Positions 1 through 64,000 of a stretch of 64,000 bases of DNA are shown here, in pieces; positions within the stretch are counted from its first letter, which is position 1, and each line of letters starts with the position of its first letter. This DNA is from Cycas panzhihuaensis. Taxonomy: Eukaryota > Plantae > Cycadophyta. The DNA is taken from contig CM041465.1 in NCBI GenBank assembly GCA_023213395.1, positions 58,969,741-59,033,740 of the forward strand, written 5' to 3'. The translations under genes and the position numbers were made by a program. The notes under the pieces are model-generated. The model was not told the origin of the DNA, made no database searches, and saw only the letters and a list, made by a program, of their open reading frames with translations.

Positions 1-1321
1 TTTTATAATCCATGACCCTATATAAACAAAATAGGGTCTGTCCCACATAATCTTATTGGTAGCCTAGGCAGCCTTACATTCTATTAGACAACATAATAGT
101 CTTGCATACCATTGGCTAGTTGATTGGCCTATGCACCAAGTTCGATAACTAACCTTATCACTTAACCTTATGGTAGTTCTCTACGTATTATTGCTTTACA
201 TAACTTAATAAGATGAGTTATGTAATAGATTAGGCCCTCAATGAAAGTGCTCTTAATTAAAAGATTTATTGATGATGTGACTAAGGGTGACGTCTAATAT
301 TTGCATCTGATTATAGTAGCTATAATTTTAATGTTTATAGCCATTGGTTATTGATAGCTTATATGACTAAAATGTATCAAACCTAACATGTTAATGTATA
401 TGTATTTTTTAGCCTATACCTTATTTCTTACTTATTTTAGCTTTATTAAGACATCATTTCTTAATTATCTTATAATCATTTTATGAAGGGCTTTATTATA
501 TTTTATAAAAATTATGGCAAGTGGCCTTACTACCATCTATAAGGGGTTTACACCTTATCATGAAGGTGCTATAAGTTAATTTAACTATAATCAAGGGATT
601 TTAAGGTGGGAGTTGGTATGAAAGTATATTATATGTATGAATTTATATAAATAAATATAGATGTATTTACTTTAGAGAATATCAAATTATTTTGAAATAT
701 AAATATAATATATTTATATTAATTAAAAAGATATAATGTAAGTGAAAGTATATTTAGTGTCTAATAGTGTACTAAGATATATTAAGGTTTATAAAGGGTG
801 TTATGGTTTTTCTCTTACCCTACCTTTTCAATCTGTTATTCAATTTAAAGAATGTATGGATTGGTTTTCTAAGGATTTTAATAGGAGATGCAAATATTGA
901 AAATATAAGAATCTACTTTCATATGTTGCTCATTATTTGAGTCTCTTATTTTGCCCTTCCTTTTCTAGGTTTACTCTCTAAGTTCTTACTTTTTATATAT
1001 AATGAAGCATCTTTGAGGAGGAAGCAAGTATGTTTTGAGGAATTTATGGAGTGTAGGTTCCAACAATTGAAGTGGGAAGAGTATACAAAGAATTAAATAG
1101 GATATTAGTTTTTAATAGGAAGCTACTCCTCTAATCTTTTAATTGTATTGAGGTTCTTTCTTTCTCTTTTATTAAATTTTTGGTAAAAGTATGTTGGAGG
1201 AGAAAGTAAGTTTGGAGATATCATATTTCTTGAATTATATTTTTGTGTGTGTGTGTGTATACATACACATACAAAAAAGGAAAAAAAAAAAAAAACATGT
1301 ATATATGTGTATGTGTGTGTG

Positions 1322-1537
1322 TGTTACAAATCCTAATTATCTTTCTATTAAAATAGTTAGTTTGAAATGATTTGGGTAGGAAGAGTTGTATCTTTTGGTA
1401 GGATCCCATCAAGGAGTATAAATATATACCTTTTATATGAACTCATCATCTTTTATGAATATATTTATTTGGATCTAATCAAAGTTTTTTCTTACATATT
1501 ATTGTGAGTTCTCTTAGAATTATTAAGTCTTATATCA
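1322..1537 (+). repeat. Short (~216 bp) Gypsy-type LTR, candidate 5' LTR of Gypsy A
   Basis: TG...CA ends; aligns over its full length to 19026-19243; followed by AG and a degenerate tRNA-iMet PBS (TGGTGTCAAAGCC, 1540-1552). Confidence 0.75.
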
Positions 1538-1694
1538 AGTGGTGTCAAAGCCATGCTTCTACTATGTGGATTTAGAGATATATGTATATATAATACATAC
1601 TCTCCCATCACATTCTCTCCATTTCAACACCCTACCAAAATTTTTATAATGTTGTGTATTTAATTTAAAAATAAAAATAAAAATCTCCACCTCT

Positions 1695-2890
1695 GCATCG
1701 AGGTTGCCATGAAAATAATTTATTATTAACATATTACATGTTATAATATATGTTGTATTAAATATACATAAATCTACATTGAGTTATCACTATAGATTTA
1801 TTGAAAGGCACAATCAAGTAACTATTGTAATACATTGTTAGCCTACAAAGTCAAATGTCCAAAATATATATCTATAAAATACATCATGCCATTGAACCAT
1901 CAAAAATATATATCCATATGGGTTTGTACTACATAATTAAGCTTGTCTACAATGGTTGTTATATAAGCTTCATAAATATCAAGATGAAGATCTCACCTAA
2001 TGAGCATATATCGATCTGTCTATATGAATATATATGGAGCATATATCAATTTGTATGAATGCTTACCTCTACAATGGATCAAATGAATGTTATGTTTGGC
2101 AAATGAATAATATATATGAGTGAGCCTCCTCTATTTTTATGAGTGAGCCTTTGCAATTTGACCTACAAGTCAAAAATAAAATAAAACATTAATATATATA
2201 AATATATATACCTAAATGTTAATGTATACAAAGACATACTTAGACATGCAATCAATTGCCTCCTAGTCCTATAGAAAGGAAATGATAATAAATACAAATA
2301 TGTATACTTGAGCATGTAGTCATTATACTAAGTTACAGAAAAATGAATGTGAATATATATATATATATATATACATACATACATACATACACACACATAC
2401 ATATACATACATACATATGTCTCCCTTTAAAATAGTTATTAAGCATATCTATAGCTTATATTTTGGCTTACATTACGATAGAGGTAAATGTAAGACAAAA
2501 TATAAGCTATAGATATGCTTAATAACTATTTTAAGGGGAGAATATTCTCTTTTAAAAGAGAATATATTCATTCTTTTTTTTTTTTGCTATCTCAATGCTC
2601 TCAATAAACATATTTTAATAATAATATTATACACACACACACATATATATAGATGGATAGAGAGAAAGAGAGAGAGAGATGCCTTTTAATATTAGTGAGA
2701 ACACCATTTTATATTTACTCTAAATATATAATATTTTTCTCTTAAAAATATATATATGATAAAACATCTCTAAATGTTATACAAAGTAGTGTGATATATA
2801 GTGAGTATATATCATTGGTTGCTTGCATATATAAACATGTATGGATTTACCATAATAAATGATGGAGTTTTCATGGCAATTCATGGTGCC
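1695..2890. mobile_element. Possible non-autonomous DNA transposon remnant with long degenerate terminal inverted repeats
   Basis: 1695-1765 (gttgccatgaaaa...atttattat...tacatgtt) aligns to the reverse complement of 2825-2890; no TSD or transposase recognised. Confidence 0.3.
2420..2541. repeat. Near-perfect inverted repeat (55-bp arms, 12-nt loop)
   Basis: Arms 2420-2474 and 2487-2541 are reverse complements with 2 mismatches; a perfect 24-bp palindrome follows at 2542-2565. Confidence 0.95.
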
Positions 2891-3531
2891 TATATATACT
2901 TAGTGTAGTTCTAAAATTAGACTTATCATCCACATAGCACGTTAGCAGCCATTATACTATATATATATATATATATATATATTATTAAATGTTAGATACA
3001 TTATGTTTTTTGTTAGGGAACACTATGACGGTCTGAATGAGGAAGGGCATGTTAATTCTATTATGCCTAACCTCCCATAACTTTCATAATATTAGTAAAT
3101 ATGGGAGGGAATATTTGCCCTATATTATAGATTCCAACTATGTAGAAGGTGGAGGAAACTTGGCATAGTGTAATCTCTCTCTCTCTCTCTTTACATACAC
3201 ACAGACATGGATGGTCATCATATCAGTAGGTCATTGTAGTAAGTTTTGGAGTCATCCAAATCCAAACATGTAAATGTTATGAACAATCCAAAGGTAATTT
3301 ATGCTACAGAGGCACGTGGATAGGTATATCATGCATATGATATGAAAATTTTAGAGAAGTTCCATATAATTGCTTAGTTCATTAATTATATTTTATGGTA
3401 ATCAATTGCTATAACTTTATCTGGTGGGTATGAATACTATGAACCCTTTCACTAAGACTATTCCTTTTTATGGACATTGTTAATGGGGTAGACAGAGATA
3501 GATTTTGCATAGGTAATAAAACCATGCCAAT

Positions 3532-6371
3532 TGTATAGAAGCATAAGCGATTCAATAAAGCCCCATAGACTCTTGTTTCCTAGCTACCGGGAATGGATAC
3601 AGAGAGGTCGACTCAAATAAGTGCAGGTATGTTTCTCGCCTTGTTTTTGCTTTTTGTGAGGAGTACTTACCTGTATGCTACATGTTTTCGTAGATGGTTT
3701 CCATCATCTATACCTTTTTAGCCTATGACGACTATAGTGGGGGCACACTTCCAGCAAGTGTGGCACCCTGGTTGCTGCGTCACCTCCCACAATCTCCCCT
3801 ACTCCTATTAAGGCTTATTTAACTCACGTGATGATTATTTGTTATGTTGTTTTATCACCACTTAGTCTCCTCATTGTGTCTTTGGGCCCTCTTAATTACT
3901 TTTTGTGGTTCTTAGTCCTTTGTTTGCCCCTGGGCAGGTGGGCTCGCCCCCCTGTCGGCCTCCTAGTACCCCGGCCCACAGTCCTGGCTAGTTGTTTGGG
4001 CTAGTTTGGCCCTCTGACCCTGCATTGCGGCAAAGTTCGCGGTACCACGACGTTTACCGCGGTATCGTAATATTTACCATGGTGCGACTATTTTAAACTA
4101 TTTTTTAAACCCGCAGTGGCAATTCTCACATTTATTGCAAAATTGCCACGTGTCATTCGACCCACCTTAGTGCTAACCAAGCCCTAATCGCTTGATTAGG
4201 GTTGGGGCTGAGTATTTAAGCTCATCCTAATTCATTTTTAGGATCTTTTGGCTCTTTTTCAAAGAAACACTAAGGAAATTCACCTTGCTCTCTGCTCTGC
4301 TCTTCTGCAATGCTGCACTCACAGGACCTGCAATTGCTCCTCTATGCCCAGCCCTCCTTAGGCCTCACTATGGCATCCTCATAGCCCATTACACGCCCCA
4401 GAGGGAGCCTTCTTGAGAAGTTTTTAGGGTCTCTCTTCCTAGGCAAGCACCGCGTTATTTCAAAAGCGGGATTTCTCTCAACTGCCTCAGTAGGGGCTTT
4501 ATACTTGTTGCATCTTAGCCTTCTTCACAGGTTTTCAGCCCTTTCTCAGCAGGCTCTTACAAAGGTAAATGCCTCCTCACTTCATCTTGAGGTATTTATT
4601 GGTTTGAAGTCCTTTTCTTGCCTAGTATTGTGCATGTTTGTCATTAGTTTCTTTCTCTTTGTTTCAAGAGTTTGTTTCTTAGTTTCTCTTAGTTATTTCT
4701 CTGCTGCTTGAGGCCCTTCTCCTATGCTTCACACCCAGGACAATGGCATAAGAGGATTCCATAGGGTTTTGGATAGAGCTGGGTGGATTCTGTACCACCC
4801 TTGCACTCCCCAAGAGGCCTCCAAACCCTCCTCATTTGCCCCCATGTTGTCCCTGGGGTGGACAAAGGATTAGGGGACCATTTCCATTTCGAAACCAAAG
4901 ATTTGCACCTATTGCAATGCTGGTTTGCAGGCCCATCTCTCTCATCCAGGCAATGCATAAGCCCCAGAGGTCCCTTCTAGCTTAACTTCTCTCTCAATGG
5001 CCTAGTTTGTTCTCTATAACACCCCGGTCCATTGAGGACTTCCTTGAGCTCCTTTTGTACTTTTGTTACCCCTATTTATAGCCATACCCTCGCAGCCCTA
5101 TGGCTCCTTGAGGGAGGGTAGGATTTCCCTTTGTGGGAGGTGGGTCACTCTGAGGCTCACCTATTTATATATCCTGTACTTATGTATTTTTAAACTATAG
5201 TCTAGTGTTGTAAACTTGTGATTGATGAGTACCAACGTATATGTATAGAGATCTAGTTTTTGGCTTATGCATATATAGGTTTTGGCACTCTTCTTTGTAT
5301 TATTAGCCTCCTTTCTCTAGGAGGGAATCTTTGCATTTACCTACAGGTAAAAGGAGGATGCGAGGAACGTCTACCCCCTTCTTTCTCCTGGGTAAGTGAA
5401 TCTATTTGTATTTTGTCATAGCATTCTATTTTTCGCCATCACTTTCCTTTTCATTTTCGGCATTTTAGTGTTGCTTTCCGAGGAAGGTAAGAAAGCCCCA
5501 CGCTTCACCCTATCACAACCCTCTGCTATTCGCTTCATGGAGCGATCTAGGGCATCTCATGGGCGCATCGTCGCTTCGACCATGCCTTCATCCTGGGTAT
5601 GTGACCTTGCTTTGTTTCGCTCTTTTCCTTTTGAAAAGATTGCATGGTAGTAATTAGATAACATAAAAAGGGGAAATCAACTCTTTTTGTTTGCACTTCG
5701 TATGTTGCGTTTCGTATACCATAACTGTTTAGGGAAAGGACTCTTAGGAAGTTTCCCCCTAGCCTTTTCCCTTAGCTTGTAAACCTTATCCTCGCCCCTT
5801 TGGCTTGTTATATTTGATTTGGTTTGCTTGCACATACCTTAGCATCTTCACTTTCTTCGGTTACACCCTTAGGGGGGGGGGGGGGGGCTTGGGTTGATTG
5901 ATCGCTCCCACTCCCTTCCTCTTCCCTTGGTTCTATTTGCTTAGCCAAATAACCGAGGAGGTCTTAACCATATGTTATTCGCCTACCTTGCTCCTACTCG
6001 TTTCCCTCTGCCATAGGGAAACCTTCGAGGTTTCTCTTCCTCCCCTCCTGGCCATCCAAGGGTGGGAGGACCATCTTCCTGGATCTATCTAGGCTACCTT
6101 TTCACCTTCCCTCTTCCTAGCCGAAGTGGGGAACCACCTTTAAGTAGTTGGGTATCATCCGCAGGTCCCAAACTCGTGCTCTGGCGCACATGGCACCCTG
6201 TGTGGTACTCGCCTTGCTTATAGATTTCTATCTGCACCCCGATACTATTATCGATCATCTTCGCTATTCCTACTTAGCTAGGTGGTTATCCCATAGACGC
6301 GCATCCAACTCCCTTAATCTAGATATTAAATAGATCCCCTAAATCATAGTGTATACTACATGTGCGATACA
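3532..6371. mobile_element. Unclassified GC-richer repeat, possibly a long solo LTR; boundaries uncertain
   Basis: Abrupt rise in GC and CpG; TATA-like tatttaag at ~4213 followed by a pyrimidine-rich leader; internal splice-site-like motifs; TGTAT...ATACA possible ends; no TSD and no recognisable ORF. Confidence 0.3.
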
Positions 6372-6451
6372 AGATGAGAATATGAACAAAGTGGTTAACT
6401 ACATGAGTCATGTTAACTATTAAGGTGCATTACATGCAAAATGCTTTTATG

Positions 6452-6453
<2 letters not shown>

Positions 6454-6522
<69 letters not shown>
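6454..6522. repeat. (TG)n microsatellite
   Basis: Directly visible dinucleotide run. Confidence 0.95.
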
Positions 6523-6523
<1 letters not shown>

Positions 6524-9500
6524 TACTTTTCTACTTAGTTAATGGGCTAGTATTTTGAATAGGTGAAGGAGTTTATGTGCTTAGAGGATCATGTAAGAGG
6601 GAAACCAAGTTCACATAGGACAAATGGCCTTACTGCCATTTAGCTTAAAGTGTTTTGAGAGTTAATGAAGATATTCTTACTATTAGCAAAGGTTGTATGT
6701 GCCAAAAATATAATTATTCCATGAATGCACTATATAGACTAACCTTGGCCATTTATGTATTTGTCTCTTTCTTCTTATTTTGGTCGCAAATGATTATTAG
6801 CTTTATAAGGAAATTGAATTTAAGAGTTGTACTATAAGAGCAAAAGCAAAAAATGGGGACATGATAAAATTAAAGTTTTCTTTTTTTGTTTTTTTACAAT
6901 TATTTCTTTTCAAGGCCAAAATATGGCTCTACTACCACTTGTGGTGATCCAAATGAGTTAACCATAAATGACTCAAGGAATTCTTAGTTGATCAAAGGGG
7001 CGTAATCTCCAAGTTTACACACAAGATGTCTTAAAAGATAACTGAAGACATTATGATTAATTAATAAACATGTGATATTGAATATACAACCTTTTCATAT
7101 ATATATATACATGCTTAATGTCCCTTTGTGAAGAGGTACAACCTATCAATGTACCCTTCCATAAATAAATAATTATTAATTTAAAATAATCACTCATTAT
7201 GTATATAAAACATATACACATACACACACACATATATATAGATATATTGCTTGTGTATGGTGAAACAAAGGATTTATTTGATAATCACCTATGGTTAAAC
7301 AATTGATTGTGATCCATATTGGATGTTTATAGTGTATACTAATGTACATACACTAATATGAAGGGTTTATTCAATGGTTAGCTATGGTCAGATAAACAAT
7401 TAATTATGACCTATATTTGATGTTAACAGATTAAATGCTAATATATATGCTAAAATATTGATCGTCAATATATTAATTATGTGTAAGTAACTTGTATAAT
7501 CTATTGTGACCTATATTAAATATTATATATTGTTTGACTTATTAATACAAAATTGGATATAACTTTCACGTGGGAAGTCAAATTTTAGTGCCATCAGTTT
7601 TGTTATCATCCGAACTCAAAAGACTATAAATTGATTATATATCAACTTATTAGTTATGGAAGGCACCTTATAGAATCATACATATACCATCGTAAGCCTC
7701 ATGAACACTAAAGAGATTACTAAAAATCAAATCCAAATCCTAAGAGACATAATCAAACTAATTACTCAAGTTATTCATGAGGCAGTGCAAATGTAGAATG
7801 CACTCTTAAAGTACACCTTGCAATGGATCTTAGAAAAATTAATAAGCATGGTAATTAGAAAAAAAAGAGAAATAATTATGCTAGATTTTAAAAATAAAAG
7901 GATCAATCATTAATCATACATTAATAATCAACTGATAGGGGATAATCTTAGGCATAGAATAATGTAATTTCAAGCATATCTTATTAATGACACCATTATA
8001 AGATATTCAAATGATTATTAGAATATAACACTAGAAGAATAAAAGGTGGTTGGATTCTAAGCCTATTTTAATTGTCTACAATCTATATAATTACAAAAGA
8101 AGAAAATGCTAGAGAAAATTATGATCTAACACTTCAACATTAAGTAGAAAAAACATGAACCACAGGTGTGGATTCAATAAATAGAAAAACCTTTTTACTT
8201 GATGGTAATTAAGATAGTAGAATAAGTCTCTCTAACTGTGTTACGCACGGACAAAATTGCTTATGAGTGATGGCAGAGATTAGAATGCACTACATTCTAA
8301 AATCAATTACCAATATGGAGTGGGTTTGTCTTCTTATTATTATGAAATATAGAAATTGAAGTAAATGAGAACTATAGAAGAATATAGTATATTGTTCAAC
8401 AAACTAAGTTATGTTGTAGAAGATATTCTAGTTGATAGGCTTGTTCACTTGTACATTGACAAGATAGTAATAGAGATTTAAATAGATGTGAAAACCATAA
8501 GGCCTATTGATCTCAACAAAGTCATACAACTAGCCATAATACATGAAGATAAGGTTAATATGCTATGTAAGGAAAAGTAAGCCACTATATTCCTTTGTTT
8601 TCCCTACCTAGTTTACTACTAATTATCCAGCTTAATCCGTTATTGACTAGGTCTGACTAACTATTTAGCCTAGTCCTTTAAAGGATAAGAGTAGAATAAG
8701 AAGAGTTAAGAAAATAGAACCTATGCTTTAGATATACCGAGAAGTAGTTACTTAGTCATAGATATCTAAAGAACTAAGTATATATAATTAAATTATCACC
8801 TATAGAGGAGGATGAAGGAAATGAGAAGGGAGAAGATGCTAAAATAGTCTAGGAGTATTGCCACTGTTATGAAATTTAGGGGGATTATTGCAATCATAAG
8901 AATGGCATCCTAGAAAAAGTCATTGTCAACTATGGGTGGTCTCACTTGGCTAGATACATTAAAACTATAATGCTTAATAAAAAAGTAGGTCATTATAATC
9001 CTGGTAGATTTGGGTAACACTCATTTTTTCATTGATAAGATCTCCACTTAGTACCTAAGGTGATTTCCATTAAGCACACCCTATTTTCAAGTAAGTATTG
9101 GTGGAAGGTAGGCTATCAAGGCAAAGTATGATGGAAAATCTCAGACCCCTAATGGGTGATATTATTATCACAAAAAACTTTACATCTTTAATATGAGAAA
9201 AGTAGATGTCATTCTTGATGGTCAATGGCTTATAATACTTATGACATTCAAAATGAATTTAAATGAGTTATTTATAAAATATAGGAAATAGGATATGGCT
9301 ATCATACTTCAAGGAGAAAAACTAGGGAATATCCAAGTAATATCATGAAAAAGTATGGAGAAGTTAATAAAAAAGGGTCAACGAGGTATAGTGGCTCAAC
9401 TTTTTGCACTTCAAGTAGAGGTGATACTGATAATACAAGAGAATGAATTACTAGGGATCCTCCAAAAGCACAAGAACTCTTTCAAGACCTTTAAGTAGAG

Positions 9501-11049
9501 TTGCCTCTTAATAGAGGCTTGCAACATTAGATTGAGCTCAAAGTTGGCACCAACCTAATTTTTATTTATCCACATAGGTAACCATATCACTATCAAAATT
9601 AGATTTTAAAAATTGTACAAGAATTGCTAGACCTAATGGTAATAGTCCTTAGCAAAAGCTCATTTATAGCCTATATAGTCCTAGTTAGGAAAAAAGAATA
9701 GATCATTTTGTATATATGTCAATTATCAAGTATTAAATAACATCACAATAAAAAAATAAATTTATTACACTAAGAATTGATAAGGTATTGGATAAGCTAC
9801 AAAGAGTTAAGTATTTTAAAAAAATAGATCTAAGGATAAGGTACTATTAAATTTGAATCAAGCTAGAAGGCACTTATAAGACTACCTTCAACATGTACTC
9901 TGACTATTATAAATTTAAGGTAATACCCTTTGGTCTTACCAATGCATCAACTACATTTCAAACTGCTATGGACATTTTTGATAAGATATTGATATTTACC
10001 AAAAATTAGAAAGAACATATAAACCATATAGACTGAGTCTTAAACATCTTAGAAGAATAAAAGCTTTTCGCTAAAAGGTCAAAGGGCTCCTTTAGTAAAA
10101 GGGAAATAGAATATGTGGAGCATCTCATATTAAAAGAAGGGGTCAAGGTTGATCTAAGGAATGTCAAAGCCATCCAAGAATGGCCCACACTTAAAAATAT
10201 CACTAAGCTCAAAGGCTTCCTAAAACTAATAAGATATTATTAGTATTTATTAAAAATTATACTCAGAGAACCTTTGCCTTGACATGCCTTTTAAAGAAAA
10301 ATTCCTTCTAGCAAGATGAAGAAGCAACAACCTACTTTGAGAAACTCAAATAAACTATGACCTATCTACCTATATTGGCTTCAACTAGATTTCTCAAAGG
10401 TTTTCACAATTGACTACGATGCCTCAAGGATAAGGATTGGGGAAATACTAATATAGGAAGGGAAGTTAGTTGCCTTTAAGAGTACAAAATTAAATAAGAG
10501 GGAATGACTTAAGTCCACCTATGATAAGTAAGTATTGGCTACCATGTACACCTTGATAAAATGGTGTGAGTATTGGTTGGGCAACAAAGTCATAGTGAAA
10601 ATAGATTATAACTTGTTATACCTTCTAAAGCAAAAAGAATTATCTCCAAAACAACAAAACTAGGTGAGTAAAGCACATGCCTTTGACTTTAACATAACAT
10701 ATAACAAAAGCAAGATAAATGTAGTAGTTGATGCTCTATCTCAAAGAGATAAAGAATCTTATTTATATGTAGTATCAATGATTGAACTTAATTAGGTGAT
10801 AGAAATTTAGGCAAAATATGCCAAGGACCCAAGCATCCAATAATTTATACTCCAGATCCAATAAGGTATCCAAGATAAATTTGAATAGAAGAATGATATC
10901 ATATGGTATAAAAGGTGAATATTCCTAAAGACCAACTCAAAACTCTATGTAAAATTCTTAGAAGATTTACATATGACACAATTAATAGGTCATGAAGGAT
11001 TCTTTAAAACATATAGCAAGATTAAAGGGTTATTCTTTTGGTAGGGAAT

Positions 11050-14000
11050 TATTAGAGTTATACCCTAATGTTAAGATTTCATTAATTGTATATTTAATTA
11101 GTTTGATAGGTTATTACAAAAGTTTGATGAATTGGCCAACTGTCTAAATCAACGAACTTCTCTCCCATTTATTCTAGAATCTTTCATACATATTGTGGCT
11201 GGAAGATTAGGGAGTTAGGTTATGTAGGTAGAAGGTTCATGAAGTAAGAGAGGAAGAATGAGATCCTCAACCATCTCGGTTGTTTTATCTTCATTATTAT
11301 CATAATATTATATTTATTTTTAAGGTGGTTTTTTATCCCCTAAAGGGGTTTTCCACTTGCCAGATTTGGTGCACTTGTGATTACTTGTTAATTGGTTTAT
11401 TTATGGTTTCTCATGTGTAGTGCTTCATGATTTATACCCTCTCTCCAACATGGTATCAAAGCAGGGTCAACTGGTGCCTTTCAGCAATTAGGGTTGCTTA
11501 CATACTTAGAGACGTCTCATGATCCTCACACAGAGGAGAAGTCATTATCTTCATAGGAAACCCATAGTGATATCTAGATGAAGAAAAGCCTTATTCTTAT
11601 GCAGTTCATCTGCCTTTCATCTTTGTTACAATAGCTCTCTTGTCATTGCCACGATGATATCCTTACGAAGAGAAGACACCAATACTGTAGATGTAGTAGC
11701 TATGAAAACCCCTTTAGATCAACCTTTGAATCAATGCCCTTAAACAACAATGTAGTAGATGTCCTCAAGTAACAATGCAGTACATGTAGTAGGTGTGAAA
11801 GCCCCTAGATGTAGTAGCTTTGAATTAGTAGCTTTAGACCATGATAAGAGGGTCTACCTACTCGTCGTCGTCCTAAGAAATGTTGTGGGCTCTGACTCAC
11901 TCTTGTTCATTCTAGACTCTCCAATCGTCAGTCCACGTTGTCTACCAAATCCATGGCACTAAACATCCATGGCTCACGCACCAAATCCATGGCACTAGAC
12001 ATCCATGGCTCATGCACTAAATCCACGACTCATAAAGATGAAGCAGATACATGACAATGTTACCATGGCTCTCAGACGTAAACGATGCCAAAGTCATTAC
12101 CAGAATGATTTGAAAACCATGACGTACATCAAAGTCTGCAATCGATTCAAAGCCCAAGCAATACGAAGACTGTAATTAATTTGAAGCCCAAGAAAATACG
12201 AAGATTACAATTGATTCGAAGCCTGCCACCCTACATACGGTCAATATGAAACCCTGAATATTAGGGATACAAATTATTTGATATATGTTGGGAAAATTTC
12301 ATCTCAAATATAATTTTCTATATTTCCTCTTTTTTTGTTTGTGAAATTTTATAAAATCTGTCTTATTTGGATTATAAGTCCAATAGCAGCTCCCCCCCCC
12401 CCCCCCCCGACCTGTTAGCCCCCCGATCCTATTAGCCTCTAATATGATCGTGACTCTATTATGAAAAGGGTTTAAATGTCAAATTTCCTTTTTTCTTTGT
12501 TTTAAAGCAAAATAGGGGTACCTGCATTTTTTTCCCCATAACTTCCTCATATGGAGTTAGAATCCAACTCTGGGAGAAACGTTAGATTCCTAACTTAGAC
12601 ACATACATTTTGACTAGTCTTTCAAGCTTTTTAGATGCCATTTTGATTAGCAAATCCTTGCTCAAAGTCAAGTCTTTTATTTTTGACTTGGTAAGTTCAA
12701 GTACATGCCTCTAACCCATAATTTTGTTCACATTCTTTTTATATTATTACTTTAATCTAATATATAATTAATTATTTTTCAAATTTATAAAGTAACTATA
12801 TTATTTTCTTATGTATTTTAATAAATTCATGAAGTTTATTGAATCATTATTTCACTATTTTATTATGCAAGTGATATTATAAACATGCAAATACTTAAAT
12901 GTTTCATCTAATTTATGATTTATTTTAAGTCACTAATCAGTAACTGTCATATGCTTAATTAATTTTCTTAAATATTTGATTAAAAATCTTATATTCCTTG
13001 ATTAATGATTATTAAACTTTTAATGTTAATGAAATTATTTTCTATCAATGGTAAATTAACTTAAGTTTACCTTTAATGTTCAGTGCTTATCAATGAATTT
13101 ATTATTATGACTTATTAATTCACTTATATAAATTTCAGTCAAGCTTGCCATAACCACTTTCATTTTCTTTCAAGAGGATCTCTAATCATCAGTTTGTTCT
13201 CAATATGACACTCATGCTAGTGACAACCTTCTATGTACCAACTCTAGTATTAACCGGCTCAAATTATGCTGACTAGAGAAATAGAATATCCCATCAACTT
13301 AAATGACAAAAGCTATGGCTATATGTCACAGGTGAGTTTGCAAAACCTAAAGACGAAACATTAGAAGCTTATATAGTCTATCTGATAAACTATAATGGAG
13401 CCCTAGGCACCATCTTAACCTCCCTTTCTTTAGACATTAGTAGGCAGTTTTTTGATATAGATGATCTTGCCACTGTCTAAAAAACTCTTAAGGAAAAGTC
13501 CGATAAGGTTAATATACAATAATTAGCTGTTTTAGAACAATAAATGTACGATCTAAATTCTAAAGACTTTCCTAAGGTTGAAGATTTCTTATTAAAACTT
13601 TAACTCATTAACAAAGACCTAGTAAATTGTATCAAATCTTCCACAAAAGTAGATGATAAAGCGGTCACTATAACACATGTAAAAGATAACAATACAATCA
13701 TCCGTCTTGCAATTAATAAACTCTCGAAACATTTCAATCTTTTCAAAACTACTAGGCAACAAGTAGGATATCTACCAATTATCTTTGATCAATTAACAAA
13801 TAAACTAGTTGAATATCAAAATATGTTGATTTAGACTGGAAAACTAAAAGATCCTTTACAGGCTCTTTTTTCCAACTCACAACTAATTATTAAATCTAAA
13901 CATAAAAATAACTATTAAAATAATCATCATAATCATCCCAAATTTTAAAAACCTCATAAAGGATCATCTACTCCAAATAATCCTCATCATAACACTAAGC

Positions 14001-17000
14001 ATTCTAGATTATCTAAATCTTAGAATACCTCTAAATAGTCATTCTTAAAAAGGAATAGTATTAATTCTAATCTTAATCAGAACATTAGTTGTACTTACTA
14101 TCATAAAAAGAGGTACACCATTGATGTCTATAGGAATAGAATTACTTCTAAAGCTTGGAAAGCTTCTAAGGGGATCTAATCACAATGCCATAATTCCCAC
14201 CATTCCCTAATCACTTTTATATCAGCTTTTTCAATGCTAACCACTTAACCGCATTTGTGGATTCTCGATTCTAGTGCTTCCCATCATATGACGGGACACC
14301 AAGAATACCTCACTTCATACCAGTCTGATTCAAACTCTGAAGAAGAAATCTCTTTTGGGAGTAGATCTTAACTTAAAGTTAAGGGAACAAGTGATGTTGC
14401 TTTAAAAGATGGTTCAATTAAGGACATATTCTACATTCCTAGCTTATTACTTGATCTTCTCTAAGTATACTAAATCTACCAGAAAGATCAGGTTGTAGAA
14501 TTCTAGAAAGATAAGTTTATTATCAAATAACCATCAAATAAATTTAAATCAATTACCTCAAGACCTATAGATTACAAAATAAGTCTTCAGAACTTAACAA
14601 ATCTCTAATATTCTAAAATAAAAGTCTTTAGTGCCTTTATAGCCAAATCTGACCTAGTCAATAAACTTTGACATGCTTAATTCGGCCATACGAGTTATGG
14701 AAAACTCTAGTACCTAAGTAAGCATGATATGGTTCATGGCTTATCTACATTAAAAATTGTCTATAGTGTTTGTGAAGCCTATGCCATAGGAAAATAACAC
14801 ATGGACCCTTTTCCAAATCATACTACCTTTCGAGTAAAGGCTCGACTTAAACTTATTCATTCTGATATCTGCGGCCCATTCCAGGTATCTTCGTATTCTA
14901 GAAGCAGATAATTTATCACATTTATCAATGATTTCTCTAGAAAATATTGGGTATACATGCTAAAACTAAGAAGTTAAGTATTTGACATCTTTGTTGAATT
15001 TAAAACTTTAATAAAAACCCAACAAACTCTAAAATCAAAATTTTCAGAATAGATAATACTAAAGAATACTTAAGTAATAATTTTACTACTTACTACAAAA
15101 AATATGGAATGTAATTTCAACATTATGTAGCATATACTCCTTAACAAAATGATGTTGTTGAATGAAAAACTTGTATACTTGTTGAGATGACTAGATGCAT
15201 GTTATATGTAAAAGGTCTTGACTTAAAGCTATGAGTAAAAGGTTTACTCCAACTATTTATTAAATTGTTCACCATGTAAATCTCTATAAAATATTACTCT
15301 AGAACAAAAATGGTCTGGGCATAAACCTTCTATTAAGAATTTAAGAATCTTTAGTAGCATTGCCTAGGGGCATGTTCCCAAAGAAAAATGACAAAAACTT
15401 GATACCAAACGTTTCAAATACATCTTGGTTACAACAAAGAAAGCAAAGCTTATAGGCTTCTAAATCCAACCATGTATAAGATTTTAATTCTACATGATGT
15501 TATATTTGATGAAGATTGTTTGTTATTAAAAACTTCTTTTGTCAAACTACTAATTAAAAACTTGATGACTAATACTCACTTAATTGATCCCAGCGATATA
15601 TAAGTTGATCCTGAATTAATTGAGTCCTTATCTACTCAAGACCAAAACTAAACTTTAAATGAACCAAGTATCTCAACTTTATCTAATTAGCCTACTTCAC
15701 CAAAGCAACAATCCAACAATAGCAAACAACCTATTTGGGCTTAGAAAACTCTTTTTGATACTGGTTATGATGATAATAATCCTTTGGATACCAAAAGAAC
15801 TCATTCCCAAAAACTACAAGCTAATTTTTCCCTAATGTCCAAATTCATGACTAGTAATAATCCTAAAACCTTTAAACAAGCAAGTAACAATCCCATATGG
15901 CAATGAGCTGTGCAAATTTAAATAGATGCTCTTAAAAAGAACTCAACTTGGGATTTAGTTACTCTGCCTCCTAGAAAGAACATGGTAGATTGTAAATAGG
16001 TTTATCGAACTAAGTTTAACTCTTAAGGAAGAGTTGAAAAATACAAAGCTCGTTTAGTAGCAAAAGGTTTCTCATAAATTGATGGTATTGATTATACTGA
16101 AACCTTTGCTTCTGTAGCTAAAATAAATACCATTAAAACCATCATAGTTCTTATAGCAAAATTTGGTTTAGAAATTTATCAAATGGATGTTAAGAGCACC
16201 TTCTTAAATGACGATCTTAAAGAAGAAATCTACATGAATCAACCTCTTAGTTTTGTTTGTAATCATAATCTTGTTTGTAAATTAAGAAAATCTATTTATG
16301 GCCTAAAATAAGCTCCTTGAGCTTAATACATAAAAATATATGATTATCTTATATAAAATGAATACACTAAGTATATTAATGATCTTAATATTTACTTTAG
16401 ATGCGAAAATGACAATATTACCATCTTTATTCTCTATGTAGCTGATATAATCATTATCAGATCCTTACTCTCTAATATTTATCAATTAAAATCAATCTTA
16501 ATAAATAAATTTAAAATGACAGACTTAGATCTTTTAAACTATTTTCTAGGATTACAAATCTGTCAAACTGATTATGAAATAATGATATCTTAACCTAAAT
16601 ATATTCTAGACTTAATCAAAAGATTTAACATGGAGAATGCTAAATCAACTCCAAATCCTTTATAATTAGGTATAAAGTTATCTATTGATTGTCCCACACT
16701 ACTTTGTGATCCTATGACATATCGACAACTCATAGATAGCCTCATTACCTAACTCATACCTACCTAGATATCTCTTATGATATTGCTTTATGCTCCAGAT
16801 ACATGTAGAATCCTCACGAGTCTCATTGGAAAGCAGTTAAATAGATTTTAAGATACTTACAAGGTACAACATTCTTTAGCCTAACCTATAACTCCTACAA
16901 CAATAACCTAAAATTAACAGGTTATACAAACTTAGATTGAGCAGGAGACACTGATGACTATAAATCTATAGTCGGTTATGTTTTCCTTTTAGACTCTTCA

Positions 17001-17835
17001 CCAATTACTTGGTCTAGTAAAAAAATGTAAGCCTTAGCCTTATCCATAATTGAAGCTGAATATCGAGCTCTAGATTAAATCTCTATTAAGTGAGCTTAGT
17101 TTATTTCCTAACTCATCCATTGTACTTCATATTGATAATCAATGTGCTATATCTATTGCTACTAATCTTATTGTACATTCAAGAACAAAACATATAGCAT
17201 TACATCAACATTTTATACGTAAACTTATAAATGATAAAACTATTCACTTGTCTTATTGTCCTATAGATTTGCAGATTGTAGATATTCTTATAAAGCCATT
17301 AACAGAAGTTAAGTTTTTAAATCTTAGAGATTTACTAAAGATTAAAGAAGTCTCCATCAAAGGGGAATCAACATGTTGAAGTCTTATTCATCTTCTATAT
17401 CATATATTATACAAAATATAACATTAAAGGGATCATGTTAGAGTTATATCCTAATGTTATACTTTTATTAATTATATATTTAATTCGTTTGATAGGTTAT
17501 TACAAAAGTTTGGTGAATTGGCCAACTGTCCAAATCAATGAACTTCTCTCCTATTTATTCTAGAATCTTTCATACATGTTATAGTTGAAAGATTTAGGAG
17601 TCATGTTATATAGGTAGAAGGTTCCTGAAGTAAGAGAGGGAGGATGAGATCCTCAACCATCTCAATTGTTTCATCTTTATTATTATCATAATATTATATT
17701 TATTTTTGAAGCGGTTTTTAATCCCCTGAAGGGGTTTTCCACCTACCAGATCTGGTGCACTTGTGATTACTTGTTAATTGGTTTATTATAGTTTCTCATG
17801 TGCACTGCTTCATGACTTGTACCCTCTCTCCAACA
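11050..17835 (+). mobile_element. Full-length decayed Ty1/Copia element 1 (family A)
   Basis: LTRs 11050-11450 and 17436-17835; PBS TGGTATCAAAGC 11451-11462; PPT ~17425-17435; TSD ggaat/agaat; gag-PR(WILDSSASHHM ~14258)-INT-RT-RH at ~13205-17380 with many stops; removing it restores the Gypsy integrase frame. Confidence 0.95.
11944..12225 (+). repeat. Two short tandem repeat blocks in the Copia 1 leader (~36-bp and ~37-bp units)
   Basis: ccaaatccatggcactaaacatccatggctcacgca about 2.3 copies (11944-12030); aatcgattcaaagcccaagcaatacgaagactgt-like about 2.5 copies (12140-12225). Confidence 0.8.
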
Positions 17836-19025
17836 AGAATGAAGGGTATTTAGAAATTTATTATGGAATGTTCAATATGCAAACAAATAAGTATGAATGA
17901 ATAATATCCCTAGGACTTTTACAACCTTTACTTATTCCCCAACAAAAATAGAAAAACATTAGCATGGACTTCATGATACCAAATTAAAGGGGAAGGATGA
18001 TATATATATAGTAGTTAATTGATTGATGAAATTTGTTCATTTTATACCAATTTCTACTATGTGTAAAGCACCATAATTGGTAGAAACCTTCATCAAATAA
18101 GTTCATAGATTACATGGCTTACTACATACCATCATCAATGATAAGGACCCTAAGTTCTTAACCCATTTTTGGTAAGATCTATTTAGACAAGTTAAGACTA
18201 AATTATCCATGAGTATTAGTTATCATTTCTAAACTAATAGCTAATCAGAGGTAGTTAACAAATGTTTGGAGGGGTATCTAAGAAACAATATGGCAGATAA
18301 ATAGGGCTCTTGGGTTAAATGGTTCAACTTAGCCAAAGCATGGTACAATTCATCATACCATTCTACTATTAATATGTCACCTTTCTAAGCACTATATGGC
18401 TATGAACCAACTCAATTAAAAGAGTGGGTAATCAAGGACACTAGAATTCTAGCCATTGCAAATCACCTACAAGAGGTTTATGACACAATGTAAATTCTTA
18501 AAGAATGCCTGACTAAGGCAAGGAATTGCATGAAGTAATAGGCAAATAAACATTAGATAGAGAGGGAGTTCACCATTGGAGATTGTATCTATATGAGATT
18601 ACAATTGTATAAGAAGTCTTCTTTGATAGATTTCTATAAGGAAAATTTAAGCCCCAAATTCGATGGGCCGTATCAAGTAACTCAAAAAGTCAAAGAAGTT
18701 ACCTATGCCCTAGAGCTTTCCTAAACCTCTAAAATACATAATGTGTTCCATGTTTCTAGCTTAAAGAAAAAATAGACATCCATATTCTAGTATAGACTGA
18801 GTTATCTCTATTAAACAAAGAAAGAAAATTGATCCTTATTCTAAAAAACTATTTGAAGAAATTAGGAGAAGTAATCACAATCTAACATAATATAAGAATA
18901 CTTGGTCAAATGAAAATAGCTAGTATTAGAGGATGCTACATGGGAATCAACCAACATCCTCACTCAATACCCAGATCTATAATTTAGATGTTTCAAGGAC
19001 AAAACATCGTGGGGGGGGGGGGACT

Positions 19026-19243
19026 TATTACAAACCCCCAATTAGTTTTGTATTAAAATAATTAGTTTGAAATAGTTTTGGTAGGAAGAGTTATACCTTT
19101 TGGCAAGATCTCACTAGGGAGTATAAAATATATGCTTTTTATATGAATTTATCACCTTTTATAAATACATCTATTTGGATATGATCTAAGTTCTTTCTTG
19201 AAAATTATCGTGAGTTTTCTTATAATTGTTAAGACTTGTATCG
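19026..19243 (+). repeat. 3' LTR of Gypsy A
   Basis: Follows the chromodomain and a G12 PPT (19011-19022); homologous to 1322-1537. Confidence 0.85.
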
Positions 19244-19521
<278 letters not shown>

Positions 19522-21240
19522 TTTAACTAATATTTTTATGTTTTCTATATTATTCATAGGAGAGAGAAGGGACAAATGGGCAAATCTAAGGGACAAAAAA
19601 TGTATTGTATAGCATCTCAAATTATAAATTTAACATGCCTTCAAAATCACCAAATTTCAAGGAAAAAGGACCAAGTATAGAAAAAATAAACTTATTTTTT
19701 ATTATGTCATGCAACCTTCTAAAATACAAGTCACAGGGGTTAGTATTTAGATAATAAGACCAACCCTAAAAAAATCCAACAATTGGCCCCAAAAATGGTA
19801 ACCCAAACAACCCAAAGGGTACATTAAGTAATGTGATGATGTGCCTTTTTTGGTTATCTTTGGGTTGTTGTGGATTTGTTATTTGGCTTAGTAAGAGCAT
19901 GATCCTATGTAAGGGGTTGGACTCCTTTTTTTCTACGTAATGCAGTCCCATGCACAAGTAATGAGATAAATGACAAGATAAAATCAAATCTTGTCTTGAA
20001 TGCAAGGGGTGGAAATACTTAGGCAATGAACTTTCAATGGCTTCCAAAATGGGGGGCTTGGATGAAGCTATTATTGCTTAAGCAAATTCAAATCCACATG
20101 ACATCAATCCATTGTTTTGAACTCTCTTATTCATTTTCTCGCCAAATACAATTAGGTAAGTAATGACGGGAGATTTTAATAAATTTTGATAGCTTTAAAG
20201 TGTGTTGTCTTTCTTTTGAGTCATATGGAGAGAGTTGCATGGTGGATAGAGTGGTAGAGAGAAATGGAGAAATCCATGGGACTGCATTTCTTCTATTGGC
20301 TCGTTAAAAGTATTAGTGCTACTACAGAGGTTTTTTAGGAAGCCCCACTCTGTTAGACCCTAACCTAAGAGGGTCACTGTTTTCGTCACTGAAAGGCCAT
20401 TGCTAGTAAATACTTAAGTCATTTTGGGGTTTATATCATGGTTGTTATTTGGTTAGTAATTGGATAGACACTTTGGTAACACATTATTAACCCTTTTATT
20501 GAGAGGCCCCATTTTAAAAAAGTGAAGAACAAATTTGGTAACGAGGTCATTATTTTTCTATTTTGTTGTAGGGTGGTGTGATTAAACATACATGTTTGTT
20601 TACTATTCTTTAATGTCATGCATCAATGGTAATGAAAACAAACAAAGAAATAATGATACAAAGATGTCCTCCATCAACACAACCATATTACCAATAACGT
20701 CCAATTGTTAAGCACATGTGGCATACCATTGATAACTGGTGAAGACTTACACTTGAGAACATCTAAAATCCATTGATCTTTGTATCTCTATAAAAATTGA
20801 GTTCTATTCATATATTTTATCAATGAATTGGTACAATTCATGATGTTGGTTGTTGCATCTTTCTATTCTAACTATTGTTTAATAACAAATTGGGTTGTGA
20901 CCTACTAAATGGCAATTTAACTATATAGAACCAAACTAATAGACCAAAAGGCATGTTGACAATTTATTAATCACATCCTAAGGTCATGCCAGAACAATGA
21001 GATATGTGGCCTCTTAGATCCTACCCAGCACAAACTAATAGATCCCAAGGCATACTAGAACAAGGAGAATCGTGACTTGTTAGATAATACCCAACATAAT
21101 TAGACCATGGTGATAACATAATGGAATTGGATGTCCCTTCACTAGGCCGAAAATAAATCTTGAAATATGTTGGTGAGTTAGAAGGCAGTGATGAAAATAG
21201 AGTCTGCCGAAATTCCTGTTTCGCATGATTGGGAAAGTTG

Positions 21241-21260
21241 GTTAACCGTTTTTTGAATTT
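21241..21260 (+). promoter_or_regulatory. Putative promoter element of the host gene: MSA-like AACGG core next to TTTGAA
   Basis: gttAACCGTTtTTTGAAt in a CpG-retaining region just upstream of a CT-rich 5'UTR-like tract; a second CCGTTTGAA at 21654-21662. Short motifs, may be chance. Confidence 0.35.
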
Positions 21261-23045
21261 CTCTTAGACGACAAGCGAAGGCATGACGGGGAAGGTTCAG
21301 CTTTGCTCTTCTTTTCCCTTCCCTCCCAACTCTCTTCTAGGAAACGCCATCACTCCTAAAAGCCTTCCCTTTTCTCATCATTTTTCTCATTCTTGTTGCA
21401 AAAAATTGTTAATTCTAATCCCGATTCTTGTGCAGATTGGCTTCAAGGTCGTTCATTGAGGCCAATTTTGCACAAGTGTACTCAAGTTAGAGTAATCATC
21501 CTTTTTTAAATCTTCTTACTTAAAATCCAGTGCACATTGTCAGTTTAATTGCATTCTTCAAGACCTTGAAAAAGCTTTTCCTTCAACCCCTCTCCAAGTC
21601 CGTCCAGGTGTTATATTTCTTTCAATTTAAACTGTGAATCATTCGAGTCAGCACCGTTTGAATTGTGGTTTAGAACCATTTCCAGAAGTATATTTTGTCC
21701 ATAGCTACTGTTTTGAGAGCATGTTTGGTCCTTTCTGTACAGCTCTCTTTCTCTCTCTCTCTGTCTCTCTTTTTCATTTTTGTTTTTCCTTTTTTTTTTT
21801 TTTAGCTTTTTTCCTTTTTTTCTGAAACATCCTACATTGCTTTGTGGATCTTTATTATACAAGATCCCTGTGTTGGTTGCAGTTGATTCTTTGTAATTGA
21901 CACAAATAGGATTAAGAACCATATTTGTTTTCGTCCATTTCTACCTAAAATTTTCTAGTCAGAAAGACTTTTAAGATGAAATTTAGCATGGTTGCATAAA
22001 ACTCAAAGCAAGGTTTACATCTGGCAAGACTTGAGGCAAAAAGTTAGCATGGCTCCATTATTAGGCTTTTCTAGATGAATTGCCAGTGAAGAAGTTTTAA
22101 CCATTTAGCAAGGAAGTGACTCATCTTCACAACCCTCATATTTTCAGATTTCCTTGTTGAGGTTGTGTGTGAAACAGAATTAGTTGGATTTTGTCCACAG
22201 ATGGAGTTCTGTTGCTCAAATGGCTCATCAGTTTTTCAAGCAATGCCTGCAAGAGTTTTACAAAGCATAAAAGTTGATCAGACTGCAGGGTGATATACAT
22301 TATGAATATCAATTTCCTTTTATTGACAAACATGGTTTTTCTTGGTACAAGCTAGTCACTGCAAAATTCTTGTTCAAAAATGTTACCAGGCTCAATGACC
22401 TCCACAGGAGGTACAGCCTCACCAGGGATATCAAGCTCTCTATGTATGTCTTCTACACTGTCATAAAACTTGGCCTTGATTGTTTGAGGTTTTAATATAA
22501 TCATTGTCTCTACAACACCACAAGCCCCTTTCATTATAAGAATGGTAACCACCAGGAAAACCCTCCAGTTCTTGTTTTAATACAGCTATTGAATGCCATT
22601 GAGTTGGTTAGTTCTTTAGTATGATATCAAGATTGCTAGAAATAAATTAGTACAGTTACATTTGATAGCTAAAATTGATATATAAATAGATAATTGGAAA
22701 AGGTAAGCTAGACTTTGGTCATTTTGTGATCATAGTCTTAATAAAGAATGATCAAAGTGTTTCTCATCCCAAAAAGAGATGTTTTTGTAAGCACAATGAT
22801 TCATATCAATGTTCAACAAAGAAAATCTGCTTCTGAAATGAAGAATTGCTTATTTACCGTGCTTTGTCATTTTGGAACCAGTTTCAAGTGCAATGAGTCG
22901 TCCAACAGAAAGAGCAATCACACCAGAGGTGAGAAACTGGAAAACTCATCTAACTGGCTGATTTTGTGTGGGACAGTTGGCTTCTTTGATATGTGAGTGA
23001 ATGTATTCATTTATCAATTGATTGCAGAGAAAACCAAGAGGCCCA

Positions 23046-23141
23046 ATGGACAGTGAAAGTATGCTGAATAGATCATTGCTGAGTGAGAATGATCTTTTGC
23101 GTTGCCAGCTTAATGATCTGATTGCCCGGGAAAAGAGCCAG
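23046..23141 (+). CDS. Coiled-coil host gene, coding exon 1 (MDSESMLNRSLLSENDLLRCQLNDLIAREKSQ)
   Basis: Acceptor ttgcag at 23027, ATG at 23046, donor CAG|gtataa; 32 codons, phase 0, in frame with the next exon. Confidence 0.75.
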
Positions 23142-23246
23142 GTATAATTTTCTATTTTTAGAGCATTGCAATATATTTTTTAAAGTTGTATATTGCTATA
23201 AGCCTTGTTTTACTGATTAAATCCCCCCATTTTTTGGATTCCATAG

Positions 23247-23666
23247 CGTGCTGAGCTTCAAAGGCTACGGCAACATAGAGATGCAGAGGTAGCTTCGTTG
23301 GTGCAGTCTGGCACCTCACAAATGAAGGGTGAACTTGAGCAATTGAAATCAATGCTGCAGAGTACTTCTTCACAGCTGTTGCAAGCTCTTAGTGAAAGAG
23401 AGCAGGCCAAAGCCCAGAAAGAGAAATTAGCTCGGGCACTTGAAGAATCTAGACAAAATGCAGCCAGTCATGAAGTAGGCTCCAGAGAGAGGATCCGGGC
23501 AATGGAAGAAGCATTAACTGTGGCAACAAGCATAGCAACCAATCTTGCTGCCAAAATTGATGGTTTCCAGCACCATGTTTTGCCAACATTCAAACCTACA
23601 GGAGTGGAGAACAAACAAGTTAAGGTTGCACCAGATGTGTCAGAGGGAAAATCTCTCATAGAGCAG
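23247..23666 (+). CDS. Coiled-coil host gene, coding exon 2
   Basis: ccatag| ... CAG|gtgatt; 140 open codons, E/Q/L/K-rich heptad-like sequence (ORF 23298-23747). Confidence 0.88.
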
Positions 23667-23799
23667 GTGATTTTGGGGCAAAATTCTCTTGAATTAGTAG
23701 AACCCAAATTCGTTGTTGAGTTTATCTTCAACTTCTTCATTGAATAATTTTGAAACCAGTGTGCAAGAGACATCTGAAATTGTATGTTACATGTTGCAG

Positions 23800-23883
23800 T
23801 TAACAAGGGTGGATAATGCCCTCACAATGTTGCGGGTGATAGTAGATGCCAAAAATGATACTTTAGTTTTGATCCGTGGCAAG
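23800..23883 (+). CDS. Coiled-coil host gene, coding exon 3
   Basis: ttgcag| LTRVDNALTMLRVIVDAKNDTLVLIRGK |gtttt; 28 codons, phase 0. Confidence 0.75.
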
Positions 23884-24277
23884 GTTTTCCCTCTTCTTGC
23901 TATTTCTCTAGTCAACTGGGAATTTGAATTGTGTAGCACTCAAAAGCAAGAAGCACCTGCCCTACAATTTTTTGAATTTATTTATTTTTTCCCTTTTCTA
24001 ATATTGAATACTGGCATTTTATTCATTCAAAAACAAGATACACAAGTCTTCAATGAAGAACAGAAAGAAATTTCTTGATTTTGCATAGTTATCAAATGGA
24101 AAAAAAGCAGGTAATATTTTTTCATTGAATTAAAGGGAGTGACTAGAATATTGTTCTTGGAGTGAGAATTATTAGCAGAAAATGTGTTTGGATTGAATTT
24201 AGAGGAGTTATTGGAGCATTTTTCTTGGAGTGATGGAATTATCGGCTAAGGTATTCAAATTTCAAGCTGTTGTGCAG

Positions 24278-24433
24278 TTAAAGCAAGAAAATGAAGAATT
24301 ACGATCACAGCTGCAACAAGCAAGAGAATCAAGGCAAGGACAACTTAAAACAATGCAGGCAACTAACAAGGTAGTAGATCAGGAATTTGGAACTGAAAAA
24401 CAGATGCTTCGACAAGAAATGCAATCTTTGCAG
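24278..24433 (+). CDS. Coiled-coil host gene, coding exon 4
   Basis: gtgcag| LKQENEELRSQLQQ...QEMQSLQ |gttatt; 52 codons. Confidence 0.85.
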
Positions 24434-24845
24434 GTTATTTTCACTTACAATCACAATCATCAATTACCTGAATTGAATCGACTACCGAGATTGTTAATGG
24501 AAATATGAAAGTATACAAGAAGCTTGATTGACAAAATCGATTTTGCTAGCTCTTTGGTATAAACTATGCTTTGAACTGTGTGTTTTTCCCTTTAAATAAA
24601 TACATTAAGTGGAATACACTGGGAGCAGATGAAGAAAACAGCAGGGGAAATCAGGATTTGCCACTTGTTTAACTCGTGCTTCTATTTGTCTTTTTGTTCA
24701 TAGTTACACGGATGGTTTCAATAATGATGCAATGTTGTAGGAAAGCATCTTGGCGTAAATTAGAAGTTTCTTCTGGAATATCTTGCAGTAGGCTATTCTA
24801 CACGTTAGTATCTCTTCATTCATTATTAGAAGCCTGCGAATGCAG

Positions 24846-25070
24846 AACCTTTTCAATGATGAAGTTCGGCAGCTCAAATCCAAAATTAAAATTTATGAAT
24901 CAGAAGAACAGCATGGTCAAGAGAGACTTTCGGCAGTTCAGAAAGAGCTTGCTGCTTTGCAAGAAAAGCTCAGTTCAGTGGAATCTTCAAAAGTGTTTTT
25001 GGAGAAAAGCCTTAATGACGAGAGCTCTTCCCGATCTCAACTTGTTTCTGAACTCTTTGCCCTACGAAAG
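24846..25070 (+). CDS. Coiled-coil host gene, coding exon 5
   Basis: atgcag| NLFNDEVRQLKSK...ELFALRK |gtgcct; 75 codons. Confidence 0.87.
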
Positions 25071-25494
25071 GTGCCTCAAATTCCACTCTTCTCATTTGTG
25101 TTAAATTTCAGTTTGAATGAGGACATAAAACATGCATTTCAATTTTTTATACTAAACAAGCTTGTATGTATGCAGGGAGGGTTGATTGTGTATAAAAATT
25201 TGCAGATTAGATGATGAATGGATGCTATTTTCATAGCTTCTAATAGGCCTAGTTTTAGACATCATTTATTTTAGATGTCTTTCACTCTTCAGCACTGTGA
25301 CATTCGTGAGTAAGTTTTTTGCTAAGGCTGTTACTGCCATCTTAGGAATATAGTTCTAGAACTGCGGTGCATGTAGCTCTTCCCGATTATTGTTCTTATG
25401 TTTTATTTCTCCGCAATTTCCTTTTCGTGTTTGTAACAAGTGTCAATTAGTTTCAGAGATTTACATATCGCTCCTCCTCTCTCTCTCTCTTGGA

Positions 25495-26480
25495 AATGCT
25501 CTCATGACCACCTAGGGTTTCCGTTAGCCTTGTCTTAGCCTTCACCGGAGGCAGGCAAGCTGAGCAAGATTGGTGTGGTGGGACTGTTCAATTGCCAGGG
25601 TGTCTGATTTGAAAAGTGTTTCAGTACGAAATTGAATCATAGAAAAGTCTTTTGAGGAATATCTTGTAGCATTGTTAATAGCTGGACCGTTGATAGTTTT
25701 CCATGGATGATTTTGTGAGAAATTGTCCAGAATTAAAATGTTTATATCCCTTTCCTCCAGTGGATGTGATATTTTTTTAGCTGATAACAGAGTTGAGACA
25801 GTGGTGGCAATGGCTAGGGTTCATGATGGACGGCTTTATTCACGTTGTTCTTGTCTAGTGTTAACTTTTAAGGATCTTCGACTGTGGCATTCGAAGATTT
25901 GTTTCTGAGTTCTACTCGTAGAATGAACCATGGAACAAAGAGGGCTGGGGTTCGGCATCACTGCCGATCACCCAAAGCAGTGTAGTCTCCTGGAGTTTGA
26001 GAGGAGCAAGCTTATGGAAGCTTTGCGCTGGTTCTTTTCTGAAGAACAGATGAATGCTACTGGGACAGTACCTGCACTATTGCTGATTTGTTAGTGAAGG
26101 TTTGGGTAAGCTGGTGCACTTCTGTCAAAGTAATAGTTTTAGTTCCCTTTTTTGGCAGATACTGTTATAAAGTTTCTGGAATCATTACTCTGCAATGTTG
26201 GTCCCCTATGAGCAAGATTAGGATCCTTGGTCTAGGGTTCTGTTCTAAGGGTTTTTTTATCATCCATGTTTATTGCCAGGCAGCATTCGGTTTCTGCGAT
26301 GTAGCTAGGGTTGCAAGCTGGTGGTCTAAATTATATGTTCTCTTCCTGGTGTCCTCTGTCTGGGTTTGTGTAGTGGTCATGCTTCTGTTAAGTTTTTTTC
26401 AAGTTGACCTGTTTAAGTTTAGGGTTAAGAGTATAAGTAGTGTCGGCACCATCTATCTTTTAGAGGTTAAGGGTGAAGGT
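25495..26480 (+). mobile_element. Possible degenerate LINE 5'/ORF1 fragment in an intron
   Basis: ORF 26088-26501 contains CWSP...FCSKGFFII, reminiscent of plant L1 ORF1 (DUF4283 region); composition differs from the flanking intron; weak. Confidence 0.3.
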
Positions 26481-27421
26481 TGGCCAAATTGGCCTGGATG
26501 ATTCGTGGGACACCATTTGGGGTCTCCATGATCCATTCTGGATTACATGAGCAATCAACTTTATAGAATTTTGGCTCTGCCAGGATGGCACATTCATAAG
26601 GATATCCATGATTTTGTTGCAATGTGGGTAAGTCTTTTTCCATTTCAAGTTTTTGTTATCATGACACATCAACTGAGCCATCCCTATGCTAACTCAGGTG
26701 CTACGAAAACCAGAGTGATACCTTGGTACTAATCAGTTTAATTAGTTATGACAGCAATGTTTTCAAGCAGCTATCTGGCTAGAGCAAAATAAAATCTATT
26801 TCAGATCCTGGGGCACAATTTAACAGCATGGTTATGACAACATTGTCTAGTTTTCCTTAGTAAACAGTCTTTTGCTTCTAATTACTTATTGGGTCACAAT
26901 TTGTTTTATTAGTCTTTATGTGCTACCCTTTCTACCAGTAACCTCAAACAGGTTCCTGCATCAAGAAATTAAAGTCTATGTTCCTTCCTAATATTTATAC
27001 TGGACAGCAAGCTTCCATCTGCATCATCTGTTGCCCTTATTAGTGCTCATGTTTGGCACAGTTAATACGTGAATTTAGCATCATGCCAACATGGGCAAAA
27101 CAAGTGTTATAATGCCAAGATTTGCAATTTAATGAACCAAGTGTCCATGAGTTATTCAATGTGAAGAAAGTACAATTTTCTGATTTTAGCAAATAGGTAA
27201 TTTGCTGGAAGTGATAATGACTGGGAGAAATATTCTGGTTCTACTCAAAAAAAAAAAAGGGTATCCATTGCAATAATCCTTTAATACGTTTCTAAAGAGT
27301 AATGTATTCTTTGCAGGAAGTTAAAGAACAATGCATTTATAAAGTTTGTTATGCAATTCTGCCTTAGGAAACATTTGAAGGGCCATGGATGTAAACACAC
27401 TGTTTGTATGGAACTGTGCAG

Positions 27422-27472
27422 GATAATGAGAAAACAAAGGCAGAGCTAGAAACCCTGAAACTCAGTCAAAAG
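27422..27472 (+). CDS. Coiled-coil host gene, coding exon 6
   Basis: gtgcag| DNEKTKAELETLKLSQK |gtaaat; 17 codons, phase 0. Confidence 0.75.
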
Positions 27473-27612
27473 GTAAATGACTGCCACGAGTTCCTTGCAG
27501 ATGTCTAATTACTATGCTGATTTGACATCATATGCAAGTTATTCCAAGGGTCCAAGAAAATGGAAAGTTTGATAGAATAAGACAGCTGATTACCGTGTTT
27601 TACAACATGCAG

Positions 27613-27828
27613 TTCTTAGGGCGGCAGACTCGAGCTGGTGGCCGTATTCCAGCAGAAAAGATGGATCTCATGAACACTGTGAATCAGTTGTTGGCTGAAA
27701 CAAATAAGCTCAAAAGTGAAAAGCTTGCCTTGGAGGAAGAGCTTAAGAATCAAAGGCGCACTCAAGTGCGTGATCGTGTGAAGAGAACAATAACATCCAG
27801 AGATGTTGAATTGGCAGCATCCAACAAG
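27613..27828 (+). CDS. Coiled-coil host gene, coding exon 7 (acceptor may be 27628); gene apparently continues beyond the window
   Basis: atgcag| ...KMDLMNTVNQLLAETNKLKSEKLALEEELKNQRR...AASNK |gtaaac; 72 codons; no stop in the spliced frame. Confidence 0.82.
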
Positions 27829-28638
27829 GTAAACCAATGCACTATTCTTTTCCTAAATTCTGCGAAGTGGCTTGCAATATTGAAGACTCTGATTTTTACC
27901 TCTTTTGTTAAAGATACAGAGTGCTCATGTGCCTTATTTCACAGGCACATCTTATGCATGTATCAAAGTGCTGACAAGAGATGTGGAATTGAATTAGCTT
28001 TTATTTGGATGTTAGAGGGAGTGACTCAATACTGTGTGATAGATGAAAAAGAAATTATGCTATTTTAAAGAGGGTGCAGCACAAAATTATGTGTTCATAT
28101 TGAGAAAATGTGTGGATGATTTACATGCCCATGTAGATGGATCCCACACCATCATCAGTCACCATGAGATGGTTTCTTTTGCTGGCTGCTTAGGACTTCA
28201 TTCCAATAACTATTCCAACATGATAAACTCCTCTGTTTTAGCAGATCTGGCTTTATCTAGATTCCTATGACTCTGCTCCTTACAATATCCAATCCAAAAG
28301 AAGAAATTTGAACTTCATTTTTTGTTATTGACAACATGAGGCATAGCACTAGTATGGAATGAAATAGACTAACAATTCATAGAAATTGGAAATAGTTTTC
28401 TTCACCAATGGGTTTAATTTTTTCAAGTTATCTTATTTTCAACAACTGCCTACTTGCTGTCTAAAGTGACAAAAACAGCTTTTAATAAACCCCTTCATAG
28501 GATGTCATAGGAAATAGATCGTAATTTGAATGGTTCTTACAGAAGTAATATTATTTGGTTGAGAAAATGATGTATTCCAAAAGATCCTAGATACTTGCGC
28601 ATGATCCATCAAAGGTGATATTTTTTTTTGGAAAAGCA

Positions 28639-31600
28639 TGTGATGAACTGAAAACTAAAATAGAAAAGAAATTTTTGAATTACAACAGGAAATTATGGCC
28701 AAAACATCCCTATCCAAGAGCGCCTAAAAGAATAAATTCACGATTCTAAAGCCTAATGAGCAAACATTTATCTAGTGGCTTACTCTGATTATTTTATCAA
28801 TTTTAATTATATTTGAAGTCAGTATTTCTTTTGGGTTGCATGAATGCAACCTTACTTTAATTATTTTAGTCATTTTAATTCCATTTGAAGTCAATATTTT
28901 GTTTAGTGGCAAAAATGCTTCTTATAAGAAAGCAGTTTTACCTACAAAACTCAAGGTGGTTGATGAAATCCTAAGACTCCCATGTTGCCTCTTTTGCTGA
29001 TAAGCCTTTCCATTTGATTAAGTATTTGTTTATTACCTTGGATCTAAGTTGTCTTTGCTACGTTTTTATAATGTTCTGAGGCTCTAGTATAACCTTCTGT
29101 TCTTCATCTATGATTGGCAGCTTAGTGGTAGAACTAATATTAGAGCCTACCTTTTTTCTCATACTAAAAACATGGAAAACATTATGAATCCTGTTTTGAG
29201 GTAGTAGGTTGAGGGCATATGCCACTTCTCCTATCCTCCTTTGAATTTGATAAATCCTATAATATTGTGGTGTGAGTTTAAATTTTTCTTGTTGGTGTAG
29301 TGATACTTGCTTGTGTAGTTGTAGACGTATGTACACCCTGTTTCCAATATCAAAAGCGTGCTCAATTTGGCATTGATCTGCTTGTTTTATCCTATTTCTT
29401 GCATTGTCATAATTGCTCTTCAATTCATTAAGTATTTGGTTGAACTATTAGATCAATACTTTAATAGCAGGTATTTAAGTGACTTTTTGGATATTGTCAG
29501 TTGCTTTAAGCAGTTGGTATCCATATAGCATCATGAATGGGCTAGTTAGATTATTGTGTGATAAGTTGTATTATACCAATATTCTACCAAATGGATCCAT
29601 TTTATCCGCTCAGTTTAGTTGTCCCTAGTAAAATAATGTACTTATAATTTCAAGCACTTGTTAACTACCTCTGTGTCCATCTATTTGAGGATGGTATGCA
29701 ATGCTCATAGCATGTTCTATTCCTGTCAATCTAAAATGTCCTTTTCAATAGTTATTAATATACTTGGCAACTCTATTAGATATAACCTCCTTTCGGTAAC
29801 TTATGGAATTTATAGATGTTCTTCATAAATAATTTTGTTATTTGAAGAGCATTGAAGCTAGATTGCATAGATACAAAGTGGCCATATTTCTTGAGGTGAT
29901 CCACTACTACAAAAATGGTATCCTTCACTTCTAACTTGGGTATGCTAGCAATAAAATCTATCAAAATCTCCTCCCATTTTTGCTATGGAATTGGAAGAGG
30001 TTGTAGTAATCCAAGGTATTAAGTGCATTTAGATTTTGTATGTCTTCCTCATTCCTTTTCAATAAAAAAGATCTTCTCATCCTTCATAAATTTTTGAAAA
30101 CCTAAAATATCTTATTGGTGGAGTTTAATGGAATTTTTTGAGTAACCTCTCCCTTAGTATTAGGTCCTTGGGAATGTATATTCTGCCTTTGTACAATAGG
30201 GTGTTGCCACTAGTCTTCCATTGTGGTTGATTTGTCTCTTTCTTATATTGTTCGATCCTCCAAATGAGTTTTGGATCACTTATATATGCTTAGTGGAGTT
30301 CCTTTATATATGTGGGTTGAGAGACCGATAATGTTGAACATTCTCCTCCTTTATATTTCCTAGAGAGATCATCCATTGTAACATTTTCTTTGCCCTTGTT
30401 ATACACTATCTCAATGTCATAATCTAGATTTTACAAACCCATTTTTGTTGTTCTTAAAATATATTAAGTTGTGTTAAAAAGTATTTAAGGCTTTGGTGAT
30501 TGGTCTTAATGATGAATTTGCTTTTTAATAAATACCATCACCATTTGGTTAAGGCATAAAGAAAGGCCAACATTTCTTTATCATATGTGCTCTTGGCTTG
30601 TTTCCATAAATTTAACTTCTTACTCTCATATGCGATCGGTTAATCTTTCTATAGGTGGGCTGCCCCAATTCCTATTCTTGAAGTGTTACAGTAAGCTATG
30701 AACAATTATGAAATATTAGGCATTGTTAAAACTAGAGTAGTGGTGATTGCATTCTTGATAGTGCTAAACTTTGATTAGTCATTTCCCCCATTTGAATCCA
30801 TTCTCTTTGCATAAATCTATTAATGGGCCCACAATTATGGCATAACATTTAATAAAATTTCTATAATACCTAATAAGTCCTAGAAAGCCTCAAACTTTTG
30901 AGATATTTTTTGTAGTTGGCCAATCGATAATGGCTTGTACCTTGGCTGGATCAATCTTTAGCCTTTCCTAAGATATTATGTGCCCTAAATAGTGTAATGT
31001 TTTTCTCCTTGAGCTAAATTTGGATCTCTTTACATAAAACGTTTTGGTTTGTAATGTTGATAATGCTAACTCTAGGTGTTGATGTTCCTCCTACATTTTG
31101 CTATAGATTAGAATGTTGTCAAAGAAAACTAGGACAAATATCCTTAAAAAAGTTGTAAATACTTAATTCATTATCAATTGGAATGTAGCTACTGCATTAG
31201 AAGGTCAAGAGGCATGGTTTAACTCAAATGGTTCCTAATGCATTTAGAAGGATGTTTTTTTTGTGTCTTACAAGCATATTGGAATATAACTGTCTTAAAC
31301 AAAGATCAAATTTTGGAAAAGTAGGTAGCTCCATGTAGCTCATCAATTATATTGTCCATCGAAGAGATTGGATATTTGTTTTTAATTGTTATCTCATTCA
31401 ATGCTCAATAGTCTACATACATTTGAAAAGATCCATCTTTCTTTCTAAGTATGACTATTGGTTTAGCATATGGGCTTTTGATGGTGGTTACTATTCCATT
31501 ATCTATGAATTCCTGAGCGAACCTTTCAATCTCAATTTTGTATTTGTGTCTATATCAGTAGGGCTTGACTACCGTGGGTCTTTTTCCTAGCTCAATCTTA

Positions 31601-34309
31601 ATCATATATTCTATACTTCTACTATGCAATAAGGTGTTCGGTAGTTCACAAAATACCTATGAGTGCCTCTCCAACACTTTGTTTAGTCGCCATTGTTGTT
31701 GGGTGTCTAGAGACTCTTATCACTTTTCTTCTTATATGGTGAAGATCCTCACTATAAAACCTGCTTGCTCCTTTTGTAATAGTTTGTCCATTTTCTCTAT
31801 AGGGATGAATGATGATTTTGGAGTCTCATTCTCTGAAATCTAGTGCAATTGCTTATTCATATAGAACTAGATGGAGTTTCCATCATGGTTGATCTATATG
31901 TTCCTAATGTCCTTAACCATTCCATTCCCATTACTACATCAAAGAACATTGAAGGTGTAGAAATTCATGGTGATCATTATTGTACCCAATTGAATTTAAT
32001 GTTGCCTAATTTCTCCATGGTAGGGAATTCAATCCCTTTCAAGTATAGTGATGTTGAAGTTTCTTTTCTTATCTATATTGAGCCCTAACTCTTGGCAACA
32101 CTGGCATTGATAAAGTTATGGGTGCTCCTTTAATCAATAAGCATAATAAGCTTTTGTTTTCAAATGTATCCATATACCTTGACGGTATTGCATTGTTGGA
32201 TTCTAAATAGAGCGACCATAGATATTTCAAGTTGACCATTATCTAGGACTTCAGTTTTTCATAATTTATCATCTTGTTGATCATCTAGGATGTCTACTTG
32301 CTCCTTTTATTGCTCTTCCTCCATCTCTTATTCTTGGCCATCTTTTGTTTCTTCTACATATGCTTGCTTCCTTTTAGGGAAAATACAATAGTTCCTTTGT
32401 TCCCATTTTTGTTGATAATCATAACAGAGTTTTTGAGCTCTCTTTCTAGATTTTTTAAGATCTTCTTTGATGAAGGGTCTAGAATTAGTAGGTGGAATTG
32501 ATTCCCTTGACAACATGGCTAGCCTCCTGTGGGAGGGAAGATAGGGTGTTGCTCTTTGATTAGCATATTATCTCACCATCATAGTTACGTGACATGCTTC
32601 CATTTGTTGTGCCTTGCTTATTGCCCTTTCTAGAGTCAATGGTTCAAACCGTTATACATTCTCACATATGTTATCTCAAAGGTTGCTTATGTAGAATGGT
32701 AAGGCATCTTTAGCCTTGACATTGCCCTTAATCTATAGTCTTTCAAACTCTTTCATATATAGCCTTACTGAAGTTTTGCCTAGGAAATAATGGGCCAATT
32801 GTACATGGGATAGATCTCCCCAATTGTCTCTTGTCATTTCTTGAAGGCATTGATGTACTCATTGAATTCTGTGACTCCCTAATGTTCCTATCTCCATGTA
32901 AGTACCTAGATGTATAAGGGTCCTTTAATGCATTCTATGCCAATGTCTAGTTGGTCCTTGGCATCTATGATATTGAAAATTTGAATGCATTATTAGCTTA
33001 CCTTTGCTACCCATTTGTCAAAATCTATCTCACCATGTTGGGAGTAATATAGTATTATGTGGTTATGTTAAAATAGTGGCATTCTTATTTTTGTAGAATT
33101 TTTTGCTCCTTTGGACTCCTTTCTGACTTCTTTACTACTATTCTTCCCTCTAATTCTTCCATAAATTCTTTTAATTCTTTCATCCATGCTTTGCATAAAT
33201 GCTTTGATTCCATTTAGGGATCTGTGGGTATCTAACATCTCCTTCTCAAGTTGTTTGAGACAAAGATCAATTTCTTTTCTTGAGAATTTTGACATCTTGG
33301 TTTTCTCCTTATACTCAACTTTAAAGGGCTTTTGAGTACCTGATCATAGCTCTAGTGTTAAATTCACTAGTTGTTATGTGATGTATTCTACTATCTTCAA
33401 TTTCTTTCTTCTTCCTTTGTGACGAAGCCTTGGTATTAAGATCAATTTCAAACTAAAATTTTTATTTCAATTGTTTATCAAAATGCATCATTCAATAGCT
33501 CAACATGATGGACTCTAAACTTAGTTTTCAATGGTTCAAACAGAATCAAATTTTGATACTTGTCGTAGGAGTTATGGCCCTTTTAAAGTGGATCAAAATT
33601 TAGGGTTTTGGGGACTACAACAATATCTGCTATTAAAATAATGATAATTTTTTATCTTGATATCCAATCAAATTGAAAGCACTTCCAACAAAAAATAGAC
33701 TTCAAGGCATAGTTATTAAAAAAAAAAATTGAGGTCAATCAAATACTTGTAGCAAAAGCTATGGTCATTTAAAGTTGTAGTAGTAGATTTTATGTCCTAT
33801 AGACAGTGATGGACAATAGGTTGAAATTGAATTTTTTATAATTTTTATAATTTTGTTCTAAAACCTATAATATAACCATTCAAGATTTATGGCATGAGTC
33901 TATTTATCTCAAATTAATAGTTTATTTTGAAATTCATTCAACTACACTTCAAAAATTGTAAATCTTTGATAATCCCCTTAATTCACCAATTTGAGCTCTA
34001 ATACCACTTGTGATAAAATCAAAATTAAAACTGAAAAGAAATTCTTAAATTATGGTAAAAAATTATAGCTAAGACATTTTCAACCCTAAGGGTGCCTAAA
34101 GGAATAGATTTCAAATCAAAATAAATTCATAATTTTAAAGTTTAACGAGTAAGTTTTTATATAGTGGTTTACTTTGATTATTTTAATTATTTTTAATTAT
34201 ATTTGAAGCCAATATTTTTCTTGGATTTTGTAAATGCAATTTTACTCTAATTATTTTAATCATTTTTAATTCTAATTGAAGTAGGTATTTTTTTTAAGTT
34301 GTGGAAACA
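28639..34309 (-). mobile_element. Full-length decayed Ty3/Gypsy B (chromovirus, Reina-like, ~5.7 kb)
   Basis: LTRs 28639-~28913 and 34009-34309; PBS complement gctctaatacca 33995-34006; gag-PR-RT-RH-INT remnants (ORFs 29058-29423, 29776-29964); chromodomain YLIKWKGLSAKEATWES at ~28975-29025; TSD not clean. Confidence 0.9.
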
Positions 34310-34939
34310 TAACAAAACACTTCAAGCTTCTTGTTACTTTGGTTGAGGAGTTTCTTTTGATTAAAGTTTGATGGTCTTCTCATTAGGATTTCATTTAACC
34401 TTCCTGTAATATGTCCATTGATTGTTAGCAATTTAAAATTATGGAAACAAGCCCCTTTCTTGTTGTATACATTGTTGCATGCCCCTTGAGTTGTACTTTG
34501 GCTTTGAACATGCATCATTATTCCAAGAAGTATTGCATTTTGTCTATAGTCATCCACAATATTGTTATATAATGAGCCAATTTTTAAGATGGCTAAATTA
34601 TAATAACTTTGTTAAATAACTTATGTTAGTAGGACTACTTTATTAGTTGGATGACTTTTAACTAATATTAATCTTGTGGAAATATTTCATTGAGTTCTAA
34701 TTCTTATAAGTAGCATCTTGAAAACCAATTATTTTAATGGTTGGCTTCAACTTATGGAACTTGCCTTCTTACAATAGATTTCTTTTGTCCTTATAGTAAT
34801 CCATTGGTAAAATGATTAGGTGCTCTTCAAGAGGCATTAAAGCCCTTAACCTTGCTCTCTAGTAGTCCCATGCTATATTGCCCACTTGCCATCACTACAA
34901 TTTCTAGAACTTAAGGCATAATTTATCCAATTTGGCCAT

Positions 34940-35854
34940 TGTTGAAAACCAAATTGAAAAATTGAATGATCTTTATTGATTCATGAGATGAATGGTCTCT
35001 CTTATATACAATTGATTTATATAACAAATCTAGTACATGTATGACAAGGATCACTTTAAGACAGAAGAGGGACAACGACACATAACCCTCAATTCACATA
35101 AAGATCATTATAGTGCAAGTCTTAGGATAAAATATTAATATTCTAACACCCTCCCTTAATGTTTTACCCTTTATTTTTTTATTCCAAGCAAGTCTCTGAA
35201 ATACTAAAATTTATCTTTTGATAATGATTTTCTGAAGATGCAACTCATTAATCATTACTGCAATATTGTAAGTATATTTCTTTATTTTGGATCTTTCTTT
35301 TGATGAAATGATGAATAAATTCTATGTGTTTGATTCTTGCATGGAGGACATGGATTTTGGTGAGTATGATAACACTTGGGTTGTCACAGTAGATTGTAGT
35401 TATTTTTTAACAGCTTTGATTTAGATCCTTTAAGAGTTGTTTTAAACAAGTTGTTTCATAGGTTGCATTTACTGTAGCTTTATACTCTGCTTCTATTGAG
35501 GGCAGGGCTACTATTGGTTATTTTTTACTACTCCAAGATGTTATGGCTGTTCTAAGATCAAAGTAGTAGCCTGATGTGGTCTTCCTTTCCTAAAGTTCTC
35601 CTACCCAGTTAGAGTCAGTGAATCCAAGTAAGTTTGGTTTGTTTACTTTGGTATATTTTAGTCCAAGATCTAATGTACCTTTAATGTATCTTAAGATTTA
35701 TTTTACAACATTTTAGTGAACAATCTTTGGATTGTGCATGAACTTGGAAATAATTCCAATGGAAAAGGATATATCTAATCTTATGGCTGTTAAGTAAATG
35801 AGACTTTCAACAAGTTGTCTAAAGAGAGTTTCATTTACTTTATGATGATTGTCT
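34940..35854 (-). mobile_element. Copia C, 3' portion (3' LTR, PPT, RNase H, RT C-terminus); interrupted by D
   Basis: LTR 34940-35148 (tgttg...taaca); PPT complement ccctccctt at 35149; minus-strand TSGYYF..SWSSKK..IYCDN motifs; cut at 35855 by D's LTR. Confidence 0.85.
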
Positions 35855-38800
35855 TGTTAACTTCACGAATAGAACAAACTAGAATATTGATGTAAAGATG
35901 ACTTGAATTATGGTGAGACAACGTATCCTTAAATATACATGGTTGAATACAGCCATCACAAAATGAATTGTAATCGACACTCCAGAACATGATACGTGTC
36001 AGGAATATAGAGAGAGTTACAAAGAAGGGTTTATAACACTACCCGTTTAATAACTAGGATAAAATATTATACTTTAACACCCTCTCTTAATGTTTTATCC
36101 TCTTTAGACCTATCTTATCTCTAAGAGTTTGAAATTTGTCTCTCCCAAGAGGCTTTGCTAATATATTTGCAACTTGTTCTGCTATGGGGCAGTATGTCAA
36201 ATCAATTTCTTTGTTATGAACCTTTTCTTTTATGAAATGGTGATATACTTCTGTATGCTTTGTCTTTGCATATAGAACTGAGTTTTTAGTCAGCTTGATT
36301 ATACTCTAATTGTTAGAGTTCAGAGTTGTTTTAGAAGAAAAGTATCATATACAATATCGGTAGGAACAAATTATTAAGCATTCACAGGAAGAAATTGACA
36401 TTGTACACGTACACATTTTTGGCAGGTGGAAAACCCCTTCTGGGGAAGAAAACCACCTCTGAAAGTATGAGTTTATTGGTTGAAATCTTTTACAAAGACT
36501 TGAAGATCAGACCTGACCAGAAATGCCCTCTACATACCAAACTAATGGTGAAAACCAACCTTCAGACAGGCTTATAATAGCCTCCTAGATTCTTGGAACA
36601 ACTCCTAGAATCTAGGAGAGGTTAATTAAACAATGAGAGATTTGTTGAAATGGTTAGTTGCTCATTTCAACGACCTTTATATAATAAATAATAATTAACA
36701 TTAATTTTATAAAATTAACTTTTACATAACTTAAATTTATATTTAGACATGTGATCAAAAAGTAACATTAGTTTTTCTAACATCCTCATTTAATGTTAAC
36801 TTTTTGTATAATAAAGACGATAAAGAAAGTCTTCATCATGTTGATTCCCTTTTGATAGAGATTTCTTTTATCTTTAGAAAATCTCACAAGTTTAGAAAAT
36901 TGACTTCAGTCAATAACTTGGTAAGAATATCAGCAACTTGTAAATCAATTTCATATAAAAGAGATTTGATCCATAGTGTTTATTTGCTTGCTTCAATGAG
37001 TGCTTGATATTTAGCTTCGGTTGTTGATAGAGCTAGCGCCTACAATTTTTTACTAGACCATGTGATAGTTGATGAATCTAGAAAAAAAACATAACCTGTT
37101 GTTGACTTACGATCATTTGTGTCGCCTACCCCATCTGAATTAGTATATCCTGTTATGGTTAGAGGATTATTGCAAGAATTATAAGTTAGGCCATAAAAAA
37201 TACTATTTTGAAGATATCGAAGAATACGTTTAGCAGCTTTCCAGTGTGATTCATATGGGTTTTGCATATAATGCAAATATAAAGCAATAGCATAAGATAT
37301 ATTTAGTCGAGTATGCATTAAATAAATAAAAGTCGATAAAATTTTTATATAAAGTTGGATCACACAGGGGTGTGGAACAGTTAGTAGATAATTTTATTCA
37401 TGATTGTAAAAGATTAGAAATCGGTTTAGTGTTTTTCATGTTAAATCGTTTTATTAGATCTAAAATATATTTTGGTTGAAATATAGTTATTTTTGAATTA
37501 TGTTAGTAAAATTGTCATCCGAAAAAATAGTGTAAAAGACCTAGATCGGTCATTTCCAATTTATTTATCAAGGTTGTTTTTAGTTAATGAATGTTATTGT
37601 TTGAAGATCCTGTGATGATGATATCATCAACATATAGAATTAATATAGTAATATTCCTATCTTCACATTTAAAATAGAGATTTAGATCATTGATACATCT
37701 AGTATATCCAATTTGAATTAAGTAATCATCAACTTTTGTATACTAAGTTCAAGGAGCTTGTTTCAATCCATAGATGGATTTTTTTAATTTATAAACTAAG
37801 TTAGGATTGTCAATAAAACTAGGAGGTTGAGTCATGTATATTTTTTCTTTGAGATCACCATTTAAAAAAGTGCTCTTAACATCCATTTGATGAATTTCTC
37901 AACCAAATTTGGCTGTTAGAGCAATAACAATTTTAATAGTATTCATCTTTGCAACAGGTGCGAAGGTTTCATTATAGTCTATACCATCGATTTGAGAGAA
38001 TCCTTTCGCAATTAGGTGAGCTTTGTATTTTTCAATAGTTCCTGATGAATTAAATTTGGTTTGATAAACTCATTTACAATCAACTAGATTTTTTGCTAGT
38101 GGAAGTGGAATAAGATACCAAGTTGAATTCTTATTTAAAGAATCAATTTCAACTTACATGACTTGCTGCCATATGGGATTGTTACTAGTTTGTTTAAATG
38201 TTTTAGGATTATCACTAGTCATTATTTTAGTCATTAGTACATAATTAGTTTATAATTTTTGAGAACATGTTCTCCTGATATCTGAAGGATTACCTATGTC
38301 AAATTCAATATCAGAAAGAGTTTTTTTTGCTCATACAGGCTGTTTGTTTGTGAGAGTTTCTATAGTCATAGGTTGATTAGGTTGAGTGGAAGGATCAATA
38401 ATAGTTGGTTTAGATAATGTCTAATTCTGGATTTACATAGATAGGGATTCTATCATTTCAAGGTCAGCTTATTTTTGAGAGGAGTAAACAAAATAGGTAT
38501 TGATTAACAGATTCTCAATAGGAAGTTCTACATAAGTAGAGGTTGAAGAGGATCATTCTTCATCAAATATTACATCATGCAAAATTGAGATTTTATACGT
38601 GACTGGATCTAAAAGTTTATAAGCTTTGCTCTGTTCGCTGTATCCAACGAAGATGTATTTTTGACTTTTAGGATCAAGTTTCTTGTATTTTTTTTTGAAA
38701 ACGTGTCCCCATGCAATATTTTCAAAGATTCTAAGATATTTAACTGAGAGATTTCGTCTAGACTATTTTTGTTCTGGCGTAACATTTTGTAAAGATTTAT

Positions 38801-41800
38801 TAGGTAATTGGTTTAAAAGATAGTTAAAGCAGAAAATTGCTTCTGTCCACAACTTTAAGTCAAGATTCTTTGCATGTAACATGCATCGAGTCATTTCGAC
38901 AAGAGTATGGTTCTTGCATTCAACAACACCATTTTATTGAGGAGTATAGGTAATAGAATGTTGAAATTAAATTTCGTGTCTCTTACAAAAAGAAGTAAAT
39001 TTGCCACTTAGGTACTCTTTGACATTATCAGATTTGAAAATTTTAATCTTTGGGTTTGATTGATTTTCAATAAGTGTTTTGAATTCATTGAAGATATCAA
39101 ACACTTGATTACGAGTCTTGAGTATGTACACCCCATATTTTCTCGAAAAATCATCAATAAAGGTGAAGAAATAATGACTGTCAAAGTAAGAAGTTACATG
39201 GAATGATCTACATATATTAGAGTGAACAAGTTCAAGTGGAACTTTTGTTCTAAATTATGTCTGATATGGAAAGGGATCTATGTGTTGCTTACATATTACG
39301 TAGGCTTCGCAAACACCATAAACAATATTTAGGGTAGAAAGACCATGAACCATATCATGTCTTTTTAGATATTGAAGTTTGTCATAATTAGTATGGCCAA
39401 ACCGTGCATGCTATAATTTACTGATTATGTCAGATTTGACTATAAAGGCATTAAAATATTTTGTTTTAGTATTTTGTAAATTAGTTAAGCTATAGAGACT
39501 TGTTTTATGATCAACATATCTAGAGGTAATAGATTTGAATTTGTTTAATGGTTCTTTAATAATAAATTTATCTTTCTAGAATTTGATAATAAGATCTTTC
39601 TAGCAGATTTGGTAAACAGAAAGAAGATTTGATAATAAATAAGGCACGTAGAAGACATCCTTAACTAAACCATCTTTCAGAGTGACATTACCTGATCCTT
39701 TTACTTTGAGTTGGAATCCACTCCCAAAAGAAATATCTTCTTCAAAGTTAGTATCAGATTGATAAGTGGATAAATTCTCCTGGTGTTCTGTTATGTGATG
39801 GGAAGCACTAGAGTTAAGAATCCATTATGGTGATATACTAGATGGAGCAATAAAGGCATAGGTAGAAGTAGTTAAAGAACGATTATATGATTGGGGTTAA
39901 GTTTGAATTCTTTTAGAATCTTTTCAAGTTTCTGAAGCTATTCTATTTCTACAGACATCAATGGCATGGCCTTTTTTGTGACAATAGGCACAACTGATGT
40001 TCTGTGAAGGATAAACGGTGTTCCGTTTTAGAAGAGACTATTTAGATGTATTCTGATATTTAGGTGGATTAGAGTACTTAGTGTTGTTTTGAGAACTAAA
40101 AGGTAGACCTCTATGAGGTTTCTAGAATTTTGGATTACTATTAAAGTTGTTCTGATGTTTAGTTTTATTTTGAGGCTTAGTTTTGGAAAAGAAAGCCTGA
40201 GAAGAATCTTTTAATTTACCTATTTAAATTAACATCGTTTGATGTTCTATCAGTTTGTTTGTCAATTAATTAAAAGTTATTAGAGGATTACCAACTTGTT
40301 GTCTAGCAGTATTGAAAAGATTAAAGTATTTTGGTAGTTTATTTATCGTAAGATGAATGAGCGTATCATCGTTTTTAGCATGTGTGACTATTTATTTTTT
40401 ATCACCTACTTTAATTATAATTTTAATACAGTTGCCTAGATCTTTATTGATTAGTTGAGTTTTAGATAAAAAGTCTTCAACTTTAAAAAAATCATCATAA
40501 TTAAGGTCATACAATTGTTGTTTTAGGACAATCAATTGTTGTGTGTCAACCTTATCATATTTCTCCTTAAGAGTATTCAAGACAATGGTTAGATCGTCTA
40601 AATTAGAGAACTGTCGATTGATTTATGGTAATAAAGATGTTAGGATGGTGTTTAGGGCTACATCAGAGTTCATAAGATATACCATATGGATTTCTGAAGT
40701 TGCATCTTTTGGTTTTTTGAATTCACCTATTATATATCGTCATATCTTCTGTTGTTTAAGCTAATAGGAAATGCGATTCTTCTAATCGGCATAGTTTGAA
40801 ATTTCATTTAATCTGGAATCGACGCAGTGGTTGTCCCTGGTATTAGTGCCATATTAGGAATTGAAAACGTTGATTAGAAGTTTGTTTGAGTCAAAAAATT
40901 TGGAGAATCTAGATGAAGAAGTGTAGGTGATAAAAGTCACATAAAAAATTACTAAACATCAAAGTAATCCTATTAACATTTCATTGATAATTAACATACA
41001 TATTTAATCGAATGACAAGAAATTGAAAATCATTATTATTTAAGTTTGTTTGGATATCCTTCTCCTAGAGAAAAAGAATTAAATATTCCCTTTTTCTAAA
41101 AAAACATGTTAATAGTCCCCCTTATTGTTTTAAAGAAATTGAAGAATAAGTTACTTGTTCAATTACAAGCAAAAGAGTTTGAGTGTTGAATTAAAAAAGG
41201 AGTTAAAAAAAAAGGGTTTTATTTGTTTTAATTGATCAATACATTAAGATAAGTAGAGAGTGTTAATCATTTTATAAATGAAATGTAATAAGGGGTTAAT
41301 CATTAATGAATTAAATAAATTAAATTAAAAAAAATATATAATTAAGAGATGACGGACTTGAACTAACTATTAATGAAATAAAATTATTTTTGTATTGGCA
41401 GAAACATTGAAATGTTTTAAATTTTATTTGGGGTGTGAGGGGGGGGAGGAAACCCTACTTGGTTCGCGTTCTTCAGATCAACAGAGGTAGCGGCGAGGGA
41501 TTTCGCTCTGCATTCTTCAACTCAATAGAGGCGTCTCTTCGGATCAGAGACGGAGGAGCAGCCAGAAGCAAAGCTCTTTAGTCATCGTATGACATGCATG
41601 GAAACCTGCCTTCACTGCAACAATTCAAGAGCTTGGACCATTCCATCCATCTCATGTTTGTTCCTTTAATAAATTCACCAAACCCTGCCCTTGGACCAGG
41701 TGCTTCTGTTCAATTTACCTTGCCATTGTCGGGGTTTATTCTTCACCTTGGGATGAGAATAGCCATTTTCTATCTCTCTTGGTGACGTACGTTTATTATC

Positions 41801-41836
41801 CTTCTATGTTTTGATATTTTCAACCCCTTTGCATCT

Positions 41837-42381
41837 GACTGGGGGTGGTGCAAACAAAAGCTTGGAGCAACTACAATATTAGCTATGTCCCTTGCCATTT
41901 GCAAAGTTGGAGCTTTTGTAAAGAAGATACCTCTTTATCAGCACATTACCAATCTTGATGGAAACAAATCATTAGTGATACTTATCCCTGCCTTCAATGT
42001 TATCAATGGAGGCTCACATGCAGGCAACAAACTTGCAATGCAGGAGTTCATAATTCTTCCTGTGGGGGTTTCTTCATTTAGAGAGGCCATGAAAATGGGT
42101 ACAGAAGTTTACCATTATTTGAAGGCTGTAAAGAAGAAATATGGTCATGATGCAACAAATATTGGAAATAAAGGAGGCTTTGCTCCTAATATTTAGGACA
42201 ATAAAGAAGGCCTTGAATTATTGAAGACTGCCACTGGCAAGGTTATTATTAGCACAGATGCTACAGCTTCTGAGTTTTATAGTAAGAAGGATCACCTATA
42301 TGATTTGAACTTCAAGGAGGAGAATAATGAAGGGAGCTAGAAGATATCAAGATCTGAGCTAATCAGGCTATATGAATCATT
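41837..42381 (+). pseudogene. ENO: Processed cytosolic enolase fragment, aa ~103-290
   Basis: [10 protein letters not shown]...[21 protein letters not shown]...[19 protein letters not shown]...ASEFY...[10 protein letters not shown]...LYES; plant-type WGWC insert; no introns; 2 stops, small in-frame deletions. Confidence 0.96.
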
Positions 42382-42429
42382 ATTAAAACATAGAGGCCGA
42401 ATCTCTGTGCACTTGATATCAAAGTGAAC

Positions 42430-42657
42430 ATGGAAACCATCGATTCAATTAAGGGCATAATAATTTTTGACAGTAGGGGTAATTCCACCATTGAAGTAGA
42501 TCTTTATCTTTCATACGGTACTCTTAGTAGAGCAGTTATTCCAAATGGTGCTTCAACTGGTGTGTATGAAGCATTAGAGTTGCATGATGGAGGAAAGGAC
42601 TATTTTGGAAAAGGTGTCACAAAGGCTATTAAAAATGTCAATTCAATCATTGAACCT
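42430..42657 (+). pseudogene. ENO: Processed cytosolic enolase fragment, aa 1-76, preceded by a probable 5'UTR (42382-42429)
   Basis: [23 protein letters not shown]...[39 protein letters not shown], colinear with the plant enolase N-terminus; intronless; runs into the PBS. Confidence 0.96.
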
Positions 42658-42670
42658 GGCTCTGATACCA
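42653..42670 (-). promoter_or_regulatory. 18-nt primer binding site for tRNA-iMet
   Basis: + strand AACCTGGCTCTGATACCA equals the 3' end of plant initiator tRNA-Met as I recall it; directly abuts the 5' LTR. Confidence 0.9.
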
Positions 42671-45438
42671 TGTAGAAGAAAGGTATTATGTACAATATCA
42701 ATAGGAACAAATTATTAAGCATTCATAGGAAGAAATTGACATTGTACACATATACATTTTCGGCAGGTGGAAAACCCCTTTTGGGAAAGAAAAACCGCCT
42801 ATGAAAGTATGAGTTTATTGGCCGAAATCTTTTACATAGACTTAAAGATTAGACCTGACCAGAAATACCCTCTATATACCAAGCTAATGGTGGAGACTAC
42901 CCTTCAGACAGGCTTATAACAACCTCCTAGATTCCTAGAGCAACTCCTAGAATCTAGGAAAGGCTAATTAAATAATGAGAGGTTTGTTGAAATGGGCAGT
43001 TGCTCATTTCAACAACCTTTATATAATAAATAATAATTAACATTAACTTTATAAAATGAACTTTTACATAACTTAAATTTATATTTAGACATGTGATCAA
43101 AAAGTAACATTAGCTTTTCTAACATTGTTGTATATTGTTGTTAGTCCAAGTCTGTTAGAAGTTGTCTCAACCATATTGCTTCACTTGCAGCACTTATTAC
43201 AAATTTGTATTCAGTTTCTGTTGATGATAACATAGTAGTGGTTTGTCTTTTACTGCTATAAGAGAATGTTGTTGACCCAAGAAAGAAGCAATAACCACTT
43301 GTGGACTTTATTTATTTTTTGTCTCTTGCTTAATCTGAGTTGTAGAACCCTTTCAATTTTGTTGATTTTTCTCTAGGGTATATTAATTTTAGATCAACTA
43401 TTCCCTTTCTATACCTTAGTATTCTTCTTGCAGCTTTTTAATGTTTTATTTTAGGTTCTTGCATGTTTCTTAAAACCAAACCTACTGAATATGATATGTT
43501 TAGTCTAGTTGTTGTGAGATAGATTAAGCTACTAATCAGTTACTTATACAGAGTTGCATTGGCCAAAGGTTCTTCTTCTTTTGTGACCAGGTTACAGTTT
43601 ACCTCAATGGGTGTTGCACATGGATTGTAATTTTCTATTTGAAATTTAATCAATAAGTCCTTGATGTACTTTCCTTGAGATAGGGTGATGGAGTCCTCTA
43701 GTTAGTTAACTTCCAATCCCAAATAATAACTTAGAAGACCCAAATTGGTCATTTCAAATTTTCTTTCTAGTTGTTTCTTTATGTTTTTGATTGATTCAAC
43801 ATTGCTCCTTGTGATTATCATGTCGTCTACATAAAGTACAACTATAGTGATCAACCTATTTCTTTTCTTTACATATAAGCTTGAGTCAAAGTCATAATGT
43901 CAAAAACCATTCTAACACAGATGCTTGTCTAATTTAGCATACCAAGTTTGAAGGGCCTATTTCAAACAATTTATAATCTTTTTCAATTTACAAACCAAGT
44001 ATTCTTATCCTTCCTTGATGCATCCTTCTAGTTGCATCATATACACTTCCTCATCTAGTTCTCCATTTAAGAATACACTTTTAACATCTAGATAAAAAAC
44101 TTTCCAATTTTATTGAGCTGTCAAGGTGACAACAATTGTCATTGTATTTAATTTTGTTATAAGAGAAAATGTTTCTTTGAAATCTACTCTAGATGTCTAG
44201 GTGTAGCCTTGGCAATAAGCTTGGCTTTGTATTTTTCAAATTTTCCATTGATTCCTTCTTTGATTTTATAAACCCATTTGCAGTTAACCACTAGTTTATT
44301 GGGAGGTGACTCAACTAATCCCCATGTTTGGTTCTTGGCAATTAATTACATTTTTGAATCCATTGTTGTTCTCCATTCTAGCTAATCTTTATTGTGTCTC
44401 AATATTGTTGTACAATGCCCAAGGTATTTAACTTCTAGTTCTGTACATAAATAAATATCCTTTTCCTTCTTCAATCATTTTGATATACCATCTTGGTACT
44501 TTCTTTTCCTCTCTTGGTTCTTCATCAGTGGCTGATTCTTCTTATGGTTGTTCCTCTTCTACTGAGATTGAATCTTCATGTGATACTAGTGAAGATTCTG
44601 ATGTTTGAGGGATCTCTTCTGGGGTAAGTTCTGATGCCTCTTCCATGATAATTTCTTGAGATGTTGCTTTTAATCCCTCTTCAATTTGTTTGAATTGAGG
44701 CTTGTTATCTAGAACATCTTCTTCATTAAACACAACATCTCTACTTACATAAGATCTTGTTAGTTTTTGGATTTATGCATTTATAAGTTTTTGAATTTTT
44801 GTTGTATCCTATTATGATACATTCTATACCTTTTACATCAAATTTTGATCTCCTTTTATTAGGAATATGGACAAATTCTTGACATCCAAATACATTTAAA
44901 ATGCTTACATCAGGTTTCTTACTTATCCAAGCTTCTTCCAGAGTGATTTGCTTTATTGCTTTTGTAGGACTTTGATTTATCAAATAATATGCAATGCTAA
45001 TTGCTTTTGCCCAGTAGGTTTTTAAAATGTATTTTTCAGAAACCATATCATGAGCCATTTTCATGATGGTTTTGTTCTTCCTTTTAGCAACCCCATTAGA
45101 CTAAGGGGTATAGGGAGTTGTGAAATGTCTACGTATTCCATTTATTTTACAAAAGTTCAAAAAATCTTCGATATGTATTCTTTACCACCATCTAACCTAA
45201 TGCACTTTATTTAAGCTTCAGATTTTAACTCTATTTCTGCTTTGAATTCTTTGAAGATTTTAAAGACTTTAGACTTATTATGGAGGAAGGACACCCATAT
45301 CTTTCGAGTGAAATCATCAATGAAAGTCAAAAAAATACCTGCATCTATTGATTGAGAATGGAGTAAGAGGGCTACATAAATTGGTATGAATTAACTCTAA
45401 CTTATTTTGGGCACACCAGCTGCTTTTCTTGAATGAAA

Positions 45439-48400
45439 TATTGAGAACCAATGTCCCAACCCTTTTGCTGCCACCAAGATCTAAACTATTCTTGTAACTA
45501 GTTACGAAAATTAAAACTAAAAATTACATGCAAGTTCTTAAACCAGAGATAAAACAAATAGACTGAATAAGAAATCCAAGTACATAAATACACCTGATAT
45601 AATGTGGTAAAACCCTAGCAGTGTGTTAGGAAAACATCCACATAGGAAATGTATCGATCTTTATTGTCACAGAATAGAGAAAATATACATAATCCTATAG
45701 CAGAGTGCTCATAGCAATAATAATCAGCTGCCCAACTCCTCACAGTATATTAAATAACCTCAACATAATGAAATATGTCCTAAATCGAGCTACATGAGAG
45801 AGTCATACAAGGCAAAAATCTGGACCGTAGAATCTAGGGTATTTTTATCGGATGACCTTGATTCTCTTTACAATTTAATATAGTTTTCAGTGTTAATTTT
45901 TCAGGTTGGGGGCTGTTGCCCTTGAACCCCTTCTTAGTGGGGTGCGTTCCACGTCCCCTGCACCCTCTGGGCCAAGGGGGGCTCCTGCCCCCCTTGGAAC
46001 CCTTTGAGAAAGGTTTGGGGGGGAAATTACGCTGCCAACATGCTAAAATTTAAGTCTCCAACCATTGTTGTCACATTACCTAATAATCTTCACTTTGATA
46101 ATAATTTACCTGGTACCTTTTCTGGACCCTTCATAATCTTTTCTCCAATCCAAGAGAAGTCAAACACCATTTAAACTTCTCTAATGGTACTAGTTTTGTG
46201 AACATATCAGTACAATTCTGTTTTGTATCAACCTTCTCAAGTGCCACTCCACCTGCTTCTACAACCTGTCTAACAAAATGGTACTTAAGAGCAATATGCT
46301 TTATTCTACTGTGATAAGCTAGATTTTTAGCTAAGTAAATAGTACTTTGACTATCACAAAATACCTTTACCTTTTCTTGTTTCCTTCCAAGCTCAACCAA
46401 TAGACCCTATAACCAGATTTCTTCTTTCCAAGCATGTGCTGCAGCAATATATTCAGCCTCTGTAGTTGATAATGTAATTGTGCTCTACAATTTTGACATC
46501 CAACTAATTAGACCATTTGCAAGAGTAAATACATAACCTGAAGTAGACTTTCTCTTATCTAAATCTCCTGCAAAGTCTGAATCAACATATCCACAGACTT
46601 GATTATTTGTACCTCTAAAGGTGATGCAATAGTCACTTGTGCCTCTTAAATACCGAAGCACCCATTTCACTGCTGTCCAATGTTCCTTTTCTGGATTTGC
46701 CATAAGCTTGCTAACTACACCGACTGCATGTGAAATGTTAAGTCTTGTACATACCATGGCATACATCAAACTTCCTACTGCACCGGCATAAGGCACATGA
46801 GACATATATTCCTTTTCTTCTTTATTATTAGGACTCGTACTCGAAGAAAACTTGAAATGGGAAACCAATGGGATACTCACTAATTTCACATTTGCCATAC
46901 TAAACCTGGTTAGTACCTTCTCTACATATTTCTACTGTGATAACCATAGCTTACCATTTTTCCTATCTCTGTGTATCTCCATACCTAAGATTTATTTTGT
47001 AGCTCTTAGATCCTTCATATCAGAAGTCCTAGCCAATTGAGTCTTTAACTTATTGATTTCTTCCATGCTCTTGCTTGCAACCAGCATGTCATCAACATAC
47101 AATACTAAGATAATCCATAAATTTAAAGTAAACACAATGATCATACTTACTTCTTTTGAAATTTTGGCTCTCTATGAAGGTATCAAACTTCTTGTACCAT
47201 TGCCTAGGAGATTGCTTTAGGCCATATAATGATTTTTTTAGCCCGCAAACAAGTTTTTTTCTAGCATCCTGTACAAACCCTTCTGGTTGGTCCATATAGA
47301 TCTCCTCATCTAAATCTCCATATTAAAAAGTTATTTTTATATCTAACTACTCCAACTCCAAATCAAGAGAAGCTACTAATGCTAATAGCACTCGAATTAA
47401 AACAAGTTTGATAACTGGTAAAAAGATCTCATGAAAGTCAATGGTTGCTTTCTGTGCAAAGCCTTTAGCCACTAGTCTTGCCCTGTATTTGTCAACCTTT
47501 CCATCAATATCTGTTTTCATCTTAAAAATCCACCTACAACCAATAGTCTTCCTACTATGTGGAAGTTCCACCAAGTCCTATGAATTATTTTTCTTCAATG
47601 CATTTATCTCTTTCTACATAGCCCTCTTCCACTTCTCACTATGGATATCATCTACTGTTTCTTGATAACATGTAGGCTCACCATCATTAGAAACCAAAGC
47701 AATAGAAGTAGACAGGCTGTACCTGTCAAGTGGATGACTAACTCGTGTAGATCTTTTAACTGTTGGCAGAGGAGTGTCCACATACTCATATAAATCTATT
47801 GTAGATTCATCTTCAGAAAGATCTTCCCGTTCTTCTGATTCCAAAGATGACTGGGTTTCAAATTTGACCCGTTGATGTTAATCTTTCTGCTCTTATTTCA
47901 CTTCAACTTCTACACTGTCTAATTTTAGAAGGGTGATTCATCAAATATAACATCTCTATTAATGGTGATTTTATGGGCAGTAGGATCCCACAACCTATAT
48001 CCCTTCACACCATCTTTATCACCATAACCAACAAAGATATATTTCTTAGATTTTGGGTCTAACTTTGAATATTTACTTGTATCAGTATGGACATAAGCAT
48101 CACAACCAAAAACTCTCAAATTTGAATAGTCACATAGATGTCCAGTCCATACCTCTTCAGGAATCTTGTAGTCTATTGCAAGTGATGGTGACCTATTTAC
48201 CAGATAGTAAGATGCTTGAATAGCTTCTGCCCACAAGCCTTGCTCCACCCTAGTATTACTTCGCATGCTTCTTGCTCTTTCCAAGAGTGTCTTATTTATG
48301 TGCTCAGCAATGCCATTTTGCTGTGGAGTATAGCTAATGGTCTTGTGTCTTTCGATCCCAGCTTCTCTATAATAGTTCTCAAACTCCAAGGAGTTGAACT

Positions 48401-51400
48401 CATCTCCATTGTCAGTTCTTAAACATTTGATTGACTTACTAGTGCTATTCTCAACTAGAGCCTTAAACTGCTAAAACACACTGAAAACTTTATATCTCCT
48501 TTCTGGAGTAATCATCTATAGTACAATGATCCTCCACAAGATATTTTAGGGGCTGGTCTCCACACATCTTAATGTATGTAATTCAGAACTCTTTTACTAG
48601 TGTGACTCCTTACTTTAAACCTAAGTCTACATTGTTTTCCAAAAACACAATGTTTACAAAAGCCAAATCTGAAAGTTGTAAGTCAGGAAGTAACTTACAG
48701 TTTATCAGCACCTTAAGTCCTCTCTCACTCATGTGCCCAAGTCTCTAATACCATAATTGAGCTGGATCTTCTGCAGTCTTTGATACTGTAGCTACTTAAC
48801 TGATATCTATACTTCCTACTATAATGTAAAGATTTTCTTTCTTTAAGGCTTTCATAACAACCAAGGTACCCTTTGACACCTTTAGGACTCCTTCATGACC
48901 TGTATACTTAAAACCACCCGAATGTAGTTCACCCAAGGAAATCAGATTCTTTTTCAGATTAGTTACATGTCTAACCTCAGTTAATGTTCTCACTACCCTA
49001 TCAAACACCTTAATTCTGATGCTACCAATGCCCACTGTCTTACAAGAAATTTCATTTCCCATAACTACATCACCACCATCAAGAGGTTGGTATGATGAGA
49101 ACCAACTCTTTGTGTAGACACGTGGTGCAAAGCACCTAAATCTAATAACTAGTCATGGTGATAATGAGAAATATTATAAGCAACTAAGACATCATCATCC
49201 ATACCTTGATTTGACTCCACCTGATTCACCTCCTTGGTAGGATCTTCCTTTTTCTGGAACTCCTTCCTTTTGTATCAATCCTTCTTGAGGTGACCGGTCT
49301 TATTATAGTGCCAACACCCAAGCTTACTCTTCTTGCCTTTTGATTTTGACCTTGATGTATCCTTGGAGATTTGTCTTCTATCAATTGTTCTACCCCTTGC
49401 TGTCATAGCTTCTGGTGTGGAGGTTTCAAGACTAGACTTCCTCTGCACTTCTTCCATCAGCAAAGCACTCACAATAGAATCATATTCTAATTCATCTATA
49501 GTGATAAAATTAATTGAGGTAACAATATTATCCCAGAATTCTGGTAATGAGGATAACAAGGTAACAACCTTGTCCTCATCCTCAATTTGATACTAGCCAA
49601 CTGACAAATAAGAGTATTGAAGACATTTAAATGGTCAGTAATTTTTGTATCTTCCTTCATGCATAATGAGTATAGCTGCCTCTTCAAGTAGATTCAATTC
49701 GTCACTGACTTGGTCATATACAGGCTTTCCAATCAAGTCCATAATCCTGCTATTATCTGCTCCACTGCGATGTTAAATAGAACTTCATCTGCTAAGCACA
49801 ATCGTATTATTCTAAGAGCCTTTTTGTCTAGATCATCTCATTCATCATTATCCATCCCTGTGGGTTTCTTCATTTTACCTACAAGAGCTCTGTACAAACC
49901 TTATTGTATAAGAATATCATACGCTTTCAGTTTTCACAACTCATTTCCACAACTCGAAGTTGTTCTTGCCATTGAATTTCTCTACCTCAAACTTTGCACT
50001 TGCTAGTTTCGCCATTTGGTGTAGAGAAAGCTGACACCAAAACCTTCACAAACTCACTGCAAAAATAAAAGTGGCTCTGATACCACTTCTTGAGAACCAA
50101 GGTCCCTACTATTTTGCCACCACCAAGATCTAAATTATTCTTGCAACTAGTTATAGAAATTGAAACTAAAAATTACATGCAAGTTCTTAAACTAGAGATA
50201 AAATAAATAGACTAAACAAGAAAGCCAAGCACACAAATACATCTGATATAACATGGTAAAACTCTAGCAATGTACTAGGGAAACATCCACACAGGAAAGG
50301 TATCAATCTTTATTATCACAGAATGGAGAAAATGTACATAATCCTATAGTAGAATGCTCACAACAACAACAATCAGCCACCCAACTCCTCATAGTATATT
50401 GAACAACCTCAACATAATGGAATATGCCCTAAATCAGGCTACATGAGAGAGTCATACAAGGCACAAATTTGGACCATAGAATCTAGGGTATTTTTATCAG
50501 ATGACCTTGATTCTCTTTACAATTTAATATAGTTTCCAGTGCTAATTTTTCAGGTCGGGGGCTATCGCCCCTGAACCCCCTCTTAGCGGGGGGCGTTCAA
50601 CGCCCCCAACACCCCCTGGCCAAGGGGGCCTTCCACCTCCCTTGGAACCCCCCGATAAAGGTTTGGGGGGGGGGGGGGGGGAACTGCACTACTAACATGC
50701 CAAAATTTAAGCCTCTAAGCATTGTTGTCACATTACCCAATAATCTCCACCTTGACAACAATTTACCTGTTACATTTTCTGGACCCTTCATCATCTTTTC
50801 TACAAGCCAAGAGAAGTCAAATACCATTTGAACTTCTCTAATGGTACTAGTTTTATGAATATATCAGCACAATTCTATTTTGTATCAACCTTCTCAAGTG
50901 CCACTCTACCTACTTGCATAACCTGTCTAACAAAATGGTACTTAAGAGCAATATGCTTTGTTTTACTGTGATAAGTTGGATTCTTGGCTAAGTAAATGGC
51001 ACTTTGACTGTCACAAAATACCTTTACCTTTTCTTGTTTCCTTCCAAGTTCAACCAATAGACCCTATAACCAGATTGTTTCTTTACAAGCATGTGTTGGA
51101 GTAATATATTCAGCTTCTGTAGTTGATAATACAATTATGCTCTACAATTTTGACATTTAACTAACTGGACCATTTACAAGAGTGAATACATAACTTAAAG
51201 TAGATCTTCTCTTATCTAAATCTCTTGCAAAGTCTAAATTAACATATCCATAAACATGATTATTTATACCTCCAAAGGTAATGCAATAGTCACTTGTGCC
51301 TCTCAAATACTGAAGTACCCATTTCATTGTTGCCCAATGTTCCTTTCTTGGATTTGCCATAAACCTGCTAACTACATTGACTGCATGTGAAATGTCAGGT

Positions 51401-54400
51401 CTTGTACATACCATGGCATACATCAAACTTCCTACTGCACTCGCATAAGGCACACGAGATATATAATCTTTTTCTTCTTCATTACTAGGACTTATACTTG
51501 AAGAAACGTTGAAATGGGAAGCCAATAGGATACTCACTAGTTTCACATTTTCCATACCAAACCTAGTTAGCATCTTCTCTACATATTTCTACTACGATAA
51601 CTATAGATTACCATTTTTTCTGTCTCTGTATATCTCCATATCTAAGATTTATTCTATAGCTCCTAGATCCTTCATATCAAAAGTCTTAGCCAATTGAGCC
51701 TTTAACTTATTGATTTCTTCCATGCTCTTACTTGAAACTAGCATGTTATCAACATACAATACCAAGATAATGAATAAGCCATTGTCCATAAATTTAAAGT
51801 AAACACAATGATCATACTCACTTCTTTTAAAATTTTGGCTCTCTATGAAACCATCAAACTTCTTGTACCATTGCCTGGGAGATTGCTTCAGGCCATACAA
51901 TGATTTCTTGAGCCTGCAAATAAGTCTTTTTCTGCCATCCTGTACAAACCCTTTTGGTTGATCCATATAGATCTCCTCATCTAAATCTCTATGTTGAAAA
52001 GTTATTTTTACATCTAATTACTCCAACTCCAAATCAAGAGAAGCTACCAATGCTAACATCACTCGAATTGAAACAAGTTTGACAACTAGTGAAAAGATCT
52101 CACAAAAGTCAATACCTGCTTTTTATACAAAACCTTTAGCCATGAGTCTTGCCTTGTATTTGTCAACCTTTCCATCAACATCTGTTTTCATCTTAAAAAC
52201 CCACCTGCAACGAATAGTCTTCTTGCCATGTGGAAGTTCTACTAGGTCCCATGAATTATTTTCTTCAATGCATCTAGAAATTCTACCAGGTCCCATGAAT
52301 TATTTTTCTTTAATGCATCTATCTCTTTCTGCATAGCCCTCTTCCACTTCTCACTATGGATATCATCTACTGCTTCTTGATAACATGTAGGCTCACCATT
52401 ATTAGAAACCAAAGCAGTAGAAGTAGACGGGTTGTACGTGTTAGGTGGATGACTAACTCGTGTAGATATTCTAACTATTGGTAGAGGAGTGTCCATATAC
52501 TCCTGTAAATCTGTTGTAAATTCATCTTTAGAAAGATCTTCCTGCTCTTCTAATTCTAAAGATGGTTGGGTTTCAAGCTTGACCTGTTGATGTTTATCTT
52601 TCTGCTCCTATTTCACTTCAACTTCTACACTGTCTGATTTTAAAAGGGGAGATTCATTAAATATAACATCTCTATTAATGGTGATTTTGTGGGTAGTAGG
52701 ATCCCATAACATGTATCCCTTCACATCATCTTTATCATCATAACCAACAAAGATATATTTCTTGGATTTTGGGTTTAATTTTGAATGTTTACTTTTATCA
52801 ATCTAGGCATAAGCATCACAACCAAAAACTCTCAAATTTAAATAGTCACATAGATGTCTAGTCCATACCTCTTCAGGAATCTTGTAGTTTATTACAAGTG
52901 ATGATGACCTGTTTACCAGATAGCAAGTTGTTTGAACAACTTCTGCCCACAAGCTCTACTCCACTCTAGCATTACTTAGCATTTTGCTGTGGAGTATAGC
53001 TAGTGGTCTTGTGTCTTTTGATCCCAGCTTCTCTTCAATAGTTTTCAAATTTTCAAGGAGTTGAACTCACTTCCATTGTTAGTTCTTAAACATTTGATTG
53101 ACTTACCAGTGTTGTTCTCAACTAGAGCTTTAAATTGATTAAACACACTGAAAACTTCAAATTTCCTTTTCAAAAAAATAGACCCATACCTTTCTGGAGT
53201 AGTCATCTATAAATATGATAAAGTATAATGATCTTCCATAAGATATTTTAGGGGTTGGTCCCCACACATCTTAATGTATGTAATCCAGAATACCTTTACT
53301 AGTGTGACTCCCTATTTTAAACCTGAGTTCTACATTATTTTCTAAAAACACAATGTTTACACAAAGCCAAATCTGAAAGTTGCAAGTCAGGAAGTAACTA
53401 ACGGTTTATTAACACCTTAAGTCCTCTCTCACTCATGTGCCCAAGTCTCTGATGCCATAATTGATCTGAATCTTCTGTAGTCTTTGATACTACAGTTGCT
53501 TGGCTGACATCTGTACTTCCCACTAAAATGTAAAGATTTCCTTTCTTTAAGGCTTTCATAATAACCAAGGTGCCCTTTGACACCTTTAGGACTCCTTCAT
53601 GACCTGTATACTTAAAACCACCTGAATCTAGTTCACCTAAGGAAATCAAATTCCTTTTCAGATTAGGTATATGTTTAACCTCAATTAATGTTCTCAGTAC
53701 CCCATCAAACATCTTAATTCTGATGCTACCAATGCCCACTATCTTATAAGAAATTTCATTTCTCATAAGCACATCACCACCATCAAGAGGTTGGTATGAT
53801 GAGAACCAACTCTTGTGTGGACCCATATGGTGCGAAGCACCTGAATCTAATAAGCAGTCATGGTGATAATGAGAAATATTATAAGCAACCAAGACATTAT
53901 CATCCATACCTTGATTTGACTCCACCTAATTCGCCTCCTTAGTAGGATCTTCCTTTTTCTGGAACTCTTTCCTTTTGTAGCAATCCTTCTTGAGGTGACC
54001 GATCTTATTATAGTGCCAACACCTAAGCTTACTCTTCTTGCCTTTTGACTTTGACCTTAATGTATCCTTAGAGCTTTGTCCTCTATCAATTGTTCTACCA
54101 CTTGCTGTCATAGCTTCTGGTGTGGAGGTTTCAAGACTAGACTTCCTTCGCACTTCTTCCATCAACAAAGCACTCATAACAGAATCATATTCTAATTCAT
54201 CTGTAGTGATAAAACTAATTGAGGTAACAATATTATCCCGGGATTCTGGTAATAAGCATAACAAGGTAACAGCCTTGTCCTCATCCTTAATTTTAATATC
54301 GATACTAGCCAACTGATAAATAAAAGTATTGAAAATATTTAAATGGTCAACAAATTTTGTACCTTCCTTCATCCGTAATGAGTATAACTACCTCTTCAAG

Positions 54401-56104
54401 TAGATTTAATTCATCACTGATTTGGTCATATACAGGCCTTCTAACTGAGTCCATAATCCTGCTGTTGTCTACTCTGCTGCGATGTTAAATAGAACTTCAT
54501 CTGCTAAGCATAATCGTATTGTGCTAAGAGATTTTTTATCTAGATCATCCCATTTGTCATCCTCCATCCCTACAGGTTTCTTCATTTTGCCTGCAAGAGC
54601 TCTGTACAAACCTTATTGTACATGAACATCATACGCTTTCAGTTTTCACAACTCATTTCCACAACTCGAAGTTGTTCTTGCCATTGAATTTCTCTACCTT
54701 AAACTTTGCACTTGCTAGTTTCGCCATTTGGTGTAGAGAAAGCTGACACCAAAACCTTCACAAACTCACTGCAAAAATAAAAGTGGCTCTAATACCACTT
54801 CTTGAGAACCAAGGTCCCAACCCTTTTGCTGCCACCAAGATCTAAACTATTCTTGCAACTACTTATAGAAATTGAAACTAAAAATTACATGTAAGTTCTT
54901 AAACCAGAGATAAAATAAATAGACTGAACAAGAAAGCCAAGCACACAAATACACTCGATATAATGTGGTAAAACCCTAGCAGTGTGCTAGGGAAACATCC
55001 ACACAGGAAAGGTATAGATCTTTATTATCATAAAATGGAGAAAATGTACATAATCCTGCAGTAGAGTGCTCACAGCAATAACAATCAGCCACCCAACTCC
55101 TCACAGCACATTGAACAACCTCAACATAATGAAATTTGCCCTAAAGTGGGCTACATGAAAGATTCATACAAGGCACAAATCTGGACCATAGAATCTAGGG
55201 TATTTTTATTAGACGACCTTGATTCTCTTTACAATTTAATATAGTTTTCAGTGCTAATTTTTTAGATCATGGGCTATCACTCCTGAACCCTATCTTAGTG
55301 GGGGGTGTTCCATGCCCCCTACACCCCCCTGGCTAAGGGGGGCTCCTGCCCCCCTTGGAACCTCCCAATAAAGGTTTGGGGGGGAAATCGTGCTGCTAAC
55401 ATACCAAAATTTAAGCCTCTAACCATTGTTGTCACATTACCCAATAATCTCCACCTTGACAATAATTTACCTAGTACCTTTCTTAGACCCTTCATCATCT
55501 TTTCTGCAAGCTAAGAGAAGTCAAACACCATTTAAACTTCTCTAATGGTACTAGTTTTATGAATATATTAGCATAATTCTATTTTGTATCAACCTTCTCA
55601 AGTGCCACTCCACCTGCTTCCACAACGTGTCTAACAAAATGGTACTTAAGAGCAATATGCTTTATTCTATTATGATAAGCTAGATTCTTGGCTAAGTATA
55701 TGGCACTTTGACTGTCACAAAATACCTTTACCTTTCCTGTTTCCTTCCAAACTCAACCAATAGACCCTGTAACCAGATTGCTTCTTTACAAGCATGTGCT
55801 GCAACAACATATTCAACTTCTGTAGTTGATAATATAATTGTGCTATGCAATTTTGACATCCAACTAATTGGACCATTTGCAATAGTGAATACATAACCTA
55901 AAGTAGATATTCTCTTATCTAAATCTCCTACAAAGTCTGAATCAACATATTTACAAACATGATTATTTGTACCTCCACACCTCCCGCACCCCTTGTGTTG
56001 GGGCTCCATACCTTGGAACCCCCTGAGAAAGGTTTGAGGGGAAAACTGCATTGCTAACATGCCAAAATTTAAGCCTTCAACCATTGTTGTCACATTAGCC
56101 GACA
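45439..56104 (-). mobile_element. Copia F (Tnt1/Tork-like) tandem array: two complete units plus one deleted unit, with shared LTRs
   Basis: LTRs 45439-46085, 50088-50742, 54800-55446 and a partial at ~55976-56104; PBS at 50073-50085 and 54785-54797; PPT complements at 46086, 50743, 55447; gag starts at 50015 and 54727 (MAKLASAKFEVEKFNGKNNFELWK); single TSD tgaaa (45434-45438 / 56105-56109). Confidence 0.93.
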
Positions 56105-57260
56105 TGAAATTCAATGCTACTTCTCAAATTGGCAACCTTTAGAGATAAAATTTTTAGATGTGATGGGAGGTAGGCCATTTATGATGCCTAACTTTTTCAT
56201 TAACTTTAATGTATCTATAGGAAGATGGTCATACTTCAAATGCCAAATTTTATTTTCAGAATTCACAATGGTACATGCTTTTACACCCAATTTAGGGTTT
56301 ATAGGATCTGACATAAACCTATACATATCATTACATCTTATGCCTTTGGCTAGTATCTTGCCATCATTTTTCATGTCCATTATATAATAGTAGCCCTCTT
56401 CATTAAATACAGTTCTTAGCCCTTTCTTGCTAAGCTATGACACTGATAGAAGATTCATTTTTAAACCTAGAACAAGTAACACATTCCCTATTTTCTTTAT
56501 GTTCCCCTATAAATTGATAGCTATGGTACTAACTCCCTTTATATCTAGTGGATACTTATCACCTAGTTCAATAGATTTGTCAGTGTTATATGGTTTCAAT
56601 GACTCAAACCAATCTTCTTGACTGGTCATATGACAGGAGGTACCTAAATTAATATACCAAACATCTTTGTCTTATAAGCCTACAAAAAGGGTAGTAATGA
56701 ATGTTGTTTCTTCCTCCTCCCCCTCTATTTACTCCTTGCTATAGTTAACAAATGGACATTTTCTTCTCTGAATATTTGATCTTCTTTGTAGACATTGATA
56801 GGGATAATGACCTGGTTGTCCATAGTGATAATAAAGACCAAAAGCTCTACATGCACTTGAAAGATGACACCACTTCCCACAATTATAGCAAATCCTTGTG
56901 CCTCTTGTGCATTCATGATCTTTGTTATCCTGCCATTGACCACGAGCAGGACTCTTAGCATCCATAGTATGTCCTCTTCCATGTGATTGATTTCTTCCTT
57001 TGGGCTCCAAGTTCAATATGGACATAAAGGCATCCTCGATCTCTATTGTGCCTTCATAATGCTTATTCCTCTATCTCTGTCTTAGTAGTAAACTAGTTAA
57101 TGTATCAAGAGTTATTTTATCAATCTAGTTATTACTTGTTATAGTGTTGATGGTTACATCAAATTATTTTGGTAGCTTACTTGCTACCATTTCTACCAGT
57201 TCTTATTCTATGATAGTAACTCTAACGCTTAAGAGATTATTCTTTATTGAAACAACTTTA

Positions 57261-58912
57261 TGTTGGAATTTCTTAGTTCATGGTTCCCGAGATATATTAG
57301 TAATACATATTTATGTGCAATAACATTACTATGGGTCCTACACTATCATATCGTGTATTATAAATACACATGTGATGTATCATATCAATATCTATTATAA
57401 GGATGTTTTGTTAGTGTTAATTAAATTTGAGGTACCTTAAGGGTATCGTTCTGATCCTGAGGTATTTTTTTATGCTTTGCCAACCTTATTTTTCTATAGG
57501 TTTAGTTTTTCAACATGGTATCTGAGTGCCCAAGTTAAGCGAGTTTGCCAAAGTTGGATCATGTTTCCATTCGCTGGTTCATAGGTTTGTGATTATGGTG
57601 ATTATGTTCATAATTGTGTTGAAGTGTTCACTTTGTTCGTGGTTGGTATGCATTGTTGGCAGTTGTGGAGTTACCGCAGTTCTTATAAAAATTTAATGGA
57701 CTCACTATTGTTTGCCGCCTTGCACCTTTGAGTGATCTGTATGTGATTTATTAACCTATGTCGAAGCTTCATGTTGATCAATTCATTTGTTATCATTTCG
57801 TCTGTTGCCATATAACTACCTATGTGGAGAATCTTCTTCCACTTGCATCACTATTTCTGTGACCTTCCATTGTCACACCTCTACAAGTTCTACTACATAC
57901 CTACACTGTTGAAGCCATTATCAGTTATTAAGATTGTTGCATTACTCATAGAACTTTGTTGTATGTGATGCCTTATGTGGTGTAGTGGAAGTGTATTGGT
58001 GCCCACTATGGTGTAGAGAAGTGAAGTATGTTAGCACAATAGAAATGTGTCATCACCCTCTGTTCATGGTTCTATATTTTGGACATCTTTGCACCTACGT
58101 ATCTGATTTTTGTATAGCCTATTTTTTGCATGGACTGCCTACACTCTATTCATGGAGCAAACTTCCATTAATAACAATTTATTCTAAGTATCATGGAGCA
58201 TGCCCTATGTCAACTAGAAGTCTACCTCTATAGTTATGATTTATACAGATTTGTCTACCCCATGAGAAGTGTGCTAACCATCATTAAAAGAAACACAATT
58301 AAAACATAGGTGTAAATATTTACATAGGGGTTTTAATATTTTGGATTGAATCTCTAAGATTACACAGATTTTTTTGTAGAAGTGTTGAATTATAGTATGT
58401 GTGGTGCCCCTGTACTGCCCTGTATTAAGTTCTTAAAGATCTTCATATATGAAAGCAACCTACACCATCTACATCTATGATTTGATAAAACCCTAATCAA
58501 AGTTGAATGGACAACTACAAAAACAAAGAATACCATTCCGCTATAATTTTGCCTCTGTTCATAGCCTGTAAATATTTGGTGCTATTGCAATTCAGCCTGT
58601 AAGCTCTATCAAAGATCAATTCACCAATTCACAATAGATATTCTTTGAATTCATTGATTTGGAGTGATATTTTTGGCTTTGCAAATTGATTTGTCACATG
58701 TTTCAATGTAGGAAAATTTATACATAGGTGATTTTTGGACTTAGGTTATATATATTTTTTATGAAGATTTTATTAAATTAAATTATATTAAATTCCATTT
58801 AAAGTTTGCAGATGCAAAAATAGAATAACACATATTTAAATTTTTTTGCATAGTAAAAATTAGATTTAATTAAATTGAAATCCTATTTGGAATTTTCCCC
58901 ATATGCCTTTAG

Positions 58913-58954
<42 letters not shown>

Positions 58955-59997
58955 GGGTGCTAAACCCTAAATCTTTTTATATTTTATATATATATTTTTT
59001 TAAAAGGGTACTTATATATATATATATATATATTAATATCTTGAGTACTAAGAATCTGTTTCTCAAACCACCTAAACCGTTGGAATCCTGACTCAGAGCC
59101 CCATCGTTTTGGTATATGATTTGATATATTTTGATACTATTTTCATAGAGAAATTTTAGTCTAAATTTGGGTCTTTGTGTTAGATCCCTCTTTGGTAACC
59201 AGATAAAATTTTCTTTTGCACCTTTCACATCATTCTCTTACCTATTCCTTGATCCTAGACTAATCGTTATATGAGACCTAGAAGGCTATTATAGACTATT
59301 TTAAGAAAATTTATTGTAATATATATATTTGGATCCTACAAAGGACTTGGAGGCAGAAGGAGGCCTTAAAATCAAGGACATGGTTTCTATTATCTTGTTG
59401 ACAGAGTTGTGTGATTATGTATTTGAGATGATTTTTGTTGCTCATTTGATAAGTATAAAGGAGGTATTGAATTTAAGAAGATAAGACATATAGATTGATA
59501 TGTGATGTATTACAAAAAGGGGCTTGTTTGGCAATAATGTATGCATGAGTTTAGTGTATGGTTATATGTGGACATGTAGATTGATATGTAATGCATTGCA
59601 AAAAGGGGCTTGTTTGACAATAATATATACATGAGTTTGGTGTATGGTGATATGTGTGGCATAAGTCATGTTTTGAGTATTAAGATGACCAAGTGAAGTG
59701 TGATGTGTATTAGTGATTTAATGGCAACATGAGGCATGCATGATCTTTGTGAGATGTATGTGGTATGTATGAGGCATTGAATTGATGGTGAAGCAAGTGT
59801 TTTAGATACTCTTTGTATGTGAGGGACATGAGATATAAGAGAGTTTGTTGAGTATGATTAATGGGCAAGTTACCAATGTTAGGTGAGGGAGATACACTTA
59901 CAATCATGAAGGAGAATGACGTGGTCATATATGCTCATGAAACAAATGAATATTACTTAATGGATTTGCATCTTCTGATACCTAAGTGTAATGGAGA
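57261..59997 (+). mobile_element. LTR element G, 5' part with a non-coding interior; interrupted by H
   Basis: Candidate LTR 57261-57515 (tgttgg...tcaaca) then PBS-like TGGTATCTGAG at 57516; D's gag stops abruptly at 57260; no gag/pol motif in the next 2.5 kb. Confidence 0.65.
59488..59660 (+). repeat. ~85-bp tandem duplication in element G
   Basis: catatagattgatatgtgatgtattacaaaaaggggcttgtttg... is repeated at ~59573. Confidence 0.85.
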
Positions 59998-62900
59998 TGT
60001 TGAAGAGAGGTAACATGCACAATATCTGTAGGATCAAATAACTATCCATACATAGGTACCAAAAGACATTACACATGTACACATTTTTGGTAGGTGGAAA
60101 ACCCCTTCTAGGGAAGAAAAACCACCTCTCTAATTTGAAAATCTATTAACTTTAAAAACTTTACATAAAACTTTAATATAAATACCCTCTACATATAGAA
60201 ATCAGCCTTAAGATAGGCTTATGATAGCCTCCTAGATTCCTAGGACCAATTCTTAGAATTTAGGAGAGGCTATTTGAAGAATGAGAGGTTCGTTGAAATG
60301 GGTAGTTGCTTCTTTCAATGACTTTCACATAATATTTAATAATTAACATTAGTTTTTATAAAAATAAAGCTTTACATCGCTTAAATTTATATTTACACGT
60401 GATAAAAAAGGATAACATTAGTTTTTTTAACATCCTCCTTTAATGTTAACTTTTTGTACAATGGTAAAGGAAGTCTTCATCATATTGATCTCCCTTTGAT
60501 GGAGACTTCTTTTATCTTTAGTAAATCTCACTGGTTTAGAAACTTGACTTCATTCAATGACTTAGTAAGGATATCAACAACCTGTAGATTTGTAGGACAA
60601 TAAGATAAATGAACAATATTGTTAGTAATAAGATTATAAATAAAATGTTGATGTAATTCTATGTGTTTAGTTCTATAATGAGCAATTAGATTTGTAGCAA
60701 TAGAAATATCACATTGATTACCAACTTTAATTTTTATAGAAGAGTTAGGAAAAAGACCAATTTTATTTAAGAGATATTTAATCTAGAGTGCTTCTTTACT
60801 TTGCTTTAACAAGTGCTCAATATTCAGCTTCGGTTGTTGATAGGGCTAAAATCTACTTTTTTTTACCAGACCATGTGATAGGTAAGGAATCTAGAAAAAA
60901 TATATAATTTACTATTAACTTATGGTCATTTGAGTCACCCGTCCAATCTAAATTAGTATACCCTATTAAGGTTAGAGGATTACTGCGAGAATTATAAATT
61001 AAATTATAAAAGATATTATTTTGAAGATATTGAAGAATACGTTTAGCAGCTTTTCAATATGATTCGTGTGGATTTTGCATATAACACAAATATAAAGCAA
61101 CATTATAGGATATATCAGGTCAAGTATGTGTTAAATAAATAAGGTTGCCAATAAGCTGGCTATATAAAATTGGATCACACAAGGGTGTGGAACAATCAGT
61201 AGATAATTTTATTCTTGATTGTAAAGGATTAGAAATAGGTTTAGCATTTTTTATGTTAAACCGTTTAATTAGATCTAAAATATATTTTGGTTATGATATA
61301 GTTATTTTTGAATTATGTTGATAAATTTGTAATCTAAGAAAAGAATGTAAGAAACCTAGATCAGTTATTTTGAATTTAGTCATCAAGGTTGTTTTTAGTT
61401 GATGAATGTTGTTGTTTGAAGATCTGGTGATGATGATATCATCGACATACAAAATTAATATGGTAAGATTCTTATTTTCATATTTGAAATACAAATTTGG
61501 ATCACTGATATATCTAGTTTGAATTAGGTAGTCATCAACTTTCGTATACCAAGCTCGAGGAGCTTGTTTCAATCCATAGATTGATTTATTTAATTTACAA
61601 ACTAAATTAGGGTTGCCAATAAAATCAGCCGGTTAAGTCATGTAGATCTTTTCTTTAAGATCAGCATTTAGAAATGCACTTTTGACATCTATTTATTAGA
61701 TTTCTCAATTGAATTTAGCTACTAGAGCAATAATAGTTTTAATAGTATTCATCTTTGCAATAGCGGTAAAGGTTTTATTATAGTCTACACCATCAATTTA
61801 AGAAAATCTTCTCACAATTAGGCGAGCTTAAAACTTTTCAATAGCGCCTGTTGAATTGTATTTGGTTCTATAAACCCATTTACAATCAACTATGTTTTTC
61901 TTTGGTAGAAATGGAACAAGATCCCAAGTTAAATTCTTGTTTAAGGCATCAATTTAAATTTGCATGGCTTGTTGCTACAAGGGATTGTTACTTGCTTGTT
62001 TAAAGGTTTTAGGATCATTACTGACTATTATTTTTTCCATTAATGCATAGTTAACATGTAATTTTTGAGTGCAAGTTCTCTTGGTATATGAAGGATTGTC
62101 TACATCAGATCCAATGTTGGATAGTATTTTCTTTATCCATAGGGGCTATTTATTTGTGACTATTTCTATAGTCTTGGGTTGAGATGGAGAACTAGCTTGA
62201 GAAGAAAGATTTATTGCGGTTAGTTCAAATAGAGTCCAATTCTGGACTTGTGTGGATAAAGATTCTATAGTCTCAAGGTCAACTTATTTTTTAGAGGAGT
62301 AAACCAAATAGGTGTTAGTTAACAGATTCTTAATAGGAAGTTCTACATAAGTGGAGGTTGAAGAGGATCCTTCTTTGTCAAATATTATATCATGCAAAAT
62401 TGATATTTTATGCGTGATTGGATCTAAAAGTCTATAAGCTTTGCTCTCTTTACTGTATCCAACGAAGATTTATTTTTAACTTTTAGGATCTAGTTTCTTA
62501 CATTTTTCTTTAGGAACATGTCCCCACACAGTACTTCTAAAAATTCTCAGATGTTTAACTGAGGGTTTTTGTTTAAACCGTTTTTGTTCTTGGGCAACGT
62601 TTTGTAAATATTTACTAGGTAAATGGTTTAAAAGATAGTTGGAGCAGGCAATTACTTCTGCCCACAACTTTAAGTCAAGACTCTTTGCATGTAACATGCA
62701 TCGAGTCATTTCAATAAGAGTACAGTTCTTGGATTTAGTAACACTATTTTGCTGAAGAGTATAGGCAATAAAATGCTGAAATTAAATTTTGTGCCTCTTA
62801 TAGAAGGAAGTGAATTTGTTACTTAAGTATTCTTTGGTATTATCATATTTAAAAATTTTAATTTTTAAGTTTGATTAATTTTCTACAAGTGTTTTGAATT

Positions 62901-64000
62901 CAGTAAAGATATCAAACACTTGATTATGAGTCTTGAGTGTGTACACCCAATATTTTTTAAAAAAATTATCAATAAATGTGATAAAATAATGACAGCCAGA
63001 ATATGAAGTTACATGGAACGGTCCACATATATCAGAGTGAACAAGTTCAAGTGGAACTTTTACTTTGAATTGAGTCTAATATGGAAAGGGATCCATGCGT
63101 TGCTTACCTGTTATGCAGGCTTTACAAACACCATAGACAATAGTTAAAGGTGGGAGACCATGAATCATGTCATGTCTTTTTAGGTACTGAAGTTTGCCAT
63201 AACTAGTATGGCTGAATCGTGCATGCCATAGTTTATTGATTGGGTCAGATTTGGATATAAAGGTACTAAGGATTTTGTTTTAGTATTTTGTAAACTAGTT
63301 AAACTATGAAAACTTGTTTTATGATCAACAGGTCCATAGGCAATAAATTTGAATTTATTTAATGGTTCTTTAATAATAAATTGATCTTTCCAGAATTCAA
63401 TAACAAGGTCTTTCTGATTGATTTAGTAGATAGAAAGAAGATTTGGTAACAAATCAGGCACATAGAATACATCCTTGATTAAACCATCTTTCAAAGTGAC
63501 ATCACCTGATCCTTTCACTTTGAGTTAGGATCCACTTCCAAAAGAAATCTCTTCTTCAGAGTTAGTATCGGGTTGATAAGTAGATAAATTCTCCTAGTGT
63601 TTTGTTATGTGATGGGAAGCACCAGAGTCAAGAATTCATTGAGGTGATTGATTAGATGGAGCAACAAATGCAGAAGTTGTTACCATTAAAGAACAATTAT
63701 GAGATTGTGGTCGAGTTTATGGTCAGGATTGTGGTTGGGTTTGCAATCCCTTGGAAGCTTTCCAAGATTCTAAAGTTATTCTACTTTTGCAGACATCAAT
63801 AGTGTTGTCCTTTTTACGATAGTGGGCACAACTAATGTTCTGAGAAGGATTAACAGTGTTCTGATTTGAAAGAGACTAAATGGAAGTATTCTGATATTTA
63901 GGTGGACCAGAATACTTAGTATTATTTCGAGAACTAGGAGGTGGACCTCTATGAGGTTTTTAAAATTTTGGTTTACTATTAAAGTTGTTCTGATGTTTAG
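59998..64000 (-). mobile_element. Copia H (family A, close relative of E), truncated by the window end
   Basis: 3' LTR 59998-60432 similar to E's LTR; PPT complement tcctccttta; RH, RT (KQAPRAWY, LYVDD), INT, protease ILDSGASHH ~63610, zinc knuckle ~63800. Confidence 0.95.

Follow-up and report, generated by a model that had tools for sequence, protein, structure and literature searches.

How does the mRNA of a host housekeeping gene come to lie, spliced and in reverse orientation, directly against the primer-binding site (PBS) of a retrotransposon? The locus that raises this question is in a 64,000-nt stretch of Cycas panzhihuaensis DNA (the window, to which all coordinates refer), in which a degenerate Copia retrotransposon on the minus strand carries enolase sequence. 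That this is a real natural chimera, with pieces of spliced enolase mRNA lying antisense to the element and flush with its PBS, is well supported. We think it probable, short of confidently so, that the cargo arose through the pairing of plus-strand strong-stop DNA with a co-packaged enolase mRNA, followed by extension with jumps between templates. This origin, put forward in the original prediction, fits both the likeness of the enolase mRNA to the tRNA tail and the polarity of the cargo, although the sequence taken by itself does not separate it from mis-priming or from capture at the DNA level.

Architecture of the enolase-carrying element

The element is bounded by two long terminal repeats (LTRs), which had been predicted as a pair and were located by self-BLAST and global alignment: a 5' LTR at 42671–43124 (minus strand; 454 nt, TG...CA) and a 3' LTR at 36331–36782 (minus strand) whose terminal CA is damaged. 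The two differ by 35 transitions and 5 transversions over 452 aligned columns, giving a K2P distance of 0.096. Comparison of the flanks identifies the target-site duplication TTGTT at 36326–36330 on the left and 43125–43129 on the right; the prediction that it is perfect holds in that TTGTT is present on both flanks, but only if one base is assumed to have gone from the terminal CA of the 3' LTR. A degenerate Copia gag-pol with many stops (36800–40796, minus strand) contains the Pfam domains Retrotran_gag_2, Pol_BBD, gag_pre-integrs, rve, SH3_retrovirus and RVT_2. Their order on the minus strand is gag, a protease-type barrel, integrase and reverse transcriptase (RVT_2 family), and the position of integrase before reverse transcriptase identifies the element as Copia; the features of Ty1/Copia membership that are present are thus the LTR pair, the PBS, the target-site duplication and the domain order. 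Upstream of gag an AT-rich leader is recognised from its composition (40800–41446, minus strand), and an 18-nt PBS (42653–42670, minus strand; from the sequence and self-BLAST) follows the LTR with zero spacer. This 18-mer, AACCTGGCTCTGATACCA, directly abuts the 5' LTR, and we take it to be the complement of the plant initiator tRNA 3' end. A tRNA scan found 0 tRNA genes within the 64-kb window, and there is no tRNA among the 4 weak matches of an Rfam scan.

Other Copia elements share the window. A head-to-tail array of another Copia family occupies 45441–55977, with a period of about 4.7 kb and 86–92% identity between units; 16 of 18 positions of its PBS (50085) agree with the 18-mer. A second copy of the enolase element's own family lies at 59997–64000 and is 81% identical over 3.2 kb (60758–64000), the window ending before its leader. 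A sister Copia at 11052–17835 (plus strand; LTR K2P 0.113) has a leader of the same build: first a PBS-like site (11451), then some 940 nt that are moderately GC-rich, a poly-C run close to 12390 and an AT-rich stretch, with gag after these. Read in the sense of its element, this poly-C run matches the plus-strand G-run of the enolase element at 41439–41446, and the stretch of about 940 nt is unrelated to the enolase element's leader. A weak DAD-family match on the antisense strand of the sister leader (E 0.0012) fell under the cut-off and was rejected; a solved-structure match to it was not obtained.

The captured transcripts

Enolase is encoded on the plus strand (Pfam Enolase_N and Enolase_C; tblastn) and gag-pol on the minus strand, so that the enolase is, as predicted, antisense to the element. 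We compared the region with four public sequence runs from relatives, three of DNA (X1, X2 and X4) and one of RNA type (X24, its RNA label being a guess). None of the four is from the host itself, since the best share of words is 0.28; the runs are used here as relatives' sequence, and intron positions are taken from other plants. A look-up of RNA data sets containing the stretch itself listed none, which has no bearing on its expression.

The enolase had been described as about 820 bp of intronless sequence. Intronless it is, but it is not one stretch of mRNA: relatives' contigs, tblastn and Pfam resolve it into two pieces in permuted order. Piece A (41836–42378, plus strand) comes first and holds codons ~102–290 in spliced form; it is followed by piece B (42379–42658, plus strand), which holds about 50 nt of 5'UTR, an ATG at 42430 and codons 1–76 and which shares 42653–42658 with the PBS. 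The 76 mRNA letters that separate codons 76 and 102 are missing. Against the closest named enolase, tblastn places codons 104–301 at 41840–42412 and codons 1–77 at 42430–42660; the best enolase matches are 81–82% identical, including Picea and a Ginkgo-style gene name, and many angiosperms are at 79–81%, which makes this a weak pointer to a gymnosperm host. A single 1453-nt contig of X24 covers 42496–42658 and then, 76 letters on, 41836–42378, with 9 and 43 differences respectively, and relative to it piece A lacks 18 nt behind 42231 and 3 nt behind 42128. Neighbouring X24 contigs span the start codon, and the loose end of one of them (record 20) resembles window positions 42382–42411 by eye. 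We assign the 5'UTR of about 50 nt to piece B on the basis of this likeness, noting that the end of a contig cannot show a cap. The cargo is decaying and is most likely without protein function.

No introns are present inside either piece, as judged by tblastn, the relatives' contigs and comparison with plant loci. For this comparison 99 loci with plant-type enolase were fetched by a pattern scan that required a splice donor and so favours intron-bearing genes. In genomic loci among these, for example L053, the protein alignment breaks near codons 23, 44, 65, 81, 111, 137, 171, 198, 223, 246, 271 and 336; three of these positions (23, 44 and 65) are crossed uninterrupted by piece B and seven (111, 137, 171, 198, 223, 246 and 271) by piece A. 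About 10 intron positions of other plants are thus crossed without introns, in agreement with the prediction that the fragments cross exon junctions and derive from mRNA. An intronless parental gene had been named as a sign against that derivation, and it is not what the fetched loci of other plants indicate, since these are split by introns at positions that the cargo crosses.

Spliced sequence would equally be expected if a LINE had later driven the insertion of an enolase cDNA that landed at the PBS by chance, and the available text of PMC2104539 describes LINE machinery as making chimeric retrocopies. However, the cargo has no run of A or T longer than 5, and near the two enolase ends we found no direct repeats of at least 6 letters that flank them, so that the poly(A) and separate target-site duplication that would have pointed to such an event are both absent. 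The 3' third of enolase and the mRNA 3' end are likewise absent from the cargo (tblastn), and the likeness at the PBS junction described below has a chance of about 2e-5 per site. A LINE-made processed pseudogene is therefore disfavoured, and we regard it as extremely improbable.

The permuted order raises the possibility that a circular enolase RNA served as template and was read for nearly a full turn, beginning at the tRNA-like stretch of the junction, and the passage from codon 290 into 5'UTR with only 76 letters missing fits one such turn. Codon 290, however, is mid-exon in plant loci (from ~271 to 336) and is not a splice donor, and a back-splice into the first exon would need a 5'UTR acceptor, of which none is seen. 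Since no end of the cargo (codons 76, 102 and 290) falls on an alignment break in the plant loci, and the permutation joint is thus off their exon boundaries, a back-spliced circle is disfavoured; a circle would moreover alter the template and not the step at the PBS. We consider such a template highly improbable.

The cargo is longer than first described, as a second host transcript adjoins the enolase. Positions 41540–41847 correspond to 308 nt of a 2978-nt X24 contig, with 30 differences, and overlap enolase piece A by 12 nt (41836–41847). In the RNA-type version of this sequence one plus-strand frame is open for 81 codons and is followed by a stop and T-rich sequence, as at the beginning of a 3'UTR, whereas at least 2 stops are kept in each minus-strand frame (in a frame test that used 23 of the 30 differences). 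This contrast favours the plus strand, and the second transcript is likely to be antisense to the element too. No Pfam family was found in its 6 frames, and no homologue for two of its plus-strand frames in protein collections; 5 representative protein matches are multi-stretch repeats that we judged spurious. The next ~90 nt (41447–41539), beside the G-run at 41439–41446, are either native leader or a third host piece. There is no RNA match for 41447–41539, with X24 cover missing at 41453–41503, yet DNA contigs bridge the region. At the low end of the GC-rich cargo zone, positions 41439–41458 comprise the plus-strand G-run and then the telobox-like motif AAACCCTA. This zone may be the point of return to the element.

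The primer-binding site junction

An 18-nt tRNA-end sequence was said to join the enolase cleanly. The last 6 letters of the PBS also align to enolase, however, and the junction is an overlap rather than a clean butt joint. The alignment of the RNA-type enolase contig extends into the PBS as far as 42658, after which the loose end of the contig reads CTCTGATTGG; in a narrow-stretch alignment the loose end past 42658 begins CTCTGATTGGCAAG. Where the RNA has ACCTG and then CTCTGAT, the window has ACCTG, G and CTCTGAT, the PBS strand being ACCTGGCTCTGAT. The predicted mimicry of the tRNA tail by the parental enolase is therefore visible in the RNA-type contig, with 12 matches over the first 14 PBS-strand positions and one gap. 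This score was reached at 52 of 3,000,000 random sites of the cargo's composition, and the chance is thus about 2e-5 for a given junction and about 2.5% over the whole 1453-nt mRNA, for a score that was defined after the match had been seen.

The peptide PALI favours this likeness, but codon choice matters: the motif occurs in 68 of the 99 loci in 22 distinct codon forms, 1 of which scores 12 and 4 of which score 11. With RNA parameters, the duplex between the PBS 18-mer and a natural stand-in that shares the 12 letters of the contig is at −17.5 kcal/mol; no window is as low among 779 from the cargo (minimum −14.6) or among 6487 from the background (minimum −17.1). The true acceptor duplex is at −33.3 kcal/mol, and the much weaker enolase duplex counts against plus-strand mis-transfer. 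The enolase contig has 2 differences in 42596–42658, of which 42631 is listed; the second is probably 42653, where the parental letter would differ from that of the window. We infer this because the window codes Glu at that point and 0 of the 100 enolases counted (120 fetched) do so. The junction pattern was not found in a metagenome collection.

The events that we favour begin with a tRNA-tail-like stretch that is observed in enolase codons 76–80, where the cargo starts. The 3' end of strong-stop DNA (U3-R-U5 and the tRNA copy) would have paired with this mimic instead of with minus-strand DNA, and reverse transcriptase would have copied the mRNA back into the 5'UTR to generate piece B. A jump at or near the mRNA 5' end to codon 290 of enolase mRNA, with copying back to codon 102, would then have generated piece A; a jump of this kind explains the permuted order without a circular RNA. 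The 12-nt overlap with the second host sequence is observed, and the growing strand may have exited through it by another jump before it finally went back, within the leader, to minus-strand DNA of the element. An antisense second piece would represent a third plus-strand jump; a sense one would mark where the plus strand met a minus strand that had strayed onto a host mRNA and therefore lacked a PBS copy. Two of the switch points have microsimilarity, 12 of 14 positions at the PBS joint and the 12-nt overlap between enolase and the second transcript. Antisense polarity is to be expected under this scheme, since backward copying of the mRNA from the mimic gives DNA that runs away from the PBS in the direction of the element's plus strand. 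If strong-stop DNA was extended on the mRNA in this way, the polarity, position and spliced state of the cargo are accounted for and, with further jumps, its permutation too.

The same polarity and position would arise by mis-priming, if a 5' piece of the enolase mRNA with the mimic at its end had replaced the tRNA at the PBS, had primed the minus strand and had then, in plus-strand synthesis, been copied as far as its 5' end. The fragment would carry no modified-base stop, and the PBS would be restored afterwards by the true tRNA. The mimic is on the same strand as the tRNA, and priming by such a fragment accounts for the extent of piece B, from the PBS into the 5'UTR. On the other hand it requires that the mRNA was cleaved precisely at the mimic and was left with a free 3'-OH there, and piece A still requires a plus-strand jump. 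The first product of mis-priming would also be an enolase-form PBS that is one letter shorter, but among the DNA contigs listed 0 have a gap at 42658/42659 or another letter at 42653, noting that a contig missing from such a list is not proof of absence. Taken together, we find mis-priming decidedly improbable.

Plus-strand mis-transfer also bears on how the length of the PBS is understood, as 18 nt had been proposed to be the fossil of a reverse transcriptase stop at m1A58. A ribosyl-phosphate at position 64 is present in plants, and the Ty1 reverse transcriptase stops at 12 nt. In the available portions of the sources, this modification is described for initiator tRNA (PMC7694415), and the stop at m1A58 that gives 18 nt is shown for retroviral reverse transcriptases (PMC8599865). 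The commonest exit point of LTR-sharing contigs is the 12-nt boundary at 42659 (21, 14 and 24 contigs in X1, X2 and X4 respectively), which would be expected if plant initiator tRNA halts reverse transcriptase at position 64. Three X2 contigs depart from the window at 42653 and go on in different letters, which suggests that an 18-nt PBS exists without enolase. In the sister element 14 of 18 letters of the PBS region are alike and are followed by CAA, as in the enolase element. The native PBS-side sequence may consequently have matched enolase further, and a native match of 18 nt or more may predate the capture. Because a tRNA can rewrite the PBS in each round and the 12-nt boundary is the commonest, the 18-nt end is not independent proof; a stop at m1A58 is compatible with the model but, with position 64 also to be considered, not proven by it. 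In one LTR-sharing X24 contig the 12-nt PBS is followed at 42659 by three other letters, after which the letters of positions 12–18 of the PBS recur, and this loose end hints, by analogy, at extended tRNA pairing boxes like those of Ty1 (PMC5454406, in the part available).

Amplification in relatives and comparison with known captures

The relatives' DNA runs indicate that the chimera did not remain a single copy. With a joint counted as bridged when 31 letters on each side are covered, the PBS joint is bridged by 6 of the 24 DNA records listed (4 from X1, 1 from X2 and 1 from X4), and of another 24 listed for the cargo region as a whole 4 bridge the A/B joint, 3 the joint of enolase and the second transcript and 5 that at 41540. 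Within a single run one joint is covered by several contigs with 5–16 letters in 100 unlike the window, and such divergence, up to 16 in 100, is a sign of paralogous copies. The RNA-type contig has the 18 letters that are missing behind 42231, and 0 of the DNA contigs listed have them. As diverged contigs in the DNA runs of three relatives bridge every joint, we conclude that the cargo has been amplified; these contigs, which are short and represent only parts of elements, support further rounds of retroposition of the chimera. This corresponds to the last step of the favoured scheme, in which the chimeric leader is copied into several further elements, as seen in the relatives. The simplest reading would be a single capture older than the split of the three species labels, followed by further transposition.

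One contig of X1 (record 7) is intronless enolase-like DNA that is 85% alike and continues past 42657, and it raises the prospect that other processed enolase copies may exist. It is consistent with an alternative in which the donor was a pre-existing cDNA or processed pseudogene, captured either as a DNA-repair patch in the leader guided by the PBS likeness or through a minus-strand switch onto an antisense transcript of the retrocopy with a return to the element at the PBS. The antisense polarity would then have arisen by chance and the position by homology. Capture of gene fragments by transposable elements, whether RNA- or DNA-mediated, is described as very common in gymnosperms in the available text of PMC13477047, and short overlaps at joints also mark microhomology repair. 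Such a donor must, however, have been already permuted and fused to the second transcript, or else three separate patches are needed. Moreover, the 5'UTR of piece B nearly reaches the end of the RNA-type contig, as is typical of reverse transcriptase run-off, the cargo has neither poly(A) nor the 3' part of enolase, and the rest of the window contains no further copy of the cargo. We regard capture from a retrocopy as unlikely.

Returning to plus-strand mis-transfer, we propose only tentatively that it represents a second, plus-strand route of capture in plant LTR retrotransposons, in which tRNA-ended strong-stop DNA finds mimic mRNAs and writes them antisense into the leader by serial jumps, and the product replicates. 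A point against mis-transfer is that one capture event only is seen, with no recurrence. The unrelated stretch in the sister leader may be another, older cargo, and the leader slot between the PBS and the poly-C run may have received cargo repeatedly in this lineage. Models of LTR capture assume switching in first-strand synthesis and hence cargo in sense, and the antisense case gives a searchable signature of a second route. This signature, an antisense, PBS-adjacent insert that starts at a mimic, could be counted in the very large gymnosperm sets of captured fragments (PMC13477047, from the text available). If the route is real, the subfamily would be its natural heritable fossil, the reverse transcriptase stop on plant initiator tRNA would be fixed at 18 nt for this lineage, and every transcript of the element would be a natural antisense RNA to a glycolytic gene. 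The case thus bears on whether plant Copia reverse transcriptases stop at 12 or 18 nt on initiator tRNA, and the amplified element is predicted to give rise to antisense RNA and small RNAs directed at a housekeeping gene.

Comparable events have been reported in retroviruses. Dunn, Olsen and Swanstrom reportedly found in 1992 that unintegrated DNA of avian retroviruses can carry inserts from the cell next to a misplaced PBS, and Pulsinelli and Temin are said to have described strand-transfer errors in retroviral vectors in 1991. In the retroviral cases host sequence is reportedly joined to a misplaced copy of the PBS or to U5, and this is ascribed to errors around plus-strand transfer. The feature of aberrant plus-strand transfer that we observe in the enolase element is an antisense host sequence starting at the end of the tRNA-copied segment. 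The retroviral inserts are one-cycle laboratory products of vertebrate retroviruses, whereas the enolase case is a heritable, amplified plant Copia subfamily in which the parental mimic is visible.

Retroviral patch repair (Telesnitsky and Wolin 2016, PMC4997597) is similar in that co-packaged host RNAs with fortuitous microhomology splint the junction, but in the text available that source covers RNA-to-RNA switching generally, with 0 occurrences of 'antisense', and the enolase cargo is antisense. Antisense sequence in many copies of a family is also known from the antisense additional ORFs of Vicient and Casacuberta 2020 (PMC7264820). As far as the accessible part of that paper describes them, these are mostly in the interval between pol and the 3' LTR, conserved and without host homologues, whereas the enolase cargo is a recognisable, decaying host mRNA at the PBS.

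LTR-mediated gene capture is known, and the antisense, PBS-anchored form is one that we have not previously found described. Full-text searches of the literature, in which older virology is thinly covered, gave no description of an antisense mRNA anchored at the PBS via a tRNA-tail mimic, and antisense capture at the PBS is not described in the available portions of PMC3187697, PMC12786077, PMC5454406 and PMC3726574. The words 'antisense', 'orientation' and 'primer binding' are absent from the main text of PMC13477047, and the terms 'PBS', 'plus-strand' and 'orientation' from that of PMC5131818.

Spliced host pieces in LTR elements, with microsimilarity at their joints, are established (PMC5131818, in the portion available), and transduced genes mostly share the orientation of gag-pol (PMC7264820, likewise). 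The retrocopies of Tan et al. 2016 (PMC5131818) resemble the enolase element in having partial spliced mRNA in an LTR element, short overlaps at the joints, several parents and amplification. Of the characteristics of this type we observe the intronless partial mRNA, the microsimilarity and the amplification, and not cargo in sense. The model given in the available text of that paper is a switch from element RNA to mRNA in first-strand synthesis, with cargo in sense that usually replaces part of the ORFs; the enolase cargo, in contrast, is antisense and begins right at the PBS, in an element that has retained gag-pol. Maize Bs1 (Elrouby and Bureau, as presented in the accessible parts of PMC5131818 and PMC7264820) is likewise a plant LTR element with several spliced pieces of host genes. 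Bs1, however, is a chimeric gene, whereas the enolase cargo is decayed, located in the leader and anchored on a mimic of the tRNA tail.
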